From NCBI GenBank assembly GCA_041665465.1, contig JBAYIU010000001.1, positions 1,081,733-1,145,732 on the forward strand: 64,000 nt of DNA. Direction: 5' to 3'. Below the pieces are notes generated by a model. The model had not been told where the DNA came from, did no database searches, and saw only the letters and a list, made by a program, of their open reading frames with translations. Within the stretch, counting starts at the first letter, position 1, and each line of letters begins with the position of its first letter. The translations under genes were made by a program, and so were the position numbers. This DNA comes from Candidatus Woesearchaeota archaeon (GTDB lineage: Archaea; Nanobdellota; Nanobdellia; Woesearchaeales; GW2011-AR9). Below, one piece after another: positions 1-64,000 of this stretch.

Positions 1-942
1 AAATACGGGTCTTGTCTCGAGCTAGACTTACTTTGAGATCTTCAATCTCTTTATGTACTGCCAACTGTTCTTTCTCTCCCTGATTCTCAATCTCTTGATT
101 AATCTTATTGATCTTTTCTTTATTTTCGTTAACTCTTTCTTTAAGTTTAGCGGTTTCTTTCTCTGCGGCAGTAATCTTTTCTTGGAACTTGCTAATCTCT
201 GTATCGTATTGTTGGCGAGCTTGATCTTTCTCTTGTACTAATAGGTGTACCCTAGTAGCTTTATAAGAATCAATCTTATTCTTAACTTCTTTAAACTTAA
301 GAGCTTGATCACGATCTTTTTTCAGTTCTTTTAAATGGGTCTTTCTTTCTTGCAGAATAAGGGTGGCATTGTTTAACTTTTCATCTACTCGATTTAATTC
401 TAACATAGCTTTATGCTTCTTGTCTTCATAGATAGATACATCACTTATCTCTTCAATGATCTTTCTTCTTTCTAGGGGAGACATATCTACAAAACGCATA
501 ATATCCCCTTGTAGAATAATATTATATCCTTCAGGATTGATACGTGCGGCAGACATTAAGTCCAATACTTCAGTACGAGTTCTCTTCTTGCCATTAATAC
601 GATATACACTATTTCCATCATTACTGATGGTTCGGTTAAGAACAACTTCATCAGAATCTACCGGGAAAACTTTACTTTGGTTACAGAAAGCAATCTCTAC
701 ACTTGCTTCTCCGGCTGCTTTCTTATTCTTCCCCCCATTAAAAACTAAATTAGAGGCTTTCTCTACTCGCATAGATTTAGCAGAAAGTCTGCCCAGAACG
801 AAACAAATAGCATCTCCGATATTACTTTTACCGCTACCATTAGGGCCGAGAATACAATTAAAGCTCCCATCAAAAGGAATTTCCGTCTTATGGGCAAAAC
901 TCTTAAACCCATGAATGTTTATCCGGTTTATCTTAGTCATAA
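1..942 (-). CDS. smc: SMC chromosome segregation ATPase, N-terminal part (partial; continues beyond the window start)
   Basis: Reverse-strand translation from the ATG at 942 reads MTKINRINIHGFKSF...GPNGSGKSNIGDAICFVLG, an SMC-type Walker A. The reading frame runs open to position 1 and is coiled-coil-like. It is absent from the ORF track only because it lacks a stop in the window. Confidence 0.75.
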
Positions 943-1153
943 TCCCTATCTTCTCTTTTAGTGCATTTGATGTTTTACTGGTGGTTTATAAAAATTGCTA
1001 TTTTTCAGGATATCTTTTAAAGGCAAATGGAGAATATTTTTACTTACTCTTCAATATTTAAAGGACATAATTGCCTGAATTAAGCTCAAATTGAGCCTTT
1101 GCACTTAACTCTAACGAAATCTTTATAAATAAAGGTCCAAAATTAAGCTTAAA

Positions 1154-1714
1154 ATGTTCTACCGTATCAAAGTAAAGGATTACATCAGGGTGCCTCCAGC
1201 TATGTTTAATTTAAACAAGCGAGAGTCCGTATTACAAAACGTAAAAAGCACTTATGAAAATTATATCTCCAAAGAACTTGGTTTCGTGGTTAATGTTGTT
1301 GATGTTGGAGAAGTTAAAGAAGGAATAATCATTCCTGGCGACGGAGCAGCTTATTATGACACTGAGTTTGAATTATTAACTTTCAAACCAGAAATGAACG
1401 AATTGGTCTTTGGAAGAATTCGTGACATCACCGATTTCGGAGCATTCATGGAGTTAGGTGGAGCAGAAGGAATGGTACACATCTCCCAAAGTATGGACGA
1501 TTTTGTTTCCTTCAGTAAAGATAAAGTTTTACAAGGTAAGAAAACCGGTCAGACAGTTAAAGTGGGCGATAAATGTAAGGCTCGTATCATTGCTGTAAGT
1601 TATAAAGACTTAAACAATCCCAAGATCGGATTAACCATGCGTCAAGAAGGATTAGGAAAATTAGAGTGGTTAGATCAGTCAGGTAAAGAGCCTAAAAAAG
1701 AGGACAAGGAATAA
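1154..1714 (+). CDS. rpoE: DNA-directed RNA polymerase subunit E' (Rpo7, S1 domain)
   Basis: 186 aa with an N-terminal Rpb7-like fold and an S1 domain (GRIRDITDFGAFMELGGAEGMVHISQ). It is followed by Spt4, S24e and S27ae, as in archaea. Confidence 0.8.
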   Translation: MFYRIKVKDYIRVPPAMFNLNKRESVLQNVKSTYENYISKELGFVVNVVDVGEVKEGIIIPGDGAAYYDTEFELLTFKPEMNELVFGRIRDITDFGAFMELGGAEGMVHISQSMDDFVSFSKDKVLQGKKTGQTVKVGDKCKARIIAVSYKDLNNPKIGLTMRQEGLGKLEWLDQSGKEPKKEDKE

Positions 1715-1715
1715 A

Positions 1716-1904
1716 ATGACTAAAAAGAATGCTTGCAAACACTGTAAGATGTTGATTGAAGGAGAAAAATGTCCTAATTGCCATTCCGAAAGTGTTACTG
1801 GTAGTTGGCAAGGAAGAGTATTCATTAATGATGTTAATAAGTCTTTAATCGCTGAAAAGATCGGGATTAAAGTTAAAGGCGAATATGCCATTAAAGTAAG
1901 ATAA
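1716..1904 (+). CDS. spt4: Transcription elongation factor Spt4 (RpoE'')
   Basis: 62 aa with a C4 zinc ribbon, CKHCK...CPNC. It sits directly after rpoE'. Confidence 0.75.
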   Translation: MTKKNACKHCKMLIEGEKCPNCHSESVTGSWQGRVFINDVNKSLIAEKIGIKVKGEYAIKVR

Positions 1905-1905
1905 G

Positions 1906-2235
1906 GTGGAAAGAATGCAGATTAATATTCAAGAAAAAAAACATAATCTTTTTTTAAAAAGAGTTGAAGTTAAAGGGAAGGTTACTTTTGAAGCAGCTAC
2001 TCCCAGCAATGTTCAATTAGCTGAAGTATTAGCAAAAGAAATGCAGGTTAAAGATGCAACTTTAGTGGTTATCAAACATCTATATACCACTTTCAGTCAT
2101 CGTGATGCAGCTTTTGAAGCATTGGTTTATGACACTGTTGATGCCAAGAACCATACTGAAAAATTAACTTCACAACAACGTAAAAAACTTGCTGAAGCTA
2201 GCAAAGCAGCTGCCGCTTCAGCTGAGAGCAAGTAG
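1906..2235 (+). CDS. rps24e: 30S ribosomal protein S24e
   Basis: 109 aa with S24e-like sequence. It sits in the conserved Spt4-S24e-S27ae position. Confidence 0.8.
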   Translation: MERMQINIQEKKHNLFLKRVEVKGKVTFEAATPSNVQLAEVLAKEMQVKDATLVVIKHLYTTFSHRDAAFEALVYDTVDAKNHTEKLTSQQRKKLAEASKAAAASAESK

Positions 2236-2245
2236 GTGAATTAAG

Positions 2246-2491
2246 ATGGCAGATAAATCTTCTAAATCTCCAGCAAAAGGTGGAGCTAGTAAAGGCGGAG
2301 CAAGTAAGGGTGGAGCAACTAAAGAGGGCAAAAAGGAGAAGCCCTTAGGGACTCTTTATACTATTGCCGGCGATAAAATTACTCGAAATAATCGTATGTG
2401 TCCAAAATGTGGTCCAGGAACTTTCTTAGGAAAACATAAGGACAGATTAGTTTGTGGCAAGTGCCGATATGTTGAGTATACCAAGAATTAG
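2246..2491 (+). CDS. rps27ae: 30S ribosomal protein S27ae (C4 zinc finger) with a G/A/S/K-rich N-terminal repeat
   Basis: C-terminal CPKCGPGTFL...CGKCRY motif. The N-terminus carries GGASKGGASKGGATKEG, encoded by an approximately 15-nt tandem repeat at 2279-2330. Confidence 0.8.
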   Translation: MADKSSKSPAKGGASKGGASKGGATKEGKKEKPLGTLYTIAGDKITRNNRMCPKCGPGTFLGKHKDRLVCGKCRYVEYTKN

Positions 2492-2541
2492 TTTTCTTAT
2501 TTTTGATTAACTTTTTATATTGATTCATTTTCTATAGGTTT

Positions 2542-3138
2542 ATGTCTCTTGAACAACTCAAACAACAGTATCACGATTGCAAGAAATGTTCTGAATTGTG
2601 TAAATCTCGGTCGCAAGTAGTGTTCGGATCAGGAAATCATAATTCTAAGATTCTTTTCATCGGAGAAGCTCCCGGTGCTACTGAAGATAAGCAAGGTATT
2701 CCTTTTTGCGGGATGTCTGGAAAAATTCTTTCTGAATTGTTGGCACATATCGGAGTAACTCGAGATGAAGTCTTCATTACTAATACTATTCTTTGTCATC
2801 CTCAAGATAATCGGAATCCGGCCAAAGAGGAAGTACAAAACTGCCGAGAAAGGTTAGATAAAATGATTGAGATCATGCAGCCAAAAGTGATTGTAACTAT
2901 CGGCAATTTTGCTACGGAAAGAATTCTGAACAAAACGGGGATAACTACTTTGCGTGGAAAGGTTTATCCTACTATTATTAATAATAAGGAAGTTAAGGTA
3001 GTTCCAGTAATTCATCCGGCGGGTTATTTATATTCTGGCAGGAATCCAGAGATGTTGAAGCAGATGAAAGCTGACTTTGAAGCCATTGCTAAAGTGATTG
3101 ATGATAAGAAACAGCAGAAGAGTTTAGTAGAGTTTTAA
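2542..3138 (+). CDS. udg: Uracil-DNA glycosylase, family 4 (Fe-S type)
   Basis: Motifs CKKCSELC and GEAPGATED...PFCGMSG, plus HPQDNRNP. Length is typical at 198 aa. Confidence 0.75.
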   Translation: MSLEQLKQQYHDCKKCSELCKSRSQVVFGSGNHNSKILFIGEAPGATEDKQGIPFCGMSGKILSELLAHIGVTRDEVFITNTILCHPQDNRNPAKEEVQNCRERLDKMIEIMQPKVIVTIGNFATERILNKTGITTLRGKVYPTIINNKEVKVVPVIHPAGYLYSGRNPEMLKQMKADFEAIAKVIDDKKQQKSLVEF

Positions 3139-3150
3139 ATCTCAGTAACC

Positions 3151-3162
3151 TTTATAAATAAA
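3151..3162 (+). promoter_or_regulatory. Archaeal TATA box (TTTATAAATAAA) about 130 nt upstream of L7Ae, implying a long structured leader
   Basis: Matches the TTTATAAA consensus with an A-rich BRE-like upstream context. The leader at 3190-3265 contains several hairpins. Confidence 0.5.
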
Positions 3163-3293
3163 CTTCTCTTTTAATGTAAACATGCCAATGAGTTGTTGGT
3201 AGACAACGAGGTAATTCATTCTAATGAATGTTACCGACGCCTAGAGAGAACATTCTCAGGCACCGAAATTAAAAAACCAAAGAGGGTTACAAA

Positions 3294-3617
3294 ATGGTTA
3301 ATGAAGCTAAAGTATTAGAAGTTGTAGAAGTAGCTAGAACTAGTGGAAAGATCAGAAAAGGAGCTAACGAAACTACAAAAGCGATTGAAAAAGGCGAAGC
3401 CAAATTAGTTGTTTACGCTAGTGATGTGTCTCCAAAAGAGATCGTTATGCACTTACCTCTATTATGTAAGGATAAAAATATTCCTTGTGTTGCGGTTTCT
3501 AAAAAAGAAGACCTTGGTGCAGCTGCTGGTTTGAGCTTAGGCACTGCTGCTGTTGCTGTAGTCAAAGAAGGAGAAGCTAAAGCTGCTTTAGAAGAAGTAT
3601 TGAGAAACAAAGAATAA
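3294..3617 (+). CDS. rpl7ae: 50S ribosomal protein L7Ae
   Basis: 107 aa, KIRKGANETTKAIEKGEAKLVVYASDVSP motif. Starts the L7Ae-S28e-L24e-NDK cluster. Confidence 0.9.
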   Translation: MVNEAKVLEVVEVARTSGKIRKGANETTKAIEKGEAKLVVYASDVSPKEIVMHLPLLCKDKNIPCVAVSKKEDLGAAAGLSLGTAAVAVVKEGEAKAALEEVLRNKE

Positions 3618-3633
3618 AAATAGGTGAATTACC

Positions 3634-3951
3634 ATGGCTAAAAAAATGGTCGGTAAGGACGCCAAGCAAGAAGCGGCTACCGAGGTTAAAACTGAAAGTG
3701 AAATTAGATTCTCTATAGGGATCCCTTCCGAAATTAAAGAAATTGTGGGAAGAGGCGGAACTCGTGGAGAAATTACTCAAGTAATGTGTGAAGTTCATGA
3801 AGGTCGGGACCGAAACAAGGTTATCCGAAGAAACTGTAAGGGTCCAGTTAAAGTTGGCGACATCTTAATGTTACTAGAGACTGAAATCGAAGCTCAGAGA
3901 TTGGGCGGCGGAAGACGCGGTGGCAGCAGCGCTGGTGCTGCTCGCAAGTAG
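3634..3951 (+). CDS. rps28e: 30S ribosomal protein S28e
   Basis: [33 protein letters not shown]-type sequence. Conserved position after L7Ae. Confidence 0.85.
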   Translation: [105 protein letters not shown]

Positions 3952-3961
3952 GTGAAATAAA

Positions 3962-4231
3962 ATGCCAAAATGCACATTTTGTGGAACTTCCTTGGAAAGA
4001 GGAACAGGTAAAATGTTTGTTTATGTGAGTGGAAAGGTTGTTTATTTCTGCTCTAATAAATGTGAAAAGAACCTTTTCAAACTGGGCAGAAAACCGTTAA
4101 GGGTTAAGTGGACTGAAGCTTATCGTAAAGTTAAGAAGACGGGGATTAAAGCAGAAGCGGAAGATATCCCTACTCCAAACGTAAATGCTGCAGTAGTAGA
4201 AGAAAAGTCCATTAAATCTGCTAAGAAATAG
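3962..4231 (+). CDS. rpl24e: 50S ribosomal protein L24e
   Basis: MPKCTFCGTSLERGTGKMFV...FCSNKC zinc motif. Confidence 0.85.
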   Translation: MPKCTFCGTSLERGTGKMFVYVSGKVVYFCSNKCEKNLFKLGRKPLRVKWTEAYRKVKKTGIKAEAEDIPTPNVNAAVVEEKSIKSAKK

Positions 4232-4240
4232 AGGTTAAAG

Positions 4241-4729
4241 ATGATCGAACGAACATTAGTCTTAGTAAAACCCGATGGAGTACAAAGAGGATTAATCGGA
4301 AAAATCATCACTCGTTTCGAAGACGTTGGATTAAAGATTATTGCTATGAAAATGGTTTGGGCGGATGAGACCTTAGCAGCTAAACACTATTTTGATGTCA
4401 AAGAAAGGTATGATGAGAGGATTTTCAATAATCTTTCTCAGTATCTTCGTGAAGGGCCCGTTGTAGCAATGGTGTTAGAAGGGATTCATGCAGTTAAACA
4501 AGTGCGCAAGATGACCGGAAGCACTTATCCTGATGAATCTACTCCTGGAACAATCAGAGGAGACTTTGCTCATATCAGTAAGGCTTACGCCAACGAAAAC
4601 AATCGTCGTGTTGGTAACTTGCTCCATTCTTCAGCAAAACTGGAAGAAGCAAAATACGAGATTGGTATCTGGTTTAATGATAAAGAAATCCATGCCTACA
4701 AAACTGTGCATGAAGATAATGTCAGATAA
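4241..4729 (+). CDS. ndk: Nucleoside diphosphate kinase
   Basis: ERTLVLVKPDGVQRGLIGKIITRFE and GTIRGDF...N.LH.S motifs. Conserved position after L24e. Confidence 0.85.
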   Translation: MIERTLVLVKPDGVQRGLIGKIITRFEDVGLKIIAMKMVWADETLAAKHYFDVKERYDERIFNNLSQYLREGPVVAMVLEGIHAVKQVRKMTGSTYPDESTPGTIRGDFAHISKAYANENNRRVGNLLHSSAKLEEAKYEIGIWFNDKEIHAYKTVHEDNVR

Positions 4730-4743
4730 GAGGTAAAATTAAA

Positions 4744-6942
4744 ATGGCAAGTGAAAAGATGATCGATAAGGTCACCAGGATTACTCAAGATCCTAGATAT
4801 ATCCGAAATATTTGTACCAGTGCTCATATTCATCATGGTAAAACGGCTTTTACCGATAATTTGTTAGCGGCTGCTGGTCAGATGGCTTCTAAATATGCCG
4901 GAGATCTAGAACACGGTATGGAGACCTGGCAACATAAAGACGAACAAGAGAGATTAATGACTGTTGATTCCGCTAACGTTTCTATGGTTCATGAGTTTGG
5001 CGGTCATGAATATTTAATTAATTTGATTGATACTCCCGGTCACGTTGATTTTGGGGGAAACGTTACTAGAGCAATGAGAGCTGTTGATGGTACCGTTGTC
5101 TTGATTTGTGCAGTTGAGGGGGTAATGCCTCAAACTGAAACAGTAGTCAGACAAGCTTTGCGTGAAAGAGTTAAACCCGTATTATTCATTAATAAGATGG
5201 ATCGTTTAGTCAAAGAATTAAAACTTTCCCCTGATAAAATTGCAGAAAGAGTTCTGCTTTTAACTAAACAGTTCAATGATATGATTGAAAGAATTGCCGA
5301 ACCCCAATATAGAGAAAGCTGGAAAGTTAGTGTTCCTGATGGAAGTATGGCTTTTGGTTCTGCTCGTGAAAACTGGGCTCTGTCCTTTCCTTACATGAAT
5401 AAAAAAGGGATCAAGTTTGCAGACATCTTAAAAATTTATGAGATGGAAGAAGAAGAAAGAAAAGCGTGGGTGTGGGCTAATGCTCCTTTAAATGAAGTTA
5501 TTTTAGATATGATTATCAAGCATCATCCAGATCCACTTGATGCTCAGAAGTACAGAATTCCCAAGATCTGGCACGGAGACCCAGAGTCACAGTTTGGTAA
5601 GGATTTAATCAATTGTAACCCCAACGGTAAATTAGGTTTTGTTATTACTAGAATTGTGGTAGACCCAAAGTCAGGTAAGGATATTTCTGCAGGAAGATTG
5701 TTCAGTGGAACGGTTAGAAGCGGAATGGAAGTATATTTGAACAATACTAAGCAAAGACAAAGAGTTCAAAACGTCTATATTTATAACGGTATCAAGCCAG
5801 AGATTATGGAATTTTTGCCTGCTGGTAATGTTTTAGCTATTTCTGGAGTAGTTGGAAATGCTGGTGAAACCGTGACTATAGATGAAGAGCAGCCTTTTGA
5901 AGAATTGAAACATATCTTTGAACCGGTTATTACTAAAGCTATCGAACCTAAGAGACAAGGTGATTTGCCAAAGCTAGTTGAAGTTCTTAGAAAAGTTTCC
6001 CGAGAAGATCCTTCAGTTAAGATCGAGATTAATGAAGAAACCGGCCAGAACTTAATGCATGGTATGGGAGAACTGCACTTAGAGATTATTGAAAACAGAA
6101 TCGTTACCGAGAAAGGGGTCGAAATTAAAACTTCTCCACCTATTGTTGTTTATCGTGAAGCGATTACTAAAGCTTCTCCGGAAGTGGAAGGTAAATCTCC
6201 TAACAAGCACAACAAGCTCTATTTCAAAGTTGAACCTTTAGAACCAGAGATTATAGCAGCAGCTAAAGAAGGTAGGATTAACTCCGGCAGATACAGAAAG
6301 AAAGATGACCAGTTAATTGCTTTCTTGAGAGAAGAGTGTGGATGGGATGCTAAAACTGCAACTCAAGTCAAAGAGATTTACAATGGCAATATGATCATGG
6401 ATGTAACTAGGGGACAAGTTCACATTGGAGAGATTATGGAACTAGTACTTGACATGTTTGTAGATGTTATGAAACAAGGTCCTTTAGCTCGTGAACCCTG
6501 TATGGGTGTAAAAGTTATGTTAATGGACTGTACTTTGCATGAAGATGCTATCCATCGTGGTCCAGCGCAAATGTATCCCGCAATCAGAGAAGGTATCAGA
6601 GGAGCAATGATGCAGGCTGGTCCGATCATGTTTGAACCATTGCAAGTAACTAGAATCGAAGCTCCACATGATAATTTAGGAGAAGTATCTAAGTTAGTAA
6701 CTTCTAAACGTGGTCAATTGTTAGACGTGTTGCAAGAAGGAGATCAAACTGTAGTTATAGCTAAGTTGCCTGTTGCTGAAATGATAGGATGGAGCAGTGA
6801 TTTAAGGTCAGCTACTGGAGGTAGAGGAACTTCTTCTTTAGTTGATCAAAGCTTTGAAAAATTACCTTACGAATTAGCTGAGAAGGTTAGACAGCAGATC
6901 ATGCAGAGAAAAGGATTAACTGACGCTCAATTAGGGGCTTAA
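4744..6942 (+). CDS. fusA: Elongation factor 2 (aEF-2)
   Basis: 732 aa with G-domain motifs AHIHHGKT, LIDTPGHVDF and NKMDR. Diphthamide-region motif HEDAIHRGPAQ. Confidence 0.9.
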   Translation: MASEKMIDKVTRITQDPRYIRNICTSAHIHHGKTAFTDNLLAAAGQMASKYAGDLEHGMETWQHKDEQERLMTVDSANVSMVHEFGGHEYLINLIDTPGHVDFGGNVTRAMRAVDGTVVLICAVEGVMPQTETVVRQALRERVKPVLFINKMDRLVKELKLSPDKIAERVLLLTKQFNDMIERIAEPQYRESWKVSVPDGSMAFGSARENWALSFPYMNKKGIKFADILKIYEMEEEERKAWVWANAPLNEVILDMIIKHHPDPLDAQKYRIPKIWHGDPESQFGKDLINCNPNGKLGFVITRIVVDPKSGKDISAGRLFSGTVRSGMEVYLNNTKQRQRVQNVYIYNGIKPEIMEFLPAGNVLAISGVVGNAGETVTIDEEQPFEELKHIFEPVITKAIEPKRQGDLPKLVEVLRKVSREDPSVKIEINEETGQNLMHGMGELHLEIIENRIVTEKGVEIKTSPPIVVYREAITKASPEVEGKSPNKHNKLYFKVEPLEPEIIAAAKEGRINSGRYRKKDDQLIAFLREECGWDAKTATQVKEIYNGNMIMDVTRGQVHIGEIMELVLDMFVDVMKQGPLAREPCMGVKVMLMDCTLHEDAIHRGPAQMYPAIREGIRGAMMQAGPIMFEPLQVTRIEAPHDNLGEVSKLVTSKRGQLLDVLQEGDQTVVIAKLPVAEMIGWSSDLRSATGGRGTSSLVDQSFEKLPYELAEKVRQQIMQRKGLTDAQLGA

Positions 6943-6975
6943 GTTTATTTTTTTATTATATTTTTTCTTATTATT

Positions 6976-7950
6976 CTAATCAAACCATTCTGGAAAGAAA
7001 TCTAACTTCTTTTCTTCTACAATAATCACTGATTCGGTTTTCTTAATCAGTTCTGGGAAATCGTTTCTGATCTTATGGGTTAGTCCATAAAAGTCTTGTA
7101 ATGTTTCCGTCTCTATTTCCAATTCCATTTCCCACGGCCCGAGAGATTCGATAACATGAATCACATTAGGAAGTTCCATGCAGTAGTTAATAAATCGGTC
7201 AATCTCGTGTTCATAATTCTTCAAATAAAGACATAATTTGAAAAAATTGTATCCTATCTTTTGTGGATCAATAAACGTCACATAACCTTGAATAACTCCT
7301 TTCTTCTCTAGGTCTTTGATTCTACGTTGAGCAGTTTTAATATTCATTTTAAACTCTTTGACTAAGTCCATATAATTGAAGCGAGCGTAATTGGAGATAA
7401 ACCTCATGATAGACTTCTCTTCTTCAGATAAATCTACTTTGTCTTCATTCATAAACTTCTTAACTTTCTTTAGAACTGCTCCTTTTTTATTAATTAAATA
7501 TGTTCTGGGAGAAGTATGTCCTTCTGATAAAAACACTATATCATAATTGGTAATAAATCTTTCAAACTTGTTAAAGAAGTCTTTCTTCACAGAAGTAAAC
7601 TGATTCATGTTCTCTACATACGCACCAATCATCAAGTCCCAGCTTCCTTCACACTTGGCTACCCAAGAGATTCTTTGATCTTTCTGTAGGTAAGCATAAA
7701 ACTCTTTCTCTTCTTCTGGCGTGAATCCGGAAAGTTGGAAGTAAATCTTTCCTAAAAATAGTCCTAATCTGGCTAGTGAGGGTTGAACTACAAACTTCTT
7801 GATGACTCCTTCTTTAAGGAGTTGATTAACGTGATATTGGACATTATTCTTTCCAATACCTAACTTTTGTCCAATCTTAGAGAAACTCTCTCTAGCATTG
7901 GTGTCTAACTCTAATAAGATCTTGCGGTCAATCTTGTCTAATTTGGGCAT
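6976..7950 (-). CDS. Lrp/AsnC-family transcriptional regulator, tandem two-domain form
   Basis: Two repeats of an HTH_AsnC plus RAM-like unit (DRKILLELDTNARESFSKIGQKLGI; ...IMRFISNYARFNYMDLVKEF). 324 aa. Confidence 0.7.
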   Translation of the reverse strand: MPKLDKIDRKILLELDTNARESFSKIGQKLGIGKNNVQYHVNQLLKEGVIKKFVVQPSLARLGLFLGKIYFQLSGFTPEEEKEFYAYLQKDQRISWVAKCEGSWDLMIGAYVENMNQFTSVKKDFFNKFERFITNYDIVFLSEGHTSPRTYLINKKGAVLKKVKKFMNEDKVDLSEEEKSIMRFISNYARFNYMDLVKEFKMNIKTAQRRIKDLEKKGVIQGYVTFIDPQKIGYNFFKLCLYLKNYEHEIDRFINYCMELPNVIHVIESLGPWEMELEIETETLQDFYGLTHKIRNDFPELIKKTESVIIVEEKKLDFFPEWFD

Positions 7951-8062
7951 ATTTGGTCTAGTTACCTTTTTAATATATAAATTTTACCCATATGAATAAT
8001 ATTTTCATAAATAGTTTAATCTAGTTGTTATAACTTCCTAGTCCTATTCCCTGTGAAATCAA

Positions 8063-8629
8063 ATGGTTAAGAAAAATAGATTATTGTACTTCTTTTCGGA
8101 GAGATATAAGGATCTTTATGATCGAGAAGAAAGATTAGAACAACGAGTGCTAGAAATAGAGCGGGAAGAAAAGAATGGACTCTCTCATTTTGGTATCGAA
8201 TCTATTACTGATCCAGGATATAAAACGCCTCCAGATCTTTATGGCTCTTGCGGGGAATCAATGGTTATGATAACCCTCAAAGATGGAAGAGAAGTTTTCA
8301 TTGAACAATTAAGGTATAATCAATGGTGTACTTTCGTTCGTTACTATTTTGGTGATAAAAATTCTAGAGGATGTTTGGAAGTGTATGATTATGGGACTGA
8401 GGCCAAGGTTAAGATAAACCGGGAACAGGAATCAATAAAGCAACGCTTAGGAGAACTTCAGACAATAGTTCAGAATTGTCAAAACTTGATCTGTTCTTGG
8501 TACAGAAAAGATTATGGTTTGGCGGGGAAATATGCTGGGGTGATTTACTGTATGGAACCAGCAGCAAGGCTTATTGATAGGTACAATTATTACACCCCTA
8601 ATCACACCAATCAGTGTCTCGAGAAGTAA
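8063..8629 (+). CDS. Hypothetical protein
   Basis: 188-aa ORF with no recognisable motif. The divergent intergenic region carries a TATA-like element. Confidence 0.4.
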   Translation: MVKKNRLLYFFSERYKDLYDREERLEQRVLEIEREEKNGLSHFGIESITDPGYKTPPDLYGSCGESMVMITLKDGREVFIEQLRYNQWCTFVRYYFGDKNSRGCLEVYDYGTEAKVKINREQESIKQRLGELQTIVQNCQNLICSWYRKDYGLAGKYAGVIYCMEPAARLIDRYNYYTPNHTNQCLEK

Positions 8630-8987
8630 TGGTGATCTCTTTTCTTTCTTTTTTCTCAGTAATCTCAGAAAAATAACTCTTTTTAGGTTGTTCTTTTGTT
8701 TCTAAAGAAGGCTTATCAAAATCTATCTGAGAAACATCTTTCACTTGGTTCATTTCAAACACTTTTCTTTTGTTAACATTACCGCAACGTGCACATCGGA
8801 AGTATAATCCCCATTTCCCAATGCAAGTTTCTAGATACTCCCCACAAGCACATTTCATCTCATTCATAAGAGCAGCACGATGTTTTTCACAGACGGGAAT
8901 CTCTTGTTCATTTCTGGTTGTAGCCTGTTTGCCACAGAAAGGACAAGTATCTAGTTTAGATTCACCATAACGTTTAGGGAGATACAT
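8598..8987 (-). CDS. Zinc-ribbon protein (topoisomerase-type C4 zinc fingers)
   Basis: CPFCGK...C..H and C.CGEYLETCIGKWGLYFRCARCGN, resembling zf-C4_Topoisom repeats. Confidence 0.45.
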   Translation of the reverse strand: MYLPKRYGESKLDTCPFCGKQATTRNEQEIPVCEKHRAALMNEMKCACGEYLETCIGKWGLYFRCARCGNVNKRKVFEMNQVKDVSQIDFDKPSLETKEQPKKSYFSEITEKKERKEITITSRDTDWCD

Positions 8988-9029
8988 AAAAAGAAAGAAA
9001 ATTATGGGGTTTAAATGGTTTGCTGTTGT

Positions 9030-9443
9030 TCAATATAAGGTATGCTTCTCACTTTGATTCTCTTTCTCTTGCAAATTCTTTCTATCCATCCATTGAAGAT
9101 ATTTTCTTAATGATGATCTGAAATCCAACAGGACCATTCCGGCATTAAACTCGGAAATATGGCCTGGTTTTCCTCTGAGGATATCTTCAATGGTAAAATG
9201 ATGAAGAGTATACGATGTCATTGAACCAAAAAGTAAAGGGGCAGTTAAGTTAGGACAATCCTCTTCAGCTTGCTTCCTCTGGAAGTAAGTTCCGTGAACG
9301 CAAGAACTGTGATCAAAATAGTCGTGCTCTTTAACAACGTAAATCTCTATTTCTGGATAATTCTTTAAGGTTTCGCTTCCCACATATATTGATAAGATTT
9401 TTTCCGTTAGATCTTTAGTTAATTGCATTTTAGTTTCCTCCAA
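9030..9443 (-). CDS. Hypothetical protein, last gene of the HD-hydrolase operon
   Basis: 137-aa ORF overlapping the HD gene end by 14 nt. GC is higher than the backbone. Confidence 0.4.
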   Translation of the reverse strand: MEETKMQLTKDLTEKILSIYVGSETLKNYPEIEIYVVKEHDYFDHSSCVHGTYFQRKQAEEDCPNLTAPLLFGSMTSYTLHHFTIEDILRGKPGHISEFNAGMVLLDFRSSLRKYLQWMDRKNLQEKENQSEKHTLY

Positions 9444-9963
9444 ACATGTTTTTGTAATGTTCGTAGTATTGTCCTAATTCGAAAGCCATGGCTGGACATA
9501 CTTTTTCTGCAAGGGGCAGATAAAATTGCTCACATTCCTCTAAGTAACGTTTTGCTCCTTGAAGAGAAAGAGCTTCTAAGCTGGTCATGTTGTGCAATCT
9601 ATCCGCTAGCTTAACCCTCTGCACCCAAATCGGTGCTTCCAACAATCGGTTCTTGTACTGCTCTCGGTCAACGTTCCGGGTCAATAAATACACTCCTTGA
9701 GCTACGCTTTCCCCAAACACGGACTTTATTTGGTCTAAAGTAAGTGCAGTATCTTCAACCGTATCATGTAGCCAAGCTGTAGCTAGGGCAGTTTCTTCTT
9801 GAACACCATATCTGCGAAGCAATTCCGCGACTGCTGCCGGATGAGTCACATATGGAGAACCATCCTTTTTTCTAAACTGTCCTGCATGATACCTTTCAGC
9901 GTATAATCTAGCGATATCTTCGGATCCCATTTTTACTTTCCTCAATTTGATGGTATGTTTCAA
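9430..9963 (-). CDS. HD-domain (p)ppGpp hydrolase-like protein (RelA/SpoT-type small alarmone hydrolase)
   Basis: HAGQFRKKDGSPYVTHP...WLHDTVEDT...VKLADRLHNM is the RSH hydrolase signature. About 165-177 aa and single-domain. The true start may be the internal Met at MGSEDI. Confidence 0.75.
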   Translation of the reverse strand: MKHTIKLRKVKMGSEDIARLYAERYHAGQFRKKDGSPYVTHPAAVAELLRRYGVQEETALATAWLHDTVEDTALTLDQIKSVFGESVAQGVYLLTRNVDREQYKNRLLEAPIWVQRVKLADRLHNMTSLEALSLQGAKRYLEECEQFYLPLAEKVCPAMAFELGQYYEHYKNMFGGN

Positions 9964-10186
9964 GGTCTATCTTAATCCAAAATGGGTCTCCAGACGGACG
10001 AGAATATTCATCCGGAACTGAATCTGGCATTGTTCCCCAATAATCCTTTATGAATTGTTGACGATCTTCCACACTCAAGTGCAAGCTGTATCCGTCTGGT
10101 CTGATCCCCCATCCTCTCTCAGATTCATCCCATTCTTGTTTTACTACTAATTTTTCTTCCAATGATGTCATTTTAATTACCTCCAA
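9908..10186 (-). CDS. Hypothetical small protein upstream of the HD hydrolase
   Basis: 92-aa ORF overlapping the HD gene start. GC is elevated. Confidence 0.35.
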   Translation of the reverse strand: MEVIKMTSLEEKLVVKQEWDESERGWGIRPDGYSLHLSVEDRQQFIKDYWGTMPDSVPDEYSRPSGDPFWIKIDLETYHQIEESKNGIRRYR

Positions 10187-10302
10187 TCTAATACTTTATA
10201 CTCATTCAAGATATTTATAGTTTAAATTAAGACAAAATAACTAGACTATTACAAGTTAAAACAAACAAAAAGTTTAAATAAGAAACAAACAACTCTTCCC
10301 TC

Positions 10303-11163
10303 ATGGAAAAGAAACTCACCGCTCAAGGACCTAAAGATCGTAAGTCTTATACTGTAACTCTGCCCATAGAATGGGTCAAGTCTCAGCATCTTGACAAGAC
10401 GAAAATCATTATGATGAAAGTGGTGGGTAGTCGAGTGGTTTTATCTACCAGAAAAGAAACGCTTGAACATGAAGTGATTGATGGTGAAGCACATTCTAAT
10501 TCTCTGATTAAAGTGTTGCAGGGGTTATATCGACTCGGGGTAAATGAGATCAAGATCACTTACAAGAATCCCAAGGTCATCACTGCTGTTTCTCAGATTG
10601 TTAATGAAAAATTAATCGGCTACGAAGTCATGGAGCAAAAACCCAATTATTTAATCTTGCAAGATATTACTAGAGAATCTAGTGAAGATTTTGAGGTTAT
10701 CTTAAGAAGAATCTTTCTTCTGATGATGGAATTAATGAATTGCCAAGAAGAAACCCAAACCAACAGTTTGTTCAACAATATGAAAAAGTTGATTAACTAT
10801 TGTCAGAGAATTCTAGCCAAGTGGGGATCTTCCGATTTTCTTAAGACTCCTTTCTATTACGTTTTGCTTGATCATCTGGAAAAATTAGGTGATGAGTATT
10901 CTTGGATCAATTCTCTTAAGATCAAAGATAAAAATGACCTAGTTACTCTAAAAGAAATCAATCTCTGTGCTAGAAAAGCTTACGAATTATTTTACAAGTT
11001 TGATGCTTCAGAATATGATCATTATGAACATCAAACCTATTTAATCAAACATAGAATAACCTCTTCCGGACATTTAACTGTCTTCGATCTGCACTTGCAT
11101 AATCTAGCCAGAGTTTTGAATACCATTTATGGGGACATTTTTGTGTTAGGGTTTAAGAAGTAA
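10303..11163 (+). CDS. AbrB/SpoVT-N-terminal, PhoU-like C-terminal regulator (paralog 1 of 4)
   Basis: N-terminus KSYTVTLPIEWVKSQHLDKTKIIMMKV is a swapped-hairpin AbrB-like domain. The C-terminus is helical and PhoU-like. Same architecture as 20560-21489, 24940-25860 and 52515-53432. Confidence 0.65.
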   Translation: MEKKLTAQGPKDRKSYTVTLPIEWVKSQHLDKTKIIMMKVVGSRVVLSTRKETLEHEVIDGEAHSNSLIKVLQGLYRLGVNEIKITYKNPKVITAVSQIVNEKLIGYEVMEQKPNYLILQDITRESSEDFEVILRRIFLLMMELMNCQEETQTNSLFNNMKKLINYCQRILAKWGSSDFLKTPFYYVLLDHLEKLGDEYSWINSLKIKDKNDLVTLKEINLCARKAYELFYKFDASEYDHYEHQTYLIKHRITSSGHLTVFDLHLHNLARVLNTIYGDIFVLGFKK

Positions 11164-11170
11164 CTTATTC

Positions 11171-12181
11171 TTACTCCCAACAGATCTTTGGGAAATAAGT
11201 ATAATAATGTTCTTCATACCCCATCAGGATCTCATAATCTTTTAACTCTGGAGAAAAATGTTCTTTTAATTCAATCATGGTTTGATAGAACTCTTCGGTT
11301 CTTTTCACACAAAGATAGATGATCACATTAAACTTTCCAATGGTCTTGCTAGCCCAAATCACATTTTTATTAAACTTTAAGAAAGAACCTAGCTGTTGAT
11401 CTTTTTTTTCATCTAAGTTATGCAAATCTAGCAATAGGAAATATACTGTATATCCGATGTTAGAATAACTAATAATAGGAGAAAACTTTTGGATTATCCC
11501 TGCTTCTTGCATCCTCTTTATGCGATAACTAATGGTATCAGAAGATGTTCTGGTCATTTCTGCTAGTTTAAACAGGGGAATGGTGGCATTAAGAGATAAT
11601 TGTTTTAACACCAGTAAGTCTGTTTTATCTAAACTCCCTTCTTGTGTCTTCTTCTTTACATTGAGGTTCTCCTCCTTAAGATGAAGAAAGCTTCTTGGTA
11701 CTGCCTTATTAATATAATTCTTGGATATAATCAAGAGTTCATATTCTTTAAGATAGGAAGAAAGGTCTTTGATAATTTTGTTCACGACTAGATCTAATTC
11801 TGAAATATCCTTTGCAGCGATACTTACTTCAAAATTATACTTGCCAATGATTTCTATTACTGCTTTAATATAAGGGTTGGATTTAAGTAATCTAACTACG
11901 GTTGAGGTTACTTCTTTGTTTAACTGGTTCAATTGAAGAAATAAGTGATAGGTGTTATATCCTAATTTATTTAGATTCACCAAAACTAGATATCCTTGAA
12001 TTAGACCTTGTTTTTCCAGATTGTTAATTCGGTATCTTACTGAATCCTTAGACAAACCTACCTGCTTAGCAATAATAGTATTAGGAAGACGAGCATTTTC
12101 AGAGAGAAGAGCAAGAATCTTTTTGTCTTTTAAGTCAATCTTTATCTCTTTTTCCGAAATTATTCTTTGATTGAATCGCAT
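11171..12181 (-). CDS. Lrp/AsnC-family transcriptional regulator, tandem two-domain form
   Basis: Two HTH_AsnC units (DKKILALLSENARLPNTIIAKQVGLSKDSV...; DLLVLKQLSLNATIPLFKLAEMTRTSSDTISYRIKRM). 336 aa. Confidence 0.7.
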   Translation of the reverse strand: MRFNQRIISEKEIKIDLKDKKILALLSENARLPNTIIAKQVGLSKDSVRYRINNLEKQGLIQGYLVLVNLNKLGYNTYHLFLQLNQLNKEVTSTVVRLLKSNPYIKAVIEIIGKYNFEVSIAAKDISELDLVVNKIIKDLSSYLKEYELLIISKNYINKAVPRSFLHLKEENLNVKKKTQEGSLDKTDLLVLKQLSLNATIPLFKLAEMTRTSSDTISYRIKRMQEAGIIQKFSPIISYSNIGYTVYFLLLDLHNLDEKKDQQLGSFLKFNKNVIWASKTIGKFNVIIYLCVKRTEEFYQTMIELKEHFSPELKDYEILMGYEEHYYTYFPKICWE

Positions 12182-12190
12182 CTATTATTA

Positions 12191-12230
12191 TCTTAAAACT
12201 TATTTTCTATTTAAATATTGCGTTTTAAGA
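12191..12230. promoter_or_regulatory. 9-bp inverted repeat (TCTTAAAAC ... GTTTTAAGA) bracketing a TATA-like element, between the Lrp gene and the radical SAM operon
   Basis: Arms at 12191-12199 and 12222-12230 with a 22-nt AT-rich spacer (tattttctatttaaatattgc). Confidence 0.45.
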
Positions 12231-12278
12231 TTAAAAAACAGTTAGAAGTTTCTTCATTGCCTTTTAATTTATGTCTCT

Positions 12279-13361
12279 GTGATCTTGATGGAAGATAAAC
12301 TAAATACCTCTTTGGTGGCGGGATGGTCGTTTACTAAACGTTGTAATTTACGTTGTATTCACTGCTATGGTTCTTCTGGATGTAGAGCACCAGACGAATT
12401 AACTTTAGAAGAAGCCTTAAATGTGGCTGATAAACTTAAGACTTCTTGTGTAGAAGCAGTAAATTTTGGTGGAGGGGAATGTTGTCTTAGGGAAGATTTT
12501 ATTCCTTTATGTGAACGCTTACACTCTTTGGGTATAAAGATATCTTATACCACCAATGGAACTACCCTAAACAGAATCAGATCCCATCTATATTTATTTA
12601 ACGATGTGGGGGTTAGCTTAGATTTTCCGGATGCAGAAAGGCACGATTATTTTCGAGGAGGAAAAGGCATCTTTGCTAAAGCAGTGTCATCGTTACAAGA
12701 ATTAGTTGAAAGGGGGGTTGATACGGAGATAGTTACTTGTTTAACCAAGATGAATTGCTCTGAGAAAGATCTTTCTGATATGTATCAATTAGCCAAAGAG
12801 GTAGGAGTAGATTATTGGAGATTAAATCGTTTCAGAGCTAATGGTAGAGGGAAAGAGAATCAGAGTACACTTTCACTAACTCCAGAAGACCTCAGGAAAG
12901 CTTATACTTTTCTTTCTCAGTATGTGGATAATTCAGTTTCTGTTCCTGAACCAATCTATCGGGCTGCTTTTGGGGGTAAGTATACTTTTCCTGGAGATCC
13001 TTCAGGATATACTGCTTTTAGAATTCAACCTAATGGAGAAGTAAGTCCTTCAGTGTTCTTGACTGAAAGCGGAGGTAACATCAAGTATAATTCTCTCTCC
13101 GAGATTCTCGGTTCTCCTATCTTTAGATCAATCCGAGAAAGAAATCCGCAAGGAAAGTGTCAATCCTGTTCTGCTTACTCTCACTGTAAAGGAGGAGATG
13201 CAGGAGCTTCTTACTTAGAATATGGACATTTCAATGGTCCTGATCCTCTTTGTTGGCTTAGTGATAATGACATTAGGGGAATTGTTCAGCAGGAAATAAG
13301 TGAGACTTGGAACGTTCATGAGCGTTACCTTTGCACTCTTTATGTTCCTGTAAGAAAATAA
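12279..13361 (+). CDS. Radical SAM protein with a Cys-rich C-terminal auxiliary-cluster (SPASM/twitch-like) region
   Basis: CNLRCIHC (CxxxCxxC) motif, the GGGEC SAM-binding motif, and C-terminal GKCQSCSAYSHCKGGDAG...DPLCW. Confidence 0.75.
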   Translation: MILMEDKLNTSLVAGWSFTKRCNLRCIHCYGSSGCRAPDELTLEEALNVADKLKTSCVEAVNFGGGECCLREDFIPLCERLHSLGIKISYTTNGTTLNRIRSHLYLFNDVGVSLDFPDAERHDYFRGGKGIFAKAVSSLQELVERGVDTEIVTCLTKMNCSEKDLSDMYQLAKEVGVDYWRLNRFRANGRGKENQSTLSLTPEDLRKAYTFLSQYVDNSVSVPEPIYRAAFGGKYTFPGDPSGYTAFRIQPNGEVSPSVFLTESGGNIKYNSLSEILGSPIFRSIRERNPQGKCQSCSAYSHCKGGDAGASYLEYGHFNGPDPLCWLSDNDIRGIVQQEISETWNVHERYLCTLYVPVRK

Positions 13362-13374
13362 TGGAGGTATAACT

Positions 13375-14373
13375 ATGGTCGAACATCAAAAATTGCCGAA
13401 ACTAGACTTGAACATTACTAATCGATGTAATCTACGTTGTAAACATTGTGCTTTCGATTCTGGAGTAGAACAAATGTCAGAAATGAGTTTAGAAAAGATC
13501 TTGGAGGTCTTGCACCAAACCAGAGAATTAGGTGGATCTAAAGTGGATATTACTGGAGGAGAACCAACTCTACGAGATGATTACCTGAAGATTATTAAAG
13601 GTGCTAAAGAGATGGGGTATCAAGTAGAATTAGTCACTAACTCTCTGCGGTTAGATCATTCTACTTTAAAGACACTTCATTCATTAGATCTAGACAGTTT
13701 AGCGGTTAGCTTAGATGGATATACTTGGCAAACGCATGGTTTAATTCGTAATACCTCCTCAGAAGAGTTTGAGAAAGTAGTTAGAAATATTTCTGATGCA
13801 GTTAATTTGGGAATAAAAACCAAGATTAACACTTTAGCTTGTCAAGAAAATATGGAAGAGATTCCTCGGATTATTCAACTGGGAGAAGAGAAAGGAGTGA
13901 AAGAGGTAGGATTATATTATTTCACTCCCGTGGGAAGAGGAGCTCACCAGAATTTGCATTCTGTGGAACCTCTTACTTGGTTAAGATTTGTCCGAGAGAG
14001 ACTGGATCGAGAGTATACTCTTAAAGTTTCTTTAGAGATACCTTTGATTGAGAAAGAATTATACTCCCCTAAAATGGGGTGTATTTGGGATGTTGATCCT
14101 TTCCATCTTCAGATCTTACCCGAAGGAAAAACTTATCCTTGCGCCATCATGGCGTCTTATCATCTCCCTATTGGTAATTTGTATCATCAGAACATTAGTG
14201 AAATCTGGAAAGATGAATCTGTCTGGAGCAGGTATCATTCTCAGTTAGAAGGACACTTTAATAGGAACAAGGGGGGTTGTGTAGCTTTCCGAGACTTCGA
14301 TCTAAAAGATTATCCAGGATATTCTTTTGTTTGTCCATTAAGAAAATATTCTCCGCAAGAGGTGAGAAGATGA
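13375..14373 (+). CDS. Radical SAM protein, second of the tandem pair, with a C-terminal Cys-rich region
   Basis: CNLRCKHC, GGEPTLR, C-terminal YPCAIMASY...GGCVAF...FVCP. Good RBS-like GGAGG upstream. Confidence 0.75.
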   Translation: MVEHQKLPKLDLNITNRCNLRCKHCAFDSGVEQMSEMSLEKILEVLHQTRELGGSKVDITGGEPTLRDDYLKIIKGAKEMGYQVELVTNSLRLDHSTLKTLHSLDLDSLAVSLDGYTWQTHGLIRNTSSEEFEKVVRNISDAVNLGIKTKINTLACQENMEEIPRIIQLGEEKGVKEVGLYYFTPVGRGAHQNLHSVEPLTWLRFVRERLDREYTLKVSLEIPLIEKELYSPKMGCIWDVDPFHLQILPEGKTYPCAIMASYHLPIGNLYHQNISEIWKDESVWSRYHSQLEGHFNRNKGGCVAFRDFDLKDYPGYSFVCPLRKYSPQEVRR

Positions 14374-14945
14374 GCAACTTATTTGTGGTCGGTGAGGGAG
14401 TGGATAAGGGAGGAAAAACCAGCGTCTTAAAGTACGTGTGCAACCAGCTAACCAAAGAAGGGGCTGATGCTGTTTATCGCAAAGGGATTAAAGGGGACGG
14501 TTACTTGGCTAAACTTTCTTCCGTTTATCCTTCTACACCTACTTTCTTGTTGGAGCAGATGGAGCAGAATATTAACTTATATCTCCGAACAGGGATAGTT
14601 TTACAAGATCGGTGGTATTATTCGGTTGTTTCTTATCCTGAAAATGGAGTTGGTTCTGATATAATCAGTAAGGTGGTCACTCCTTTTCTAAGAGAGCCGG
14701 ACTTACTTCTTTATTTCACTTGTTCTTTGGAGGAGAGATTAAGAAGATTAGAACAAGAACCAACCCGAGAACATCTGGATCTAATTAATCATCCAGAGAA
14801 GATTGAAGAATGGGAAAACAAGTTGTTAGAACATTATGTTCAATTCTCTGGAACTAAATATTTAATTGATACGACCTACAGAAGGGTGGAAGAAAGCGGA
14901 GAAGAGGTGTTGGATTTGATTAAACTTGGATTAAGTCGCTCCTAA
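14370..14945 (+). CDS. Thymidylate-kinase-like P-loop nucleotide kinase, translationally coupled to the radical SAM gene
   Basis: The ATG overlaps the upstream TGA as ATGA. P-loop VVGEGVDKGGKTS; DRWYYSVVSY matches the Tmk DRY..S..AYQ region; lid-like PDLLLYF...RLRRL. Confidence 0.6.
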   Translation: MSNLFVVGEGVDKGGKTSVLKYVCNQLTKEGADAVYRKGIKGDGYLAKLSSVYPSTPTFLLEQMEQNINLYLRTGIVLQDRWYYSVVSYPENGVGSDIISKVVTPFLREPDLLLYFTCSLEERLRRLEQEPTREHLDLINHPEKIEEWENKLLEHYVQFSGTKYLIDTTYRRVEESGEEVLDLIKLGLSRS

Positions 14946-14952
14946 AGTAAAT

Positions 14953-16680
14953 CTATCTCATATGTTCCGCTTTAGGATGTTCATGCCCTAATGCTTTTCT
15001 TTTCTGGAGATATGCTTGATGTTTAACCTTTTCTTTTAAGAATTTATTAAAATCAAACTCATACTCCTCAAGCAAAGTGGCCATATAATTTCCACCGACA
15101 AAATGGGGCATTAATACATAACAAGCACCTTGTTCATAGAATTTTAAAGCATCATCAATTTGGTGAGCGATAGTGATAATAATAATATTCTTGTTCGTTT
15201 GCTTAGCTTGACTGATTAATAATAAATTTGTATCAGGGTCAGGAATGGTAGATATGATCATTTTTACTTTCTTAAAGTTCAACTGGTTAAGTAATTCTAT
15301 ATCTCCGGCATCTCCATACTTACAATCAATTTTATTCTTAGTAAGATCAATAATGGTGTTGGGATTAAAATCAATCACTAAACAGCGTTTCTTTTGTCTT
15401 TTTAACGATTCTAAGATATCATATCCTACTCGGTTCTGTCCGAACAGAATTACATCATACCCTTTTTCACTATGGAGTTTAAATTCATCAACTTTTCTTC
15501 CACGACGTTCTAAGAATCCCAAAAATGGAGCAAACTTATTGTAAATTTTTTCCGAATAAAGTATTAGATAAGAAGAACTGGCCAGAGAAATAAGTCCAAC
15601 TAAAGTAATGAAGGAAGTAATGTTCTGGTCAAGATGACCTAACTTTGTACCTAAAGCGATTAAGATGAAAGAAAATTCGCTTACTTGAGCTAAACTAATT
15701 CCAGTAATAAAACTGTTTCTTTTAGTATATCCTAATAATCCGATTATGCTCATAATAATTAAGGGTTTTATTACTAGAATAAAGAGAGTAATAACCACTA
15801 ACGGAATGATTAATTCTTGTAAACTGCCAAATTGCATTTGTGAACCGAGAATGATAAAGAACAAAATCAAGAAAAAGTCACGTAATGGTTTAACTTTAGA
15901 ACTGATCTCGTTATGATACGGAGTCATAGATAGAGTTATACCGGCAATGAGTGCTCCGATCTCAATCGAGAATCCTAAATAATGAAAAAATGCGGCTAAG
16001 GCTAAGCACCATCCGATAGAAAAAACTAATAAAAATTCTTGAGACTTAGCTACAAAATTACTCATCTTGGGAAGTAGATAATATCCAAAGAGAATTAGTA
16101 AAGCTACTGCCGCTAATCCTTTTATTAACAAAGCAATAGTGTACTGAGATAAACTCATTCCCTGCATCCCTCCCCACGCAGAGGAGATAAACATTAAGGC
16201 GATAATCGCTAGTAAGTCTTGAATTAGCAGAATTCCAAGAGCCATTCTTCCATACAGAGTTTCTAAAGTATTTTTGTCTGAAAGAAGTTTTACTACCACG
16301 ATGGTGCTGCTAAAAGTTAAAGCAAGGGTGAGGTAGATTGAGGGGGTGGTAGAAATAGAGAATCCAAAGTGAAGTATCATGAATCCTAAGAATCCGGTTA
16401 TCAACACTTGTCCAACCCCAGCGATGGTTGCAACTAATCCTACTTCTTTGATAAGTTTAGGATTTAATCCCAATCCTACTATAAATAGTAGTAAAGCTAT
16501 TCCTACTTCAGAAAAAGTAGTAAAAGCATCGTTTACAGAAACAATCTTCAGAAATAATGGTCCGGCTAAGATCCCGGCAAGAATATATCCCACAATCAAG
16601 GGCTGTTTAAGCAGGCGGATAAAGAAGGAAATAATAATCACTAAAATAATCATCAAACTAATTTCAGTAAATAAGTTCAT
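14953..16680 (-). CDS. CPA2-family cation/proton antiporter (Kef-type) with a C-terminal RCK/TrkA-N domain
   Basis: About 12 TM helices at the N-terminus, then YDVILFGQNRVGYDILESL Rossmann and RCK-C motifs. 575 aa. Confidence 0.8.
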   Translation of the reverse strand: MNLFTEISLMIILVIIISFFIRLLKQPLIVGYILAGILAGPLFLKIVSVNDAFTTFSEVGIALLLFIVGLGLNPKLIKEVGLVATIAGVGQVLITGFLGFMILHFGFSISTTPSIYLTLALTFSSTIVVVKLLSDKNTLETLYGRMALGILLIQDLLAIIALMFISSAWGGMQGMSLSQYTIALLIKGLAAVALLILFGYYLLPKMSNFVAKSQEFLLVFSIGWCLALAAFFHYLGFSIEIGALIAGITLSMTPYHNEISSKVKPLRDFFLILFFIILGSQMQFGSLQELIIPLVVITLFILVIKPLIIMSIIGLLGYTKRNSFITGISLAQVSEFSFILIALGTKLGHLDQNITSFITLVGLISLASSSYLILYSEKIYNKFAPFLGFLERRGRKVDEFKLHSEKGYDVILFGQNRVGYDILESLKRQKKRCLVIDFNPNTIIDLTKNKIDCKYGDAGDIELLNQLNFKKVKMIISTIPDPDTNLLLISQAKQTNKNIIIITIAHQIDDALKFYEQGACYVLMPHFVGGNYMATLLEEYEFDFNKFLKEKVKHQAYLQKRKALGHEHPKAEHMR

Positions 16681-16767
16681 CTTGCCTCTTTTTAATAAAT
16701 ATAGGTAAAGTATTTGCTTTTATTAATCTTTCCCCGAGCACAAATAAGCATAACTTAAGGCAGAAAG

Positions 16768-16780
16768 ATTTATAAATAAA
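16768..16780 (+). promoter_or_regulatory. TATA box for tuf, flanked by 8-bp inverted repeats
   Basis: ATTTATAAATAAA. The arms CTTAAGGC (16754-16761) and GCCTTAAG (16801-16808) bracket it. Confidence 0.5.
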
Positions 16781-16887
16781 CTCCCCTCAGAAAATTCATA
16801 GCCTTAAGCGGCTTTAATTGAAATATAAAATAAACCCAAATACGTTAAAATAACCTATTTAATAGGCGAAATGACGGAGGAAAAAAA

Positions 16888-18183
16888 ATGGCTAAGACCA
16901 AAGAACATATCAACTTGGTTTTCATCGGACACGTTGATCACGGTAAGTCTACTACTGTTGGACGTTTACTGTATGATGCAGGTAATATCGATGAGCAAAC
17001 TATGAGAAAATTGAAAGAGAAGGCTGAACAATTAGGTAAGAAAGGGTTCGAATTCGCTTTTGTAATGGATAACTTAAAAGAAGAACAAGAGAGAGGAGTT
17101 ACTATTGATTTATCTCATAAGAGATTTGATACCGATAAGTATTACTTCACTATCATCGATGCTCCTGGACACAGAGATTTCATTAAGAACATGATTACTG
17201 GTGCTGCTCAGGCTGATTGTGCAGTTATTGTTGTTGCTGCTAACGATGGAGTTAACTCTCAGACTATTGAACATTTAAAATTGTCTAAGATTTTCGGTGT
17301 AGGACAGTTAATGGTTGCTGTTAACAAGATGGATATGCCCGGAGTAGACTTTGCTGAGAAGAGATACAAAGAAGTTGTTGAAGACGTTAAGAATCACGCT
17401 AAACAAGCCGGTTGGAACATTGAAAAAGTACGTTTCATCCCCACTGCTTCTTTGATTGGTGAAAATATCACTAAAAAAACCACTAAGATGCCTTGGTGGA
17501 CTGGCGACTGTTTATTAGAAGCTATCAATAAATTTGAAGTACCTAATAAACCGGTCAATTTACCTTTAAGATTGCCTTTACAAGATGTTTATAACATCAC
17601 TGGTATCGGTGTTGTTCCTGTAGGTAGAATTGAAACTGGAATTATGAAAGTTAACGATAAGGTTATCTTCGTTCCCGGTAGAGAAGGTAAGGGAGTACAA
17701 GGAGAAGTCAAATCTATTGAAATGCATCACGAAGCTATCCAGCAAGCTGAACCTGGAGATAATGTCGGGTTCAACGTTAGAGGAGTAGCTAAGAAAGATG
17801 TTCAGAGAGGAGACGTAGTTGGTTTAGTATCTAGTCCTCCTAGTGTCGCTACTGAATTTACTGCCCAAGTAGTTATCTTGAACCATCCTACTGTGGTTAC
17901 TGTTGGTTATACTCCCGTATTCCATATAGGTACTTCACAAGTAGCTTGTCAGTTTGTAGAGATTGTGAAAAAACTCGATCCTGCAACTGGTCAAGAAGTT
18001 ACTGAAGGTAAAGACATCTTAAGAAATGGAGATGCAGCTATCGTTAAGATTCGACCGGTTCAACCTGTCGTTATCGAGAAGAACGCTGAAATTCCTCAGA
18101 TGTCTAGATTTGCTATACGTGATTCCGGTTTAACCGTCGCTGCTGGAATGTGTATAGATATGGTCAAGAAACCTATGTTGTAA
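16888..18183 (+). CDS. tuf: Elongation factor 1-alpha (aEF-1alpha)
   Basis: [14 protein letters not shown] and NKMD motifs. 431 aa. GGAGG Shine-Dalgarno upstream. Confidence 0.95.
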
Positions 18184-18232
18184 GTAGGTTTTAAATTTTT
18201 TATTTTATTATTTTTATAATCTCAAGGAAACC

Positions 18233-18245
18233 TTTATAAATAAGG
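18233..18245 (+). promoter_or_regulatory. TATA box for rps10
   Basis: CTTTATAAATAAG, about 55 nt upstream of the ATG. The leader contains a perfect palindrome at 18264-18287. Confidence 0.5.
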
Positions 18246-18301
18246 GTCATTCCTAAACGCACACATGATAAAATTGATTTTATCATGTTATACTAATAAA
18301 C

Positions 18302-18616
18302 ATGGCACAAAGAGCAAGAATAAAATTAGCAAGTACAGACATAGACAAGATCAATCAGATTTGTGTTGATATCAAAGATATCGCTCAGAAAACTGGTGTG
18401 GATTTACGTGGTCCTATTCCTTTACCAACTAAGAAGCTAAAGGTAACAACTCGAAAATCTCCTTGTGGCAACGGTAAAGCCAGTTGGGAAAGATACGAGA
18501 TGAGGATTCATAAGCGCTTGATTGACATGAGTGCTGATGAAAGAACCTTAAGGTTGGTCATGCGTGTACCTATCCCCGAAGGTCTCAATATTGAGATTGA
18601 AATGGTGGATAATTAA
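18302..18616 (+). CDS. rps10: 30S ribosomal protein S10
   Basis: RIKLASTD...LRGPIPLPTKK...RSPCGNGK...IHKRLIDM. Conserved tuf-rps10 pairing. Confidence 0.9.
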   Translation: MAQRARIKLASTDIDKINQICVDIKDIAQKTGVDLRGPIPLPTKKLKVTTRKSPCGNGKASWERYEMRIHKRLIDMSADERTLRLVMRVPIPEGLNIEIEMVDN

Positions 18617-18684
18617 TTCTAAATTTTCTTATAATTTTAAATTTATTCTTTAAGCAAGGCTATGTTGCATTTCTCGGATTTGGT

Positions 18685-18715
18685 GTCACTTAAAAGTGAC
18701 AAAAGGTTTATAAAG
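18685..18715 (+). promoter_or_regulatory. Hairpin (GTCACTTAAAAGTGAC) followed by a TATA box (GTTTATAAAG) about 22 nt before the 18737 start
   Basis: Perfect 6-bp stem at 18685-18700 and TATA at 18706-18715. This is a leaderless-type spacing. Confidence 0.45.
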
Positions 18716-18736
18716 TTGAGTCTATTTTAAACTAGT

Positions 18737-20575
18737 ATGGGATTAGCTGATAGATTCATAGAAGCAAGAGAAGCTTTTGAACTGGCTTATGATAGAGTTG
18801 CTAATGACCATTCTCGCTCATTACTGGATCCTCTGGTTCTTCCAGAGGTAGAACAATACTTGCCTGTACTTGCCGAAGCGGTTCGTGAAGCAAGTCTTCT
18901 TTCTCCACTTGAGATAGGAGAACTCATTTTTCATCCTAAAAAGGCTCAACGAGGTATGGGTACTGCAGAATGTCTTCTATTTGATTATCAGCTTGCTGCT
19001 GAAGGGTTTGGTTTGGCCAATGTAGAAAGAACATTGGGAGAATTTGCAGAATTAAGTGACTTCATGAGTTTAGTTATTGCGAAATTATCTACTTCTCCTG
19101 ATCTTCCTGCTGTTGAGAGAATATCTCTTATTGGTGGTTCAAAAAGAATAAAGTTGGTTCAAGGGACATCTGAAGTCAAAGGTGACAGTGCTGCTCAGAC
19201 CTATCTTGCTCGGGAAAGAGAAGCTCACTGTTTAGTCTTTCAAGGAGATGCCCCTCAACAAGTTCACAATGAAGTTACTGATTTACTTCTAGCTAGATTT
19301 GGTCCTCATAGTCCTTACTTTAAGAAAACAGGTAGATACATCCGGCCATATCATGTTGATGCTAAATCTGGTTTGGCAACCATTGCTCAACTTGATTCTG
19401 TTCCTGAGGTTCATAATATTGGTAATTTATCTGTAGCCCCTGCCTACTTTAGGGTAGGGGGAATGTTTATTGATTATCAAGATCTAGATGTGGTGATTGG
19501 TGAGCTTAAATCCTTTGGGTATAGTGTTAGTCCAGGTAGTTCTAATTCCTCTCTTACTGATCGTTTATTATCCGCAGGAGTACCTGAACCATTGGTTGAA
19601 CCATTAATCCAAAGTGTTAATGCCCAGATCGATCGACTAGATCATATCGTTACGGATACTATGACTGGGATTATGGGTCATGGTTGCGTAGGAAGATACG
19701 TTTCTTCAGAAGGAACGTATTGGTTTAAGATAGATACTAATTATTCTGCAGCGTATAAGTCTTCTCAGATTCCTGCGTTAATTCATGCTCGAGCAGAAGC
19801 AGGTAGTGAATTAGCCCAAGCCCTAGCTAGAAGAATTCCTTGCACTTTATCTGGTCTTCCGATTCAAGTAGGAGATTATCATGTTACTTTTTCTCGAGAT
19901 GCGAACGAAATGATGGTTCAGCCAGATTTAGTAGAAAGATCTATCCTGTCTGTAGAATTAGGGAGAGGAATAGGTCCCGAGATGCTTCAAAGGATTTATA
20001 CTACTGCATTATATCATGAAGTTTCTACTGATCTTAGTAAGGATAATCCTGATCCTTTGTTAAGCTCGGAAATTTTCCCCACCAATTTAGATCGGGAACA
20101 ATTGATAGCTCGTTTTAATGGAAGATTTACAGATTTTTCTTCTTTATTCAACAGAACTATTGATGGGGGCTATGAAGAAGGACGTGCTAGGTTATTAGAA
20201 CATCAACTTTCTGGGTCAATTCAAGGTATCTATGACAACAAACCTGAGAACTATGTGGGGGCTTGTTGTGTTGATCTTGGAATATCCAAACAAGGGGACG
20301 AAGTAGATGATTTAGCTAGATTGATGTTAGGAAAGGAAGAATTTGTGAAAAATCCCATTCTCTTAAATAATTATGTTGGTGCTTATATCAGAATTCGTCA
20401 AGGAATTCAGAAGAAATATCGTGGAGAAGCAACGTATCATCCTAGTGAAGAATTGTCTGAATTAGTTAGTCTACAATTACAATATGGTACTTGGAGAATG
20501 ATGGGATGGAGTGTAGTAAGGGGAGATGAAGAAGGATTAACTAAATATTTGCGATGTGCTCAAGAGTTTGTCTGA
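18737..20575 (+). CDS. Large hypothetical protein (612 aa)
   Basis: Long ORF with consistent coding potential and elevated GC (about 42%). No motif recognised. Confidence 0.5.
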   Translation: MGLADRFIEAREAFELAYDRVANDHSRSLLDPLVLPEVEQYLPVLAEAVREASLLSPLEIGELIFHPKKAQRGMGTAECLLFDYQLAAEGFGLANVERTLGEFAELSDFMSLVIAKLSTSPDLPAVERISLIGGSKRIKLVQGTSEVKGDSAAQTYLAREREAHCLVFQGDAPQQVHNEVTDLLLARFGPHSPYFKKTGRYIRPYHVDAKSGLATIAQLDSVPEVHNIGNLSVAPAYFRVGGMFIDYQDLDVVIGELKSFGYSVSPGSSNSSLTDRLLSAGVPEPLVEPLIQSVNAQIDRLDHIVTDTMTGIMGHGCVGRYVSSEGTYWFKIDTNYSAAYKSSQIPALIHARAEAGSELAQALARRIPCTLSGLPIQVGDYHVTFSRDANEMMVQPDLVERSILSVELGRGIGPEMLQRIYTTALYHEVSTDLSKDNPDPLLSSEIFPTNLDREQLIARFNGRFTDFSSLFNRTIDGGYEEGRARLLEHQLSGSIQGIYDNKPENYVGACCVDLGISKQGDEVDDLARLMLGKEEFVKNPILLNNYVGAYIRIRQGIQKKYRGEATYHPSEELSELVSLQLQYGTWRMMGWSVVRGDEEGLTKYLRCAQEFV

Positions 20576-21489
20576 GAAAAGTTTATTGCAAATAATGGCA
20601 CAGTAGTAAGATAAATCGTTCGAGCTAACTCTCCACAATAATATAAAATTAGGTTTTCTTCCCCTTTTGATTTTTTAAGAAGAAGAAATATTTCCCCATA
20701 AAGGAGATGTTTATTATTGTCATTTACTTGTTCTATTATCTTAAGATCTTTCTTTGAAAAACCTTCATATAGTAGTTCAAAACTGGCTTTAATCTCGGTA
20801 AATAATTTCAAGGTGCTGTTAGAAAAAACTGGCTTATTCTTTCCTTGCATTACTTCGTAAAGATGCAATAAACTATGTTGTGTTAGCAACAATCGTGTGT
20901 ATAATTCCCAGTAGGAGTTTATTCTCTCTTCTACAAATCTTCTTTTGGAGATATTTCTATTGCAAAAGTTAGAGTAACGATCAACATTTTTACTATTTTG
21001 TATTAAATGAGACAAATGAGAAAAATCCTTGTTCTTAAAATCGTTTTCTAATTGCTCAAAAGAGTTCTTAATAATTAGAAAGATTCGGCGCAGAAGTACT
21101 TCTTGCTTCTCCTCACTTGGTTCAGTTACGTTTTCCAAGATTAAGTAATTGGGGCTTTCTTCCACAATTTCAAACCCTAACAATCTTGCTTCTACTGTGT
21201 TCTTAATCAAATTTTTCTGTTTAGGGATGTTAAAAAATACTTTTATTCGGTCAAAGCCAGTACGATAAAGGACATTCAGATTACTGCGAATAATCTGTTC
21301 ACTTTCAGTAGATATCTTTAGGACAGAACTCTTCTTCTCACCTTTTGATTCGGTGCTGATGATAACTTTATTTTCTATTTCTTCTATATCTACTTCTTTT
21401 CCTGCCTTCAATCCGTTGAGTTTGGTCCATTTAGCGGGAAGAGTTAAAGTTAAAGCGTTATCCCCCTGCTTGATCAGTTTTCTACGCAT
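20560..21489 (-). CDS. AbrB-N/PhoU-like regulator (paralog 2 of 4)
   Basis: MRRKLIKQGDNALTLTLPAKWTKLNGLKAGKEVDIE at the N-terminus. Aligns with the other three paralogs. Confidence 0.65.
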   Translation of the reverse strand: MRRKLIKQGDNALTLTLPAKWTKLNGLKAGKEVDIEEIENKVIISTESKGEKKSSVLKISTESEQIIRSNLNVLYRTGFDRIKVFFNIPKQKNLIKNTVEARLLGFEIVEESPNYLILENVTEPSEEKQEVLLRRIFLIIKNSFEQLENDFKNKDFSHLSHLIQNSKNVDRYSNFCNRNISKRRFVEERINSYWELYTRLLLTQHSLLHLYEVMQGKNKPVFSNSTLKLFTEIKASFELLYEGFSKKDLKIIEQVNDNNKHLLYGEIFLLLKKSKGEENLILYYCGELARTIYLTTVPLFAINFSQTNS

Positions 21490-21528
21490 ATGTATTGAAT
21501 GTGGGGGTTTATTTTTAAACTTTTCTTA

Positions 21529-21575
21529 AACTTATATTACTTATATTTAAAATATAAGTTAAATATAAGTAGTTA
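21529..21575. promoter_or_regulatory. Composite palindromic operator-like element in a divergent promoter region
   Basis: aACTTATATTACTTATATTTaaAATATAAGTtAAATATAAGTag. Two direct copies of ACTTATATT face two copies of the reverse complement AATATAAGT. Confidence 0.45.
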
Positions 21576-21625
21576 CCGGTGTTGTCACTTATTAATAACA
21601 ATGAAGAAGATGAGGTAAAACAAAA

Positions 21626-21892
21626 ATGGTCACGGAAAGTTTAGATTTTGAACGAAATATTGGGTCTTTAGAGAGAGCCCTAAAATTACTCACAAAAGCG
21701 TACCTCTTAAGTGGAGCGATTGTAAGAGAAGAACAAGATCAAAGTAGAATTATTGCCTATACCAATGCGGCTTTATATTCTCTTGGTGTTGAACCCCGGG
21801 TTGATTTTTCAGAATGTCCTGATAGGTATACACCAAAAAATATTGCCGAACTAAGAAAGAAGACTCGGGAAGCATACCCTCACTTCTGCTAA
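21626..21892 (+). CDS. Hypothetical protein, first gene of a five-gene operon
   Basis: 88-aa ORF. Genes 21626-24918 are tightly spaced or overlapping (stop/start overlaps at 22653/22656, 23147/23150, 24103/24106). Confidence 0.35.
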   Translation: MVTESLDFERNIGSLERALKLLTKAYLLSGAIVREEQDQSRIIAYTNAALYSLGVEPRVDFSECPDRYTPKNIAELRKKTREAYPHFC

Positions 21893-21894
21893 AT

Positions 21895-22656
21895 ATGTTG
21901 AAAAATGGGGTTAATCTTGTCTGGAGAATAAAAATGAATCATCAATCAAATTTAGGATTAACTGCTTTGGTTGCTGGAGCTCTGGCTTTAATGAGTGCTT
22001 GTAATTCTGGAGTATCTAAAGAGGAAGAAAATAGATTATTACAACTAGAGAGACAAAAGCAAGTAGAAATACAAGAAGAGATGGCTAAACCTCTCTGTCC
22101 GGAAATACCTCTTTACTTAGCAAGAGAAAGCTCTCGATATGGGGCATTAGCAAAAGAATTTATCTTGACGTGTAATGATGTTGGTGGCCAGGGGGATTAT
22201 GGTCTTTTTGTTGAAGTAAAGAAAAATCTTTACAAAAATATGGAACAACAGAGGAAAGCTACCATTAAAGATTTGGTCTCTAAAGGAGTTATGTCTGAGA
22301 ATGGTACACTAAAATGTAGGTTTCCACAACCCGATTTGAATCAGTTAAGATCTGCCTATGATTCACTTTTTGAGAAAGAAGTAACTCCTATTTGGAGATG
22401 TCATACCAATAAAGGAAATATTCCAATGTGTGATTACATTGGATGTGCTGTTTTTACTGACAAGTATGGGGAAGAAAACTTTCAAAGAGGGAAATTTTGT
22501 AGTCCCACTGAAGCTGTAAGGGTGGAAAAAGATCAAATTGAAAGATATCTAATGCAAGAGAAAGGGGCTTGTCAACATGTGGATTATAATTATTTTGATC
22601 CGATCAGTGGGCAATGGTTCAATACTAAAACTGGAGTGATGAGGGACAAAAAATGA
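21895..22656 (+). CDS. Putative lipoprotein, Cys-rich
   Basis: Signal peptide ending in the lipobox-like LMSAC (likely start at the Met of MNHQSNLG at 21934). Several conserved Cys. Confidence 0.45.
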   Translation: MLKNGVNLVWRIKMNHQSNLGLTALVAGALALMSACNSGVSKEEENRLLQLERQKQVEIQEEMAKPLCPEIPLYLARESSRYGALAKEFILTCNDVGGQGDYGLFVEVKKNLYKNMEQQRKATIKDLVSKGVMSENGTLKCRFPQPDLNQLRSAYDSLFEKEVTPIWRCHTNKGNIPMCDYIGCAVFTDKYGEENFQRGKFCSPTEAVRVEKDQIERYLMQEKGACQHVDYNYFDPISGQWFNTKTGVMRDKK

Positions 22657-23150
22657 AACTATCTTATCTTATCTTAGCTTTGGGTTTAGCTACAGCTGGT
22701 GCTTGTACCTCTGAACAAGACAGAGCTAATCAAACTCGTTATAAAGCAGAAATTATTGCTTTATATGATCAACTAGAAGAGAAAGTTGCTAAAGCTCAGA
22801 ATCAATTAGCAATTGGCTCTATCGATCCTCTAAACAATGAGTATAAAGTGATTGAATGTTACAGAGTTTGGAGAGATTATCACTTTTCTACTAAGGAGGC
22901 CGGAGAACACAATTGGAAATATTGTTTATCTATCACTGAAGATGGAAAATATGATTGGGGGGCTTGTATTGATGACGCGGTGAATGAAATCTCTGAATCT
23001 AATCTTGATCCAAATCTATTGAAGGTTGGGGTGAAAAGTTCCTTTGAGAAACATTGTCGAGAACAAATAACCCTAGCTGATGAATTCATCTATTGTGCTG
23101 ATCATCTTAAACCTGAACCAGGTGTTGAAATTGAGGTAAATGAAATATGA
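22653..23150 (+). CDS. Putative lipoprotein
   Basis: MKLSYLILALGLATAGAC, a signal peptide with lipobox. Confidence 0.5.
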   Translation: MKLSYLILALGLATAGACTSEQDRANQTRYKAEIIALYDQLEEKVAKAQNQLAIGSIDPLNNEYKVIECYRVWRDYHFSTKEAGEHNWKYCLSITEDGKYDWGACIDDAVNEISESNLDPNLLKVGVKSSFEKHCREQITLADEFIYCADHLKPEPGVEIEVNEI

Positions 23151-24103
23151 TAAATGATAATTTAGAGATAATTGTAGAAAGAAGAGAAATTCGTCCAGAA
23201 AGAGATATTGTTGTCAAACAACTTGGGGTAGATTTCATAGATCAAGGAATCAATCGCGGATTTTTCGGATGGATAAGAGCTCGGATTGATCACTATTTAG
23301 ATTCAGAGAGTCGAACCTTAGCAGTTAGGAAGGAAGAATTCTTCCGAGATTATGCTACTACCTACACTACTTTATTTGGAAATGGGAATGATTGGGATTC
23401 TCTTCGAAGTATGGATCAAACTAAGATTGATGATACTCCTCAAGCAAGTTCCTTTTCTGGTTTAAGTCAGAAACATCGTGATGCGATTATTATTGATAAG
23501 ATAGTTAACGTCCTGGAAACCACCGAAGATCAGTTTGTGGCTGGATTATTCCGTGGATATTTGAGTCATGACTTAATGTGTTCAGATGCAGTTCATCAAT
23601 TGATTATGGGGTACGAACCGGGACAAGAATTCTCTTGGAGATCTAAACCTCGTCGTGAGATTACTCTTCATCAAGAAGGGGAATATTCCGAAAAGGTCAT
23701 CTGCAGATCAGAAGAAACGAAACGATTAACTCGAGATTATCCTATTGAAGATACTTTCGGAGAAGCTAGAGAGTATTTTGCTACTTGTAACAGAGCCATG
23801 GAACTCGCTCGACATTATCTCCGTTCTCCTGCTCAATGTACTGAAGCGGAAATGGGCGTTCTTGCTCCTTTCGCGGCTATCGCTGCTCGTGATGGAGAAT
23901 GGCGCGGTATTGAGTTAGAATGGAATGGCACAATTCTCGATTTCCAACAACATTTAGATGGAAATATGTTGGGAAGATTAGGTGAGGGAATCAAGAGATT
24001 ACAAGAAGCAAATATCGTTGACCTTCAGTATCATCAGGACAAAGTATATCTCTTGCCCACTGAAGGATTCATCCAATTGACTAGAGAGAGGTTGGGAAGA
24101 TAA
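23147..24103 (+). CDS. Hypothetical protein (318 aa)
   Basis: GC-rich (about 48-50%) ORF with no recognised motif. Translationally coupled on both sides. Confidence 0.5.
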   Translation: MINDNLEIIVERREIRPERDIVVKQLGVDFIDQGINRGFFGWIRARIDHYLDSESRTLAVRKEEFFRDYATTYTTLFGNGNDWDSLRSMDQTKIDDTPQASSFSGLSQKHRDAIIIDKIVNVLETTEDQFVAGLFRGYLSHDLMCSDAVHQLIMGYEPGQEFSWRSKPRREITLHQEGEYSEKVICRSEETKRLTRDYPIEDTFGEAREYFATCNRAMELARHYLRSPAQCTEAEMGVLAPFAAIAARDGEWRGIELEWNGTILDFQQHLDGNMLGRLGEGIKRLQEANIVDLQYHQDKVYLLPTEGFIQLTRERLGR

Positions 24104-24105
24104 GA

Positions 24106-24918
24106 ATGAAAAATCCAATAAATCTACTAAGGGGTTTAACTCAATCAGAAGAATTAAAATGGCAGGAAGCTTATGGTTTAATCTTAGCACGGGCGGAGGA
24201 GAAGACCAACCTTAAAGCATTAAGAACTGGAATTTATCGAGATCTTCAAGCACAAAAAATTCCTCCCAATGTCACAATGTCAACAAGAAGACATCCGGTA
24301 GACTATCTCTTACAGGCGCGTCTAGTCTTAGGCTCATGGCCGGATGCATTTTTATCCTATCTTTCTCCTAGTACTTGGACCTCTAGTGGTGGATCTTTTA
24401 AACTGGCAGAAGAGAGACTGGGTTACGATTTAGTAAACATTCTGCTGGAAAAAGAGAAAAAGCAAGGTCAATCCTCTATATTAGAAGTGGGTGCGGGATA
24501 TGCCGGATTTAAATCACAACCTGCTCAAGGGATGTGTAAATTATCTCACGTAGCGAATGACAAAATGGGCAATACCATTAATGCTTATTTCACTAACCTT
24601 TCTAGATGGCATGAACAACTCCCGAATGGAGTAGAAGAATTTCCCGGTGTTACTGCTAGTACCTTAGATTGTCTAAGCGGAAGAATATCTCCCTTAGATA
24701 TTATTTATTCTCAATGGGGAGCTTTTTATGATCCTCTAATTGATCGATTCATTCCTAGTGCGAGTGGTTTATTGAAATCAGATGGTTTGTTAATTTTTAA
24801 TCATTCTACTTTCTATGAGGGAGAGATCTTAAATGAAGCCAAAAAAAATCTTCTTTCCTTAGAAAAGAAAGTAGAGCTTCATCCTGGGAATAATATCTAT
24901 GCTTTTCGTAAAGCCTAA
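24106..24918 (+). CDS. Putative class I SAM-dependent methyltransferase
   Basis: ILEVGAGYAGF resembles motif I (E/D-x-G-x-G-x-G) in a Rossmann-like context. Weak evidence. Confidence 0.4.
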   Translation: MKNPINLLRGLTQSEELKWQEAYGLILARAEEKTNLKALRTGIYRDLQAQKIPPNVTMSTRRHPVDYLLQARLVLGSWPDAFLSYLSPSTWTSSGGSFKLAEERLGYDLVNILLEKEKKQGQSSILEVGAGYAGFKSQPAQGMCKLSHVANDKMGNTINAYFTNLSRWHEQLPNGVEEFPGVTASTLDCLSGRISPLDIIYSQWGAFYDPLIDRFIPSASGLLKSDGLLIFNHSTFYEGEILNEAKKNLLSLEKKVELHPGNNIYAFRKA

Positions 24919-24939
24919 ATAAACTTAATTTGTTACTTT

Positions 24940-25860
24940 TTATTTTTCTTCTTCTAGCATCTTTAATTGTAATAAAGAATGATTAAACATGGCAATAGTT
25001 CTAGCCACTTCAAATAGATAACACATCGCTAGTGGATTTAGCCCTTGTAATTTGTTTATTCGTTGATTAGTTATCTTTTCCATCTCATTTGCAAGGATGC
25101 CCGTTCTTTCTAATTCTGCAGGATTGTTTGCTTTAAAATAAGCTAGATACATCTGATCAAACATTTTGGTAAATTCTTCCATAAACGGAAGAATCTTCTG
25201 TTTTTGGTTTTTGGGGAGGTTAATGGTTGCTTGAACTAAACTAAACAGTTCTCTTTGGATTACGTAACAATCGCGATACTCCTGCCATTTAAATGGACTA
25301 TTCTTTAAGGGGTAATTAGAATAATTACTTCTAAGAATTGAATCACACTGAACCATACTCTTATTCAGGTTTGCAATACTTTTGAGGTTTTTAGAATCTT
25401 TTTTAAGCAGTTCTATCACTTCCAAAAATGTTTCTTTAACCAGATGAAAAGATCTTTTTTCTACAGTATTTATCTCGCTAGGGAAAGGGATTAAATTAGC
25501 TAGAATACAACAATTATTCTTTGTTTCTCTGATCTCATACCCATAAACATAATTATCTACCACTTCTCGAATATTTTTGAGGAATTGATCCTTTTCTTTC
25601 TCTTTAAAGAACAAGGTAAAACGGTCGCAACCCAAACGAATCAGAGAAAACATAATTCCTCGGATATTTCCAATATCTGAGTATTCTAGAGTTACACTGC
25701 GTTCTTTAGCTGGTCTTTTGTAATCTTCTGCTTGAATAATCAGCTGATTTTGTTCTTCTTCAATCTTAACTTCTTTACTCCCCAGCTTATTGCGGTCTAC
25801 CCAGTATTTAGGTACTGTCAGCAAATAAGAACCTTTATTGAAGACTAATTTTCTATGCAT
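24940..25860 (-). CDS. AbrB-N/PhoU-like regulator (paralog 3 of 4)
   Basis: MHRKLVFNKGSYLLTVPKYWVDRNKLGSKEVKIEEE at the N-terminus. Same architecture as the other paralogs. Confidence 0.65.
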   Translation of the reverse strand: MHRKLVFNKGSYLLTVPKYWVDRNKLGSKEVKIEEEQNQLIIQAEDYKRPAKERSVTLEYSDIGNIRGIMFSLIRLGCDRFTLFFKEKEKDQFLKNIREVVDNYVYGYEIRETKNNCCILANLIPFPSEINTVEKRSFHLVKETFLEVIELLKKDSKNLKSIANLNKSMVQCDSILRSNYSNYPLKNSPFKWQEYRDCYVIQRELFSLVQATINLPKNQKQKILPFMEEFTKMFDQMYLAYFKANNPAELERTGILANEMEKITNQRINKLQGLNPLAMCYLFEVARTIAMFNHSLLQLKMLEEEK

Positions 25861-25883
25861 TCTTTCTTTAATCTTAAGTTTCT

Positions 25884-25917
25884 ATATAAACCTTCCCTAG
25901 GGAAGATAGGGGAGAAG
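25884..25917 (+). promoter_or_regulatory. TATA-like element (TATATAAA) followed by the motif CCCTAGGGAAGATAGGGGAGAAG, which recurs at 27755-27777
   Basis: A near-identical motif, CCCTAGGGAAACTAGGGGGGAG, lies upstream of the 27850 gene. Both sit 50-100 nt before a + strand start. Confidence 0.45.
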
Positions 25918-25947
25918 TCTATAACAATTTTATTGTTTTAATCTCTC

Positions 25948-26754
25948 TTGGTGGTAGTGGGGGTTTTAAAAATGGCGTGGTTTATGAGACATAAGATACC
26001 TTATTTGGGTAAAGGAGATATACAACAGCAATATGATCATGAGAACAACCAAGTCTCTAATACTTTGTGTTATGGGGGAGTTTTTCTTAATCTTACTGGG
26101 GAAGAAAAGAATCGGGAAGAAGCAAGATGTTTTATCGGATTAGATGGTTTTTGGTTTTATGGGCACAAAGCTATAACTGCCTATCCTACTATTGATGCTG
26201 GGATAATGGTGGTTAAATATCGTGCTCTTGAAGAGGTTTCTCCTGACCAAGTAAATCATTTCTTAAAAAGAGAGTTCACTAATTGTGATGGTCCGGAGCG
26301 TGATGTTGGTTTAGAGATGGATATCTTTAAAGATCAAAGACTAGTCGTTAAACCAAAGGAAATGGCTCGTTATCATGATGAACTTAGAGAATGGCTCGAG
26401 GTATTGAATACTCATTATGCTCGACCTCATGCAGTTATGGTGGTTATGGCTATGAAACAGGAACTTCGTTCCTTGCCGGTGTTGGCTTTGGGTAATCGGT
26501 TGAATTATTCTGGACAAGAACGTGAAAAGAGAGGTGAACATGGAGCAAACCTATTCCCTCGGCCCACAGACATTCCTCTTCGAGATCGAGAGTTTGCTAA
26601 AGAATATCTTAAAGAATGCACTCCCGAAAACTATGAAGTGATTCAAGCAGCAAAAGCACATGGAATTAAAGAAGTGCGGCCGGTTCTAGACGAACTTGCT
26701 CGAGCTAAAGAGAAATTTGTGGAATCTTGGAGTTTGGACGGAAGGTTGTGGTAA
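25948..26754 (+). CDS. Hypothetical protein (268 aa)
   Basis: ORF with elevated GC. The true start may be the internal MAWFMRHK. No motif recognised. Confidence 0.45.
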   Translation: MVVVGVLKMAWFMRHKIPYLGKGDIQQQYDHENNQVSNTLCYGGVFLNLTGEEKNREEARCFIGLDGFWFYGHKAITAYPTIDAGIMVVKYRALEEVSPDQVNHFLKREFTNCDGPERDVGLEMDIFKDQRLVVKPKEMARYHDELREWLEVLNTHYARPHAVMVVMAMKQELRSLPVLALGNRLNYSGQEREKRGEHGANLFPRPTDIPLRDREFAKEYLKECTPENYEVIQAAKAHGIKEVRPVLDELARAKEKFVESWSLDGRLW

Positions 26755-26761
26755 AATGGCA

Positions 26762-27211
26762 TTAAGTTATCACAAATTCTGTTTTTATTTGTTTTAAAGA
26801 AGTGATGTCCTTAATGTGGGCCACTCCTTTACGGGCAACGACTCGTTTTAAGAATTCATAATATTGATCGACGTCTTTAGTTCTTACTTTAACGATAAGT
26901 TCACAATCTCCCATACAAACATCTACACTTTCCACTTCGGGGTGTTTAGCTATCTCTCTGCCAATCCTCTCTGGATTATCATATTCTTGTTCTGAGAGGT
27001 GAATCAGGACAAAACAGCAAAAACCTTCCTCTATTTTCTTGTAGTCAAAAATGGCTTTATATGTTCTTATAATCCCCTCTCGTTCCAATTTGTGAATATT
27101 ATAATGAATGGTGGTGGTGGGTTCTTTGATTTTTTTAGCAATCCTAGCCAACTGTGGAGTACAATAGTCCTCTTTAAGGAGAGGAATTAGCTTTGCTTGG
27201 ATATCTTTCAT
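26762..27211 (-). CDS. Lrp/AsnC-family transcriptional regulator (single-unit, 149 aa)
   Basis: HTH_AsnC (TPQLARIAKKIKEPTTTIHYNIHKLEREGII) plus a RAM domain. Confidence 0.7.
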   Translation of the reverse strand: MKDIQAKLIPLLKEDYCTPQLARIAKKIKEPTTTIHYNIHKLEREGIIRTYKAIFDYKKIEEGFCCFVLIHLSEQEYDNPERIGREIAKHPEVESVDVCMGDCELIVKVRTKDVDQYYEFLKRVVARKGVAHIKDITSLKQIKTEFVIT

Positions 27212-27213
27212 GA

Positions 27214-27273
27214 GATTATTGAATAATATTCAATTTTTTATAAAACTTTCGCATGATTATTGAATATTATTCC
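27214..27273. promoter_or_regulatory. Two direct copies of a near-palindromic box (GATTATTGAATA(A)TATT) upstream of the Lrp gene; candidate Lrp autoregulatory operator
   Basis: 27214-27234 and 27255-27273, each containing ATTGAATA/TATTCAAT symmetry. The TATA-like element TTTTTTATAAAAC lies between them. Confidence 0.4.
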
Positions 27274-27334
27274 GATATACTTATAATGATGTTACCCCTC
27301 CTAAAGGGTATCAAAAACAAAAGGGGGGAATAAA

Positions 27335-27685
27335 ATGACTGATTTAAGAGGAAAAGTAAGGGAAGTAGTAATAGGAAAAAGTGGAGGCGAATTAGTCGCA
27401 AGATTAAATGATGGCCAAGAAGTGGTCCTACTTAGAGCACCACATGGACATTATTTTGGTAGTGTACTTAGTGAGCCACAATTATGTGGGGATATCGTGA
27501 GATACACTAGAACTGATCACATTAGTGCTAGGGGAGATTATGGGAGTATTAGTAGAGATGAGGTAATGTCCTGTACTGTTGACCTGCGCGGAACAGCCCT
27601 TATTGAAAATGAAGGCGATAATCATAAATATGATTCTGTCAACCGTTCATGTCCTCGTACTCCTACACGATCATTTAGTTGGTAA
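27335..27685 (+). CDS. Hypothetical protein (116 aa)
   Basis: Strong RBS-like AAAAGGGGGGAATAAAATG. GC about 45%. Confidence 0.4.
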   Translation: MTDLRGKVREVVIGKSGGELVARLNDGQEVVLLRAPHGHYFGSVLSEPQLCGDIVRYTRTDHISARGDYGSISRDEVMSCTVDLRGTALIENEGDNHKYDSVNRSCPRTPTRSFSW

Positions 27686-27849
27686 TTAAAGAATCGTTGG
27701 GGGTATAAGGTAATTTCCTTTATCTTACTTTATTTTCTCTCTGGAGGGAGTTATCCCTAGGGAAACTAGGGGGGAGTTTAAAATAAACTTCTCTCTATTT
27801 TAGCTTAAATAGTTGGTTTTGGTGTTTTATAAATGTGGAGTGATCAATA

Positions 27850-28443
27850 ATGTCAATTAGAAAATATTTTGTGTCGATTGCCGCTGCGACGGTATTATTG
27901 GGGGGGTTAGCTTGCACTAAAATTGGATCTACTGCGGATACTTTGCTAGGGATGGCTTTGGATAATCCTAACTATCTTAGAATGGAACAGAGAGATACGG
28001 GAGTTGCTAACACTGCTTTCAAGGATAAAACTACCGGAAATTTAGTTTACACTTTGTTAAGAGATGGGTTTGAGGGAACAGTAACAGAATATTTTGATCT
28101 TAATCATAATGGGCAAGTTGATGGTGAAGATTATTTTGCTCGAGTTAAGGTACTTAGGGGCATAGATTGCGAAGGAAGTGATTCTGGTTGTCTAGACGAA
28201 GAATGTACTTTATGCTCTATGGTTGACTGTTTTACTCATTATCCTCAAACCGTCTCAACTAAGCCGCTTAAGGCTGTAACTACTGCTGCTGATCCTCTCA
28301 CTTTGTATCCTGCAAGCCAAGTTGACTTAATCTCTAGATATAAGGTTCAATCTCCTCGAGAAATTGCTCTGTGTGTGATTAATGGTGCAAGAGAATTAAA
28401 CCAAACTTATTCTGTAGTGGTTGATCCAAATCTTTTACCTTAG
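27850..28443 (+). CDS. Putative lipoprotein with an EF-hand-like Ca-binding loop
   Basis: Signal peptide with the lipobox LGGLAC. DLNHNGQVDGED matches the DxNxNGxxDxxE Ca-binding loop. Multiple Cys. Confidence 0.5.
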   Translation: MSIRKYFVSIAAATVLLGGLACTKIGSTADTLLGMALDNPNYLRMEQRDTGVANTAFKDKTTGNLVYTLLRDGFEGTVTEYFDLNHNGQVDGEDYFARVKVLRGIDCEGSDSGCLDEECTLCSMVDCFTHYPQTVSTKPLKAVTTAADPLTLYPASQVDLISRYKVQSPREIALCVINGARELNQTYSVVVDPNLLP

Positions 28444-28451
28444 GAGGAAAA

Positions 28452-29531
28452 ATGAAACGAATCACTTTAGCTAGTTTATTGTTGGGAGCTGCTCTTAGTT
28501 TGGGCGGATGTCATGAAGATACTCCGCAAGAGCAGATTGCAGATAAATTATCTCGTTCTCCAAAAAGTTTTCTGTGTGCGGTAGAGGATCACGTTAATTC
28601 TACTGCTCCTGCATTGTCCGTGGCTTCAGTATTGCAAACCGTTCCGGTGCTTAGTCCCGTAGTTAAGAATGATCTTCCCAAGACTATTCCTTTTACTGCT
28701 AATAGTGCTCCTAGAAAACATCGCGCTAACCAAGTTAATGGTAACATATTAACTGTTTACTTTACTACTGATCATTCTAGCTTTAACTCAAACGATACTG
28801 CTGATTTGGAAACCTATCTTCAAAGTTTACCTAATGGAACCCATTTGTTGGTAGAAGGTTATGCTGATCGAAGAGGTACTGATGAACATAACGCCTTGCT
28901 TAGTCAGCAAAGAGCTCAAGCTGTATCTGATTACGCTAAGAGATTTAATCCTACTTTGGAAACTGAACTTTATTCTTTTGGTGAGGGTCATCCGGCAGTG
29001 GAAGGTAAAGGGTTCAAGACTTATCAAGCTAATCGTCGAGTTAGAATTATCCCTCAAAAAAGTGAAGGAGTGATCACTACTGGACTAAGTACTTTAAAAC
29101 CATCTGATTATTATCTATTAGACCGAACCGGCTCAATGAAGGATATTCAATGGAATAGAGTTTCTAAGTGGAATGAAGTTCAATCTTATCAATTTCCAAA
29201 AGGGGCTAGTCTTTACACTTTTACTACTAATAATGTAACTAAAGGATGCACTGGTGAAGATTTAAATCAACTTACTCCTGATGGAGAGACTCCTTTGTTT
29301 GTGTCTTTATACTCTTTGTTAGATGAGATGAAAGAAGGTAGATCTGTAACTGTGCTAACTGATGGGATTAACAATGTAGGAGATGTTAGTGATAAGGACA
29401 TTATAGAAAGAGCTAGAGCAAAAAAGATTACTCTTTCCTTTCTAGCTCTAGTCCCTTGTGATAAGGACAGATTAACTTATCTGGCGAAAGAAACCGGCGG
29501 AGATACTTACTTGCCGATTGAGAAAGAATAA
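28452..29531 (+). CDS. Lipoprotein with an OmpA-like (peptidoglycan-associated) domain and a von Willebrand factor A domain
   Basis: Lipobox LSLGGC. VEGYADRRGTDEHNALLSQQRAQAV is the OmpA-C signature. YYLLDRTGSM (MIDAS DxSGS) and VLTDGINN mark a vWA domain. Confidence 0.65.
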   Translation: MKRITLASLLLGAALSLGGCHEDTPQEQIADKLSRSPKSFLCAVEDHVNSTAPALSVASVLQTVPVLSPVVKNDLPKTIPFTANSAPRKHRANQVNGNILTVYFTTDHSSFNSNDTADLETYLQSLPNGTHLLVEGYADRRGTDEHNALLSQQRAQAVSDYAKRFNPTLETELYSFGEGHPAVEGKGFKTYQANRRVRIIPQKSEGVITTGLSTLKPSDYYLLDRTGSMKDIQWNRVSKWNEVQSYQFPKGASLYTFTTNNVTKGCTGEDLNQLTPDGETPLFVSLYSLLDEMKEGRSVTVLTDGINNVGDVSDKDIIERARAKKITLSFLALVPCDKDRLTYLAKETGGDTYLPIEKE

Positions 29532-29544
29532 TGGAGAATGAAAA

Positions 29545-29925
29545 ATGATTGGATACATTAAACAAACTGTTTTGGCTTTAACGGCCTTTGGATTTATGAT
29601 TGGATCTGCTTATGCTGAGCAAAGAGATTTTTCTCCTCAGAAACAGTTAGCTAGAGTAGAAGCTCAGATTAAAACCGGAAAAGGAAACTTAGAAGAATTA
29701 AGAGAATTAAGATCTTATTTTAGAGATAGTGCTTCTTGTGATGCTCTGCAACAGAAATACTGGAAGAACTGTCAAGAACCAGAGCAGAGAGCTGCTTCTG
29801 AGAAACTTTGCGCTAGCTTAGATGCAGAAATTGATTCATTATGGGAATCTTGGTTAGAAACTCCTGATTTTAATCAACGATTAGATAATTATGGGTTTTG
29901 CGGACAGGATTATGTTGGTGACTAG
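29545..29925 (+). CDS. Secreted hypothetical protein
   Basis: N-terminal signal peptide, with a likely AYA-EQ cleavage site. 126 aa. Confidence 0.45.
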   Translation: MIGYIKQTVLALTAFGFMIGSAYAEQRDFSPQKQLARVEAQIKTGKGNLEELRELRSYFRDSASCDALQQKYWKNCQEPEQRAASEKLCASLDAEIDSLWESWLETPDFNQRLDNYGFCGQDYVGD

Positions 29926-29942
29926 TTTTTAAAAATTAAATC

Positions 29943-31376
29943 ATGACTATTAAAGAAAAGTTTGAAGCGATAAGGGATTATCGCAGCAGTAAAAAAGTCC
30001 AGATTGATCGTTTCTTAGATCCAGCTTTGTTTCTCACTTTTACTAATGCTGCTAGTTTGTATGGGTTAGATACGGCTTTAAACTGGGTGGCAGAACATTC
30101 AGATAAGCATGAAGGATTGGCTATGCTGGGAACTTATGCTGTTCTTGGTACAGGAATATATGAATTAAATAAGCATGTTCTTATCCCGGTAGCGAAGAGA
30201 ATAAAGCAATATCATGAGATCCGTGCTTTAAGAGGAAAAGATGCTACTGTTCTTAGCTTTGGTAAATCTGGAGCTTCACTAGCAGCATTAGCTACTTTGT
30301 ACGTTGTAGCTGGATTTAATCTTACCCTTAATGATTTCTACTGGGATGGAGATAGAGTAATTGATGCTTTTGCTCGTCATAAAAAAGCAGAACAAACCAT
30401 TGAAGAGGCTCAAGCTATTGATGTTACTCCTTTATCCTTAGAAGAAAGAGTTACTCTTGTGAATGAAACCAATATTTTAGAGAATAAAACATCTCTTGCT
30501 TCCTCTTCTGAGATTAAAGTAGAAAGTCCAACCGAGATTGGTAATTCTAACAAATATTCTACTAAAGGACGTTATTTAAGAACTCATCGCTGGGATAAAA
30601 TAAACCGAGCGGTAGAACAAAAATATGGGATTGAAGAAGGTCTTCTCTCCGGATTACAGATGAGAGAGAGTTATGGTAATCCGTTAGAACTTAATTCTGG
30701 AGATGATGGTGGAGCAGGATTGATGATGTTCCAACCCGGAACGGCCAAAGTATATGGTCTTAAAGTTTATGATGATGCTGGAGCTACGGGAAGAGATCGT
30801 AATCATGGAAGAAAACTTATCAAGTTAGTTAAAGATAATAATTATGATTATGAAGCTCTTGCTTCTATTGATGAAAGATTTGATGTACTTAAGAGTGCAG
30901 ATGCAGCAGGCAGATATCTTAGAGAGTTGTATGATAAATATGGTTCATGGGACAGCGCTTTATCTGCTTATAATCGAGGAACTCCGGCAACTAATCCTAA
31001 ATCTACTCGCCATGTTAAAACTACTCGAGAATATCAGCGATATTATCTTGAACATAATTCTGCAGGGGGAGAAAAGGTTGATGAAACCGTTTTGACTCGT
31101 CTTCGGCAAGATAGATTACCGGAATATCGATTCGTTAGAACAAATGAATTGGGACAAGCGGTTTATATGTACCGTGTTGAAGCTGGAGATAATGCCACAG
31201 TTATCGCTGAAACCTTTAATCGTTGGGATGGGAAACATGGAAGCAGATATCAAGACGTTGATTATACTCATATCGTTAATAGAGATAGAAAATATGTGGG
31301 ACACAGATTACATCCTGAGCAGTATGTTTACGTTTTAGCTGAACCTCTAGCTAAATCTAAACTTAAGAAGAAATAG
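29943..31376 (+). CDS. Membrane-anchored lytic transglycosylase (SLT domain) with a C-terminal LysM-like module
   Basis: Two N-terminal TM segments. QMRESYGNP...GGAGLMMFQPGTA...AYNRG is the SLT family signature with the catalytic Glu. The C-terminus YRVEAGDNATVIAETFN is LysM-like. Confidence 0.65.
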   Translation: MTIKEKFEAIRDYRSSKKVQIDRFLDPALFLTFTNAASLYGLDTALNWVAEHSDKHEGLAMLGTYAVLGTGIYELNKHVLIPVAKRIKQYHEIRALRGKDATVLSFGKSGASLAALATLYVVAGFNLTLNDFYWDGDRVIDAFARHKKAEQTIEEAQAIDVTPLSLEERVTLVNETNILENKTSLASSSEIKVESPTEIGNSNKYSTKGRYLRTHRWDKINRAVEQKYGIEEGLLSGLQMRESYGNPLELNSGDDGGAGLMMFQPGTAKVYGLKVYDDAGATGRDRNHGRKLIKLVKDNNYDYEALASIDERFDVLKSADAAGRYLRELYDKYGSWDSALSAYNRGTPATNPKSTRHVKTTREYQRYYLEHNSAGGEKVDETVLTRLRQDRLPEYRFVRTNELGQAVYMYRVEAGDNATVIAETFNRWDGKHGSRYQDVDYTHIVNRDRKYVGHRLHPEQYVYVLAEPLAKSKLKKK

Positions 31377-32610
31377 TTATTTTCTTTACTTTTTCTTTCA
31401 GATATTTATCCTTAAGATGGTGAGTTAGGTTATCTTTTAGTTTAGGACGTTCTACGTTGATCTTTGCATAAATTTTCCCCTTCTCTTCAAATACTTGTTT
31501 GTGTTCTTTCTTGAAATGAGTCACGTGTTCTTTTAATGCCAAAGGTGGTCCAACTCTTATTTCGAAACTGGGAAGCTCATTTCTCTCTAAAATGAAATAA
31601 AAAAAGGAGTTATTTTTTTTATTCCATTCCCATCCAGATTTTTTAACCTTAAACTTAATTAACTTCTGTTCTATGAATTCAAATGCTTTCAGTAACTGTG
31701 CTCCAACAATATCTATTTTCCCGTTTAAGGGTTGAACTTCTAAATAAACTAAGTGTGTTTTTGATCGTTTAGTTTCTTTTTTCAACTCTTCTATATTTAA
31801 GTTTTCTTTCTGGAAGAATTTAGAAGAAGGATGAGCAAGATATTCTTTAGCTAACCTCTTAAATTTACTTATCGTTTTATATCCTAAAGCAGCAGCAGCA
31901 TTACGGTTCTTATCTGTCGGATCTATCAAGATGATTGGTGATTGTTGTTTTGAAGAGTTTAAATGAAATAATACGTCCTTCTTGGGGTAGTGATTCTCTG
32001 GGTCGATTATCTCCTTGTCTTTCCATTTTAAACTTGCTTTTAATAATTTATTGAATCCTTTATAGTAGGCAATGAGTATCTCTAACCCGTACCCACTGAA
32101 TCCCCCAATGTACGATTCTGCTCCATAAATGCTGTTAGTCTTACAGAATTGTTTAGCTAAACGAACATCATCTTTTAAGGTTTTAGTATGCGCATTAACC
32201 CATCCTGAATGTAAATGAGATAAGTCTGTGATGTTTTTAGCTTGTTCTGGCTTGCTTACGTTTAAGCTGGGAACAACTTCAAACTCTATTCCCTTAAAAT
32301 TTAACCTAAAATAATCTCTGCTGCCGTGCAAGCGTTCAATTTTATCCTTAGGGAAAGCTTTCTTAAGATAAGTTTGTAACAGTTCTGAAAGTTGGTCCGA
32401 CTTTTCTGCAAAAGGAGAATAATCAAATTGAACAAATATATCTACATCATAATTTCCTGATAACCAAGTGTCTTTAGCTCCGCTTCCTCCCACTACTGCA
32501 CGAGCTTTTTTTAAGTGGGGATTAAGTAGTTTAAGAAATAGGGCAGTTACTTCTAAGAATCTCTTTCTTTCTTCTTTACTGGGTCGAATTTTATCAATAA
32601 TTTCTTGCAT
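31363..32610 (-). CDS. cca: tRNA nucleotidyltransferase (archaeal class I CCA-adding enzyme)
   Basis: GGSGAKDTWLSGNYDVDIFV nucleotidyltransferase motif. 415 aa. Confidence 0.8.
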   Translation of the reverse strand: MQEIIDKIRPSKEERKRFLEVTALFLKLLNPHLKKARAVVGGSGAKDTWLSGNYDVDIFVQFDYSPFAEKSDQLSELLQTYLKKAFPKDKIERLHGSRDYFRLNFKGIEFEVVPSLNVSKPEQAKNITDLSHLHSGWVNAHTKTLKDDVRLAKQFCKTNSIYGAESYIGGFSGYGLEILIAYYKGFNKLLKASLKWKDKEIIDPENHYPKKDVLFHLNSSKQQSPIILIDPTDKNRNAAAALGYKTISKFKRLAKEYLAHPSSKFFQKENLNIEELKKETKRSKTHLVYLEVQPLNGKIDIVGAQLLKAFEFIEQKLIKFKVKKSGWEWNKKNNSFFYFILERNELPSFEIRVGPPLALKEHVTHFKKEHKQVFEEKGKIYAKINVERPKLKDNLTHHLKDKYLKEKVKKITISS

Positions 32611-32634
32611 GGATGATTTATCTCGATTAAGAAG

Positions 32635-33387
32635 TTAAATCTTTTTAAATTCTTTCTCGATCTCTTTCTCTATTATCTTTCCGTCTTTCTCTAATCTGTG
32701 GAGATCCTTAATTAATAATCTCTTAATTTGTTTCTTGAACACTACTACTAAAGAAGATGTTCCTAAGAAGGCGACTAGAATAATTATGGGGACAATACTT
32801 ATCCCTTCCGTTAAAGAAGATCCAAAATAAGAAAGGATGACTACTTCTAATACAAATCCTAAGGTAGAAACAATGTTAAACCACATGAATTTTATGTTGG
32901 TTAATCCGGCTGCAAAACTCACTAAATCGTTTGGAAACAATGGAACTAATCGAGCGATGAAAATGGTCCATGCTTTATTCTTCTTAAACATCAAATTGAA
33001 ATGGACCACTTCTTTCTTATCAAATACTTTTTCAGCTAATTTTTTACCATACTTACGAGCGATTTGAAATACTACTGCGGATCCGATAAATGCTCCAATT
33101 AAAGTATAAACAATTCCCATAACTGGGCCGAAGATAAAACCTGCTGCTACTGCCGTTATTTCGTGAGGTAGGAAAGGAACGATATTTTGAATAGCTTGTA
33201 GCAAGGTTATCATTAAGGGAGCAAGGTACCCAAAACTTAAAACGAAGTCTTTGATTTGATTCGGATCCTCTAAATAAGTTTTAATCCAGGAAGAAGTAGT
33301 TAAGAAATAATAAACTATAGCGATAAATAATATTACTAATAAGATCTTAACCACTTTGATTACTTTGTGTCCACGAATCTTATCCAT
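32635..33387 (-). CDS. TVP38/TMEM64 (DedA-superfamily) membrane protein
   Basis: Polytopic membrane protein with a VPFLPHEITAVAAGFIFG motif. Confidence 0.65.
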   Translation of the reverse strand: MDKIRGHKVIKVVKILLVILFIAIVYYFLTTSSWIKTYLEDPNQIKDFVLSFGYLAPLMITLLQAIQNIVPFLPHEITAVAAGFIFGPVMGIVYTLIGAFIGSAVVFQIARKYGKKLAEKVFDKKEVVHFNLMFKKNKAWTIFIARLVPLFPNDLVSFAAGLTNIKFMWFNIVSTLGFVLEVVILSYFGSSLTEGISIVPIIILVAFLGTSSLVVVFKKQIKRLLIKDLHRLEKDGKIIEKEIEKEFKKI

Positions 33388-33498
33388 CCCTTGGAATAAG
33401 TAGGTTGGAGTATATAAATCTTTTTTAAGGCAAAACTAGTTCCAATATACTACTCCAGCAGCGAAGATTTTTTAAAGCGTTCTTTATTCCAGCTTATT

Positions 33499-33759
33499 AT
33501 GCTTACATTAAAAACTAGGGTGAATTGTTTTAAGTGCGGTAAATCTGTGGATAAGAATGAGACTTACCTAGCTCAGTCTACTGATAAAGAATCTAGATAT
33601 GAATGTTACGACTGCTTTAAGAAGGCTCGTTCAGCTAAAAGAGAACTCTTCTGTGGAAGATGCAAATATAAATTCCAAGCTAGAGTTCCAGTTTGTCCTT
33701 ATTGCAGTAAAAGTGATGAAGTAATTGAAGCTGGATTTACCATCCATGACCTTTTATAA
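33499..33759 (+). CDS. Zinc-ribbon hypothetical protein
   Basis: Four CxxC pairs: CFKCG, CYDCF, CGRC, CPYC. Confidence 0.4.
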   Translation: MLTLKTRVNCFKCGKSVDKNETYLAQSTDKESRYECYDCFKKARSAKRELFCGRCKYKFQARVPVCPYCSKSDEVIEAGFTIHDLL

Positions 33760-33795
33760 GAAAGGTTTTTAAGTTCTTTCTATTTCTTTCTGTTT

Positions 33796-34230
33796 ATGTT
33801 TAAAACGTTATCTCTGAAAATGAAGCCTTATTCTTGGAAGTTTTATTTTGGAATAGTGTTAATTATCCTGAGTATGGTCATCGGAGGAGTGACAAAAATA
33901 ATGGTCTTCTTTTATCTCGAAGATCCATTTTGGTTTTGGTTTAATATTATTGTTTATGCTCTTTCTTGGCCAATGTTAGGTATCGGGATATGGTGGGTAG
34001 GTAAAGAATATGCTGATAGACTTAGGAAATATGCTAGTCTCAAATTTTATGAACAATCTTTAATGAAAGGAACAAAAAAAGCTTATCAGTTAACTAAAGA
34101 AGGAACGCAACATTTTAAGGAGAAAGGTAAACAATTTAAGTCTCATGCTCAGGAAAGAACTCGAAATCTGAGTAATAACCTTAAAGGGAAGATCCATAAT
34201 ATTAAAAGGCCGTTTAGGAAGAAGATTTAG
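33796..34230 (+). CDS. Hypothetical membrane protein
   Basis: Two TM helices plus a basic C-terminal tail. Confidence 0.4.
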   Translation: MFKTLSLKMKPYSWKFYFGIVLIILSMVIGGVTKIMVFFYLEDPFWFWFNIIVYALSWPMLGIGIWWVGKEYADRLRKYASLKFYEQSLMKGTKKAYQLTKEGTQHFKEKGKQFKSHAQERTRNLSNNLKGKIHNIKRPFRKKI

Positions 34231-34846
34231 TCCTGTGGTTCTTAACATGTCGATAGATGAAATAACCTCCGATGAGTATGATTATTACGGCTACGGGTAT
34301 AGAGATGTATTCTGAATAATTTCTCACTTCATTCCAATGTTCTCCCAGTTTAAATCCAAGGTAAGTTAAGAAAGTGTTCCAAAGAGTCCCTCCAATCAAG
34401 GTGTAGATGAAAAATTTCTTGAGATCCATCTTACCAATTCCGGCAGGAATAGAGATCAGATGTCTAACTACTGGAATAAAACGGCTGATAAAGATGGTCT
34501 TATCTCCTTTCTTAGCGAACCATTGTTCAGTCTTCTGAAGATCCTGCTGGTCTAGGAACAGATACTTTCCGTATCTGATTAGGAAGGCTTTACCTCCATA
34601 TTTACCTATGAAGTAAGATAATAATGAACCAATCATGGTTCCCAAGGAACTGAACAGAATTACTGCCCACCAGCTAAAAGTTCCTTTAGCAATCAAGAAT
34701 CCAGCGAAAGGCATCACTAGTTCTGAAGGTACAGGAAAGATCATACTTTCCATGGCCATGAATAATAGAACTCCACCATAGCCAAGAGTAGAGATAGCTT
34801 GAACTGCTAATTGGCCGATCCAGGAAAGTATTTCGGTGATAATCAT
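34214..34846 (-). CDS. DedA-family membrane protein
   Basis: ESMIFPVPSE and RFIPVVRHLISIPAG motifs. Confidence 0.75.
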   Translation of the reverse strand: MIITEILSWIGQLAVQAISTLGYGGVLLFMAMESMIFPVPSELVMPFAGFLIAKGTFSWWAVILFSSLGTMIGSLLSYFIGKYGGKAFLIRYGKYLFLDQQDLQKTEQWFAKKGDKTIFISRFIPVVRHLISIPAGIGKMDLKKFFIYTLIGGTLWNTFLTYLGFKLGEHWNEVRNYSEYISIPVAVIIILIGGYFIYRHVKNHRTKSSS

Positions 34847-34947
34847 TAGGAGAATTAGATAGTGGGGTTATATAATACTTTTGTGATGGAAAGGTTAGTT
34901 CGTATTTAGAAACGTTTTTATTCTGTTTTACTTTTATCCCTTAAGAT

Positions 34948-36816
34948 ATGGGAATTAAGTCGGCTAAAAGCTTGGATCGGGTGTTGCATCGAGAGATCAC
35001 TTGGGTAATGAGAGAAACCAAGGAAGTTTCCTCCCTAGAAGAAGATATTTCTCATCTTTTAACCATTTTTAAGATTCTTCAAGACCAGAAATTAAGAGTA
35101 GTTAAACGAAGCGTCTATAACGCTCTGATGAATCGGTCTAAAAAGAAAGTGAAACATGAAGAAAACAGGGTATCTTTAGTGGAAAGGCGGATTCACCGTT
35201 TTCGAGAAAGGTTAGATCAGCAAATTAATAAGATAGAAGTGATATTTCGAGAAGAGAACAAGACTGATGAAATTGCCCAATTAGAGAAGATAAAAACACA
35301 GATTGATGTGGATGAAGGTTTATTTTTATCTTTAGTGGGGTGGCCGAATGGGAAATTGCTTAAAGAAGTTGAAAAATCTCCTCCTGATTGGGGAAACGTT
35401 TCATCTATTCTTAAACAAGGAGAACGATGCTTAAACGGTCTTCTTGCCAGTTTAGAAAAGTTAAAACCTTTAAAATTCTCTATGGCTGGATTGATGGCGC
35501 AACGTTATGGGGTTCATTTATCAGCTAAAGAAAGAATGAGATTAGAATATAATCCTGGAGATAATTCTTATTCAGTTAAAGTGTTTAATCAAGCAGAAGA
35601 TTATTATGTTCATTTGGAAAAACAGATCCGTTCTGCTCAGTATCAAGTCCTGATTGAAGTGTATATCTTCTGGCCAGATGAAGTGGGAAAATACATTGCT
35701 AAGGCTCTCATAGATAAAGCTAAAGAATTCTCCGAATATAATCGTAGAATAAATGCAAACGTATCTAATTCTAAGAAAGTGGTTTTAATGTTTGATGGGT
35801 TTGGAAGTATGAAACTGTTCTATAAAGGAAGTAAAATCCTGGAAGAGATGAGAAAAGCCGGAGTAGAGATTCGCATTTTTAATCCTCCCAGAAACACTTT
35901 CTTCAAATATAATGCTTTCTCAGTGTTACGTCATCCTCTAATTTCGATGTTTGGGAGAAATCATCGTAAGGTATGCATTATCGATGAAAAAATGGCTTAT
36001 CTGGGAGGGATAAATTTTGGAGATGAAGATCGTTTACAAAGAGATACTCATCTTTGTGTAGTAGGATCACCTGTTCCGGAGTTGGTTCAATCTTATCTTA
36101 ACATATTATCTTTATGTCAAGACTATGAAGAAAACTATTTATCTAAAATCAGTCAAGAACGTAAAGAAAAGACAAAAGAATGGATATCGGGGTCTAGACT
36201 TGCAGTTCACAAACCATCCCAAAGAAGAGGGTTTAAAATATTAGCTAATGCTCCTTCTTTTAGAGAGCACGCCATCAGAGACGAATATCTCAAGTTTATC
36301 CGTGGTGCAGAAAGAAGTATTTATCTTACTTGTCCTTATTTTTCTCCAGGGAGAAGATTTATCCGAGAGTTGGGGAAAGCAGTAGAAAGAGGTGTTGAGG
36401 TTAAGATAATCTTTCCCCTACGCACCGATCATAGCTCTGCTGATGCTATTTCTAGAAGTTATTTCAAGAAACTTTTGGAAAAAGGAGTTCAGATATTTTT
36501 ATACAATAAACCCGGAATCATGTTTATACATGCTAAAACTCTGGTTGTCGATGGGAAATATGGGACGGTTGGTTCTTCTAATTTGGATTATGTTAGTTTG
36601 TCCATGAATTGTGAGATTAACTTCTTCTTTGCTAATATTTCTTTAGCCCAGGAACTTGAGAATCAATTTAAAGATGATTTGCGTTACTGTAAAGAAGTTT
36701 CTTTAACTAAACATTTAGAAGAAATAGAGAAGGAAGGAATATTACAAAGGGGAACAACCAGAGCGATTGCGTCCATGAATAGTTTAATTGCTCCTCGACA
36801 GGCAGAGTATCAATAA
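34948..36816 (+). CDS. Phospholipase D-family protein / cardiolipin-synthase-like, with a long coiled-coil N-terminal extension
   Basis: Two HKD motifs (HRKVCIIDEKMAYLGGINF and HAKTLVVDGKYGTVGSSNLD). 622 aa. Confidence 0.75.
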   Translation: MGIKSAKSLDRVLHREITWVMRETKEVSSLEEDISHLLTIFKILQDQKLRVVKRSVYNALMNRSKKKVKHEENRVSLVERRIHRFRERLDQQINKIEVIFREENKTDEIAQLEKIKTQIDVDEGLFLSLVGWPNGKLLKEVEKSPPDWGNVSSILKQGERCLNGLLASLEKLKPLKFSMAGLMAQRYGVHLSAKERMRLEYNPGDNSYSVKVFNQAEDYYVHLEKQIRSAQYQVLIEVYIFWPDEVGKYIAKALIDKAKEFSEYNRRINANVSNSKKVVLMFDGFGSMKLFYKGSKILEEMRKAGVEIRIFNPPRNTFFKYNAFSVLRHPLISMFGRNHRKVCIIDEKMAYLGGINFGDEDRLQRDTHLCVVGSPVPELVQSYLNILSLCQDYEENYLSKISQERKEKTKEWISGSRLAVHKPSQRRGFKILANAPSFREHAIRDEYLKFIRGAERSIYLTCPYFSPGRRFIRELGKAVERGVEVKIIFPLRTDHSSADAISRSYFKKLLEKGVQIFLYNKPGIMFIHAKTLVVDGKYGTVGSSNLDYVSLSMNCEINFFFANISLAQELENQFKDDLRYCKEVSLTKHLEEIEKEGILQRGTTRAIASMNSLIAPRQAEYQ

Positions 36817-36818
36817 CC

Positions 36819-37268
36819 CTAGCTATTTCCCATAGTTCGATCTAATTCTGCTAACAAAGCTCGGTATTTTTCAGGAGCTTCGGTAATTAACAGGATATTG
36901 GTGTCTGGTTTGACTTTGAACAAAGGAGCGATAGTAGTGCCCTTTTTATGAATATGGTAACGGTAAACAGGTGATTCTCCATCTGTAAAAGGAATAGCAG
37001 TACAGACTTTCCCATCTCTTTCATAACCTTCTGAGAAGAGTCCTTTTAGGGCGGGAAGATACTCTGCAGCGGTAAGCTCTGTTCCTTGATCTTTTTGAAG
37101 ATCACTCCTTACCGCTAGGTATAAAGTCTTTCCTCCCACTCCTGGAGATGCAACATATCTTGCAGTAACATCGGTTAAGAAAGGAACTTCTATTCCTTCA
37201 GATTCTCCGTTGTGCCCTTGGAGTTCTAAGATCTTATCCCAAATGCGTTCTTCTAATGTAGTAACCAT
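36819..37268 (-). CDS. Hypothetical protein
   Basis: 149-aa ORF. No motif recognised. Confidence 0.4.
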   Translation of the reverse strand: MVTTLEERIWDKILELQGHNGESEGIEVPFLTDVTARYVASPGVGGKTLYLAVRSDLQKDQGTELTAAEYLPALKGLFSEGYERDGKVCTAIPFTDGESPVYRYHIHKKGTTIAPLFKVKPDTNILLITEAPEKYRALLAELDRTMGNS

Positions 37269-37317
37269 ATCTTGTAAGGAGTAAGAAGAAGTTTTTAAGC
37301 TTTTAGTTGATGAAGAA

Positions 37318-37656
37318 TTATAATTTCTTTATCTTAATCGCTAGCAACCCATGCTTCTTTATCTCTTCATCTGAATAATGCCACGATCCCTGAAGCAATT
37401 GCTCCTTAGACTTAAATCGGGGCCCCCAATACTCTAAAGGGGTAGAATTAACTAGGTCTTTGATCGAAGTATATTGATGTATTTCTAAGACCCTCACTTC
37501 TATCTTATCTTTATCTTCCGGACGTTTGGAAAACTCAATAATATCTCCTACCTTAACCTTCTGTCTTTTTTCATCATTCACTCGAGATTCTATTATCTTG
37601 AGACCGCTTGACATCTCATCGAAGGGTAATGGATCCAGATGCATTTCATGTTTCAT
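37318..37656 (-). CDS. ASCH-domain-like protein
   Basis: LKIIESRVNDEKRQKVKVGDIIEF resembles an ASCH beta-barrel. 112 aa. Confidence 0.45.
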   Translation of the reverse strand: MKHEMHLDPLPFDEMSSGLKIIESRVNDEKRQKVKVGDIIEFSKRPEDKDKIEVRVLEIHQYTSIKDLVNSTPLEYWGPRFKSKEQLLQGSWHYSDEEIKKHGLLAIKIKKL

Positions 37657-37712
37657 GAGATTTAGATGTTATTATCCCTTTTTAAAATTGTTGGAAATAT
37701 TAGAAGAAAAAG

Positions 37713-37816
37713 CGCCGACACCCGGAATTTCACAGCAATTACTTGCTATTTGAACCGGGAATCCCAGAGGGATCAGTTTTCAAGACTGACGCAATACCGG
37801 GTTATGCGATGTCGGC
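37713..37816 (-). tRNA. tRNA-Ser (anticodon UGA) with a probable approximately 22-nt non-canonical intron in the T-arm
   Basis: Reverse strand reads GCCGACA-TC-GCA-TAACCCGGTAT-TGC-G-TCAGT-CTTGAAA-ACTGA-TCCCTCTGGGATT-CCCGG-TTCAAAT-[AGCAAGTAATTGCTGTGAAATT]-CCGGG-TGTCGGC-G. It has a 7-bp acceptor, a 3-bp D-stem (class II), anticodon loop CTTGAAA, a long variable arm, a canonical TTCAAAT T-loop and discriminator G. It is the only GC-rich segment in an AT-rich intergenic region. Confidence 0.55.
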
Positions 37817-37913
37817 TTCAAACTTTGGGTATTTTGATATTTTATAAAGCTTTAGGTGACTTATCCAGTGCAGCACCAAAAACTATTTAAAACACCGAAA
37901 CCACGAGCTTATT

Positions 37914-38390
37914 ATGGGATTTTTAAGCAGATTATTTGGAAAAGCAGAACCGGTTGAAGAATCGGTAATCCAGGCAGAACTTAAAGAAAATAAGGATATG
38001 CTTTGGGAGAGAGTTAGCGATGTTCTTTCTTACGTAGATAATGACCTGAGACCAGAACTAGTGCGAGCACAACAAAAGAAGTGGGCACGTGCGACCATCT
38101 CAGATTTCCGTAACTTTTATACTAAGATTCGGGACGGAAGAATGCGCTTAGAAAAAGATATGACTAGAATTGAAGCTGTACCTTTACAGAACCCCTCTTT
38201 CCAAGAATATTCTCATAGCATTTCTGCTTCGGTAAAGAAGATGTCTGAAGAACTGAAGATAGTAGAGAACCAATTAAGCGGAGAAAAGAATATCACCGAA
38301 GTAACTGATCATATTACTGAAGGGATCAATGCTTTCGACGAACTTAAGAATTACTGGGCTACTCGAGTAAGAAAACAGTTTTTAGATTAA
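37914..38390 (+). CDS. Hypothetical protein
   Basis: 158-aa helical ORF. Confidence 0.4.
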   Translation: MGFLSRLFGKAEPVEESVIQAELKENKDMLWERVSDVLSYVDNDLRPELVRAQQKKWARATISDFRNFYTKIRDGRMRLEKDMTRIEAVPLQNPSFQEYSHSISASVKKMSEELKIVENQLSGEKNITEVTDHITEGINAFDELKNYWATRVRKQFLD

Positions 38391-38459
38391 ATTTATTTTT
38401 TATTATCTTTCTTATTTCTTTAGATGATAAAGTATATAAATGTATAAATTAACCCCTTC

Positions 38460-39446
38460 TTGAAAGAGGAAATGGAAAAGAAAACAATTAACCCCGAAAT
38501 AGGTGCTTATATTCGTGACAATCTTCGTTTGGGAAGAAGATATTCTCACATTACCCAGAAATTGATGGAAGCAGGCTGGTTAAAGGAAGAGATTAATCAA
38601 GCTTATCACGAAGTTCTTGGGGGTAATAGTGTTCAACAACCAAAAGTTAGGAATACTTATTCTTCAAACCGACAACCCCCTAATATTCAAAGAAATAAGG
38701 TTTTAGTTATTGTTGGAGTAAGTATTCTTCTGGTTATAGGAGTATTACTTTTACTTAATGGAACTATTGGTAACGCTATCTATTTTGATAAATTAATTGG
38801 GGGAAGTAAGAATGCTACTTCTGGTGAAGTTACCTATACTGTACAATGTACTCCTCCCCATATCTTGAATCCGGAACAAAATGGGTGTTGTCTTGATGAA
38901 AACCAAAATGGGAAATGCGATCAAGAAGATAAAGAGGCAGTGGTTAATCAAACTGATCTTACTCGTCCTTGTTTAGATCATCGTCAGTGTGGACAACTTA
39001 AATGTATTAACGGAAAATGTTCTGATTTAACTGGTTTGTATCAACGACCACTATCTTCTTGTACTAAAGTGTGCAATTTTTATAATGTTGATGTGCTTAC
39101 AAGTGATAATGAACTTTATTCCGTTAAACCGGGTGAAGGAAGTTATACCGGAGCAGGAGCCCTAGATTGGACTATTCTTTCTGCTCCTGATCATTGTGTG
39201 GAAGAGCCAGCCATAATTCCGATAGAGATTTCACGCAGAAAAACAGGTATGACTTTGAACACAGAAATAATTACTTTGGGTTTAGTTCAAACCAGCAAAG
39301 CTATGACTCATCCTTATGTGCCTCAACTATCTTTTACTCTAACTGTGAGGGATATATATGAATTATGTGCACCAAGTCAAGGAGAGTTACAATTCTTATT
39401 ACAGAAGCAGAAAGCATTAGAAACAGCATTGAAAGCTAAGAAATAA
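38460..39446 (+). CDS. Single-pass membrane protein with a Cys-rich extracytoplasmic domain
   Basis: TM helix (VLVIVGVSILLVIGVLLLL) followed by repeated C-x-C patterns (CCLDENQNGKCDQ, CINGKCSD). Confidence 0.45.
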   Translation: MKEEMEKKTINPEIGAYIRDNLRLGRRYSHITQKLMEAGWLKEEINQAYHEVLGGNSVQQPKVRNTYSSNRQPPNIQRNKVLVIVGVSILLVIGVLLLLNGTIGNAIYFDKLIGGSKNATSGEVTYTVQCTPPHILNPEQNGCCLDENQNGKCDQEDKEAVVNQTDLTRPCLDHRQCGQLKCINGKCSDLTGLYQRPLSSCTKVCNFYNVDVLTSDNELYSVKPGEGSYTGAGALDWTILSAPDHCVEEPAIIPIEISRRKTGMTLNTEIITLGLVQTSKAMTHPYVPQLSFTLTVRDIYELCAPSQGELQFLLQKQKALETALKAKK

Positions 39447-39465
39447 AATAAAAAAGTAACAACTT

Positions 39466-41355
39466 CTACCTAATCCTAACTACCTCTAAGTTTCTGGGAG
39501 CAGTAGTCTCAATCTTATACTGCTTATGGATAGAACTTGCTAAATCTAAACATCGGCTAGATTCTCCGTGCAAGACCATAATCTTTCTAGGTTGAGGATT
39601 ACAGCGTTTAACGAAGTTCATCAACTGCTTACGATCAGAATGGTTAGTTATTTCTACTCTATGCACTTGCAGATTAATCTTTAACATTTGGCTCTTACCT
39701 TCATCACGCATCATTAATTCGCTTTCCCCGCTACGGATACGGTAACCTAAACTGCCCGGAGGTTGGTAACAAGAGAACATCAAAGAATGTTTACTTCCTT
39801 CCGCTAAGCCTTTAAGATATTCTACACTGGGACCACCAGCAAGCATACCGGAAGTAGCTAAGATTAAACATGGTCCTTCTTCTAACATAATCTGCTTTCT
39901 TTCTTTTTGTGACCCTACACTTTTAAAAATAGGTGACAAGAAAGGATTATTCTCAGTATGGAATATCTCTTGACGGATGTTACGGTTTAAGAATTCCGGA
40001 TAAGCAGTATGAATTGCGGTAACATCTTTAAGTAACCCATCGAGATATACCGGAGCAGCAGGAATTTTTCCTTCCCGCATTAATCTTTCCACGATAATCA
40101 TTACTTCTTGTGCTCTTCCTGACCCCAATACCGGCATTAAAACTTTTCCACCACGAATGAAAGTTTCTTGGATAACTTTAACCATATACTCATCAGCTTC
40201 TTGTTCGGACATGATATTATCTTTTCCGCCGTAAGTAGATTCCATGATCAAAGTTTCTGCTCGAGGAAACTGAGTATTGGCTGGTTCTAAGACGTTAGTT
40301 CTAGCGTACTTTAAATCACCGGTGTAAATTAGGTTGTGTAATCCATTTCCAATATTCAGATGAGAAATAGCACTACCTAACACGTGTCCGGCATTGTAAA
40401 GTGTTAACCTAATGTCTGGAGTGATATCAGTAACTTCATCGTATTCTAAACAGATAGTATGCAAGACCATTTCGCGAATTTCTTCGGTGTCGTACAATGA
40501 ATCTCGACCTTCACCTTTTTGGATCTTAACCATATCTAACTGTAACAAAGCCATGACATCACGAGTGGGTTCAGTACAATATACTGGTCCTTTATACCCA
40601 TACTTGAATAAATACGGGATTAATCCACAATGATCTAGGTGTGAATGAGAAACTATTACTGCATCTAGTTCGCTAATGTTTAGTTCTGGGGCATCTAGAT
40701 AAGGATAAGCTTCTGGTCCTTCTTCACTAGGATCTATTCCACAATCTAATAACACTCTGGATTCAGGTGTTTGTAACAATAAACAACTTCTTCCTACTTG
40801 TCTTCCAGCTCCTAAGAAAGAAACTCTGACCCATTCGTGTTTCTTTTCTCTTAACCATCCGTCATAAATACGATGTCCAGTCTTGTTTAAGAACTTTTTA
40901 CGATAATCAGCATGTTCGTATAAAACTGCACGTATACTTTCAATAAGTTTTGAACGTAAGGGAGGGATTCTTTTGATTAAAGGAACCCACATGGTTTTGC
41001 TGCGAATCTCTTTAAGATAATCTTTATCTTTGCTGATAATAATCCCTGGCTTATCAGCATGAATGATTACTTGTGATCGAGGGGGATCGAAAATCAATTC
41101 TTGTACTCCTGCTTCTTCAGGTAACATTTTCTTGATCTCTTTTTCTGCTTTTTCTAGTTCTAAGCATAATGAGGGATCTGGACGCAACTCAATTCTTTTC
41201 TTGAACTGTTGGACTGCTGCTTTAATGGTTCCTTCATTATCTAAGAAGTATTTCTTGTCTTTAGTATAAACAACAATGTTTGCTCCTTCGAATGCGCCGT
41301 CAGAAATCTTTCCTTCCGGTAGTGTTTTGATTATTTCTTTTAAAATGTCTGGCAT
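39466..41355 (-). CDS. aCPSF1: KH-domain beta-CASP metallo-beta-lactamase ribonuclease (archaeal termination factor FttA-like)
   Basis: N-terminal KH-like region plus HSHLDHCG (MBL motif 2) and a beta-CASP region. 629 aa. Adjacent to proteasome beta, as conserved in archaea. Confidence 0.85.
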   Translation of the reverse strand: MPDILKEIIKTLPEGKISDGAFEGANIVVYTKDKKYFLDNEGTIKAAVQQFKKRIELRPDPSLCLELEKAEKEIKKMLPEEAGVQELIFDPPRSQVIIHADKPGIIISKDKDYLKEIRSKTMWVPLIKRIPPLRSKLIESIRAVLYEHADYRKKFLNKTGHRIYDGWLREKKHEWVRVSFLGAGRQVGRSCLLLQTPESRVLLDCGIDPSEEGPEAYPYLDAPELNISELDAVIVSHSHLDHCGLIPYLFKYGYKGPVYCTEPTRDVMALLQLDMVKIQKGEGRDSLYDTEEIREMVLHTICLEYDEVTDITPDIRLTLYNAGHVLGSAISHLNIGNGLHNLIYTGDLKYARTNVLEPANTQFPRAETLIMESTYGGKDNIMSEQEADEYMVKVIQETFIRGGKVLMPVLGSGRAQEVMIIVERLMREGKIPAAPVYLDGLLKDVTAIHTAYPEFLNRNIRQEIFHTENNPFLSPIFKSVGSQKERKQIMLEEGPCLILATSGMLAGGPSVEYLKGLAEGSKHSLMFSCYQPPGSLGYRIRSGESELMMRDEGKSQMLKINLQVHRVEITNHSDRKQLMNFVKRCNPQPRKIMVLHGESSRCLDLASSIHKQYKIETTAPRNLEVVRIR

Positions 41356-41448
41356 ATTTTTATAAACCTCTCTATCTAAAACATAAACTTATCTTTATCT
41401 AATCACAGAGATCTTTTTTTCTAAAACGAGTGAAGTGTTAAAAAGAAC

Positions 41449-42081
41449 TTAAAGTAAAGAATATTCTAATTCTTTTTGTAAGACCTTCTTAACTTCTTTC
41501 TCTGTAACTACAACCACATCTACTCCATTCCCAGAAGCGCTGTCTCGCTGAAGAGCAGTATTAACACATCTTACCGCTAACTTGACTCCTTCTGCTGCAG
41601 TCATATCTAACTTATACTGGGTTTCTAGTACACCTAAAGCGAAAACTGATCCTGATCCAGAAGAGACATAATCTCTAATTTTAGTTACGCTTCCGTCAGG
41701 GAATAAATCATAAAGGTATAATCCGCTATTATCTTTTCCACCTAATAAGAAATGAGCTATTCCTGGTAACATACTCATTTGACGAATGTTGGTGTAAAGT
41801 AATCCACCTAATAAGTTAGCCGCCTCTTTTACAGTAGGTTTCTTACTAGTACGAACTTCTTTTAGCTTTAATTCCGCTTTGATTAACTTGATTACGAGTT
41901 GGGCATCAGAAACATTTCCAGCGATGGTTACAGCCATTTCGTCAGAAATAATGTGCACTTTATCGGCTCTCTTGTCAACAATCATATTGCCGGCAGTGGC
42001 TCTTTTATCTGCTGCGAGGACAATTCCATCTTTGCAGACTAAACCTACAGTAGTAGTACCCGTTTTTAATTGTTCTTCCAT
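41449..42081 (-). CDS. psmB: Proteasome subunit beta
   Basis: TTTVGLVCKDGIVLAADKR, the Ntn-hydrolase mature N-terminus. Confidence 0.9.
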   Translation of the reverse strand: MEEQLKTGTTTVGLVCKDGIVLAADKRATAGNMIVDKRADKVHIISDEMAVTIAGNVSDAQLVIKLIKAELKLKEVRTSKKPTVKEAANLLGGLLYTNIRQMSMLPGIAHFLLGGKDNSGLYLYDLFPDGSVTKIRDYVSSGSGSVFALGVLETQYKLDMTAAEGVKLAVRCVNTALQRDSASGNGVDVVVVTEKEVKKVLQKELEYSLL

Positions 42082-42238
42082 ATTTTAAGCCCCACTAGAA
42101 TGATTTCACATCCATCCTTCTTTATTTTACCTCTAAAATGGTACAGATTTTTAAATGTTTCGCCAAATGAGGATACACAAGCTTTATATTCAAGTTATTG
42201 CTAAGGATTTTTATTAACATTAAAAGAGATGATTAACC

Positions 42239-42502
42239 ATGCTTGAAAAGCTGTTTGGTAAAGACAAATTTGAGAAGGATTCAGAGGTTATTAGTCTGGT
42301 TCAAGGTGTCCCGGATGGTTTTTTCCGTTGTAATTCTTGTAAAAAGGTTTATCCCACTACTAAATTTGGAAGTACAGTGTGGGCCGGTAAAGGAGTCGGA
42401 TATATGTGCAAGAATTGTTTTATGGGAGAGAAAAAACCAGACATTCCAGAAAGATTAAGAGCCAAACCGGGAGAAACACCTAGAAGTGTGAGGAGGTATT
42501 AA
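42239..42502 (+). CDS. Zinc-finger hypothetical protein
   Basis: CNSCKK...CKNC. 87 aa. Confidence 0.4.
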   Translation: MLEKLFGKDKFEKDSEVISLVQGVPDGFFRCNSCKKVYPTTKFGSTVWAGKGVGYMCKNCFMGEKKPDIPERLRAKPGETPRSVRRY

Positions 42503-42503
42503 A

Positions 42504-42734
42504 ATGGGAATATTTTCTGCTTTATTTGGACAGAGTGAGATGACTCCACTACGTAGATTAAATGAACGTGTTGAAAATTATGAGATGAAGATTGCGCATC
42601 TTAGAAGATTGATTAAAACTCATCCCACAAAGAAGGAGTTGTATGAAAGTCAGATTAAAGAATTGCAAGCAGAGATGGCTTATGTTAGGAGAGATAGAAG
42701 CAGAGTTATAGTCAAGAGTGAGAAGAAGAGATAA
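42504..42734 (+). CDS. Hypothetical small helical protein
   Basis: 76 aa, translationally adjacent to the previous ORF. Confidence 0.35.
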   Translation: MGIFSALFGQSEMTPLRRLNERVENYEMKIAHLRRLIKTHPTKKELYESQIKELQAEMAYVRRDRSRVIVKSEKKR

Positions 42735-42797
42735 GTTCACTATTTCTTAGTAATTATTTACACAACTATTATAAATAATTCTCTTTTTTGAATATTT

Positions 42798-43397
42798 ATG
42801 ACTAATCTCTCTTGGAAAGAATTTGAAAATTATCTCTCTCAAAGAGGTTTTGAACTAGCACATGTTCATGATCTTTGGGAGTATGATTTTCCACAAGATA
42901 TTTCTCCTAAAAAGACGGATGAATTTCAATTGTGGTGTAAGAAGGATGAAGGGTTAGTTATTTGTGCAGAAAGTTATGAGGGTCGCATTAATGATGCTCG
43001 CTTACACTTTGAATTAAGATTACCTGTTCCTTATGATCAATTAAATTCGACGCAGTATAAGGTTTATTCTGCTCTTGTTCATGGTAGGAATGGTGGTGGG
43101 CCGATTGGAGAATCGCGTACTCATCTGCTTGTAGCGCCACAATATGATCTTCTTAAGAGTTGGAGTCTGGATCTGGTTTGTGGTAATGTTCGAATGGCGA
43201 AAGGATTCTCTTTCAATGTTCCTTGGGAAGGAAGATTAAAAGATCATACTCTTAATTTGTGCGAAAGATTGTTAAACGATTCTGAAGGACAGTTTGGTGA
43301 TTTCTATCGGGCACATCAGTTCCTTAAATTAGTAGAATTGAGATTAGTTTCTACTCTTCCAGATGATGTTAAGAAGATGATTGGGTACGGAAGATAA
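42798..43397 (+). CDS. Hypothetical protein
   Basis: 199-aa ORF. Confidence 0.4.
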   Translation: MTNLSWKEFENYLSQRGFELAHVHDLWEYDFPQDISPKKTDEFQLWCKKDEGLVICAESYEGRINDARLHFELRLPVPYDQLNSTQYKVYSALVHGRNGGGPIGESRTHLLVAPQYDLLKSWSLDLVCGNVRMAKGFSFNVPWEGRLKDHTLNLCERLLNDSEGQFGDFYRAHQFLKLVELRLVSTLPDDVKKMIGYGR

Positions 43398-43443
43398 TTG
43401 AGAAGAGAAATACTTATAAATCTCTTCTCTTATCAGAATAATA

Positions 43444-43848
43444 ATGGATGACAACCAAAGATTAAAGCGTAATCTTCTAGGACTTAAGATTGTTACTGGC
43501 GCAATGGTTCTATTAGCGCTTGGAGCTGGTGCTGGAGCATTTTATCAAGCAATTCGTGTTGATGAGCAGGATAAACATTTAGATAAGATTTTAGCTTTAG
43601 AAAAGCAGTTTGAACCTTGTGCTAAGGAACATCAAGCGCTGGATGATAAACTTAATACACACGTTTCTGCTTTAACTGAAGCATTTGAAAAAGGATATAC
43701 TTCTGGTTCTGTTTTTAGTTATCATATTGGAAAGGTGGAAGAAGTTGCTCAGGGTTATTCTAAGTGGAGTTCTCAATGTAGAGGACTTCAACAACAAGCC
43801 CTTACCGCATTAGCAGAATATCGAAGAGAATTCCCTGAACAAAAATAA
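43444..43848 (+). CDS. Hypothetical membrane-anchored protein
   Basis: N-terminal TM (IVTGAMVLLALGAGAGAF) plus a coiled coil. Confidence 0.4.
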   Translation: MDDNQRLKRNLLGLKIVTGAMVLLALGAGAGAFYQAIRVDEQDKHLDKILALEKQFEPCAKEHQALDDKLNTHVSALTEAFEKGYTSGSVFSYHIGKVEEVAQGYSKWSSQCRGLQQQALTALAEYRREFPEQK

Positions 43849-43902
43849 TCTATATCTTCTAATAAATAAATCTATATAAACTGGTTTCTAACAACTGAAG
43901 TT

Positions 43903-44178
43903 ATGCCTGAAGACAAATTATATCTAGCCAAAGGAAGTAGATACGTTGAAAGTGATCCGGTCAGAGGGGAATCTGGAGGATGGAACTATAGTGATCGTTA
44001 TTTGGTTGTTGCTTTAAATCCTAATCAAGCGGGAAACGTATTCCTTTCTTACCTTAATAGTCGTGGAAGATCAAGAAGTTGGGAACTAGATCAAATAAAG
44101 GAATTAACTGCTGAGAAAGATGTTCCTCTTGAGAAAAGAATTGCTATTTTGGGCGAAGCTCTTCATGTGGTGAGATAA
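43903..44178 (+). CDS. Hypothetical protein
   Basis: 91-aa ORF. Confidence 0.35.
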   Translation: MPEDKLYLAKGSRYVESDPVRGESGGWNYSDRYLVVALNPNQAGNVFLSYLNSRGRSRSWELDQIKELTAEKDVPLEKRIAILGEALHVVR

Positions 44179-44201
44179 GTTATTAATTAAAGATAAAAAA
44201 C

Positions 44202-44287
44202 AGCCCCTGACGAGAATTGCACTCGCGACCTTCTGATGCCTTTTTAATAATACAAGTCAGACGCAATAGCTACTATGCTACAGGGGC
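44202..44287 (-). ncRNA. tRNA-like structured RNA (candidate intron-containing tRNA with non-canonical D and T loops)
   Basis: GC-rich island in an AT-rich spacer. A 7-bp terminal helix GCCCCTG/CAGGGGC encloses about 85 nt. The reverse strand folds as acceptor–GCA/TGC D-stem–TCTGA...TCAGA anticodon-like stem with an approximately 13-nt insertion–5-nt variable loop–GCGAG/CTCGT T-like stem. The T-loop (TGCAATT) and D-loop are non-canonical. Confidence 0.3.
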
Positions 44288-44322
44288 ATAGATTAAGAAA
44301 ATAAGACCTTAATTTATTAATC

Positions 44323-44937
44323 TTACTCTTTAAGATGCGAAGGCCAAGCATAAGATGTAAAGAAACCTTTAGTTTCTTCATACGGTAGATATCTCTTCAA
44401 CTTAAACCATTGCTTTATGAAATTCTGTAAAATATACACTTCTTGATACAACTCTTTCTTACGTTCTTCATACTCTTGACGATATACTCGGCGATTAAAT
44501 AGGTCTAAGATCTCTTTAAGGAAAGCGTTCTTTTCAAAATCTTTAACATAAGATTTTTCAATTTTGGCATCAACAAACAGTTCTAATTCTCCCTTGTTGA
44601 CTTTCATCTTTATTCCATCTTTGACTACCTCGGTAGTACTTAAACCTAAAGCATGAAAATTAAAATCTAAATAATAGTTAAATGGGCCACTTTCTGCTTT
44701 TTTGAACGGTCTCCATTGGATCCAAATCTCTTTGTTACCGTTACGGTCAATTCTTTCATAATAAAGATTTTCCCAGTGGTCTTCGGCTCCTTCATCTGGA
44801 TCGATCCAACTGTAATGTAATAGCCACTCATGCAACGCTCCATAGAACTCTTTAAAGTCAAACACATCTTTATACTTAACTCTGAACGGTTTGCCTAATA
44901 CTGACTCTGCATCTATCTTTTTTGAGGGCATACTCAA
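44323..44937 (-). CDS. Hypothetical protein
   Basis: 204-aa ORF rich in aromatic residues. Confidence 0.45.
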   Translation of the reverse strand: MSMPSKKIDAESVLGKPFRVKYKDVFDFKEFYGALHEWLLHYSWIDPDEGAEDHWENLYYERIDRNGNKEIWIQWRPFKKAESGPFNYYLDFNFHALGLSTTEVVKDGIKMKVNKGELELFVDAKIEKSYVKDFEKNAFLKEILDLFNRRVYRQEYEERKKELYQEVYILQNFIKQWFKLKRYLPYEETKGFFTSYAWPSHLKE

Positions 44938-45006
44938 ATGTATTGGTTTTAGGTATATAAAGCTTTTTGGAGTTAAGCTTTTATAATTCCTAGTTATTGT
45001 CTAAGT

Positions 45007-45831
45007 ATGGACAGATTACGTTTTGGGACAGCCGGTATTCCTTTATCTACACCTAACAGAAATACTCTTAACGGTTTAGCGCATCTACGTAAGATTAGAT
45101 TAGAAGCAATGGAGTTAGAATTTGTAAGACAAGTAAACATTTCTGAAGAAGCTGCTCCTCTAGTCAAGAAAGCTGCTATAACAAACGATATTGCTTTAAC
45201 TTGTCACGGCCAATATTTCATCAATCTTAATTCTGATCCGGAAACTATTCTGGCTAGCAAGAAAAGAATCTGCAATGCAGCTAAGATTGCTTCTTTGTGC
45301 GGAGCTTATAGCATGACTTTTCATGCTGCTTATTATATGAAAGCGGACCCAGAGCTAGTGTATCAGAAAGTTAAATCTTCCATGAAAGAGATCATCGATG
45401 CTTTACAAAATGAAGGGCATACCTTATGGATTCGTCCTGAAACTACCGGTAAAGGTACGCAATGGGGAGACTTAAAAGAAATTCTTCGTTTATCTCAAGA
45501 GGTGGAACAAGTTATGCCGGCAGTAGACTTTTCACATCTGCATGCCAGAACCGGGGGAAAGAACAATACTCTTCCCGAATTTCGAGCAATGTTAACCGAG
45601 ATCGAGAAAGCGTTAGGTAAAGAAGGACTAGATAATATGCACATCCATGTTTCTGGAATAAATTATTCTGAAAAAGGGGAAAGAAACCATTTGAACTTGG
45701 TGGAATCTGATTTTAATTATATTGACTTGATTAAAGTTTGGAAAGAATTCAAGATTAAAGGCACAGTAATTTCTGAATCTCCCAATATTGAAGGAGATGC
45801 TTTATTGATGAAGAATGAGTGGGAGAAGTGA
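45007..45831 (+). CDS. AP endonuclease family 2 (endonuclease IV-like) TIM-barrel protein
   Basis: Spacing of HGQYFINLNS, MTFHAAYY, IRPETTGKGTQWG, VDFSHLHA and HIHVSG matches the Nfo signature pattern (HxSYLINL, FHPG, ENTAGQG, DTCH, HLNDS). Confidence 0.55.
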   Translation: MDRLRFGTAGIPLSTPNRNTLNGLAHLRKIRLEAMELEFVRQVNISEEAAPLVKKAAITNDIALTCHGQYFINLNSDPETILASKKRICNAAKIASLCGAYSMTFHAAYYMKADPELVYQKVKSSMKEIIDALQNEGHTLWIRPETTGKGTQWGDLKEILRLSQEVEQVMPAVDFSHLHARTGGKNNTLPEFRAMLTEIEKALGKEGLDNMHIHVSGINYSEKGERNHLNLVESDFNYIDLIKVWKEFKIKGTVISESPNIEGDALLMKNEWEK

Positions 45832-45908
45832 CTACTTCTGGAAGCATCACTACTATTTAATACTAACGAGGGGAATCTTTAAATATTAGCCTCTATTTTA
45901 ACCTGTCG

Positions 45909-46295
45909 ATGAAACAAGCTACTATTACTATCGATGATTTTGTGAGAAGGATCTTTCCTGACCCTGGAGAGTCTGCTAGGGATTATCAAACTGCAATTGC
46001 AGAAATTCCTGCTAACTTGAGAGAAAAATGGGGTGGTTCTAAGTATAATACTCTTATTTTTACTTATGAATTGGGAAGGGAGGCGTTAGAAGTTCATATG
46101 GCTGATTATAAAGAAAGAGGGACTTTTGATGAGATTGCTGTATCCACTGCTTATAATGGGATGGGATCTATTGCTATCAGCAGTTTTTATGGCCATAGAG
46201 ATCTGAGTATGTTGATTGTAGCCAAAGATGAAACTGCCGCTTGCCATTGGGAAAAATCACTAACTAAATGTGGATACACTACACAGAGGATTTAG
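45909..46295 (+). CDS. Hypothetical protein, tandem paralog A (128 aa)
   Basis: MKQATITIDDF...LIVAKDETAA..W...L...GYTTQRI. The same length and end motifs as the next gene. Confidence 0.45.
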   Translation: MKQATITIDDFVRRIFPDPGESARDYQTAIAEIPANLREKWGGSKYNTLIFTYELGREALEVHMADYKERGTFDEIAVSTAYNGMGSIAISSFYGHRDLSMLIVAKDETAACHWEKSLTKCGYTTQRI

Positions 46296-46298
46296 AAT

Positions 46299-46685
46299 AT
46301 GAAACGGGCTACAATTACTATTGATAATATTGCCGCAGAGTTATTCCCTAAAGTTGGAGATAAAAAATCCAGAACTTATTCCGCTATTCTTACCGATGTT
46401 TTAGGCATCTTGCAGAGTAAAGGAGACGATCCCGGTTATAGTGTTGTTGTCTTTACCAGTGGTTTTGAAGGAAAGTTTGTGGAAGTTCGTGAGAGTGGTG
46501 TTAGACAAACAGGCGTTTTTACTAGAATTACTGGGACTAGGTTTGAACTTCATGAAGCGGTTCTTAGAAATTTATATGGGAGTAGAGATTTTGCAGATCT
46601 TCTAATCGTAGCTAAAGAATCAACTGGGGCTGATTTTTGGAATGGCTTATTAAATGGATTTGGATATAATACTCGAAGAATTTAA
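46299..46685 (+). CDS. Hypothetical protein, tandem paralog B (128 aa)
   Basis: MKRATITIDNI...LIVAKESTGADFW..LLNGFGYNTRRI. Collinear with paralog A. Confidence 0.45.
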   Translation: MKRATITIDNIAAELFPKVGDKKSRTYSAILTDVLGILQSKGDDPGYSVVVFTSGFEGKFVEVRESGVRQTGVFTRITGTRFELHEAVLRNLYGSRDFADLLIVAKESTGADFWNGLLNGFGYNTRRI

Positions 46686-46687
46686 TC

Positions 46688-47467
46688 TTATTTTTTAACT
46701 TCTCCTTCTCCTGCGGGTAAGAAAGTAACAATATCGTCTAAATCTCCCCCTTTTAACTTAAACTTGATTCTTTTCGCTAAGTCTGATTTTTTAAGATCTC
46801 CAGGAATAATAACTGCAAAATTATCTGTCTGCGATTTAACTGCATTAACCGGTCCACCTATAGTCTTTCCTTCTACTAGACCCATAGCCATTTCTACTAC
46901 TGGATGCATAACATTTCTTTTGCCGTAAATCATAAATGCGCCTTTAGCAATAAACTCTCCTGATTTAGCCTCTTTAGTTACCTGTTCTGGTAAAACATAA
47001 AATACATCCCCTTGGGTATGTTTAGCTTTCCAAGACTTACTGTAAACTGCTGTAGCTTGAGCAGTTTCTTCTTTAGTTGCTTCTCCGCATTTCTGTCCTC
47101 CTTTGATCAAAAAGAAAGGTGATCCCGGTAGTTCAGTATGAAAAACTAAATCGTCTGGTTCGAGATGTTTCTTAATGATAATCTCATTAGAAGTAGCATC
47201 CTTCCCCCCGATACACAATAATCCTTCTGAAGAGATGAACCAATGGAATTTTTCATACCACTCTCGTTTAATCTCTTTTTTAGCTTGACGCTTCTTTTCT
47301 TCTTCCAAGAAAGAGTTCTCTTTACCTTGCAAATCTGCCAGCTTTTTCTTACTGTCTTCTATGGCTTTCTTAGCTCCCTCTATTTTACGTTTAGCTTTTT
47401 TAGCTAAGTCAAAATAAGTTCCAGCATTCTCGTCCACGGAAGTGTTTAAATCAATTTCAATCTGCAT
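46688..47467 (-). CDS. NFACT-R/DUF814-like domain protein with an N-terminal coiled coil
   Basis: HWFISSEGLLCIGGKDATSNEIIIKKHLEPDDLVFHTELPGSPFFLIKGG resembles the NFACT-R (DUF814) core. Weak. Confidence 0.45.
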   Translation of the reverse strand: MQIEIDLNTSVDENAGTYFDLAKKAKRKIEGAKKAIEDSKKKLADLQGKENSFLEEEKKRQAKKEIKREWYEKFHWFISSEGLLCIGGKDATSNEIIIKKHLEPDDLVFHTELPGSPFFLIKGGQKCGEATKEETAQATAVYSKSWKAKHTQGDVFYVLPEQVTKEAKSGEFIAKGAFMIYGKRNVMHPVVEMAMGLVEGKTIGGPVNAVKSQTDNFAVIIPGDLKKSDLAKRIKFKLKGGDLDDIVTFLPAGEGEVKK

Positions 47468-47531
47468 ACTAGTAATAATTGTCTTAGAAGTTAAAAAGGT
47501 TTGGGTTTAAAGATAAATTAATAAAGTAGAA

Positions 47532-48164
47532 TTGACTTACTTTACTCTTATGAAACAAAAAACCCAGATCCTTTTCATTCGTGGCGGAATGACTTTTAAG
47601 AATAGGAAAGACTATTTACACTATCTAAAAAATCGAGATGTATCCATTGAAGGTAAAATTAGATGGCATGGTGAATACCTGAAAAGAAAGTTAGGTAAAC
47701 AGTTTCAGTTAATCAAGCCAAACATGCCTTTGGCAGAAAACGCTAAATACAATGAATGGAAAATCCACTTTGAACGTTATTTCCCTTATTTAAGAAATAA
47801 TCTTATCTTGGTGGGAGCATCTTTAGGAGGAATATTTCTAGCCAGATATTTGTCCGAGAACAAATTCCCTAAAAAAATACTGTCCTTATACTTAGTTGCT
47901 CCTCCTTTCGACAATACTTTCTCTGATGAAGATCTAGTTGGTGGATTTAAGCTTAAGTCTAACCTATCCTTAATCGAGAAGAATTGTAAAAATATTCGAT
48001 TATTATTTTCCCAAGACGATCCGGTAGTTCACATATCACATGCTAAGAAATATGCTAATAAATTAAGAACTGCTACGTTGATTATTTATCCCAGTAAAAA
48101 TGGGCATTTTAAGATTTCAGAATTCCCAGAACTTGTTAAGATGATCAAAGAAGATATTCGTTAA
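47532..48164 (+). CDS. Alpha/beta serine hydrolase (RBBP9/YdeN-like)
   Basis: Nucleophile elbow GASLGG (GxSxG). Size and layout match the small RBBP9/YdeN esterases. Confidence 0.55.
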   Translation: MTYFTLMKQKTQILFIRGGMTFKNRKDYLHYLKNRDVSIEGKIRWHGEYLKRKLGKQFQLIKPNMPLAENAKYNEWKIHFERYFPYLRNNLILVGASLGGIFLARYLSENKFPKKILSLYLVAPPFDNTFSDEDLVGGFKLKSNLSLIEKNCKNIRLLFSQDDPVVHISHAKKYANKLRTATLIIYPSKNGHFKISEFPELVKMIKEDIR

Positions 48165-48195
48165 TTATTTAAACCTCTTTGGTTTACTAACACTC

Positions 48196-49224
48196 ATGGA
48201 ACGGGTTATTCTTAAAACATTAAATAAGAATCTTGGCTATAAACCAGGAGAAAGAGTTCTGATTATTCAGCAAAACTGGAGCAAAGGATTAAGTAAAGAA
48301 ACCAAATCCCGATTTGAACTTTCTAAGAAAGTGTGCCAGAAAATGTTTCAAGTGTATAAGAAAGTCAAAGTAGATGTTTCTTTGTTAACTTACTTTCCTA
48401 AAGAAGCTCGTTCAGGAGTAGATGTACCGAAAGGAACTTACACTTCTGTCCTGAAAGATGTTCCTGAAATTATCTTTATGCCCACTGCTTATTCTCTGTC
48501 TCATGTTCCTTCCACTAAACTATTACTTAAGAAAGGAGCACGTATTGCTAGCATGCCTAGTTTCACTTTAGATATGTTTGCAGAGAATGGGCCGATGAGT
48601 GCTAATCCTTTAGATGTTGGAAGAAGAGGAGAAAAAATTTATCAAAAGTATAAGAAGAGTAACTTTATTCATATCACTGGCAAGAAAACAGATATCGTTG
48701 TTGAAGTGGATCCTTCTATCGTGCATCACGCAGAAACGGGAATTATTAAGAAAGGAGACTTAGCTAATTTGCCAGCAGGAGAAGTATGCGGGGTTCCTAA
48801 ACATTTAGGAAAATCTCATGGGTATATCACTGTGCCAAAAGGATGGGGTGGACCTTTTCCTTTGAAGTATGAAATTACTCTAATCGCTAAGAATGGTCGA
48901 TTTGTAAATATTCTGAATGATGATCCAAAAGCTAAAGAGTATATTAATTCTAAACTTAAACCGTTAATTTTCGGCAAGAAGGGATTTGATGTCTTAGCAG
49001 AGTTAGGTATAGGTACAAATCACAAAATCACTCCTCAATATATCCAAAAGCATGGGTGGAGTGCTCTTACCGCAGAAAAGATTATCGGATCAGCCCATTT
49101 CGCTAACGGTTGCAGTGCTGGATTAGGTGGAAAGAATGATGTGCCTGTGCATTTAGATTGGGTCGTTCCTAAGGTTAAGATTGACTTTGATTATAAAATA
49201 AAAAATAAAAAAGCAAAAGATTAA
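48196..49224 (+). CDS. Putative aminopeptidase (M29/AmpS-like)
   Basis: LAELGIGTNHKI resembles the M29 G-E-x-x-I-G-T-N motif. Weak. Confidence 0.4.
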   Translation: MERVILKTLNKNLGYKPGERVLIIQQNWSKGLSKETKSRFELSKKVCQKMFQVYKKVKVDVSLLTYFPKEARSGVDVPKGTYTSVLKDVPEIIFMPTAYSLSHVPSTKLLLKKGARIASMPSFTLDMFAENGPMSANPLDVGRRGEKIYQKYKKSNFIHITGKKTDIVVEVDPSIVHHAETGIIKKGDLANLPAGEVCGVPKHLGKSHGYITVPKGWGGPFPLKYEITLIAKNGRFVNILNDDPKAKEYINSKLKPLIFGKKGFDVLAELGIGTNHKITPQYIQKHGWSALTAEKIIGSAHFANGCSAGLGGKNDVPVHLDWVVPKVKIDFDYKIKNKKAKD

Positions 49225-50324
49225 ATTAACCTTTTGCTGGCCGTTCCGGGAGGAAGTTTTCTTAAAGATACTGCGTTTTGTCCTCCTAGTTGTTGCATCA
49301 CTTCTGGGCTGGGCAGTTCAATCAATCCTTTATCCTGTTTAACTTTTTGGAGGAAGATGTTGCTTAGGAACCTTAAGGAAGTGTAAGCACTCTCTATCGC
49401 TCCAAAACTCATATCTCCAATCCCAGTGATGCTCTTGGCATCATCTGCAGCAATACCTAAAAACTTAGTAGCAAAGTCTAACCCGCTTTTGTTAGCTTGG
49501 GCATCGTACTTTGACTTTACAGTTTGGAGATAGAAATGGCTAGTAACATGTATTACTCTTCCTTCTCCTACCGGGAATTTTACGGCGATGGGGGATTCTC
49601 CATACTTGTTTCCCATCTCTGCACTGCCTAGCAATATTTCTAGTCCTTCTTTTCTTAATGGTCTGATAGGATAACTGCTGCTTTCTAACCACCAGATGGG
49701 TTTTAATGCTCCATTACCCAATCCTTTGGTGTATGGGCTTCCGGAAGCTATTAGGTCTACTTCTACTAAATCGTCACTGGTATTATGTTTCCCTCTTTCC
49801 ACATGTCCGGGGAAAGCATTCATGATGACACTTTCTAAGGCCCAGTCGGTAGTTACTAAATATCCTCCTGCATTTACAAATGCTTGCAATGCTTCCGTTC
49901 CGGACTTTCCCCGATAGCGATAATCTAACGTTCTTCCTGGACAGTTAACTAACAAGATCTGTTTTGGATCTAGATTAGTATATCCGTTAGCGATCTTGTA
50001 TGGTATCCCTGCCGGACTTAGTACTTTTTCTACTGAATCATATTGTCCGGGGATGACCACAATTCGATCGTTGTCCAATTCTTTTAGTAAAGACTTTTCA
50101 TCTCCGGGCATGGCTGCATCTACCACTCTGGCTGACATCATGTAGGCAGATTTCATGTCTACTGATTTTTTTGGAGTTTCTGATTTCTTGCTTCCTCCAG
50201 ATTTAGATACATAGGCTTTGTCTGCATCATAGTTAGTGTATCCATTCTTAGCAGATCCGTAATCAAATCCACCATTACTTCCACTCCAACTAGCGCTTGT
50301 GTCGCTTCCCCAGCTGTAACTCAT
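49221..50324 (-). CDS. Hypothetical protein with an S/G-rich N-terminal tail, last gene of the kinase operon
   Basis: MSYSWGSDTSASWSGSNGGFDYGS... low-complexity N-terminus, then a globular domain (LLVNCPG...AFVNAGGYLVTTDWA) possibly with a class I glutamine-amidotransferase-like fold. Confidence 0.45.
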   Translation of the reverse strand: MSYSWGSDTSASWSGSNGGFDYGSAKNGYTNYDADKAYVSKSGGSKKSETPKKSVDMKSAYMMSARVVDAAMPGDEKSLLKELDNDRIVVIPGQYDSVEKVLSPAGIPYKIANGYTNLDPKQILLVNCPGRTLDYRYRGKSGTEALQAFVNAGGYLVTTDWALESVIMNAFPGHVERGKHNTSDDLVEVDLIASGSPYTKGLGNGALKPIWWLESSSYPIRPLRKEGLEILLGSAEMGNKYGESPIAVKFPVGEGRVIHVTSHFYLQTVKSKYDAQANKSGLDFATKFLGIAADDAKSITGIGDMSFGAIESAYTSLRFLSNIFLQKVKQDKGLIELPSPEVMQQLGGQNAVSLRKLPPGTASKRLI

Positions 50325-50326
50325 GT

Positions 50327-51391
50327 TTATCCTCCCCCATCATATTTTTTTGTTCGTTTAAACATCGATTCCCAAATTTTTCTCTTGGGCTGATAGTCAT
50401 TATCTATGGCTTGAAGAAGGTTCAAAGCAGAAAACAAAGCTTCTTCTTTAAAACAAAGGTCGTCGCCCACCATTATTCTCTTATATCCTATCTCGCGAAG
50501 ATATCCTATATCTGTAATATCTGAGCAATCTGGGACGTATCCCTGTTTCAATGAACCAAGAATACGAGATGCGGCGATAGCTCGTGGATCCGCGTCTACA
50601 ATTTGTCTGGTGGCTTGCAAGATCTGGTGCGGTTTTCCTACTTCTACATACAAGTCTCCTCTAGCAGCCATCAGTCTAACTCTGCTTCTCCAGTCTTGGT
50701 AATCATTAGTTACAAATTCTAATCCTGGTTGAGATTCAATTTTCGCTACCGGTCTAGCTAAAGGATCTCTTTCTAGCAAATCACTTAAATCAGAACTTTT
50801 TTCCACGTAAGAAAGCATATAATCATGCATTCCTACTTTCTTTGCTGCTTCGATATATTCTAAATCTCTTGGTGTAAAGTATCCTTTGATTTTTAAACTG
50901 GGATGAAGAATGTTGATCGATTCTCCTCCTCCCACCACTCTTTGTGGTCCATCTAACATGATTAACTTGTTTCCATCAACTTTCACAATGTAAGCAGATT
51001 GATGTCCATCGTTGAAATAACATTTTACTGGTTTAGAAGTGTCCAACTCAATCTCATGGTCGATCTCTATTACTGACCAGGGTGGTGTTCTTAATTGTCC
51101 ATAAGATTTTGGATTTGAGGGGTCTAAAACTATTTTCTTCCCATCAACTTCAATGATGGTTGGTTCTTTCGGTGAGTCATAAAATTCTCCTCGGTTTATC
51201 CTGATTTGTCGACACTTTAAATCGATCCATACCGGTTTATCTCCGGCACAGTCTTTTATTCTAAGAAGTGCATCTTCTAAACTTTCTTTTAGGGGCATAA
51301 CTGTGTTTAATCTAAATCCCTCGACAATAGGGTGTTCAGCGATACTTTTTAGATAAGGTGCATATGGTGGTATGGTTACAATTGCTTTCAT
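50327..51391 (-). CDS. Pyruvate-kinase-like TIM-barrel protein lacking the C-terminal PK domain
   Basis: KIESQPGLEFVTNDYQDW...RLMAARGDLYVEVG matches the PK signature KIEN.EG...MVARGDLG.E. At 354 aa it is about 100 aa shorter than a canonical PK. Confidence 0.55.
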   Translation of the reverse strand: MKAIVTIPPYAPYLKSIAEHPIVEGFRLNTVMPLKESLEDALLRIKDCAGDKPVWIDLKCRQIRINRGEFYDSPKEPTIIEVDGKKIVLDPSNPKSYGQLRTPPWSVIEIDHEIELDTSKPVKCYFNDGHQSAYIVKVDGNKLIMLDGPQRVVGGGESINILHPSLKIKGYFTPRDLEYIEAAKKVGMHDYMLSYVEKSSDLSDLLERDPLARPVAKIESQPGLEFVTNDYQDWRSRVRLMAARGDLYVEVGKPHQILQATRQIVDADPRAIAASRILGSLKQGYVPDCSDITDIGYLREIGYKRIMVGDDLCFKEEALFSALNLLQAIDNDYQPKRKIWESMFKRTKKYDGGG

Positions 51392-51407
51392 GGTTTACCT
51401 CCGTTAT

Positions 51408-52397
51408 TTATACTTCTAATTTTTTGTTCGATTCTCTTCTACCAAAAACTTTCATTCTCACGTCTGAGAATTCTTTTACTAAGTCATGACCTTCCCAACT
51501 ATTACGTAAAAGGGGATTGGGATTAAGGAAAGTTTCAAAATATTCTCTAATTGGTTGAGGTACATTCTTTGGGAATTTTTTAGCTAAAGGGTTTCCTCCA
51601 AAAGCGTACATCATAGTTAAGGCTAAAGAATAAAGATCAGTTGATGGAAGTGGTGGCCTTAACTCTACTAGTTCTGGGGCTGCAAATGCTTCGGTGTATC
51701 CTTCTGCTCTACTTTTATGTTTAGGTCTTAAACTGGCGAAACCATAATCTACTAATACGGCATTATGTTCCTCAGGTTTGATGATAATATTGTTTGGTTT
51801 GACATCGCAATGAATTACTCCATTAAAGTGCAAATAATGTAGAGCGTTTAGTAAACGTTGAGTTATCCATGATGCATGTTCTGGGTCAATCGGGCCATGT
51901 TCTCGCACAATCTTTTCTAATGTTGGTCCGGGAACATAGCTCATCGCAAAGATATAACTCCCATCATCGGCATGAAAAAAGTCTCTTAAAGTGGGTAAAG
52001 AATAATGATTGATGTTCCAAAGTAATTTTGCTTCATGAGCCATGATCAAAGAGTCATCAGGAGACACGTGCAAGTTTTGTTTCAAACAAGCAAGTTCTTC
52101 TAACAAAACATGTTTAGCTTTGTAAGTTACTCCAAACCCTCCTTCAGCAATCTTTTCTAAAACTTGATAATTTCCGATAACTCTCTCTTGAGGGAATATC
52201 TTTTGGTCATACTTTTTTCTTTTTTCTTCATCACACAATACTTCCCTAGCTTCATTCAATAACTTGGCAACGTTTTCATTGCCTAGTCCTTTGTCGGGAT
52301 GATATTTGGTCATTAAGACCCGATAGGCCGCTTCTATTACTCCTGTTCTTGCCCCCGGGCTAACTTCTAAAACATGATAATAGTTTGGGTTTGCCAT
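51408..52397 (-). CDS. J-domain (DnaJ N-terminal) fused to a Hanks-type Ser/Thr protein kinase
   Basis: YYHVLEVSPGARTGVIEAAYRVLMTKYHPDKG (HPD motif), then GGFGVTYKAKH (Gly loop), HCDVKPNNIII (catalytic loop), DYGFAS (DFG-like) and APE. Confidence 0.7.
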   Translation of the reverse strand: MANPNYYHVLEVSPGARTGVIEAAYRVLMTKYHPDKGLGNENVAKLLNEAREVLCDEEKRKKYDQKIFPQERVIGNYQVLEKIAEGGFGVTYKAKHVLLEELACLKQNLHVSPDDSLIMAHEAKLLWNINHYSLPTLRDFFHADDGSYIFAMSYVPGPTLEKIVREHGPIDPEHASWITQRLLNALHYLHFNGVIHCDVKPNNIIIKPEEHNAVLVDYGFASLRPKHKSRAEGYTEAFAAPELVELRPPLPSTDLYSLALTMMYAFGGNPLAKKFPKNVPQPIREYFETFLNPNPLLRNSWEGHDLVKEFSDVRMKVFGRRESNKKLEV

Positions 52398-52514
52398 GAG
52401 AAATCGTTAGCGAAAGATTTATATATATTTTAGGACACCAGAATGTATACTTGTGTCGTTGTGGTTATAATAACCACAAATCACTTAATAATATGTATAT
52501 AACCTAAGAGGTGA

Positions 52515-53432
52515 ATGGAATTGCGTAGAAAAATCGTTAAGCATGGTCCTTCTTCTTTAACCGTATCTTTGCCCATGCACTGGGTTAAAAATAATAATCT
52601 TAAAAATGGGGATGAGGTTGAAGTATTAGAACGTCCGCGTGAATTGGTAATCTCTGGTGAAGGAAAGAGAGAGGCAAAAGAGATCACTATTACCTTGAGT
52701 AGTAAAAATCCCTTCGTTAAAAGATTATTTAACACTCCTTATCTCCATGGATATGATATAATCAATGTAAAGTTTGATTCTTATATTGTGATGGAAAAGA
52801 TATTACAATGTGTTAATGCTTGGAGAAGTTTTGAAGTGATTGAACAAAGAGAAAATTTTTGTAAATTAAAGAGCATTGCTGAAGCTAAACCTGAAGAGCT
52901 GGATGCTATGATTGTAAGAATGTTTAATATCTGCGATACGGTGTTAGAAGAATTATTATTATTTATTAAAAAAGATGATCTGGAAGCACTTAAAAGGATC
53001 TTGCTTTTGGATTCTACCATGACGGGAATAGATTTATTTTGTCGAAGAGTAATTAACACCGGAAAGGGAATTGAGATCGAGAAAGCTGGTAGTGTTTATT
53101 CTATCGTAAGAATCCTAGAGGAAATTTCCGACTTAGCTCGAGATATTGCTAATCGTTGTCCCAAGATTAGAATGATTCATAAGCAAGAATTTACTAAAAT
53201 TGTTGAACTATCAATGCAAAGTCTGGTTCTATTACGCAAGATTAGGTATAAGGGAGAAGTAGAATTGATGTATGAATATAAAGAACTAAAGAACCAACTT
53301 CGTGCTCGTTTTGATAAAGATCATAATTTTAATTCCGAAGAGATGTTTTTCTTTATGACTTTAAGACACCTAATCTATGAATTACATGATTTGTCTGGAG
53401 AAGTTTTATTATGGGTGAAATGGGGACAATAA
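52515..53432 (+). CDS. AbrB-N/PhoU-like regulator (paralog 4 of 4)
   Basis: MELRRKIVKHGPSSLTVSLPMHWVKNNNLKNGDEVEV at the N-terminus. Divergent from the kinase operon and upstream of the CYTH-like gene. Confidence 0.65.
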   Translation: MELRRKIVKHGPSSLTVSLPMHWVKNNNLKNGDEVEVLERPRELVISGEGKREAKEITITLSSKNPFVKRLFNTPYLHGYDIINVKFDSYIVMEKILQCVNAWRSFEVIEQRENFCKLKSIAEAKPEELDAMIVRMFNICDTVLEELLLFIKKDDLEALKRILLLDSTMTGIDLFCRRVINTGKGIEIEKAGSVYSIVRILEEISDLARDIANRCPKIRMIHKQEFTKIVELSMQSLVLLRKIRYKGEVELMYEYKELKNQLRARFDKDHNFNSEEMFFFMTLRHLIYELHDLSGEVLLWVKWGQ

Positions 53433-53493
53433 TTACTATCGGGTAGTCAAGAGTTAGAAAGTTTTATAAAAGGGCATTTGTCTTGATAATCTT

Positions 53494-54627
53494 ATGTCCG
53501 ATCTCAGTAATTTAGAACGAGAATTGCTTAAGAGGCCGTTAGTTATTCCTAAAAACGATTGGGAAGAAGCAACTATCTCTTTGGGTGGAGACGAATTACT
53601 GGCTTTTTTTCTTAATGCTGGATTTACGGGTGTTTCAAGTGTGTTGGGGTTAGGGAACTTAGCTACTGCCCTTTCTGGACCAGTGGGAGAAAAATTTATT
53701 TTCTTGGGAAGGCAATCTTATCGAGCACTACAGTTAAGGAAGGAAACTCCAAAAGGTTTACGTCAACCTACTCTAGCTTATCTAAAAGAAGGGGTAAAGG
53801 AAGGAGTAGAGAACCTGGTTTTAGATATTACTTTACATGATCCTACTTATACCGGATTGATGTATTATTTTTTAGAAAATCATTCTGATGTTTCTACTCT
53901 TCTGGCCTTACCTTTAAGTTTCGTTGCTGGGTTGGTGGTAGCTACAGTAGGAAAAGTTGGGTATAACAAAGGTAAGAAGTTATGGAACCAACATTCTCTT
54001 ACTCGAGCAGGTATGGAAAAAGAAGTGCTGTATGAAGTGAGATTTATCTTTCCTCAAGAAGTTACTCGAAGTCAATTAGAAGAAAATCTTTTCCCTGCAT
54101 TTGGTCTAGAACCCCAAGGAGAATTAGAATATCAAGATATCTATTTCCCTTGTAAGAGAGAAAGGACTAAGATCAGATTACGTGATCGTGATACTCCTCA
54201 AGGAGAAAGGATGAGATCAGCGCAAGTGGTATTAACTACTCCTGGAAGGGTGGGCGAAAAAGATCAACCTTGGAACTGTTATCCTTCTCGCAAGATTAAA
54301 TATTATCTCCCTTTATCGGACAAGATTTCAGATTTAGATGAAGTTCCTGACGAAAATGTGCGCAAAAAATTGCTTTCTTGGAAAGGAAGTGGCGAGAAAA
54401 AAGAAGTACGTTTTCGAAGAAGTTTTGCGCGAAACTCTGAGGGGCTCTTAATCGCTATGGATCAGGTATTTAATTCTCATCAACGTCCATTTTACGTGTT
54501 AGAAGCTAAGGTTTTCCCTAAAGACTTGGGTAAGTTGGTGGGAGTGACTCAGCATATAATGTATCATTATGCTCGTGCTTTAATGACAACCTATGGAAAA
54601 CATGATTTATCTGTCTTGAATAGTTAA
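53494..54627 (+). CDS. Membrane-anchored protein with a C-terminal CYTH-like (triphosphate tunnel metalloenzyme) domain
   Basis: N-terminal TM helices. The C-terminus has YEVRFIFP (ExExK-like start), ELEYQDIYFP (qxDxYFD motif), KIRLRDRD and a distal VLEAKV (EiE-like) strand pattern. TATA box at 53463-53472. Confidence 0.5.
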   Translation: MSDLSNLERELLKRPLVIPKNDWEEATISLGGDELLAFFLNAGFTGVSSVLGLGNLATALSGPVGEKFIFLGRQSYRALQLRKETPKGLRQPTLAYLKEGVKEGVENLVLDITLHDPTYTGLMYYFLENHSDVSTLLALPLSFVAGLVVATVGKVGYNKGKKLWNQHSLTRAGMEKEVLYEVRFIFPQEVTRSQLEENLFPAFGLEPQGELEYQDIYFPCKRERTKIRLRDRDTPQGERMRSAQVVLTTPGRVGEKDQPWNCYPSRKIKYYLPLSDKISDLDEVPDENVRKKLLSWKGSGEKKEVRFRRSFARNSEGLLIAMDQVFNSHQRPFYVLEAKVFPKDLGKLVGVTQHIMYHYARALMTTYGKHDLSVLNS

Positions 54628-54630
54628 GAA

Positions 54631-55104
54631 TTAACAGCTTCTAATATTTTCTAAAATCGTTGCTTGTTCAGTACAAATTTGTTCTGCATCGTACAACACA
54701 ATCTTGGGAGTAATCTTAATTTGTTTAATCTTTCCACTAACTGATGAATCATAATTTAAGTGTCCTAAATAATTGCCTGCTTTAATCATCTTGGCATCAT
54801 TTAGTTCGTAAGATTCTGCTTTAACCTCACCAATAACACTAAACACTAATCCTTCTACTTTAATATTTACTCCATTTTCTAAAGTGAAAGCCACATCTTT
54901 CTTAGCTGAATCGTAACATAATTGTTCCTGTCCTCCAATTACTGCTAATTTTAATCCAATCTGTACCGGGCATTGGGCACTAGACTCTACTTCTGCTGCA
55001 CCAAAGTTCATCACTACTACCCCCACAGCTACCGCAAAAGAAATAAGTAATAAAGTGACCATTAAGGGAGTAACACCTTTCTTTTTATGTAAGTGATTAA
55101 CCAT
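54631..55104 (-). CDS. Putative archaeal type IV pilin-like protein (class III signal peptide)
   Basis: N-terminus KKKGVTPLMVTLLLISFAVAVGVVV is a basic stretch plus a hydrophobic helix, reminiscent of prepilin/archaellin signals. The rest is beta-rich. Confidence 0.4.
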   Translation of the reverse strand: MVNHLHKKKGVTPLMVTLLLISFAVAVGVVVMNFGAAEVESSAQCPVQIGLKLAVIGGQEQLCYDSAKKDVAFTLENGVNIKVEGLVFSVIGEVKAESYELNDAKMIKAGNYLGHLNYDSSVSGKIKQIKITPKIVLYDAEQICTEQATILENIRSC

Positions 55105-55558
55105 GTTTCCAGTAAGATTTTCCTTTACGTAAGATTTCTTTTACTCTGTGTATTGGTACAAAAATCTCTTTTCCTTCTTTCATCACGAATATCAAAAAAC
55201 CTTTTTCAATCTGTTTCAAATGTTTTACTTCATACAACAAATCTTTTTTTTGTAATCGGTCATGGAACTTAATATGGAATTCCTGTTTCTGTGGATGTTT
55301 ATGTATTGCGTGAAGAGCAGCACTTGTTTTTTGCTCTTCTAATTTTAATGGGTCAAATTCTTTTAAGATTAATCCCGAGGAGGCTAAGATAATTACCCCT
55401 GCAGCTAAACTAACTAAAGGGTTTTGAAGAAACCAGAGATTTCCTACTCCATCCCACAATCCTGCCCAGAATAAAACTATTCCTATCACTCCAATCATAG
55501 CCCAAAAGTAATGTCTTAAATTTTCTGTAGTTAATTGGATCATCTTCATAGCCTCCAA
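55097..55558 (-). CDS. Hypothetical 2-TM membrane protein, tandem paralog 1
   Basis: Shares with 55546-55986 a 2-TM N-terminus, the KEFDPL motif, H..HP.K..F.I.(Y/F)HD and a C-terminal E(I/V)F(V/I)P(I/L)HR(I/V).E(I/V)...GK(S/T)YW. Confidence 0.45.
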   Translation of the reverse strand: MEAMKMIQLTTENLRHYFWAMIGVIGIVLFWAGLWDGVGNLWFLQNPLVSLAAGVIILASSGLILKEFDPLKLEEQKTSAALHAIHKHPQKQEFHIKFHDRLQKKDLLYEVKHLKQIEKGFLIFVMKEGKEIFVPIHRVKEILRKGKSYWKHG

Positions 55559-55986
55559 TAGGTCTTTCCTTTATACATTACTTCGTTGATACGGTGTAAA
55601 GGGATGAACACTTCTTGTCCATTATTCTCATGTTCTACTACCAAACTTCCTCGTTCAACATGTTTTATCCGTTCTGCTCTAACTATAACATCTTTCTTTA
55701 GAATTTTGTCATGATAATGAATCTCAAATAGGTTCTTATGAGGGTGACCAGTGATAAAATGAGCTACACGATTGGTTGATTTATCTAAACTGCCTAGAGG
55801 ATCAAATTCTTTAAAGATTATCCCGGAAAAGGTAAGTATAGCAAATCCTACAAATAAAGCAACCCATTCATTTCCGATAGCAGGGATTTCGTACCATCCT
55901 TCCCATAACCCTTTCCATACCAGGATAACTCCTAGAGCTGCAGTCAAAGACCATAAAAAATGTTTATCTTGTTCTCTCAGTATCAT
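55546..55986 (-). CDS. Hypothetical 2-TM membrane protein, tandem paralog 2
   Basis: See the previous entry. Overlapping start and stop imply an operon with the pilin-like gene. Confidence 0.45.
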   Translation of the reverse strand: MILREQDKHFLWSLTAALGVILVWKGLWEGWYEIPAIGNEWVALFVGFAILTFSGIIFKEFDPLGSLDKSTNRVAHFITGHPHKNLFEIHYHDKILKKDVIVRAERIKHVERGSLVVEHENNGQEVFIPLHRINEVMYKGKTYWRL

Positions 55987-56076
55987 CTTTATTCCTCTTT
56001 TAGAAGATGATAGGTTATCTGTATATAAATGCTTTTCTTGGGGGGGTATCTACTTGTTAGTGATAAAATGCGCAAA

Positions 56077-56087
56077 GTTTATAAATG
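56077..56087 (+). promoter_or_regulatory. TATA box (GTTTATAAATG) for the 56121 lipoprotein gene
   Basis: Consensus TATA about 30 nt upstream of the ATG. Confidence 0.45.
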
Positions 56088-56120
56088 AAAAGACGTTTTA
56101 GTGTGTATAAAACGAGGTAA

Positions 56121-56525
56121 TTGAAAATGACTATGAGAAATACATTATGTGCGTTAGTTGCTGTTGCTACTTTAGCTGTTGGATGTGCTAACTCTGATAT
56201 TCAGGTTCCACAACCACCTAAATCTGAACCAAATCCTATTGAAACTATTCGTTGGAATGGTGCAGAATACCGAGCTAATTTTAGTAAGGATGGAACTTTA
56301 GAATCCTTGGTTCCCTCTGATGTTTCGACCCATCAACCCAGTAATACTGATTGTTATTTCCCTCAAGGTCAAGAAGATTCTTGTCGAGGATATCTAGATA
56401 GAATTCCTTTATCTGCTCAATCCGCAGCAGCAATCAGATCATATGTTCAAGTAATTAGAGAGGTAGACTATCGTTTAAAATTAGATGTTTATCTTGCTGA
56501 ACAAGCTGCTAAGAAGGCAAAGTAA
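56121..56525 (+). CDS. Putative lipoprotein
   Basis: Signal peptide with the lipobox LAVGCAN. Confidence 0.45.
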   Translation: MKMTMRNTLCALVAVATLAVGCANSDIQVPQPPKSEPNPIETIRWNGAEYRANFSKDGTLESLVPSDVSTHQPSNTDCYFPQGQEDSCRGYLDRIPLSAQSAAAIRSYVQVIREVDYRLKLDVYLAEQAAKKAK

Positions 56526-56572
56526 TTTTATTATTTATCTTTAAGTAAAAGTGGTGATAGACAGATTATTGA

Positions 56573-57358
56573 TTGGGAGATTTAACTATGGCAGAAAAAA
56601 AAGAACTGGGAGAAGTATTAGGAATTGTTAGTCCCGAATTACCTTATTCTTACTTTATATCTCAAAATCAAGTTATCACTGCGGAAGTGGATATCTTGGG
56701 TTTTGTTTTAACGGATATTCTTGCAGGATTGCTTCCTTCATATCAATCCAGAGCTGCTGAATTAAGAGCTCCTTTTTATACTCGTTTGGCTCAGATTCAA
56801 AGTGATGGTCCAAGAATGGAAGATGTGCCTATTTTTTTAGATTTAGTCAAATCTTCAGTATCTAATAAAATTAAGGAATGGAGCGAAGACCACCCTCAAG
56901 AGATGAAAGAGATAAAAGTAAGGCATCCCTATATTCTTGGCATTTCTAATGCCCGAGCCGATTATTTGTTTTTTGATTTCTTGAATCAGTATGTTTTGTC
57001 CGATCTATCTCTCGAAAGACAAACGGAATTATTTAATTGGGCATCCTCACAAGTAAGTTCTTCTGACTGCTTTGGTATGTGGAAAAACTTGAAAGGAATG
57101 TTAACTGAACTCGAATCAGAATTAGCTCATCGAAAATATCATCGATGGGTGGATCGAGAAGATGTAAAAAGAGAAAAAGGTCGTACTTTTGAATATTCTG
57201 GTGGAGGAAACCGAGTCGAATACTTCGCTCACTTTGCAGCAGTTAGTGGTTTAGATTATCATGGATTTGATTTTGGGGCAAGACCAAAAGGCCATAGTGA
57301 TTTAGGCCACCACCAATTTAATGTGATTATGCATAAGATTCCGTTATTTGAGAGATGA
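56573..57358 (+). CDS. Hypothetical protein (261 aa)
   Basis: ORF translationally coupled (ATGA) to the next gene. Confidence 0.4.
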   Translation: MGDLTMAEKKELGEVLGIVSPELPYSYFISQNQVITAEVDILGFVLTDILAGLLPSYQSRAAELRAPFYTRLAQIQSDGPRMEDVPIFLDLVKSSVSNKIKEWSEDHPQEMKEIKVRHPYILGISNARADYLFFDFLNQYVLSDLSLERQTELFNWASSQVSSSDCFGMWKNLKGMLTELESELAHRKYHRWVDREDVKREKGRTFEYSGGGNRVEYFAHFAAVSGLDYHGFDFGARPKGHSDLGHHQFNVIMHKIPLFER

Positions 57359-57897
57359 ACATGAATGTTACAGAACTGCCCATAATCGGAGGAATTAAAG
57401 AATTATCCCCCTTAGAAGCAGAGCTGTTAGATCAACCTCAACCAGAAACTTCTCTTCTTGGAAAAGTAGCAAATGCTTATTATTCTCCTAAATGTTTTGA
57501 ACAACATGGTAGGCTCTATGAAAGATTAGGAATAAGGTATTTTAAAGAAAAGTTGATGCAACTTCGAAGGAAAGTCCCTTACTCATCTGTAGGAGTACAA
57601 TACGGGAATAATTATTTTATTGGTCAAGAAGATCGTAATGTTGTTTCATTACAAAAATTTGAATCTGAAACAAGATATAATGAATTTGTTCACGCTCTAG
57701 TACAAGGGGGACTAGTAGCACATATGGGACTTTCCTTAATTGCAGATAGTCCTGATACTCTAGTAGTGAGTTTACCTCTTTTCATTGTAAATGGATATAT
57801 CTTGATGACACAAAGATGGAACCGAAACAGAGTTTACAATACTCTCGATGTGTTAAGAGAACAATATCATCAAACAATTACTAAAGGGGTAGCATAA
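57355..57897 (+). CDS. Hypothetical protein (180 aa)
   Basis: ORF directly followed by the endonuclease V gene. Confidence 0.4.
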   Translation: MNMNVTELPIIGGIKELSPLEAELLDQPQPETSLLGKVANAYYSPKCFEQHGRLYERLGIRYFKEKLMQLRRKVPYSSVGVQYGNNYFIGQEDRNVVSLQKFESETRYNEFVHALVQGGLVAHMGLSLIADSPDTLVVSLPLFIVNGYILMTQRWNRNRVYNTLDVLREQYHQTITKGVA

Positions 57898-57898
57898 G

Positions 57899-58543
57899 AT
57901 GGACACTTTAGAACTACGTCGAGAACAACAGAGATTAGCTTCTAAGATAGTTCTACGTGACGGATTCGAAGAAATAAAAACTATTGCTGGAATTGATACT
58001 CAGATTGTAGGAAATAAACTTCTAGCTTGTGTAGTGGTGTGTGAATATCCTTCTTTAAAGGTGATTGAATCTCAGACTTATACTTTAAACAGTCCTCTGC
58101 CTTACAAGCCGGGATTTCAAGCATACAGAGAAATGCCGGCTATGATCGAAGCTTACAATAAACTAAGCCAAGAAGCAGATGTAATCCTAGTGAAGGGAGA
58201 AGGAATATTACATCCTCGAAGGATGGGGGTGGCTTCACATCTGGGATTAAGTTTGAATCAAGCCACTATTGGTATAAGTGCTAGTTTAACTTTAGGGAAG
58301 GTTAACGAAGGAAAGATAATTTATGATAATGAAGTATGTGGTTTTGAGATAGTTACTCGGGAACATGCTAATCCAGTGTACATCTCACCTGGCCATTTAA
58401 TCACTTTAGGGTCAGCGTTAGAACTAGTTACTAAGACTTTACGTTATCCGCACAAGATGCCAGAACCTTTACATTTAGTTCATAAGATTCTTAGAAGAAA
58501 TATCAAAGAAGAAGGTTTTCCTAACGTTGAAGAAAAGAAATAA
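57899..58543 (+). CDS. nfi: Endonuclease V (deoxyinosine 3' endonuclease)
   Basis: GIDTQIVGNKLLACVVV...PYKPGFQAYREMP...GEGILHPRRMGVASHLG...TIGISAS matches the Nfi signature. Confidence 0.8.
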   Translation: MDTLELRREQQRLASKIVLRDGFEEIKTIAGIDTQIVGNKLLACVVVCEYPSLKVIESQTYTLNSPLPYKPGFQAYREMPAMIEAYNKLSQEADVILVKGEGILHPRRMGVASHLGLSLNQATIGISASLTLGKVNEGKIIYDNEVCGFEIVTREHANPVYISPGHLITLGSALELVTKTLRYPHKMPEPLHLVHKILRRNIKEEGFPNVEEKK

Positions 58544-58601
58544 CCGTTCTCTTAAAAGATTTAGTAAAGTATATTAACTACTTATTTTTCTTTTGAGAAC
58601 C

Positions 58602-58742
58602 ATGGTTAAAACAACATTAATTGTAGATAAGAATAAATCTATGAAATTAGGTGGGGAAACCTACTACTATTGCACCAAAGGAGAGAAGATGGCTGGACAA
58701 TATTTACCTGCTAGCTGGCTCAAACAGCAGGGTTTAATCTGA
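58602..58742 (+). CDS. Possible small protein (46 aa) not in the ORF track, followed by a T8 terminator
   Basis: ATG at 58602, in frame to the TGA at 58740-58742 (MVKTTLIVDKNKSMKLGGETYYYCTKGEKMAGQYLPASWLKQQGLI). CTGTTTTTTTTG at 58747-58758. Confidence 0.25.
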   Translation: MVKTTLIVDKNKSMKLGGETYYYCTKGEKMAGQYLPASWLKQQGLI

Positions 58743-58795
58743 ACCGCTGTTTTTTTTGATAATCTTTATAAAATACCTCTCCCCTCTTCTTTATT

Positions 58796-60394
58796 ATGGT
58801 TAAGAAACTAGAATTAGATCAAAGCAAATTGGCTAAATACCACGATTTGTGGTCGATGGGAGTTAATCCCTATCCTTACACTTTTCACCTTACGCACCAT
58901 GCTAAGGAAATAAACGAAAAGTTTGCCAAGTTGAATATTGGAGAACATGCTGAAGATAAGGTTTCTGTAGCCGGTAGGTTGATGTTACAGCGAGTGATGG
59001 GTAAAGCTAGTTTTGCTCATATTCAAGATCAAACCGGGAAATTGCAGTTATATCTTTCACAAGAGAATCTTGGTGAAGAGAATTATAAAACATTTACTAA
59101 GAAAATCGATGCTGGAGATATTATTGGGGTAGAAGGAACAGTATTCAAAACGAAAACAGGAGAAGTGACGATTGAAGTTAAACAATTACAACTTCTTTCT
59201 AAATCTTTACTTTCTATGCCTGAAAAGTTCCACGGTCTGAAAGATAAAGAATTAAGATACAGGCAAAGGTATGTTGACTTGTTCATGAATCCAGAGACGA
59301 GAGACGTATTTGTCAAAAGAAGTTTGATGTTAGAATCGATTAGACAATTTTTCAAGGAGAAAGCATTTATGGAAGTGGAAACCCCCGCTTTACAAGTTAT
59401 TTACGGTGGAGCTAATGCCCGACCATTTTTAACTCATATCAATGCTTGGAACATGAGAATGTTCTTGTCTATCTCTCCCGAACCTTATTTGAAAAGATTA
59501 CTTGTTGGAGGATTTGAACGGGTGTTTACTATCTGTAAGAATTTCCGTAACGAAGATGTGGACCATACTCATAATCCTGAGTTTACCATGTTGGAATGTT
59601 ATCAAGCGTATGTTGATTATAACACCATGATGGAATATATGGAACAGATCTATGAAAGAGCTGCTTTAGCTTTGAACGGTACGACTAAAGTAAAACATCT
59701 TTACAAAGGTGAAGAAGTAGTGATTGATTTCAAAGCACCTTGGGAACGCCTATCCATGTTAGATGCTTTAAAGAAATATGGTGGGATTGATGCTTATAAG
59801 TTAAGTAAGGAAGATGTTCTAGACTTGGTTTCTCAACATGGAATTGAGTTTGATGGAGATTTCACTTGGGGATTAGGAGTTCAATTACTGTTTGAAGAAT
59901 TAGCTGAAGAAAAATTAGTTCAACCAGTACATATTACCGATCATCCTAAAGAATCAACCCCTTTGTGTAAACCACATCGGCAAGATGCCCGGTTGATTGA
60001 ACGCTTTGAATCTTTCTGTATGGGAGCAGAATTATGTAACGCTTACTCTGAGTTAAACGATCCAGTTCTGCAACGTAAGTTGTTAGAAGATCAGGCAGCT
60101 CAACTTCGCGGCGGAAATGAAGAAGCTCATCCCATGGATGAAGATTTCGTTAACGCGATCGAGTATGGAATGGTACCTGCTGGTGGTTTAGGATTTGGAA
60201 TAGACAGAATGGCAATAATGCTAACTGGAGTAGAATCTATCCGAGATGTTATCTTCTTCCCTACTATGAAACCTCTTCCTGAAGAAGAAGTAAAGAAGGA
60301 AGGCCATAAGGAAGAGAGTAAGAAAGAAGAGAAGGATAATTCTGAACAGAAGCACGAACATAAGAAAGGTCATTCTGAAGTAGAGGAAGAATAA
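58796..60394 (+). CDS. lysS: Lysyl-tRNA synthetase, class II, with a K/E-rich C-terminal tail
   Basis: Class II motifs: FMNPETR..., a motif 2 region, and a motif 3 region GGLGFGIDRMAIMLTG. Tail KKEGHKEESKKEEKDNSEQKHEHKK. Confidence 0.9.
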   Translation: MVKKLELDQSKLAKYHDLWSMGVNPYPYTFHLTHHAKEINEKFAKLNIGEHAEDKVSVAGRLMLQRVMGKASFAHIQDQTGKLQLYLSQENLGEENYKTFTKKIDAGDIIGVEGTVFKTKTGEVTIEVKQLQLLSKSLLSMPEKFHGLKDKELRYRQRYVDLFMNPETRDVFVKRSLMLESIRQFFKEKAFMEVETPALQVIYGGANARPFLTHINAWNMRMFLSISPEPYLKRLLVGGFERVFTICKNFRNEDVDHTHNPEFTMLECYQAYVDYNTMMEYMEQIYERAALALNGTTKVKHLYKGEEVVIDFKAPWERLSMLDALKKYGGIDAYKLSKEDVLDLVSQHGIEFDGDFTWGLGVQLLFEELAEEKLVQPVHITDHPKESTPLCKPHRQDARLIERFESFCMGAELCNAYSELNDPVLQRKLLEDQAAQLRGGNEEAHPMDEDFVNAIEYGMVPAGGLGFGIDRMAIMLTGVESIRDVIFFPTMKPLPEEEVKKEGHKEESKKEEKDNSEQKHEHKKGHSEVEEE

Positions 60395-60461
60395 ACTTTC
60401 TTTTTTTGTTTATTCTCTCTACCATCAAAATTCTTTTAAACCCCCCTCTATCCTTATCTCT

Positions 60462-62234
60462 ATGGCTAAAATTCAAGTCTTATCTGAAGATTTAATTAAC
60501 AAGATCGCCGCTGGTGAAGTTATTGAAAGGCCTGCCAGCGTAGTTAAGGAGTTGTTAGAGAATTCTTTAGATGCCGGAGCGACTAAAGTCCAGATTGAAA
60601 TCAAGAATTATGGGCAGGATTTAATCAAAGTTACGGATAACGGAGAAGGGATGGATCAAGCCGATGCTCTTAACTCGGTGGTAAGGCATGCTACCAGCAA
60701 GATCAGAAACCAAGATGATCTGTTCTCTATCAACACCTTAGGATTTAGAGGAGAAGCCCTGGCTAGTATCGCTGCCGTGTCAAAATTAACTCTTTCTACT
60801 AAAACTGGAACTAATCTAGCTGGATTTAATATTGTACTTGAAGGAGGAATAATTAAGTATACCTCTGAGATTGGAATGGAAAAGGGAACCATTATTATGG
60901 TAGAAAATCTTTTCTTTAACACTCCCGCTAGAAAGAAGTTTCTTAAGACTGATGCAGTAGAATTAAGGCATATTGTTGAAGTAGTAATGCAGTATGCTTT
61001 AATCAATTCTAATGTTTCTTTTATATTAATTCATGAAGGAAGAGAGATATTACATTCTCCCAGCGTTTCTGGATGGAGAGATAATATCGCTTCTTTGTAC
61101 GGCTTTTCTTTAGCTAAAGAGTTGTTAGAGATAGAGAAAGAAGAGGTTGAATCCGGAGTCCATGTTAAGGGATTTGTATCTAAACCTTATGATGCGCGTA
61201 ATGATAAAACTCAGCAAGCTTTGTTTGTTAATGGAAGATGGATTCGTAACGAAGAATTGACTAAAACCATTTATGATGCTTATCACTCTTTATTATTTGT
61301 GGGTAAGCACCCTATCTTTATTATTAATATTCAGTTAGATCCAACTAAGATTGATGTGAATGTTCATCCCACTAAGTCTGATATTAAGATCGAACAGAAA
61401 ACAGAAGTTATGGAAACCTTGTTTAAAGCAGTACGCGAAGCGTTACAGCGTCATGATTTAATTCCAGTAATGGACTTTGGGTATGAACAGCAATTAGCGT
61501 TTGGCAAAACCCTGGTTAGAGAAGAACAGAAAGTTGCTGCCAAGTATGCGTTTGAACCTTCTGAGCAGATGGTGTTAAGTTTTCCTTCTGATGAATTAGT
61601 TCCGGGAGAAAGTTATTCTACTGCTTCCGATGTTACTAATGAAATTCCTGCTTCAGACAAACTGCCCCCGTTACGTTTACTGGGACAGATTCATAAAACT
61701 TTCTTTGTAGCAGAAACCCCTGGTGGAGTACTATTTATCGATCAACATGTGGTCCAAGAGAGAGTATTATATGAAAAGTTTATGGAGCAGTTCATGAATA
61801 AAAGGGTAGCAGTACAGAATTTATTACAACCGGAAATCTTAGAGTTAACTCCTACTCAGAACCTATTGTTGCAGGAGAATAAGGATCATCTACTTAGCTG
61901 GGGATTTGGATTAGAAGAGTTTGGGGATAATTCTTTTTTGTTACGTACTGTTCCTACTATTTTTGGCAGATTACAACCAAAAGAGATGTTGTTTGAGATT
62001 ATTCAGCAACTTTCTGAAGGGAAGTCAAGGCTGGAAGAAGTGCAAGAAGATATTATCACCAGAATGGCTTGTCGAGCTTCAGTAAAGGCTGGAGATACTT
62101 TGACTAATGGAGAGATGCAAATCTTATTAGGGGCGTTGAATCATACTGTTTTCCCTTACACTTGTCCTCATGGAAGGGCAGTGTTGATTAAGATGGATGT
62201 GGATGAATTAGAACGGAAGTTTCATCGTAAATGA
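60462..62234 (+). CDS. mutL: DNA mismatch repair protein MutL (with the C-terminal endonuclease motif)
   Basis: N-terminal GHKL ATPase (AAGEVIERPASVVKELLENSLDAGAT) and C-terminal DQHVVQERVLYE (DQHAxxERxxxE). Confidence 0.85.
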   Translation: MAKIQVLSEDLINKIAAGEVIERPASVVKELLENSLDAGATKVQIEIKNYGQDLIKVTDNGEGMDQADALNSVVRHATSKIRNQDDLFSINTLGFRGEALASIAAVSKLTLSTKTGTNLAGFNIVLEGGIIKYTSEIGMEKGTIIMVENLFFNTPARKKFLKTDAVELRHIVEVVMQYALINSNVSFILIHEGREILHSPSVSGWRDNIASLYGFSLAKELLEIEKEEVESGVHVKGFVSKPYDARNDKTQQALFVNGRWIRNEELTKTIYDAYHSLLFVGKHPIFIINIQLDPTKIDVNVHPTKSDIKIEQKTEVMETLFKAVREALQRHDLIPVMDFGYEQQLAFGKTLVREEQKVAAKYAFEPSEQMVLSFPSDELVPGESYSTASDVTNEIPASDKLPPLRLLGQIHKTFFVAETPGGVLFIDQHVVQERVLYEKFMEQFMNKRVAVQNLLQPEILELTPTQNLLLQENKDHLLSWGFGLEEFGDNSFLLRTVPTIFGRLQPKEMLFEIIQQLSEGKSRLEEVQEDIITRMACRASVKAGDTLTNGEMQILLGALNHTVFPYTCPHGRAVLIKMDVDELERKFHRK

Positions 62235-62735
62235 TTACTCTTTTTGATATTGAAATAAACTGATTAAAGTAATATTAGCAGAACAGATATATTGAGCTAA
62301 GCAAACCTCAATTCCCGGGAACCTTGGGTGTCTCTCGGAATTTTCTCTAACTATGGTATTCCCTATTTCGGGACCGTGTGCGTATCCTGGATAGATAAAA
62401 TGATACTTAAAGATTAAAGGTTTCATATCTCTTGGAGGAAAATAAGGGTATTTTACTGCATGTAATCCCCAATAACCTTTATCCTTATAATATGGCTTCA
62501 TAAAAGGACTTATCTCCAATACTTCTGAAGATAAACGATGATCTTCTGAAAGGATGTCATCTAAGTTCTTTACTATTTCTATAGTTGGGCATTTCCACGT
62601 AGAACATATCTCTAATCCCAAGGTGAAGAACTTCGTAAGTTTGCCATCTCTATTCCCTTTTGGAACTAATTCAATTTCGTCCTTTAAGTTTTGCATAAAT
62701 AGTCTTAACATCTCTTTTTTAGAAACAGAGACCAT
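62235..62735 (-). CDS. Hypothetical protein
   Basis: 166-aa ORF, convergent with mutL. Confidence 0.4.
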   Translation of the reverse strand: MVSVSKKEMLRLFMQNLKDEIELVPKGNRDGKLTKFFTLGLEICSTWKCPTIEIVKNLDDILSEDHRLSSEVLEISPFMKPYYKDKGYWGLHAVKYPYFPPRDMKPLIFKYHFIYPGYAHGPEIGNTIVRENSERHPRFPGIEVCLAQYICSANITLISLFQYQKE

Positions 62736-62806
62736 TAATAACCTAAGTCGTCAATTTTCGACAACTTATAAGAAATATTTATATATATCAAATCATTTAA
62801 GCAATT

Positions 62807-63520
62807 ATGGAACAAGATTTGATAAACTATGGTTTATCTGAAAAAGAAGCTAAACTATATCTGCTCTGTCTTAAAGCGGGAGAAACTACCGCTAATAGAC
62901 TGATTAAACTATCTGGGATGCCTCGCGGAACTACTTATGATATTTTGAATAAACTCAAAGAAATGGGATTAATTAGTTCAATTCTCAAAGACCATGGAGC
63001 AGTTTATCTAGCTAACGATCCAGAAATTTTGGTTAAAGAGTTAGATGAGAAGAAAGAAGATATTCAAAAGATAATCCCGGATTTAAGAAAAATAAGTAAA
63101 ACTCTTTCTCCCTCGCCGGAGATAGAAGTCTTTGGAGGTTTATCTGGAATTAAAAAGATCTTAGATGAGATACTGGAAAATTGCAAAGAAGTTATCATTA
63201 TGGGAAACGAGAAGTATGCTCGAGAAGTAATCAGACATCATCCAGAAAACTTTCGTATGAAGAGACTAGAAAGAAAGATTAGAATTAAAAACTTGCTGGA
63301 AGAATCAAAGATTTCCAGATTACTACAAGATGATGCTTACTCTCAAGTTAGACATCATCCTTCATTAAAGGAATCTAAAGAGGTATTAATCATTTATAAT
63401 GATAATACGGTTCATATTATCATGGAAGAACCAATAAAAATAATAAAGATCAATTCAAAGGAATATACTCGAACCCAAAAGATTTTGTTTGAGAGTCTTT
63501 GGGAAAGTGCGAAGAAATAA
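62807..63520 (+). CDS. TrmB-family transcriptional regulator
   Basis: YGLSEKEAKLYLLCLKAGETTANRLIKLSGMPRGTTYDILNKLKEMGLI is a TrmB N-terminal winged HTH. Confidence 0.65.
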   Translation: MEQDLINYGLSEKEAKLYLLCLKAGETTANRLIKLSGMPRGTTYDILNKLKEMGLISSILKDHGAVYLANDPEILVKELDEKKEDIQKIIPDLRKISKTLSPSPEIEVFGGLSGIKKILDEILENCKEVIIMGNEKYAREVIRHHPENFRMKRLERKIRIKNLLEESKISRLLQDDAYSQVRHHPSLKESKEVLIIYNDNTVHIIMEEPIKIIKINSKEYTRTQKILFESLWESAKK

Positions 63521-63545
63521 TATGGTCTTGTTGTACTATACCCCT

Positions 63546-64000
63546 TTAATCCTTAAACACTTTCTCAACTAATCTGAATCTTTTATTCTTACAATCTATC
63601 TCTGCTTTAATCCCCAGAGGTAAAATCCATTGGGGGTCAGTATGGCCAAAGTCCATATTCATAATTATCGGAAGAGAAGTGTTCTTTAATTCAACTTTAA
63701 CCACTTTCAACACTTTCTCTTCTAACTCCTTTCTCTCTTTAGCATTATATTTCATCGGCCTCCCAATAATCAAGGCAGATATTTTATCCAGGATTCCTTG
63801 CGTTCCGTAATTACGAATCATCCACTTAACTTGTTCTGGAGTAGGTTTATCATTTGATAGTTCTAAGAACAGAATTCTTCCTTGCCAGAAAGTTTCTTTG
63901 GGCCAGAATTTAGTTCCTTTCATGAATTCTAACACTTCAATACATCCCCCAAAAAGTTCTCCTTTAACTATGGATTTACCTTGCAGCCAGTTCCAACCAG
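63546..64000 (-). CDS. LD-carboxypeptidase (peptidase S66-like), C-terminal part; the gene continues beyond the window end
   Basis: DFGHTDPQWILPLGIKAEID matches the S66 C-terminal His region. The frame remains open upstream of the Met at 63935 (…GGCIEVLEFMKGTKFW…) through position 64000. Confidence 0.5.
   Translation of the reverse strand, partial: GWNWLQGKSIVKGELFGGCIEVLEFMKGTKFWPKETFWQGRILFLELSNDKPTPEQVKWMIRNYGTQGILDKISALIIGRPMKYNAKERKELEEKVLKVVKVELKNTSLPIIMNMDFGHTDPQWILPLGIKAEIDCKNKRFRLVEKVFKD

Follow-up and report, generated by a model that had tools for sequence, protein, structure and literature searches.

Small alarmone hydrolases (SAHs) are Mn2+-dependent phosphohydrolases that take the 3′-pyrophosphate off (p)ppGpp or (p)ppApp and, in some members, the 2′-phosphate off NADPH. 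Described representatives, including Mesh1, PbcSpo/ATfaRel, PaSpo, and XccSAH, have been described as antitoxins, as counter-defence enzymes of phages, and as tuners of metabolism, and the archaeal role of these enzymes is unexplored. According to the available text of a survey of DPANN genomes, RelA/SpoT-family (RSH) genes are present in 41.7% of Woesearchaeota and are ascribed to a bacterial donor (Li et al. 2021, PMC8407392). A 2011 listing already included SAHs from a few other archaea (PMC3153485). Thus, the statement made in a first-pass annotation of the DNA examined here, that archaea generally lack RSH enzymes, is untrue for this lineage. The SAH described below shares both its lineage and its inferred bacterial origin with the genes in the DPANN survey, whose accessible text records presence or absence and does not give domain content, operon, partners, or regulator. 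An RSH-family gene in Woesearchaeota is therefore ordinary and already reported, whereas an operon that joins such a gene to a partner protein appears to be undescribed. A full-text literature search found no protein partner of any SAH.

The gene resides in a Candidatus Woesearchaeota (DPANN) genome, and the window analyzed here is a stretch of 64,000 nucleotides from a 1.56-Mb contig. The neighborhood of the operon is housekeeping in character, with genes for EF-2, EF-1alpha, and ribosomal proteins, and the window also contains genes for an NDK and for a thymidylate-kinase-like protein. Scanning it for Rfam families and for tRNAs gave no match.

Four open reading frames are found as claimed: 9430-9963 (minus strand, 177 aa), 9908-10186 (minus, 92 aa), 9030-9443 (minus, 137 aa), and 10303-11163 (plus, 286 aa). 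Translation of the first three probably begins from ATGs at 9930, 10171, and 9428, yielding proteins of 166, 87, and 132 aa, because the NCBI product MFA6461850.1 and the orthologue P0001 are each 166 aa long, and because a GGAGG or GAGG ribosome-binding motif lies 7-8 nt 5′ of each ATG. With these corrected starts, the 87-aa gene comes first and shares 23 nt with the start of the SAH gene, and the 132-aa gene begins 1 nt past the SAH stop. Therefore, of the two small ORFs of unknown function that had been called overlapping, the upstream one does overlap the SAH gene but the downstream one does not (Table 1). An identical order of 87-aa gene and SAH, with the identical 23-nt overlap, is present in a sister genome (L001). 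The best explanation for this layout is a transcriptionally regulated three-gene operon that is divergent from a gene for an AbrB/SpoVT-type regulator.

Table 1. Features of the operon and of its divergent regulator (positions are those of the window)
Feature	Position	Strand	Basis or description
132-aa protein, third operon gene	9030..9428	(-)	three-member family, motif V.EEHDY[YF]DH.S....YF
SAH, 166 aa, single HD_4 domain	9430..9930	(-)	HD_4 and TIGR00691 profiles, PDB relatives, NCBI product MFA6461850.1
SAH catalytic set			R20, Y27, H30, H55-D56, E59-D60, K107, D110, N114
87-aa protein, first operon gene	9908..10171	(-)	conserved unnamed family; motif Q.W.ESERGWG.RPDGYSLH ... VPDEYSRP
Putative operator and TATA region of operon	10211..10250	(-)	near-palindrome and conserved block
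Second copy of AGTTTAAAT... repeat	10271..10294	(+)	direct repeat D1, 24 nt, 75%, spacing 52
286-aa regulator, AbrB/MazE/SpoVT-type N-terminal DNA-binding domain	10303..11163	(+)	PF04014 in homologues

Sequence comparisons establish the 166-aa protein as a RelA/SpoT-type SAH with intact catalytic residues and predicted hydrolase activity. A search with the Pfam HD_4 model (PF13328), which had been proposed as a check, matched the 177-aa ORF at E = 1e-20 with 74.5 bits (cutoff 27.2), compared to 24.6 bits for the generic Pfam HD model. The match covers 152 of 156 profile positions and spans residues 18-154 of the ORF as its sole domain in Pfam and NCBIfam. The TIGR00691 (spoT_relA) profile is matched at E = 2e-27 over positions 3-148, which corresponds to the N-terminal hydrolase part only, and profiles for synthetase, TGS, and ACT domains find nothing in the 166-aa protein. 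Thus, the earlier description of a full (p)ppGpp-hydrolase HD signature in a single-domain protein the size of Mesh1 or other SAHs is borne out, with all motifs found.

Among solved structures, the best relatives are Bacillus subtilis Rel (E = 3e-18), human MESH1 (E = 9e-15), and bacterial SAHs, including Lmo0812 and the SAHs of Pseudomonas aeruginosa and Corynebacterium glutamicum. When aligned with B. subtilis Rel, the motifs R44/K45/Y50/H53, H77/D78, E81/D82, and KLADRLHNM are in register, so the reading as an RSH-type hydrolase stands. From the Rel(Seq) structure, we take H53, H77, D78, and D144, together with E81 and D82 and with R44, Y50, and N148 (Rel numbering), to be the metal ligands and catalytic residues. 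The equivalents of R44, K45, and Y50, which in Rel contact guanine and the 3′-pyrophosphate, are also present. Within related SAHs, H30, H55, D56, E59, D60, D110, and N114 are kept in 26-27 of 27 sequences, and the full catalytic set is kept in 25-27 of the 27 that are partner-linked. The protein therefore shares with known SAHs its single HD_4 domain, its length of ~166 aa, and its full metal-binding and catalytic set. It differs in belonging to a small clade, in being encoded together with a conserved 87-aa partner and with a 132-aa protein specific to the clade, and in having no cognate synthetase that could be found in the 64 kb.

The HD domains of long RSH proteins (Rel/SpoT) are the top-scoring relatives, both solved and genomic, among the matches listed, but the SAH stops at residue 166 and lacks their synthetase, TGS, and ACT regions. 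Its nearest named relatives among the matches listed are bacterial, with Rel proteins of Saccharibacteria and Actinomycetota at 39-43% identity; the scan of genome contigs gave bacterial long RSHs only, among the matches listed. These relationships agree with the bacterial origin implied by the earlier proposal of horizontal acquisition. However, the acquisition is not recent, because the locus is syntenic in L001, where the SAH is 82% identical, and because its GC content at third codon positions (GC3) resembles that of its neighbors. The SAH gene does have the highest GC content of 67 genes (0.437 versus 0.364, z 2.8), and in this respect the reported elevation above the backbone is real. 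Nonetheless, the excess is modest and resides mainly at codon position 1 (0.569), whereas GC3 is 0.371 (z 1.6), the same as in neighboring genes. A recent transfer argued from GC content was therefore rejected. Close relatives of this SAH are few, with four recovered from 5.8 billion proteins by a word-indexed search and about nine more via the partner gene. In an NJ tree of 146 sequences, calculated without support values, the protein falls in a 13-member partner-linked clade, and other partner-linked SAHs are placed elsewhere.

The 87-aa protein represents a strongly conserved family without an entry in Pfam, NCBIfam, or PADLOC. Its structure is predicted with a pLDDT of 93.5, and a PDB search gave no convincing fold match. 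Three homologues drawn from the top 26 matches were looked up, and all three adjoin HD_4 genes; their contexts are of archaeal type and of Parcubacteria type, with the gene order reversed between the two. Of 80 metagenome loci with the family, 24 have an adjoining HD_4 gene, which can precede or follow the small gene, and 56 have none; where the small gene is flanked by 600 nt or more to each side, the count is 14 of 40. The two genes are on the same strand in 22 of the HD_4-adjacent loci and on opposite strands in 2, and one locus (L149) carries an in-frame fusion. Under a generous null, the binomial probability of this adjacency is ~1e-26. Non-redundant pairs (n = 22) persist down to ~30% SAH identity. 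The divergences of SAH and partner are weakly correlated (Spearman 0.30), and the small protein evolves slower than the enzyme.

The association is not exclusive. No HD_4 neighbor occurs in any of 80 viral loci of the 87-aa family, and the 87-aa gene is absent beside two members of the SAH clade (L002 and L003). In loci without an SAH, the neighbor is a HAD, histidine-phosphatase (His_Phos_1), inositol-monophosphatase-family (Inositol_P), NUDIX, or NYN gene, of which HAD, His_Phos_1, and NYN genes are found directly downstream; the alternative phosphatases occur once each. The family occurs in DPANN archaea, in bacteria of the CPR and beyond, and in phages (T4-like, jumbo, and Streptomyces). 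Taken together, these gene neighborhoods identify the 87-aa protein as a conserved, non-obligate partner of SAH-type hydrolases across DPANN and CPR lineages, and the suggestion that the arrangement deserved a look proved well placed.

The third gene has a far narrower distribution. A word-indexed search with the 132-aa protein returned only a self-match, and an exhaustive HMMER search added only P0252 and a single protein of 1086 aa, matched in seven stretches. The protein can be aligned with P0252 and with a 123-aa protein of L002, and all three family members are encoded immediately downstream of SAH genes from the clade represented in the window. In L001, an unrelated 96-aa gene takes this place. 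No Pfam, NCBIfam, or PADLOC family was matched, and the AF2 model (pLDDT 68.8) yielded no fold match. A match to AAA_32 (E = 0.007) is below the cutoff and was dismissed, and distant homology between the 87-aa and 132-aa proteins, considered because their secondary structures follow the same order, is unsupported by hhalign (probability 0.2%). We infer that this protein serves the SAH operon as an accessory confined to one clade.

As in type IV toxSAS-SAH pairs such as FaRel-ATfaRel, the SAH shares a tight operon with small genes. However, the window lacks the defining toxic synthetase (PF04607) across its 64 kb, and it has a separate divergent regulator. A regular-expression search of all six frames of the window for the synthetase motifs EIQIRT, GYxSxH, DxxGxRhh, and RTxxMxxWA found none, in agreement with the earlier remark that neither neighbor carries such motifs. 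The idea raised alongside it, that the SAH is the antitoxin of a toxic synthetase encoded here, was rejected because these motifs are absent from the 64 kb and because the neighbors, which are far too small for synthetases, belong to no Pfam, NCBIfam, or PADLOC family. The only PADLOC match, to AbiEi (E = 0.006), was taken as noise, and membership in a defence system was set aside.

We consider it probable, if well short of certain, that the locus is a regulated three-gene operon in which the SAH and its conserved 87-aa partner act together, with the clade-specific 132-aa protein as an accessory. The 87-aa protein would most likely be a regulatory or substrate-presenting subunit of a phosphohydrolase, because it shares a tightly coupled message with the enzyme and because its phosphatase partners are interchangeable. 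In a minimal genome, the most likely purpose of such a pair would be to clear pyrophosphorylated nucleotides that are unneeded, that are not otherwise degradable, or that come from neighboring cells. Only tentatively do we extend this to the whole family, which may be a widespread, very slowly evolving phosphohydrolase partner (sensor, regulator, or substrate adaptor) that, in ultra-small symbionts, turns the SAH into a regulated system of two components acting on pyrophosphorylated nucleotides or on RNA ends.

Other explanations can be weighed against the same observations. The SAH might be a stand-alone antidote or immunity gene against alarmone-synthetase toxins from neighbors, hosts, or viruses, such as toxSAS, (p)ppApp/(p)ppGpp synthetases delivered by secretion or injection, or tRNA 3′-pyrophosphorylating enzymes, with the small proteins as accessories. 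All tested toxSAS are neutralized by SAHs, including phage SAHs (10.1101/575399), an orphan SAH shields Xanthomonas in interbacterial competition (PMC9765508), and exported alarmone synthetases are widespread (PMC12691689). Moreover, DPANN and CPR organisms live attached to other cells, as the available text of the DPANN survey relates (PMC8407392), and the SAH matches the phage phosphohydrolase family phrog_990 at E = 9e-37. We nevertheless regard this explanation as unlikely, since no synthetase or toxin gene was found nearby, PADLOC gave no match of note, and a dedicated divergent transcription factor in a housekeeping neighborhood fits a regulated metabolic operon better than a defence island. 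An antidote function and a partner-assisted hydrolase are compatible and not mutually exclusive. Less probable again is a Mesh1-like metabolic phosphatase acting on NADPH or another 2′- or 3′-phosphorylated cofactor or nucleotide, whose operon tunes cofactor or nucleotide pools. The relationship to human MESH1, the hydrolysis of NADPH by both Mesh1 and XccSAH (PMC9765508), and the lack of detectable (p)ppGpp in the archaea tested (PMC8646023) would suit such a role, as would the general phosphatases (HAD, His_Phos_1, Inositol_P) that accompany the small protein elsewhere and the NDK and thymidylate-kinase-like genes in the window. However, the SAH scores higher against hydrolase domains of long RSHs than against Mesh1 and retains the equivalents of Rel R44, K45, and Y50, although NADPH phosphatases and ppGpp hydrolases are not separable by sequence.

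The immediate same-strand neighbors of the 87-aa family, which include NYN (3 loci), GIY-YIG (2 loci), Nudt16-like NUDIX, and HAD phosphatase genes, instead bring to mind RNA-end processing or repair, wherein the small protein would recognize an RNA or tRNA end and the enzyme would remove a 3′-(pyro)phosphate or cut. A phage homologue of the 87-aa protein adjoins an RLIG1 RNA ligase, and pyrophosphorylation of the tRNA 3′-CCA can be countered by SAHs, as stated in the available text of the source (10.1101/2021.04.30.441581). Because each of these associations is limited to 1-3 loci, and because the Rfam scan leaves the window without an RNA family, we give this explanation only a slim chance. 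Hardly credible is the view that there is no functional unit, and that an acquired SAH merely sits beside unrelated small ORFs in an adjacency inherited by a few related genomes. The window and L001 are indeed closely related, many loci of the 87-aa family lack an SAH, and the third gene is replaced in L001. Yet the pairs remain adjacent across SAH identities down to ~30%, in both gene orders, in archaeal-type and CPR-type contexts, with different regulators, and once as a fusion. If the partner were irrelevant, the locus would be one more horizontally acquired DPANN SAH.

If instead the SAH proves to be regulated by its partner, the pair would represent an unrecognized layer of alarmone-related metabolism outside the classical stringent response. 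A conserved partner would also offer a handle on the role of an alarmone hydrolase in organisms that perhaps do not make alarmones. Given its small size, its predicted well-folded structure, and its invariant residues, which include a hairpin at W14-H31, the 87-aa family is suited to structural and biochemical work.

Control of the operon probably involves the divergently encoded protein. This neighbor had been called PhoU-like, an assignment that is barely supported: PhoU (PF01895) is matched by 2 of 12 regulator homologues at E = 0.014, the window protein has no PhoU match with an E value of 1 or below, and a search of PDB with the family profile found no PhoU structure. In contrast, PF04014 is matched by 11 of the 12 homologues (best E = 1e-8), though weakly by the window protein itself (E = 0.09). 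A paralogue at 20560-21489 in the window matches PF04014 at E = 1.2e-6. The regulator is conserved at this divergent site in L001, L002, L085, and 12 metagenome loci.

Between the operon and the regulator gene lies a near-palindrome, AATAGT-cta-GTTATT (10236-10250), after which comes the conserved block ATTTTGTCTTAATTTAAACTATAAATAT (10211-10238). In L001 the palindrome is perfect (AATAGTgtaACTATT), and L085 has a related one (GTAATATTAC). The block of ~25 nt recurs in the AbrB-type loci L001, L002, L160, and L161, which encode regulators with 88, 62, 44, and 46% identity to that of the window. The AbrB-type protein probably represses the operon via this palindrome/TATA block. No SD motif precedes the regulator ATG at 10303, so its transcript is probably leaderless, and TTTAAATA (10273-10280), located inside the second repeat copy ~27 nt 5′ of that ATG, is its putative TATA box. 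In CPR-type loci, TrmB-type regulators are found in place of the AbrB-type protein.

The open reading frames named in the first-pass annotation are present in the window, and the central one encodes an RSH-type HD hydrolase, as had been claimed. The product of 9430-9963 (-) matches Pfam HD_4 with E 1e-20 (74.5 bits, 152 of 156 profile positions), compared with just 24.6 bits for the generic HD model, and it matches the N-terminal hydrolase segment alone of TIGR00691 (spoT_relA; E 2e-27). Its top matches among solved structures are the hydrolase domains of long RSH proteins (Bacillus subtilis Rel, E 3e-18), followed by Listeria Lmo0812, human MESH1 (9e-15), and bacterial SAHs. When aligned to B. 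subtilis Rel, the protein retains R44, K45, Y50, H53, H77-D78, E81-D82, and KLADRLHNM, which we take, following Rel(Seq), to be the Mn2+ ligands, the catalytic pair, and substrate contacts. Given these matches and retained residues, including the metal-binding His and Asp, the original observation is real, and by sequence the gene encodes an intact small alarmone hydrolase (SAH). The protein also matches the phage phosphohydrolase family phrog_990 (9e-37).

The flanking reading frames had been described as overlapping ORFs of 92 and 137 aa. Because the NCBI product (MFA6461850.1) is exactly 166 aa from the ATG at 9930, the nearest SAH relative (P0001) is likewise 166 aa, and GGAGGT, GAGGA, and GGAGGA sit 7-8 nt upstream of the ATGs at 10171, 9930, and 9428, respectively, we assign lengths of 87, 166, and 132 aa to the three genes. 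SD-like 5-mers are found ahead of 13 of the 57 window genes (background, 4%). With these starts, the 87-aa gene still overlaps the SAH gene (by 23 nt), but the 132-aa gene begins one base past the SAH stop codon. This layout is that of a tightly coupled operon.

Features of the SAH region and of related loci
Locus	Position (strand)	Feature
Window	6976-7950 (-)	324 aa; two Lrp/AsnC-type winged-helix domains (HTH_24/HTH_AsnC, two matched stretches)
Window	8063-8629 (+)	188 aa, without family
Window	8598-8987 (-)	129 aa, Cys-rich zinc ribbon; weak Lar_restr_allev match (E 0.001)
Window	9030-9428 (-)	132-aa gene
Window	9430-9930 (-)	SAH, 166 aa
Window	9908-10171 (-)	87-aa partner gene
Window	10303-11163 (+)	286-aa regulator
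Window	11171-12181 (-)	336 aa; domains as for the 324-aa protein
Window	12279-13361 (+)	360 aa, radical SAM + SPASM
Window	13375-14373 (+)	332 aa, radical SAM + SPASM
Window	18737-20575	612-aa ORF without Pfam domain
Window	20560-21489 (-)	309-aa regulator paralogue
L001	10467-10757 (+)	96-aa gene (motif VVCDTFDWEDYPVYV)
L085	1859-2098 (+)	Divergent 79-aa small-protein paralogue (RQDWWEYDDWGQSPGGYSYH)
L090	1582-2506	Phosphoribosyltransferase and NUDIX genes
L090	7411-7785	DksA/TraR-type zinc-finger gene
L149	2926-3864 (+)	313-aa ORF; small domain (residues 22-97) and HD_4 (127-287)
L256/L257	4001-5021	124-aa phage homologue, then RNA ligase gene

The presence of an SAH in an archaeon, which had been flagged as exceptional, is correct as a finding but ordinary for this lineage: one survey reports RelA/SpoT-family genes, predicted to be derived from Bacteria, for 41.7% of Woesearchaeota (PMC8407392). 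In 2011, SAHs (pbcSpo, Mesh1-L, and divSpo) were recorded for a few archaea and attributed to bacterial transfer (PMC3153485); (p)ppGpp was undetected in Haloferax and Sulfolobus (PMC8646023). A word-indexed search of 5.8 billion proteins returned only four close relatives (82, 50, 48, and 42% identity), beyond which scores fall to those of bacterial RSHs (at most 39% identity and 88 bits). All of the matches listed for species-representative genomes are bacterial long RSHs (Saccharibacteria and Actinomycetota, 37-45% identity). Further clade members were recovered via the partner gene, and in a neighbor-joining tree calculated without support values the window SAH lies within a 13-member clade of partner-linked SAHs. 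The neighborhood is archaeal, with genes for EF-2, EF-1alpha, Rpb7, and NDK; the sister locus L001, whose SAH is 82% identical and which is syntenic across the entire region, additionally has Spt4, S24e, S27e, L7Ae, S28e, and L24e. The reported GC elevation holds in that the SAH gene ranks highest of 67 genes (0.437 vs. 0.364, z 2.8), but the excess lies mainly at codon position 1, and GC3 (0.371) equals that of the neighbors.

The 87-aa partner belongs to a family of >120 homologue clusters (42-69% identity), none of which carries a Pfam domain; named homologues are from Parcubacteria and Sungbacteria. Its ten invariant columns fall mostly within Q.W.ESERGWG.RPDGYSLH and VPDEYSRP, and an AlphaFold model (pLDDT 93.5) predicts the element order beta-beta-alpha-beta-alpha-beta. 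The protein weakly matches phrog_11243 (6e-5). Within the full-text library searched, no description of a small protein partner of SAHs was found, and the partner proteins of this operon are apparently undescribed.

Among the top 26 matches to this protein, an HD_4 gene adjoins all three homologues whose loci were viewed. In archaeal-type loci (L085-L087), an AbrB-like regulator faces away from (79-aa paralogue)-small protein-SAH, and in Parcubacteria-type loci (L088-L092) a TrmB regulator faces away from SAH-small protein. Using a profile of the small-protein family, 80 metagenome loci were collected, and an HD_4 gene adjoins the small gene in 24 of them. It shares the strand in 22, with either gene first and mostly with an overlap or a gap of ≤44 nt, and lies on the opposite strand in 2. 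Where at least 600 nt is available on each side, the proportion is 14 of 40. Counted in this manner from the small-protein side, the adjacency has a binomial p of ~1e-26 under a null model that generously allows p = 0.012 per locus. Across 22 nonredundant pairs, the SAHs average 31% pairwise identity and the small proteins 52%, with only weakly correlated divergences (Spearman 0.30), and catalytic residues are retained in 26-27 of 27 partner-linked SAHs. These sequence comparisons show an adjacency that is statistically strong and evolutionarily deep. One of the 24 loci, L149 on a 155-kb contig, has both domains in-frame within a single ORF. This ORF represents a true fusion of the two partners or else a frameshift error, and a linker seems to stand in for the C-terminal third of its small domain. 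In L085 the partner gene is duplicated in tandem, the 79-aa paralogue directly preceding the canonical 85-aa gene and the SAH. In L090, a CPR-type locus, the first two tabulated genes lie just upstream of the TrmB regulator of the pair and the zinc-finger gene ~3 kb downstream of the pair; they may tie the pair further to nucleotide or ppGpp physiology.

Where AbrB-type loci lack an SAH, the small protein is followed directly by a HAD hydrolase (L114, 5e-21), a branch-1 histidine phosphatase (L139, 1e-36), an NYN nuclease (L164 and L160, 4e-40), or a 274-aa protein of no recognized family with a MazG gene nearby (L118). Among 107 same-strand genes directly next to the small gene, Pfam identified HD_4 in 15, NYN in 3, and GIY-YIG in 2, and the single-occurrence families include His_Phos_1, Inositol_P, HAD, NUDIX (Nudt16-like), RecA, and gp32. 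It is chiefly because phosphohydrolases of five unrelated superfamilies adjoin the small gene, each once except HD_4, that we favor a small protein working with a phosphohydrolase, perhaps as a subunit that regulates the enzyme or presents substrates to it. The family also occurs on 98 viral contigs (IMG/VR; loci L173-L252), mostly in T4-like replication and late-transcription surroundings (late sigma factor, clamp loader, and baseplate wedge), and in huge phages (~600 kb) and Streptomyces phages (LR756511.1, OR725497.1). An HD_4 neighbor was found in 0 of 80 viral contigs examined. A 232-aa neighbor without a PHROG recurs in 45 viral loci.

We propose that the operon would clear pyrophosphorylated nucleotides, whether alarmones from neighbors or toxins, or related metabolites. 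Three alternatives overlap this reading and are compatible with the same sequence data. The SAH might provide immunity against alarmone-synthetase toxins, a link the first-pass annotation had raised: toxSAS are universally neutralized by SAHs, which are common in phages (10.1101/575399), and exported alarmone synthetases exist (PMC12691689). The same annotation saw no synthetase motifs in the neighboring genes; indeed, there are none in six frames of the 64-kb window, where PADLOC also found no systems. It might instead be a Mesh1-like NADPH phosphatase, and an orphan SAH that hydrolyzes both alarmones and NADPH aids interbacterial competition (PMC9765508). A role for the operon in RNA-end processing is a further candidate; in L256/L257, an RLIG1-family RNA ligase gene directly follows the phage homologue among small unknown ORFs.

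By sequence search, the 132-aa protein is nearly an orphan. The word-indexed search returned itself alone, and exhaustive HMMER added P0252 (114 aa, 37%) along with a 1086-aa protein that it matches in seven stretches. A 123-aa protein in L002 aligns to it and to P0252, with the common motif V.EEHDY[YF]DH.S....YF. All three family members (window, L002, and L253) immediately follow an SAH from this clade, the upstream partial ORF in L253 being an HD_4 C-terminus (E 2e-31), and the third gene of the operon is specific to the clade. In L001, an unrelated 96-aa gene without Pfam, PHROG, or PADLOC family fills this position, and in L002 an unrelated 107-aa gene replaces the 87-aa gene, so that the two accessory positions beside the SAH are exchanged independently of each other. 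The core of the 132-aa protein has its elements in the order seen in the 87-aa protein, yet hhalign finds no kinship (probability 0.2%).

The facing gene had been called PhoU-like. A divergent regulator is indeed there, but PhoU is faint (2 of 12 homologues, E 0.014), and 11 of 12 carry an AbrB/MazE/SpoVT N-terminal domain (best 1e-8); a family profile search found no solved relative. The N-terminal domain of the paralogue is of AbrB/MazE type (E 1.2e-6), and the two proteins are 32% identical over 185 aa; L001 also has a second gene of this family, which looks like a multicopy family with an uncharacterized C-terminal domain in these genomes. The regulator's divergent position is conserved in L001, L002, L085, and 12 metagenome loci, and a TrmB-type regulator occupies it in 14 loci. 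Two TTTAAA-type boxes, spaced by 52 nt, lie between the divergent genes, one of them ~27 nt upstream of the regulator ATG, which has no SD motif. The intergenic region also contains a near-palindrome, AATAGT-N3-GTTATT, which is perfect in L001 and has a related version in L085. L001, L002, L160, and L161 share with the window a ~25-nt block, TTTTGT.TTA(A/G)T(T/G)TAAACTAT(A/T)TAT; their regulators have 44-88% identity to that of the window. We consider these elements a putative TATA box and operator, and the regulator may repress the operon via the conserved block.

ARAGORN found no tRNA genes, and no Rfam family reached its gathering threshold, in window 1-64000. The 324- and 336-aa proteins bracket the SAH module, and their tandem-duplicated Lrp/AsnC architecture is unusual; the former is syntenic in L001. 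The 188- and 129-aa genes are convergent, with 3′ ends overlapping by 32 nt; L001 keeps the pair, placed immediately downstream of its SAH operon, and L002 lacks it. The consecutive radical SAM genes are followed by a thymidylate-kinase-like ORF and are apparently missing from the matching L001 stretch, where a Na+/H+ exchanger gene abuts the regulator; they may form a cluster for peptide or cofactor maturation.

Follow-up and report, generated by a model that had tools for sequence, protein, structure and literature searches.

In the viperin-CMPK2 system, a radical SAM enzyme that acts on NTPs is paired with a kinase of the thymidylate kinase (Tmk) family. The archaeal module described here resembles it in that a radical SAM gene adjoins the gene of a thymidylate-kinase-family kinase, and the radical SAM cores are detectably similar. 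In contrast to viperin, the module is without the viperin C-terminal nucleotide-binding domain, has two radical SAM enzymes (rSAM1 and rSAM2) with SPASM/twitch clusters, and includes HD and CDPS-like proteins as partners as well as an Lrp or TrmB regulator of its own. In T4, the dCTPase gp56, the dCMP hydroxymethylase gp42 and the dNMP kinase gp1 provide a pyrophosphohydrolase, a modifier and a Tmk-related NMP kinase, a scheme to which the HD or NUDIX protein, the radical SAM enzymes and the Tmk-like kinase of the module correspond. The modifiers of the module are, however, radical SAM rather than ThyA-like enzymes, the host is cellular (DPANN archaea) rather than viral and, unlike for T4, we know of no modified base associated with it.

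Synthesis of oxetanocin A employs the HD phosphohydrolase OxsA and the radical SAM enzyme OxsB, in chemistry at the level of dAMP, dADP and dATP. The albucidin locus contains two adjacent radical SAM genes (AlbA/AlbB) with a Tmk gene nearby (PMC7074753). These systems are likened to the module by layout, i.e., HD plus radical SAM and an adjacent radical SAM pair plus Tmk, and not by homology; OxsB depends on cobalamin and lacks a SPASM domain, and both products are secondary metabolites, of Bacillus and Streptomyces. The hypermodification of thymidine in phages involves the kinase 5-HMUDK, an amino acid:DNA transferase and a radical SAM isomerase acting on the nucleobase (PMC8989533). A P-loop kinase and a radical SAM enzyme are found in both cases, and the CDPS-like gene of the module could be an amino-acid donor. 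The phage reactions, however, take place on DNA after replication, and neither an amino acid:DNA transferase nor genes for 5-hmdU synthesis were seen with the module. Among phage families (PHROGs), the module kinase matches the thymidylate-kinase family only, and the 5-HMUDK identity was rejected on this result. Finally, BlsE, DesII, BtrN and MoaA resemble rSAM1 and rSAM2 in fold and auxiliary-cluster layout, and the substrates of BlsE, DesII and MoaA are nucleoside- or nucleotide-linked. Sequence identity is nevertheless 17–23%, scores stay under the family cut-offs, and rSAM1 is distinguished by the loss of three AuxI cysteines and by a unique invariant C-terminal motif. A description of the module itself was not found in the searchable literature.

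Organization and conservation of the module

The window, i.e., the whole stretch of 64,000 nucleotides that was analysed, comes from a 1.56-Mb contig of a Candidatus Woesearchaeota MAG. The tandem radical SAM genes, kinase and Lrp regulator which a sequence-only reading had proposed are all present:

11171..12181, minus strand: tandem Lrp/AsnC-type regulator, 336 aa, two HTH + RAM modules, divergent from the operon
12182..12287, no strand: divergent control region (predicted), with TATA-like box, 10-bp inverted repeat, second A/T box and TTGTGAT
12288..13361, plus strand: rSAM1, radical SAM/SPASM enzyme, 357 aa (Pfam, NCBIfam, alignment, AF2)
13375..14373, plus strand: rSAM2, radical SAM enzyme, one auxiliary cluster with four Cys (Pfam, NCBIfam, alignment, AF2)
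14370..14945, plus strand: Tmk-family P-loop kinase, 191 aa, NCBI locus tag WCV90_06330, ATGA overlap with rSAM2

The start of rSAM1 had been placed at GTG 12279, but the ATG at 12288 is likelier, and the resulting protein of 357 aa matches the NCBI record. The kinase ATG overlaps the rSAM2 stop codon at 14370–14373 (ATGA), as had been noticed, which predicts translational coupling; 29 of 42 related loci share this 4-nt overlap. Since the spacing in the window is 97, 13, −4 and 7 nt, a precursor ORF cannot fit, in agreement with the earlier view that this is not a classical RiPP cluster. An Rfam search of the whole window returned zero matches, and a known riboswitch is thus absent. The surrounding genes belong to translation and housekeeping, with no other defence genes nearby.

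Among dereplicated related loci, rSAM2 comes immediately after rSAM1 in 38/38, the kinase is next in order in 32/34, an ortholog of the tandem Lrp is divergently upstream in 26/30, and an HD phosphohydrolase is present in 23/30. The gene-neighbourhood check that had been suggested therefore returned strong conservation, and the synteny of the kinase is specific to the radical SAM pair. The radical-SAM/kinase/Lrp module is a conserved unit across DPANN lineages, between which the identity of rSAM1 is 55–68%. Its genomic position varies between genomes, and one copy is located on a bacterial, CPR-like contig.

Most relatives carry parts which the window does not. Neither the HD gene nor the CDPS-like gene was found in the window by tblastn and profile searches; the HD_4 protein at 9430–9963 belongs to a different family and is unmatched by the cluster HD profile. 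The HD gene is also missing from L147 and a few other loci, and the kinase from L001, L110 and L144, which keep the radical SAM pair. P0013 is a fusion of HD with rSAM1. Nearest to the HD family are the uncharacterised HD hydrolases 2pq7 and 3djb, followed by cyclic-nucleotide phosphodiesterases and 5dqv, which we take to be YpgQ of B. subtilis. The CDPS-like gene is located between rSAM1 and rSAM2 in 8 loci. Assignment as a CDPS was taken to demand a cut-off score plus the Ser, YxxxE and Y of the catalytic site; the products score 33–34 bits with TIGR04539 (cut-off 45) and 17–19 bits with PF16715 (cut-off 27), and they retain the GxS serine and KYE without exception and YxxxD/E in part. Against the PDB, the family profile retrieves CDPSs almost exclusively, all 8 matches at E <= 0.01 being CDPSs (best E 1e-7). 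Occasional neighbours of the module include RNR and NrdR-like genes, recognized by reading translations, and a protein of the AA_kinase family that has the size of a UMP kinase.

More distant relatives of rSAM1 adjoin Tmk-like kinases, NUDIX hydrolases, methyltransferases, glycosyltransferases and, once, 7-deazaguanine genes. L149 and L150 combine the retained C-terminal motif with a Tmk-like kinase and a NUDIX hydrolase, and L150 additionally has a queuosine-precursor transporter, ArcS-like and RaSEA-like genes and a purine-deaminase-like hydrolase. The queuosine genes QueA and QueH lie beside L146 and recur nowhere else, and the queuosine lead is thus confined to L146 and L150. In P0256 an rSAM1-like domain is fused to a second radical SAM domain, which suggests that rSAM1 and rSAM2 act together.

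The radical SAM enzymes, the kinase and the regulator

rSAM1 contains the motifs CNLRCIHC and NFGGGEC, and rSAM2 the motifs CNLRCKHC and ITGGEP. Both proteins pass the Pfam models Radical_SAM (PF04055; 75 and 93 bits, respectively) and SPASM (PF13186; 28.5 and 28.9 bits, cut-off 21.5) and, with motifs invariant across the alignments, belong to the radical SAM superfamily with a SPASM/twitch extension. They are paralogs with 27% identity. The CX3CX2C motif of rSAM1 is formed by Cys22/26/29 (numbered from GTG 12279), the AuxII cysteines C294, C297, C303 and C325 (CX2CX5C + C325) are retained, three cysteines of the first auxiliary cluster (AuxI) are replaced by D240/S242/D307, and the C-terminus includes the invariant motif WNVHExYLCT. 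In the rSAM2 alignment only four C-terminal cysteines are invariant (C236, C256, C302 and C320), which indicates one auxiliary, twitch-like cluster. The expectation of Cys-rich C-termini with auxiliary Fe-S clusters is thus borne out by the SPASM matches of both proteins, but rSAM2 has a single cluster and rSAM1 has lost three of its AuxI cysteines. Searches with the AF2 models (pLDDT 90 for rSAM1 and 95 for rSAM2) returned SkfB, BlsE, SuiB, PqqE and anSME as fold neighbours of rSAM1, and SkfB, SuiB, BlsE, MoaA and viperin as those of rSAM2, i.e., generic SPASM/twitch proteins alone, which give no clue to the substrate. Both enzymes have BlsE as their second-best sequence match in the PDB and as a top fold match, and MoaA and viperin are as near to the rSAM2 core as any other family.

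The curated family cut-offs for MftC, AhbC/D, NirJ, MoaA, PqqE and viperin are reached by neither protein. The best full-length NCBIfam matches of rSAM1 are MftC and GeoRSP (about 166 bits each). Assignment as a mycofactocin maturase or PqqE was taken to demand the equivalog cut-off plus a precursor peptide and an RRE- or PqqD-type partner; scores of 167 bits for MftC (cut-off 265) and 101 bits for PqqE (cut-off 381) fall short of it. On viperin_w_prok, rSAM1 and rSAM2 score 58 and 79 bits (cut-off 180), and the pVip models of PADLOC match both at 68–91 bits over the radical SAM core only (residues about 12–185). The match to moaA_archaeal (107 bits, cut-off 325) is likewise limited to the core; assignment as the GTP 3',8-cyclase MoaA was taken to demand the equivalog cut-off plus an auxiliary cluster that is ligated by three Cys and leaves an Fe site open, whereas rSAM2 has four invariant auxiliary cysteines. 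Scores for AhbD (118 and 100 bits, cut-off 500), AhbC (94 and 88, cut-off 650) and NirJ (135 and 100, cut-off 515) are also below threshold. The HMM comparison thus matched no characterised family, which fits the original proposal of an uncharacterised modification system that recalls viperin and its kinase without being viperin.

The kinase, described beforehand as Tmk-like, contains both expected motifs (GEGVDKGGKTS and QDRWYYSVVSY) and passes Pfam Thymidylate_kin (40.8 bits, cut-off 27). Since it scores 51.6 bits on the dTMP-kinase equivalog TIGR00041 (cut-off 83.25), it is a member of the Tmk family and not a confirmed dTMP kinase. The family profile retrieves only thymidylate kinases from the PDB (best 58.5 bits). 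In an HMM alignment whose register is uncertain at such divergence, the position of R78 of P. falciparum TMPK, which with human R76 we take to be the thymine-reading Arg of the NMP-binding helix, is occupied by a gap or a hydrophobic residue, and the consensus of that helix, FxFLLELxY, contains no conserved basic residue.

In the regulator, HTH_24 (87 bits) and HTH_AsnC (75 bits) each match two stretches above the cut-off, and the RAM domain is weak (20 bits, cut-off 25). By the order of an AsnC-type HTH followed by RAM, the protein belongs to the Lrp/AsnC family with predicted DNA binding, and the two modules agree with the tandem Lrp regulator originally described. It scores 80–88 bits with AsnC/LrpA models, versus 41 and 37 bits with the siroheme decarboxylases AhbA/B. 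In the control region, the perfect inverted repeat ATCTTAAAAC (12190–12199) / GTTTTAAGAT (12222–12231) brackets a TATA-like box, TATTTAAATA, at a distance of about 27 nt from the ATG of the regulator; the chance probability of the repeat in shuffled sequence is about 0.007–0.02. An inverted repeat had been recognized here, but the perfect pair is of 10 bp and not 9 bp. A second A/T box 5' of rSAM1 and a TTGTGAT element are also present, and the region can be aligned with those of 15 other loci, with invariant columns. The elements within 12182..12287 presumably constitute promoter and operator, and DNA binding by the regulator would agree with the conservation and the inverted repeats of this region. 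TrmB-family regulators, a sugar-sensing family, take the place of Lrp divergently upstream in L004, L144 and L148.

Proposed pathway and alternatives

Most likely, the module tailors a nucleotide-linked small molecule. As a self-contained, ligand-regulated operon, it might begin with an HD phosphohydrolase (NUDIX in the distant relatives) that would trim an NTP, dNTP or related nucleotide to the substrate form. Both rSAM1 and rSAM2 would cleave SAM to the 5'-deoxyadenosyl radical and carry out two successive, probably oxidative, radical steps on the sugar or base, with electrons moved by their auxiliary Fe-S clusters. The Tmk-like kinase, predicted to be co-translated with rSAM2, could then convert the product NMP to the NDP and return it to the nucleotide pool, following the T4 gp56/gp42/gp1 scheme; alternatively, it would supply the radical SAM substrate, as in viperin-CMPK2. 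The tandem Lrp would bind around its own TATA box and, responding to a small ligand, control the two divergent promoters. The window would represent a reduced version, without the HD gene, of what most relatives have in full.

We propose tentatively, and hold to be quite possible, that this regulated pathway remodels a nucleotide by two radical steps while phosphohydrolase and kinase handle the phosphates. In its favour we count the conservation of the module, rSAM2/kinase overlap included, the exclusive matches of the kinase family to thymidylate kinases (PDB, PHROGs), the HD-family matches and the P0013 fusion, the contexts of L149 and L150, the RNR, NrdR-like and AA_kinase neighbours, the nearness of the rSAM2 core to the NTP-using enzymes MoaA and viperin, the P0256 fusion and the conserved control region. 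Against it we count the generic fold neighbours, the fact that peptides are the commonest substrates of SPASM enzymes, the CDPS-like gene of 8 loci, which points to aminoacyl-tRNA chemistry, the sugar-nucleotide contexts of three distant relatives, the TrmB-type regulators of some lineages, and the loci without HD (the window included) or without kinase.

The genomes of DPANN archaea are very small, and the organisms are believed to rely on their hosts for nucleotides; nonetheless, in many lineages two Fe-S radical enzymes, costly as they are, stay together with a kinase and a regulator of their own. An unlikely but far-reaching extension is that these archaea, and at least one CPR-like bacterium, use radical SAM chemistry to synthesize, at the level of the monophosphate, a non-canonical (deoxy)nucleotide which could serve their own DNA or RNA, or to rewrite host-derived modified nucleotides, which could be 7-deazaguanine derivatives, for example, into usable ones. 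If true, this would be a cellular, non-viral counterpart of the modified-nucleotide pathways of phages and a trait common to ultra-small symbionts of both domains. Identification of the substrate would give two new radical SAM families a function, show whether the symbionts use nucleotides for salvage, modification or signalling, and possibly reveal a new nucleoside in DPANN DNA or RNA; the compact module is practical for expression and in vitro assay.

An NDP-sugar, and not a plain nucleotide, may be the substrate, because three distant relatives are set amid glycosyltransferases or sugar-nucleotide enzymes: a GT2 in L149, two GT1/GT4-type glycosyltransferases in P0256, and GLF, two GTs and an NDP-sugar epimerase/dehydratase in L152/L153. 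The radical SAM enzymes would then modify a nucleotide-activated sugar, as do DesII and BlsE, with kinase and HD/NUDIX recycling or trimming the carrier, and the similarity to BlsE and the TrmB-family regulators fit this. About 60 true ortholog clusters are, however, without any glycosyltransferase, nucleotidyltransferase or sugar-phosphate enzyme, and HD, kinase and modifiers suffice for a plain nucleotide; we regard NDP-sugar or glycan tailoring as unlikely. It is improbable that the genes are co-located without shared chemistry, the kinase being a divergent housekeeping Tmk and the radical SAM enzymes modifying tRNA, rRNA or protein or maturing a cofactor. Membership of the Tmk family and the three loci without kinase would agree with this, but the usual coupling of kinase to rSAM2, the Tmk-like kinases beside distant rSAM1-like relatives, the score below the dTMP-kinase equivalog cut-off and the helix without conserved basic residue speak against it.

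Maturation of a ribosomal peptide or tRNA-derived cyclodipeptide, which SPASM enzymes would cross-link or oxidise, is suggested by the MftC and GeoRSP matches, by SkfB, SuiB and PqqE among the fold neighbours and by the CDPS-like gene with its Ser nucleophile, YxxxD/E and KYE motifs. We consider it quite improbable: all scores are far under the family cut-offs, CX3CX2C begins at residues 22 (rSAM1) and 18 (rSAM2) with no N-terminal RRE, no locus has a PqqD-like protein, protease or exporter among its neighbours, the window gaps are too small, the CDPS-like gene is missing from most loci and the window, and kinase and HD would be left unexplained. We give equally little credence to a viperin-like antiviral system, in which a radical SAM enzyme would make a chain-terminating analogue from an NTP with substrate supplied by the kinase. 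The pairing with a Tmk-family kinase, the pVip and viperin matches, and the variable genomic position with a crossing to a bacterial contig recall such systems, but the matches cover the core alone and are far from the viperin cut-off, the viperin C-terminal domain is absent, there are two enzymes, both SPASM/twitch proteins with auxiliary Fe-S centres, and the neighbours are genes of translation and housekeeping, the regulator being of a metabolite type and further defence genes being absent nearby. Barely credible is a pathway to alternative heme (Ahb) or heme d1 (NirJ), with the tandem Lrp as fused AhbA/B and the radical SAM enzymes as AhbC/AhbD. The layout is like ahbAB-ahbC-ahbD, weak matches exist (41 and 37 bits to AhbA/B, 88–135 bits to AhbC/D/NirJ) and Fe-coproporphyrin synthase is the automatic annotation of one JGI homolog; yet these scores are far under the cut-offs (140/125 for AhbA/B, 500–650 for AhbC/D/NirJ), the regulator fits AsnC/LrpA better and has strong HTH matches, its control region is conserved with inverted repeats, kinase, HD and CDPS-like genes are a misfit, and siroheme synthesis is, to our knowledge, generally absent from DPANN archaea.

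Other radical SAM families were also considered. Because hydrogenases are known in DPANN, the [FeFe]-hydrogenase maturases HydE and HydG were included; they are absent among the 25 best NCBIfam families of each protein, HydE being a low-ranked fold match. Similarity to the GDGT lipid enzymes Tes and Gms is weak and confined to the core. Among the matches listed in a motif scan of the genome contigs ([VI]NFGGGEC and CNL[KRN]CxHCY), only distant paralogs with 27–35% identity were found; these are AhbD/NirJ/TIGR04053-like proteins of about 480 aa, with a genomic context different from that of the module.

Gene order, conservation and control region

The window derives from a Candidatus Woesearchaeota (DPANN) MAG, and the module is set there among translation genes, with EF-2 upstream and EF-1alpha-like and S10-like ORFs (both recognised from their translations) downstream. 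It includes four genes:

11171-12181 (-), tandem Lrp/AsnC regulator, divergent from the operon
12288-13361 (+), rSAM1, radical SAM/SPASM
13375-14373 (+), rSAM2, radical SAM
14370-14945 (+), Tmk-family kinase, whose ATG overlaps the TGA of rSAM2

The adjacent radical SAM genes, the overlapping kinase start and the tandem Lrp regulator immediately upstream are all present as described in the sequence-only reading. For rSAM1, both the NCBI gene model and promoter spacing favour ATG 12288, with GTG at 12279 as a possible start. The kinase is separated by 7 nt from the end of a convergent gene for a Kef-type transporter. Intergenic spacing across the module is 97, 13, -4 and 7 nt and therefore no precursor-peptide ORF fits in it, in agreement with the earlier claim.

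In a HMMER search of 1.84 billion representatives, the rSAM1 orthologs formed one cluster (473 bits). These orthologs (53-68% identity) belong to MAGs of Woesearchaeota, Pacearchaeota, Nanoarchaeota and Aenigmatarchaeota; the rSAM2 orthologs have 41-59% identity, and the kinase evolves faster. In all, 63 loci were collected by scanning metagenomes for motifs and by looking up contigs, and this set was then dereplicated at 95% rSAM1 identity before gene contents were counted. Comparison of the gene neighbourhoods placed rSAM2 directly behind rSAM1 in 38/38 dereplicated loci, the kinase behind rSAM2 in 32/34, and a divergent tandem Lrp upstream in 26/30, while 23 of 30 have an HD-domain protein of ~195 aa between regulator and rSAM1. 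The 4-nt overlap between rSAM2 and kinase is found in 29/42 loci. In some lineages a TrmB-family regulator takes the place of Lrp. The genes flanking the module are not conserved across loci.

The inverted repeat said to bracket the promoter is present, although it is a perfect 10-bp pair around TATTTAAATA rather than one of 9 bp (chance probability 0.007-0.02), and the promoter itself is a putative one. The region between regulator and operon aligns well over 16 loci. A TATA-like box lies 22-31 nt from the ATG of the regulator, a distance that fits a leaderless mRNA for this gene. The region also has a TTTCGG-AAAA spacer, a second box (CTTTCTTATAT) and, ~25 nt beyond that box and near the first operon gene, TTGTGAT. 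In several loci, inverted repeats particular to the locus bracket the first box. We infer two back-to-back promoters with putative operator sites for autoregulation. An Rfam search of the window gave no match.

The radical SAM proteins and the kinase

Both rSAM1 and rSAM2 passed the Pfam models Radical_SAM and SPASM, and neither reached any NCBIfam equivalog cut-off. The top matches of rSAM1 were MftC (167 bits; cut-off 265) and GeoRSP (166 bits; cut-off 400), and those of rSAM2 were TIGR04053, archaeal MoaA, WgkB and NirJ2 (~100-108 bits; cut-offs 325-650). The two proteins are paralogs, 27% identical. Foldseek searches with the confident AF2 models (pLDDT 90 and 95, respectively) retrieved only the general SPASM/twitch set of SkfB, BlsE, SuiB, PqqE, anSME, MoaA and viperin. 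rSAM1 and rSAM2 represent two SPASM/twitch families not defined before.

Cys-rich C-termini with auxiliary Fe-S clusters had been suggested for both proteins, and the alignments agree with this. Alignment of rSAM2 reveals exactly four invariant C-terminal Cys residues, which indicate one auxiliary cluster. In the rSAM1 alignment, the CX2CX5C and C325 set is retained and the C-terminal motif WNVHExYLCT is invariant, but most members have GDPSG and GGDAG at the sites of GCPCG and GGCAG in Aenigmatarchaeota-type members, so that three ligands of the other cluster are lost.

The kinase, described earlier as Tmk-like, passed the Pfam Thymidylate_kin model and missed the cut-off of the dTMP-kinase equivalog (TIGR00041). 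A profile built from 38 family members had significant PDB matches to thymidylate kinases only, the best being P. falciparum TMPK (58.5 bits), and matched only the thymidylate-kinase PHROG. The P-loop, QDR motif and lid arginines are all invariant. In Tmk structures, the Arg at the position of P. falciparum R78 reads thymine O4. The corresponding helix of the kinase has one conserved acidic and no conserved basic residue, and therefore its base specificity, depending on the alignment, may differ from that of standard Tmk. At one locus (L135, 6967-8088), a Tmk-like kinase ORF carries a ~170-aa Cys-containing C-terminal extension with no Pfam match.

Relatives of the module and candidate functions

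The structures nearest to the module HD are the uncharacterised HD hydrolases 2pq7 and 3djb, followed by cyclic-nucleotide phosphodiesterases and 5dqv, which we take to be B. subtilis YpgQ. In the homologous protein P0013, HD is fused to rSAM1. In eight loci, a ~265-aa protein between the two rSAMs is remote kin of tRNA-dependent cyclodipeptide synthases (CDPS): it matches TIGR04539 below cut-off (E 3e-8), its family profile matches almost exclusively CDPS structures in PDB, and the serine nucleophile is retained. Searches of the whole 64-kb window revealed neither gene, and its module is therefore a reduced version, found also in L002, L098, L139 and L147. An HD_4 (RelA/SpoT-type) protein at 9430-9963 (-), 2 kb upstream of the cluster, is of a different family and does not match the module HD profile. 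In L002, which represents a marine lineage, the genes past the module (10960-13807) encode a 586-aa protein, in which a xylose-isomerase-like TIM barrel is fused to an AAA_33 kinase, and then a DUF362/ferredoxin protein.

L144/L145 encode an HD-rSAM1 fusion, whose rSAM1 domain is 65% identical to that of the window, on a contig with EF-P, DnaN, HU and FtsH. The contig is bacterial and probably CPR-like, which points to cross-domain transfer between DPANN and a CPR-like bacterium. At L144 4360-6958 (GCA_964450195.1), the fusion is accompanied by a variant rSAM2 and a divergent TrmB, without the kinase.

Intermediate rSAM1 relatives (34-45% identity) keep the C-terminal motif. The L149 neighbours are GT2, an rSAM1-like protein, a Tmk-like kinase, a second SPASM rSAM, a methyltransferase and NUDIX. 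At L150 (2139-13005), a protein resembling rSAM1 (39% identity) is encoded within a large cluster, together with a purine-deaminase-like amidohydrolase, a B12-rSAM, a Tmk-like kinase, a methyltransferase, a faint nucleoside deoxyribosyltransferase-like match, archaeosine-type genes (RaSEA-like rSAM and ArcS domain), a MutT-like NUDIX and, at 169 bits with TIGR00697 (cut-off 51), a queuosine-precursor transporter. The cluster appears to be a 7-deazaguanine nucleoside pathway not described so far.

The partners that recur, namely the Tmk-like kinase and either an HD or a NUDIX hydrolase, are enzymes of nucleotide phosphates. The same is suggested by genes that occur nearby only now and then: RNR and NrdR-like genes, 7-deazaguanine genes and a gene for an AA_kinase-family protein the size of a UMP kinase. 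The most economical reading, which we propose tentatively, is a nucleotide-remodelling pathway: phosphate would be removed first, two radical steps would then change the nucleotide, and re-phosphorylation would come afterwards. An NDP-sugar substrate, an unlikely proposal at present, is the main variant because distant relatives sit among glycosyltransferases. These adjoin P0256, in which an rSAM1-like domain is fused to a second rSAM domain, while L152/L153 combine an rSAM pair with two glycosyltransferases, an NDP-sugar epimerase/dehydratase and a GLF-domain protein (UDP-galactopyranose mutase family).

Less likely than nucleotide remodelling is viperin-like defence: rSAM1 and rSAM2 score 58 and 79 bits with the viperin model (cut-off 180), and alignment to the PADLOC pVip models is confined to the rSAM core, as expected from the earlier view of a pVip resemblance without viperin identity. 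Maturation of a peptide or cyclodipeptide, in favour of which the CDPS-like gene speaks, is also less likely, as are an Ahb-like tetrapyrrole pathway and a housekeeping Tmk co-located with unrelated rSAMs. No description of the module was found in the searchable literature. The systems described so far that come nearest are viperin-CMPK2, phage modified-nucleotide pathways, oxetanocin and albucidin, and phage thymidine hypermodification. Radical SAM and nucleotide-kinase modules are already known as a kind, and this one is built from the two families named above.

Additional genes of the window and of L152/L153

Three NADAR-domain genes, a Macro domain and a PP2C phosphatase, all with ADP-ribose-related functions, lie directly upstream of the distant rSAM pair and glycan cluster (L152 3702-6820; L153 273-3391). 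In the window, two proteins of ~290-310 aa, at 10303-11163 (+), with no Pfam match, and 20560-21489 (-), with an AbrB/MazE-type (SpoVT) N-terminal domain, are not kept beside the module in other loci. A 612-aa ORF directly after the S10-like gene (18737-20575, +) and the five or six ORFs at 21895-26754 have no Pfam matches. A uracil-DNA glycosylase superfamily protein is encoded at 2542-3138 (+; 121 bits). A TrmB-like regulator at 62807-63520 (+; 73 bits) is kin of the TrmBs that replace Lrp in other lineages. A second tandem Lrp/AsnC protein (6976-7950, -; 324 aa, two HTH and RAM modules) has 23% full-length identity to the module regulator, so that proteins of this fused tandem-Lrp type form a paralog family that recurs in the genome.

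Follow-up and report, generated by a model that had tools for sequence, protein, structure and literature searches.

Gene layout of the locus

Between rps10 and the gene for a CCA-adding enzyme, a Candidatus Woesearchaeota MAG carries a run of genes that raises the question of whether this is imported DNA or a variable part of the native chromosome. The window analyzed is 64,000 nt of a 1.56-Mb contig, and the finding described here covers 18737–27685. An initial annotation had read this region as horizontally acquired. ORF calls bear out the alternating layout that it described, with three minus-strand regulators, namely two AbrB-type paralogs (reg309 and reg306) and one Lrp/AsnC protein, interleaved with eight plus-strand ORFs. 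The description of the latter as cargo without assigned function also stands, as Pfam, NCBIfam, PHROGs, and PADLOC gave no match at a curated cut-off for any of the eight. The region is the window's richest in proteins lacking a family assignment, in agreement with the expectation that undescribed functions were most likely to lie here. Each regulator and the plus-strand genes that it faces diverge from a spacer with conserved operator-like elements, which fits the proposed units of cargo and local regulator.

The full variable block extends from rps10 to the CCA-adding enzyme gene (18737–31376), and the region above is its first 9 kb. The CCA-adding enzyme gene is convergent and forms the right end of the block, a boundary found also in L085 and L089. 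These two loci come from the two sister lineages compared below (L085 and L002/L089).

Base composition

The 64-kb window, standing in for the genome, served as the reference for all composition tests. The proposed GC elevation (40–50%) is not borne out: the region has 36.75% GC versus 36.39% in the remainder of the window, and in a sliding-window scan 136 of 551 same-size windows are as GC-rich or richer. GC per gene is 0.33–0.405, with no gene near 45–50%, and both EF-1alpha (0.389) and rps10 (0.394) fall within this range. The mean GC of the plus-strand genes is 0.385 as compared to 0.370 for the window's other genes (p = 0.04), an excess due wholly to the first and second codon positions. 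At the third position, GC (GC3) lies under the value for the rest of the window (0.301), both for the eight in-region plus-strand genes (0.259, p = 0.02) and for the twelve through 31376 (0.253, p = 0.002); the genes at 27850–31376 group with the cargo genes in composition. In how well their synonymous codons fit the host, block genes do not differ from other window genes (p = 0.75), and the tetranucleotide distance of the region, ~1 SD above the mean, ranks an unremarkable 14th among 111 windows. The claim of atypical composition thus fails, with GC, tetranucleotides, and synonymous codons all host-like and GC3 below average.

Distribution and mobility

Among about 85 Woesearchaeota loci, the block was found in two sister lineages only, and about 78 other Woesearchaeota EF-1alpha loci lack it. 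Such lineage-specific content is one of four observations that favor a recently acquired foreign genomic island, in which cargo of elevated GC would have arrived with its own regulators from another organism. The others are the 1.5-point GC excess of the plus-strand genes, the bacterial-type OmpA and SLT domains on the right-hand side, and an IS630-type (DDE_3) transposase at the block's left edge, present in relative L086 only. The host-like composition described above argues against this reading, as does the lack of mobility hallmarks: there is no tRNA in the 64-kb window, the block encodes neither an integrase nor a transposase domain, and no flanking direct repeat occurs above chance. Matches to PHROGs are likewise missing among the block proteins, and IMG/VR scans with the u612 and u318 families returned no relatives of these two. 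The block framework is kept in both sister lineages, and in distant Woesearchaeota (EF-1alpha ≤ 83% identical) the upstream flank is equally unconserved, with synteny lost on both sides. The AbrB-type regulator has four paralogs within the 64-kb window, which argues that the regulators were not imported with the cargo. We therefore regard the foreign island as decidedly unlikely. Recent transfer of the block is largely refuted; an old, fully ameliorated transfer may have taken place.

An integrated provirus or other mobile element would account for the many orphan genes, for a transposase nearby in one relative, and for a lysin of the SLT type known in viruses and conjugative systems. However, the block holds no integrase, capsid, terminase, ATPase, or replication gene, lacks att-like repeats as well as the tRNA and viral-family matches noted above, and occupies an identical chromosomal position in the sister lineages, all of which makes this explanation extremely unlikely.

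Individual genes come and go one by one across lineages (rSAM-SPASM, u270, Lrp, OmpA, lip253, and a polysaccharide deacetylase), and the closest relative changes from gene to gene. Because presence varies and similarity is discordant gene by gene, we interpret the block as a recombining variable region. Among these close relatives the polymorphism concerns single genes; the framework is present in both sister lineages. The block resembles genomic islands and plasticity regions in its lineage-specific content, gene-by-gene variation, many orphans, and position adjoining a housekeeping operon. It departs from genomic islands in having no compositional deviation, integrase, tRNA, or repeats, and in a framework that appears inherited and recombined within the lineage.

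A kinase-like protein paired with an AbrB-type regulator

The first plus-strand gene, u612 (18737–20575), encodes 612 residues, of which ~275–612 (about nt 19560–20575) form an APH/choline-kinase-type protein-kinase-like domain with the bilobal kinase fold. The catalytic motif set is intact, comprising the Gly-rich loop, the beta3 Lys, the catalytic Asp and Asn (N505), and the metal-binding Asp (DFG/DxG). Across 27 family sequences, D500, D513, and G515 are invariant and G314, G316, V318, G319, and K331 near-invariant, while the Gly-loop of u612 itself (GIMGHGCVG) deviates from the family consensus. The Pfam APH model PF01636 does not match u612 even at E = 10, and its relatives reach at best E about 5e-4. 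The closest known proteins belong to the APH/choline-kinase/MTR-kinase group (e.g., 2olc, 4ocj, 4feu, YtaA 2q83, LxmK 9dk1, and TvaE 8jsu); sequence identity to APH-group structures is just 10–13%. Unlike that group, u612 adds a family-variable N-terminal region of about 270 residues, has an ePK-like Lys in its catalytic loop (DNKPEN) where APHs usually have HGDxxxxN, and has a fixed AbrB-regulator neighbor. The variable N-terminal region contains LRRs in one family member, residues 131–265 of u612 occur elsewhere as standalone ~135-aa proteins, and the kinase gene of L002 displays a domain-level swap. Judged from these sequence features, u612 is a putative enzyme and a previously undescribed member of the protein-kinase-like superfamily within the APH/choline-kinase group.

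The neighboring regulator, reg309 (20560–21489, minus strand), runs convergently to u612, with which it shares 16 nt at the 3′ end of the kinase gene. It combines an N-terminal AbrB/SpoVT/MazE domain (PF04014, 28.8 bits against a cut-off of 24.7; matched in 10 of 11 family members) with a helical C-domain. Its paralog reg306 (24940–25860, minus strand; 29% identity) was assigned to the AbrB-type regulators via this paralogy, is 94% identical to its L085 ortholog, and is convergent with u270 and divergent from u256. The initial annotation had called these two regulators PhoU-like and the third Lrp. The Lrp call holds (PF01037, 43.5 bits), while support for PhoU is weak: PF01895 matched one of the 11 reg309-family members (E 2.6e-4), the family profile returned no PhoU in PDB, and one source names the 309-aa protein a “phosphate uptake regulator”. 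The C-domain of reg309 is PhoU-like at best. Transcription factors with AbrB/SpoVT-N and PhoU-like domains form a populous archaeal family, e.g., in Pyrococcus furiosus (PMC6316755). Members share with reg309 the N-terminal AbrB/MazE swapped-hairpin domain, a length of about 300 aa, several paralogs per genome, and divergence from target genes. The reg309 family differs in that its PhoU domain is detectable in just the one member, and the reg309 subgroup in its specific association with a kinase-like gene and with a spacer core that contains the repeat four times.

In all eight contexts with the downstream side on the contig, the 3′ end of the kinase gene is overlapped or abutted by a convergent gene, which was checked as a reg309-type regulator in seven. 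A complete regulator gene and its upstream spacer are kept in six of these seven contexts (W, the window itself; L085; L002; L091; L093; L095). Kinase and regulator identities co-vary across contexts in BLAST comparisons (50/68, 40/56, 39/64, 34/28, 29/32, and 24/32%). Conserved adjacency is the evidence that points to functional coupling of kinase and regulator; that the convergent genes are not co-transcribed counts against it.

The pair could also be read as a toxin–antitoxin or anti-virus defence module within a defence island, in which the kinase would act as toxin and the AbrB/MazE-type protein as antitoxin. Kinase toxins such as HipA exist, the regulator N-domain matches the MazE antitoxin family, and the pair is kept while its surroundings vary. 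We nonetheless consider this very unlikely. The genes are convergent instead of forming an antitoxin-first operon, and u612–reg309 lacks the co-transcribed small antitoxin and toxin of type II systems. The “antitoxin” would be about 300 aa long, three window paralogs of it have no kinase gene beside them, PADLOC models match neither protein, and phage-family matches are absent.

Candidate operators

The divergent spacer between reg309 and its cargo contains an operator/promoter-like core at 21508–21572 (inverted repeat I20), which contains TTTTTAAA together with ACTTATATT twice in direct and twice in inverted orientation (ATATAAGT). This core is 91–92% identical to those of L085 and L002, 80% to L090, and 74% to L091, where the flanking regulators are just 32–68% identical; in the two most distant contexts identity falls to 59–66%. 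The predicted operator stands out in the five nearest contexts and is faint in the two farthest ones. Together, u612, reg309, and the operator-like core constitute what appears from these comparisons to be a conserved unit reaching past the genus.

The reg306–u256 spacer contains, at 25894–25915 on the plus strand, the motif TCCCTAGGGAAGATAGGGGAGA with the palindromic core TCCCTAGGGA, flanked by two TATA-like boxes and kept at the orthologous site in L085, L089, and L002. The motif has two matches in the 64-kb window versus 0.11 expected. The second copy (TCCCTAGGGAA..TAGGGG; 27754–27775, plus strand) lies upstream of the lipoprotein/OmpA/SLT genes, and the two orthologous sites are conserved in three lineages. 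Finally, the Lrp–u116 divergent spacer holds two tandem 27-nt repeats (CTTTC..ATGATTATTGAATA.TATTC; 27205–27272, repeat D7). It is conserved in L085, and the repeats are a candidate Lrp operator.

Cargo genes and the Lrp regulator

The plus-strand genes following reg309 begin with u88 (21626–21892), an 88-aa ORF unique to this genome. No homolog was found in the relatives examined, where unrelated small proteins fill its slot, and its codon fit is the poorest in the block. Next are two Cys-rich putative lipoproteins. The first, lip253 (21895–22656; 9 Cys), probably starts at 21934, giving the 240 aa of the NCBI call; no homolog occurs in the relatives, and among the loci examined it is confined to this genome. 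The second, lip165 (22653–23150), is shared with the L002/L089 lineage at 67–71% identity. The orphan cytoplasmic protein u318 (23147–24103; 3 clusters among 5.8 G) has a distant 353-aa homolog in the kinase–regulator locus of L093 (BLASTP E 1e-10, jackhmmer 7e-47). In both sister lineages a radical SAM/SPASM gene that the window lacks sits directly 3′ of u318. The orphan u270 (24106–24918) gives a weak class I SAM-methyltransferase-like signal, with a VGAGYAG motif seen by eye and matches far under cut-off to TIGR02072 BioC (E 0.0025) and the PADLOC mad2 methyltransferase (E 0.004). It has no match in Pfam or PDB, is 81–83% identical in L002/L089, and is absent from L085.

Across the reg306 spacer lies the orphan u256/260 (25972–26754), whose TTG start in the ORF list, giving 268 aa, probably lies too far upstream. 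The 149-aa Lrp/AsnC-family regulator (26762–27211, minus strand) has the AsnC ligand-binding domain (PF01037, E 2.9e-11; 43.5 bits, cut-off 25 bits) and an N-terminal HTH, the latter weak; its NCBIfam LysM/LrpA-type matches are all under curated cut-offs. It is 90.5% identical in L085 and absent from L089. The orphan u116 (27335–27685) is part-conserved in L085, at 65% identity across 75 aa. Searches with u88, lip253, lip165, u318, u256, and u116 yielded no functional clues.

These genes could be read as a RiPP-like cluster, in which u612, as an LxmK/TvaE-like kinase, would act by phosphorylation on a small precursor encoded by 65–88-aa ORFs, helped by u318, a rSAM/SPASM maturase, and u270, with the products exported. 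Precursor and maturase do not occur together in this locus: the rSAM-SPASM gene of L085 and L002/L089 is absent from the window, and the candidate small ORFs are not conserved in relatives. We consider such a cluster unlikely.

Putative lipoproteins and peptidoglycan-directed genes

A simple pattern-and-hydropathy scan detected lipobox-like N-termini in the putative lipoproteins lip253 (MSAC), lip165 (AGAC), lip197 (GLAC), and OmpA359 (LGGC), placing four of the window's five lipobox-like proteins in the block. The annotation's statement that several proteins are secreted or lipobox-bearing is upheld by the first two, with two more and a signal-peptide protein just downstream. That downstream stretch (27850–31376, plus strand) encodes lip197, the Pal/OmpA-like peptidoglycan-binding lipoprotein OmpA359 (28452–29531; PF00691, and TIGR02802 Pal at E 7.5e-14), a secreted 126-aa protein, and a membrane-anchored SLT lytic transglycosylase (29943–31376; PF01464). 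The unit varies among sister lineages: one is missing the OmpA gene, and another (L002) carries a peptidoglycan-deacetylase-like gene in the corresponding region.

Lytic transglycosylases of Woesearchaeota have been interpreted as signs of antagonism to bacteria (PMC9723730, PMC12352652). The SLT/GH23 protein is like the GH23 lytic murein transglycosylases encoded by other Woesearchaeota (PMC9723730), here beside a Pal-like OmpA lipoprotein. Unlike other Woesearchaeota peptidoglycan genes (PMC9723730), it is part of the final unit in a variable block with local regulators.

Discussion

Taken as a whole, the data make it rather probable that the block is a native variable region with three regulator units and a kinase–AbrB core, serving as a surface or bacterial-partner locus. 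The rps10–CCA stretch would be a variable region of the chromosome, native in composition and belonging to a single Woesearchaeota lineage of genus rank. It would consist of three local units, in each of which a regulator (reg309, reg306, or Lrp) stands divergent from a plus-strand set across a short spacer with a conserved repeat or palindrome. These spacer elements are the putative operators through which each regulator would control itself and the adjacent genes. Gene sets would be exchanged, lost, and replaced among sister lineages through recombination, giving a mosaic look without a foreign base composition.

Within this native region, we infer as the most likely model that u612 is a kinase acting on a small molecule, a peptide, or a protein, that the variable N-terminal region determines its specificity, and that its activity is functionally coupled to the AbrB regulator. 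The latter would switch the adjoining genes, a variable set encoding mostly secreted proteins, lipoproteins, and orphans, and the rightmost unit would contribute peptidoglycan-binding and peptidoglycan-cleaving proteins. Since most of the cargo is uninformative, the suggested role in surface or partner interaction draws mainly on the right-hand genes at 27850–31376. A switched set of mostly secreted proteins and lipoproteins, together with the peptidoglycan unit, would make this a regulated locus for interaction at the cell surface or with a bacterial partner.

Composition and gene content of the block

The block that extends from rps10 to the CCA-adding enzyme gene (18737-31376) was initially called, by eye and over 18737-27685, a GC-elevated island. 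That call is corrected here, and the finding fails in that form. GC content of 18737-27685 is 36.75%, as compared to 36.39% for the remainder of the window; one in four windows of equal size is as GC-rich or richer, and GC per gene (0.33-0.405) covers the same range as EF-1alpha and rps10. The plus-strand genes lie 1.5 GC points above the window's other genes; this excess lies at codon positions 1 and 2, which indicates amino-acid composition as its source. GC3 is significantly lower (0.253 for the 12 plus-strand genes through 31376 vs 0.301 elsewhere), synonymous codon choice in the plus-strand genes fits a host model as well as that of any other gene, and the tetranucleotide profile of the region is ~1 SD off the mean. 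A few other window genes (38460, 43444, 46299, 56121, and 57355) share with the plus-strand genes of 18737-31376 the combination of high GC at positions 1 and 2 and unusually low GC3 (0.22-0.30). Low expression and the amino-acid bias of secreted proteins are possible causes of the low-GC3 pattern.

Marks of mobility were also sought. A Pfam domain search of the block found no integrase or transposase domain, the window has no tRNA gene, and no flanking repeats rise above chance. With native composition and neither integrase, tRNA, nor flanking repeat, horizontal acquisition is unproven, and a recently acquired island ranks lower among the readings considered.

The block proteins (MFA6461858-870; locus tags WCV90_0635x-0640x) are framed by the EF-1alpha/rps10 pair, a Na+/H+ exchanger, and the CCA-adding enzyme. 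The ORF map is as first described: a 612-aa protein (u612; plus strand), a 309-aa regulator (reg309; minus), ORFs of 88, 253, 165, 318, and 270 aa (plus), a 306-aa regulator (reg306; minus), a 256-268-aa ORF (plus), a 149-aa Lrp/AsnC protein (minus), and a 116-aa ORF (plus). Lipobox-like N-termini are seen in two of the eight plus-strand ORFs within 18737-27685. The name PhoU-like for the two larger regulators is weak, as PF01895 is touched by only one of 11 family members, although "phosphate uptake regulator" is one source's name for the 309-aa protein. Above Pfam cut-off, reg309 carries an AbrB/MazE N-domain; reg306 is its paralog, and the 149-aa protein contains an AsnC ligand-binding domain.

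All eight plus-strand ORFs fell short of the curated cut-offs of Pfam, NCBIfam, PHROGs, and PADLOC. Searches of the block against PHROGs, PADLOC, and Rfam, and of the u612 and u318 (318-aa ORF) families against IMG/VR, were negative, and we rank both a provirus and a toxin-antitoxin or defence locus lower. Against the PDB, u318, u270 (270-aa ORF), and the regulator family gave no interpretable match. A sigma-70 promoter scan fell below shuffle expectation, a model that is irrelevant here because the host is an archaeon.

The ~300-aa AbrB-N regulator family has four paralogs in 64 kb, at 10303-11163 (plus), 20560-21489 (minus), 24940-25860 (minus), and 52515-53432 (plus), and three Lrp/AsnC-type proteins occur in the window (6976-7950, 11171-12181, and 26762-27211). 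Both regulator families are native and expanded. Paralogous small genes also form two tandem pairs, at 45909-46295/46299-46685 (32% identity) and 55097-55558/55546-55986 (38%).

Distribution and mosaicism among related lineages

In a comparison of 80 Woesearchaeota/Nanoarchaeota loci fetched around EF-1alpha, those with EF-1alpha identity of at most 83% held no block gene within 10 kb. The upstream exchanger gene is likewise absent from these loci; therefore, synteny there has decayed. Carriers of the block are two sister lineages, GCA_964734485.1 and related contigs (L002/L004/L089; EF-1alpha 93-94%) and a JGI lineage (L085-L088). At the right boundary, which is the same in the window and both sister lineages, the gene for an SLT lytic transglycosylase and that for the CCA-adding enzyme converge.

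The interior differs gene by gene. Among the three lineages, the putative lipoprotein gene lip253 and the 88-aa ORF (u88) are found only in the window; u270 is absent from L085, which has three extra ORFs, and L089 is without the Lrp and OmpA genes. Extra in L002, past rps10, are a 175-aa gene and one resembling peptidoglycan deacetylases, and an IS630-type transposase sits at the left edge of the block in L086. The L002 deacetylase-like gene (11786-13177), the first past rps10, encodes a protein of 463 aa that resembles polysaccharide/peptidoglycan GlcNAc-deacetylases and has a match to a twin-arginine signal; it is predicted to be another cell-wall-directed enzyme of the variable region. The 88-aa ORFs of the window and L002 have the same length but are unrelated on alignment. 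In both sisters the next gene after u318 is a radical SAM/SPASM gene, which is absent in the window; a RiPP-like reading of the block ranks lower. We considered an upstream radical SAM/SPASM pair (12279-14373) as the relocated counterpart of the relatives' gene (rSAM287) and rejected it, as no BLAST similarity was found at E 1e-3 or better. A second variable spot, extra relative to L002, lies at 11171-14945, with a 286-aa AbrB paralog on one side and the Na+/H+ exchanger on the other; its contents are a double-Lrp/AsnC regulator (minus strand), two radical SAM/SPASM genes with best NCBIfam matches, below cut-off, to mycofactocin/GeoRSP-type maturases, and a dTMP-kinase-like gene.

Three-way identities are discordant. 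The window is nearest L085 for u612, reg309, reg306, u256 (the 256-268-aa ORF), and the CCA-adding enzyme, and nearest L089 for sec126 and SLT, whereas for u318 the sisters are nearest each other (88% vs 75-77%). The L002 kinase gene matches L085 in its N-terminal half (44.5% identity), with a kinase domain from another subfamily. Together, the interior differences, the discordant identities, and this domain swap make the block a mosaic from exchange among related lineages; the mosaic character noted in the initial annotation stands. Cargo such as u318 (71-77% identity to sister orthologs) and u270 (81-83%) is no less conserved than the CCA-adding enzyme (65%) and VTT protein (59%) of the backbone. 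Composition is native and content is lineage-restricted and recombining, and the region is a plasticity zone of an ordinary kind, specific to its lineage and equipped with local regulators.

A rare kinase-like family

Word-index homology searches with u612 (18737-20575) alone and with a 3-sequence alignment came back empty, without recovering the query itself; the representative of its 90% cluster is a 46-aa fragment. HMMER, run exhaustively over 1.84 billion representatives, yielded 40 proteins. For 26 of them E is at most 1e-10, and the C-terminal ~340 residues of u612 are common to almost all of the 26. The family alignment contains a Gly-rich loop (tMaGxxGGGVGR), a beta3 lysine (YvFKv), and a catalytic loop (D-N-K-x-E-N) followed by a D-F/L-G motif, with D500, D513, and G515 invariant. 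AlphaFold with a 27-sequence alignment gave pLDDT mostly above 90 at residues 330-612, for the C-domain only; single-sequence AF2 of u612 gave a pLDDT of 35. Pfam APH is touched weakly, and by relatives of u612 only. The family profile searched against PDB sequences found a single, non-significant match to the NEK2 catalytic loop (E 0.26), and a metagenome contig scan with a 5-sequence kinase alignment returned already-known loci only. The protein u612 belongs to a rare APH-like kinase family that has no entry in the family databases searched; its kinase fold and motif set are clear, and the enzyme is probably catalytically active.

N-terminal regions differ among family members, with LRRs in one. 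Residues 131-265 of u612 (window ~19127-19531) recur as standalone ~135-aa proteins, one of them (L101 3773-4204) on a bacterial-looking contig beside HSP33, RidA, and homogentisate dioxygenase genes, and form an unnamed, separable domain.

A convergent regulator and a conserved spacer core

Wherever the contig shows the downstream side (the window plus eight contexts: L085, L002, L090, L091, L092, L093/94, L095/96, and L099), a convergent gene overlaps, by up to 41 nt, or abuts the 3' end of the kinase-like gene. This neighbour is a checked reg309-type regulator in the window, L085, L002, L090, L091, L093, and L095, and a truncated or unchecked minus-strand ORF in L092 and L099. Where compared, it is of the reg309 type and no other paralog, and it diverges in step with the kinase.

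On the regulator's other side lies a 65-nt spacer core (window 21508-21572) with a TATA-like TTTTTAAA and two direct and two inverted copies of ACTTATATT. Its identity to the window is 91-92% in L085 and L002, 80% in L090, and 74% in L091, far better kept than the regulator proteins (32-68% identical). In the two most distant contexts, L093 and L095, identity of the core drops to 59-66%, and clear repeats are no longer seen. AbrB-type proteins bind as a tetramer, and four repeat copies would suit such binding. Genes downstream of the core vary between contexts; a u318 homolog recurs at the distant L093 locus. ORFs of 43-45 aa in three family members and 36 aa in a fourth overlap or abut the kinase start (L091 5867-6004, L093 4862-4999, L095 2190-2300, and L100 4873-5004); the window has none, and that of L091 is an RHH_1 DNA-binding protein.

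Kinase-regulator adjacency and the spacer elements are conserved. We infer that kinase and regulator are functionally coupled and that the spacer elements act as operators. The APH-like kinase family is tied to an AbrB-type regulator; in the closest contexts only, it is tied to a putative operator as well.

Other cis-elements and a possible link to the cell wall

A 19-22-nt motif, TCCCTAGGGAA..TAGGGG with palindromic core TCCCTAGGGA, occurs twice in the window vs 0.11 expected by chance: at 25894-25915, between reg306 and u256, and at 27754-27775, upstream of lip197 and the lipoprotein/OmpA/SLT genes. Both orthologous positions are kept in both sister lineages, once inverted (L085 7024-7042 and 10517-10535; L089 4951-4969 and 5783-5801, minus strand), which suggests that one regulator ties the u256 and lipoprotein/OmpA/SLT units into a regulon. 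The Lrp-u116 spacer, before the 116-aa ORF, carries two tandem 27-nt repeats. The proposal of local regulator units gains support from these spacer elements.

The right-hand stretch, 27850-31376, belongs to the same compositional class and variable block as the cargo genes, and encodes two lipoproteins (lip197 and one with a Pal-like OmpA domain), a secreted protein that contains Cys (sec126), and a membrane-anchored SLT lytic transglycosylase. The last (29943-31376) has hydrophobic N-terminal segments and a C-terminal stretch that is LysM-like by eye (YRVEAGDNATVIAETFNRW...), with no Pfam LysM match. Woesearchaeota GH23 transglycosylases have been discussed as evidence for attack on bacteria (PMC9723730; cited in PMC12352652). 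Peptidoglycan-binding and -cleaving proteins in the block agree with the view, already in print, that some Woesearchaeota attack bacteria or attach to them, and the block may well serve surface or partner interaction.

Implications

A more speculative reading, to which we assign a low probability, is that the kinase, the convergent AbrB-type regulator, and the repeat-bearing spacer core form an undescribed signalling cassette, a portable "sensor-switch plus exchangeable effector cargo" locus for bacterial interactions. It concerns Woesearchaeota-like genomes, archaeal where flanks could be judged. The variable N-terminal region of the kinase would sense or select a ligand or target, perhaps from a partner organism, and the regulator would then turn on whichever secreted, lipoprotein, or peptide-modifying genes make up the adjoining variable set.

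The usefulness of what remains is modest but concrete. These data document, in a DPANN archaeon, a hotspot of native composition in which cassettes are shuffled between sister lineages beside the EF-1alpha/rps10 operon. New and testable is a rare kinase-like family of 40 representatives with intact catalytic motifs and a fixed AbrB partner, accompanied in the closest contexts by a highly conserved cis-element. For organisms on whose signalling almost nothing is known, this offers an experimentally tractable handle on gene regulation in three parts: a protein kinase-like enzyme, a protein that binds DNA, and a DNA site of 65 nt.
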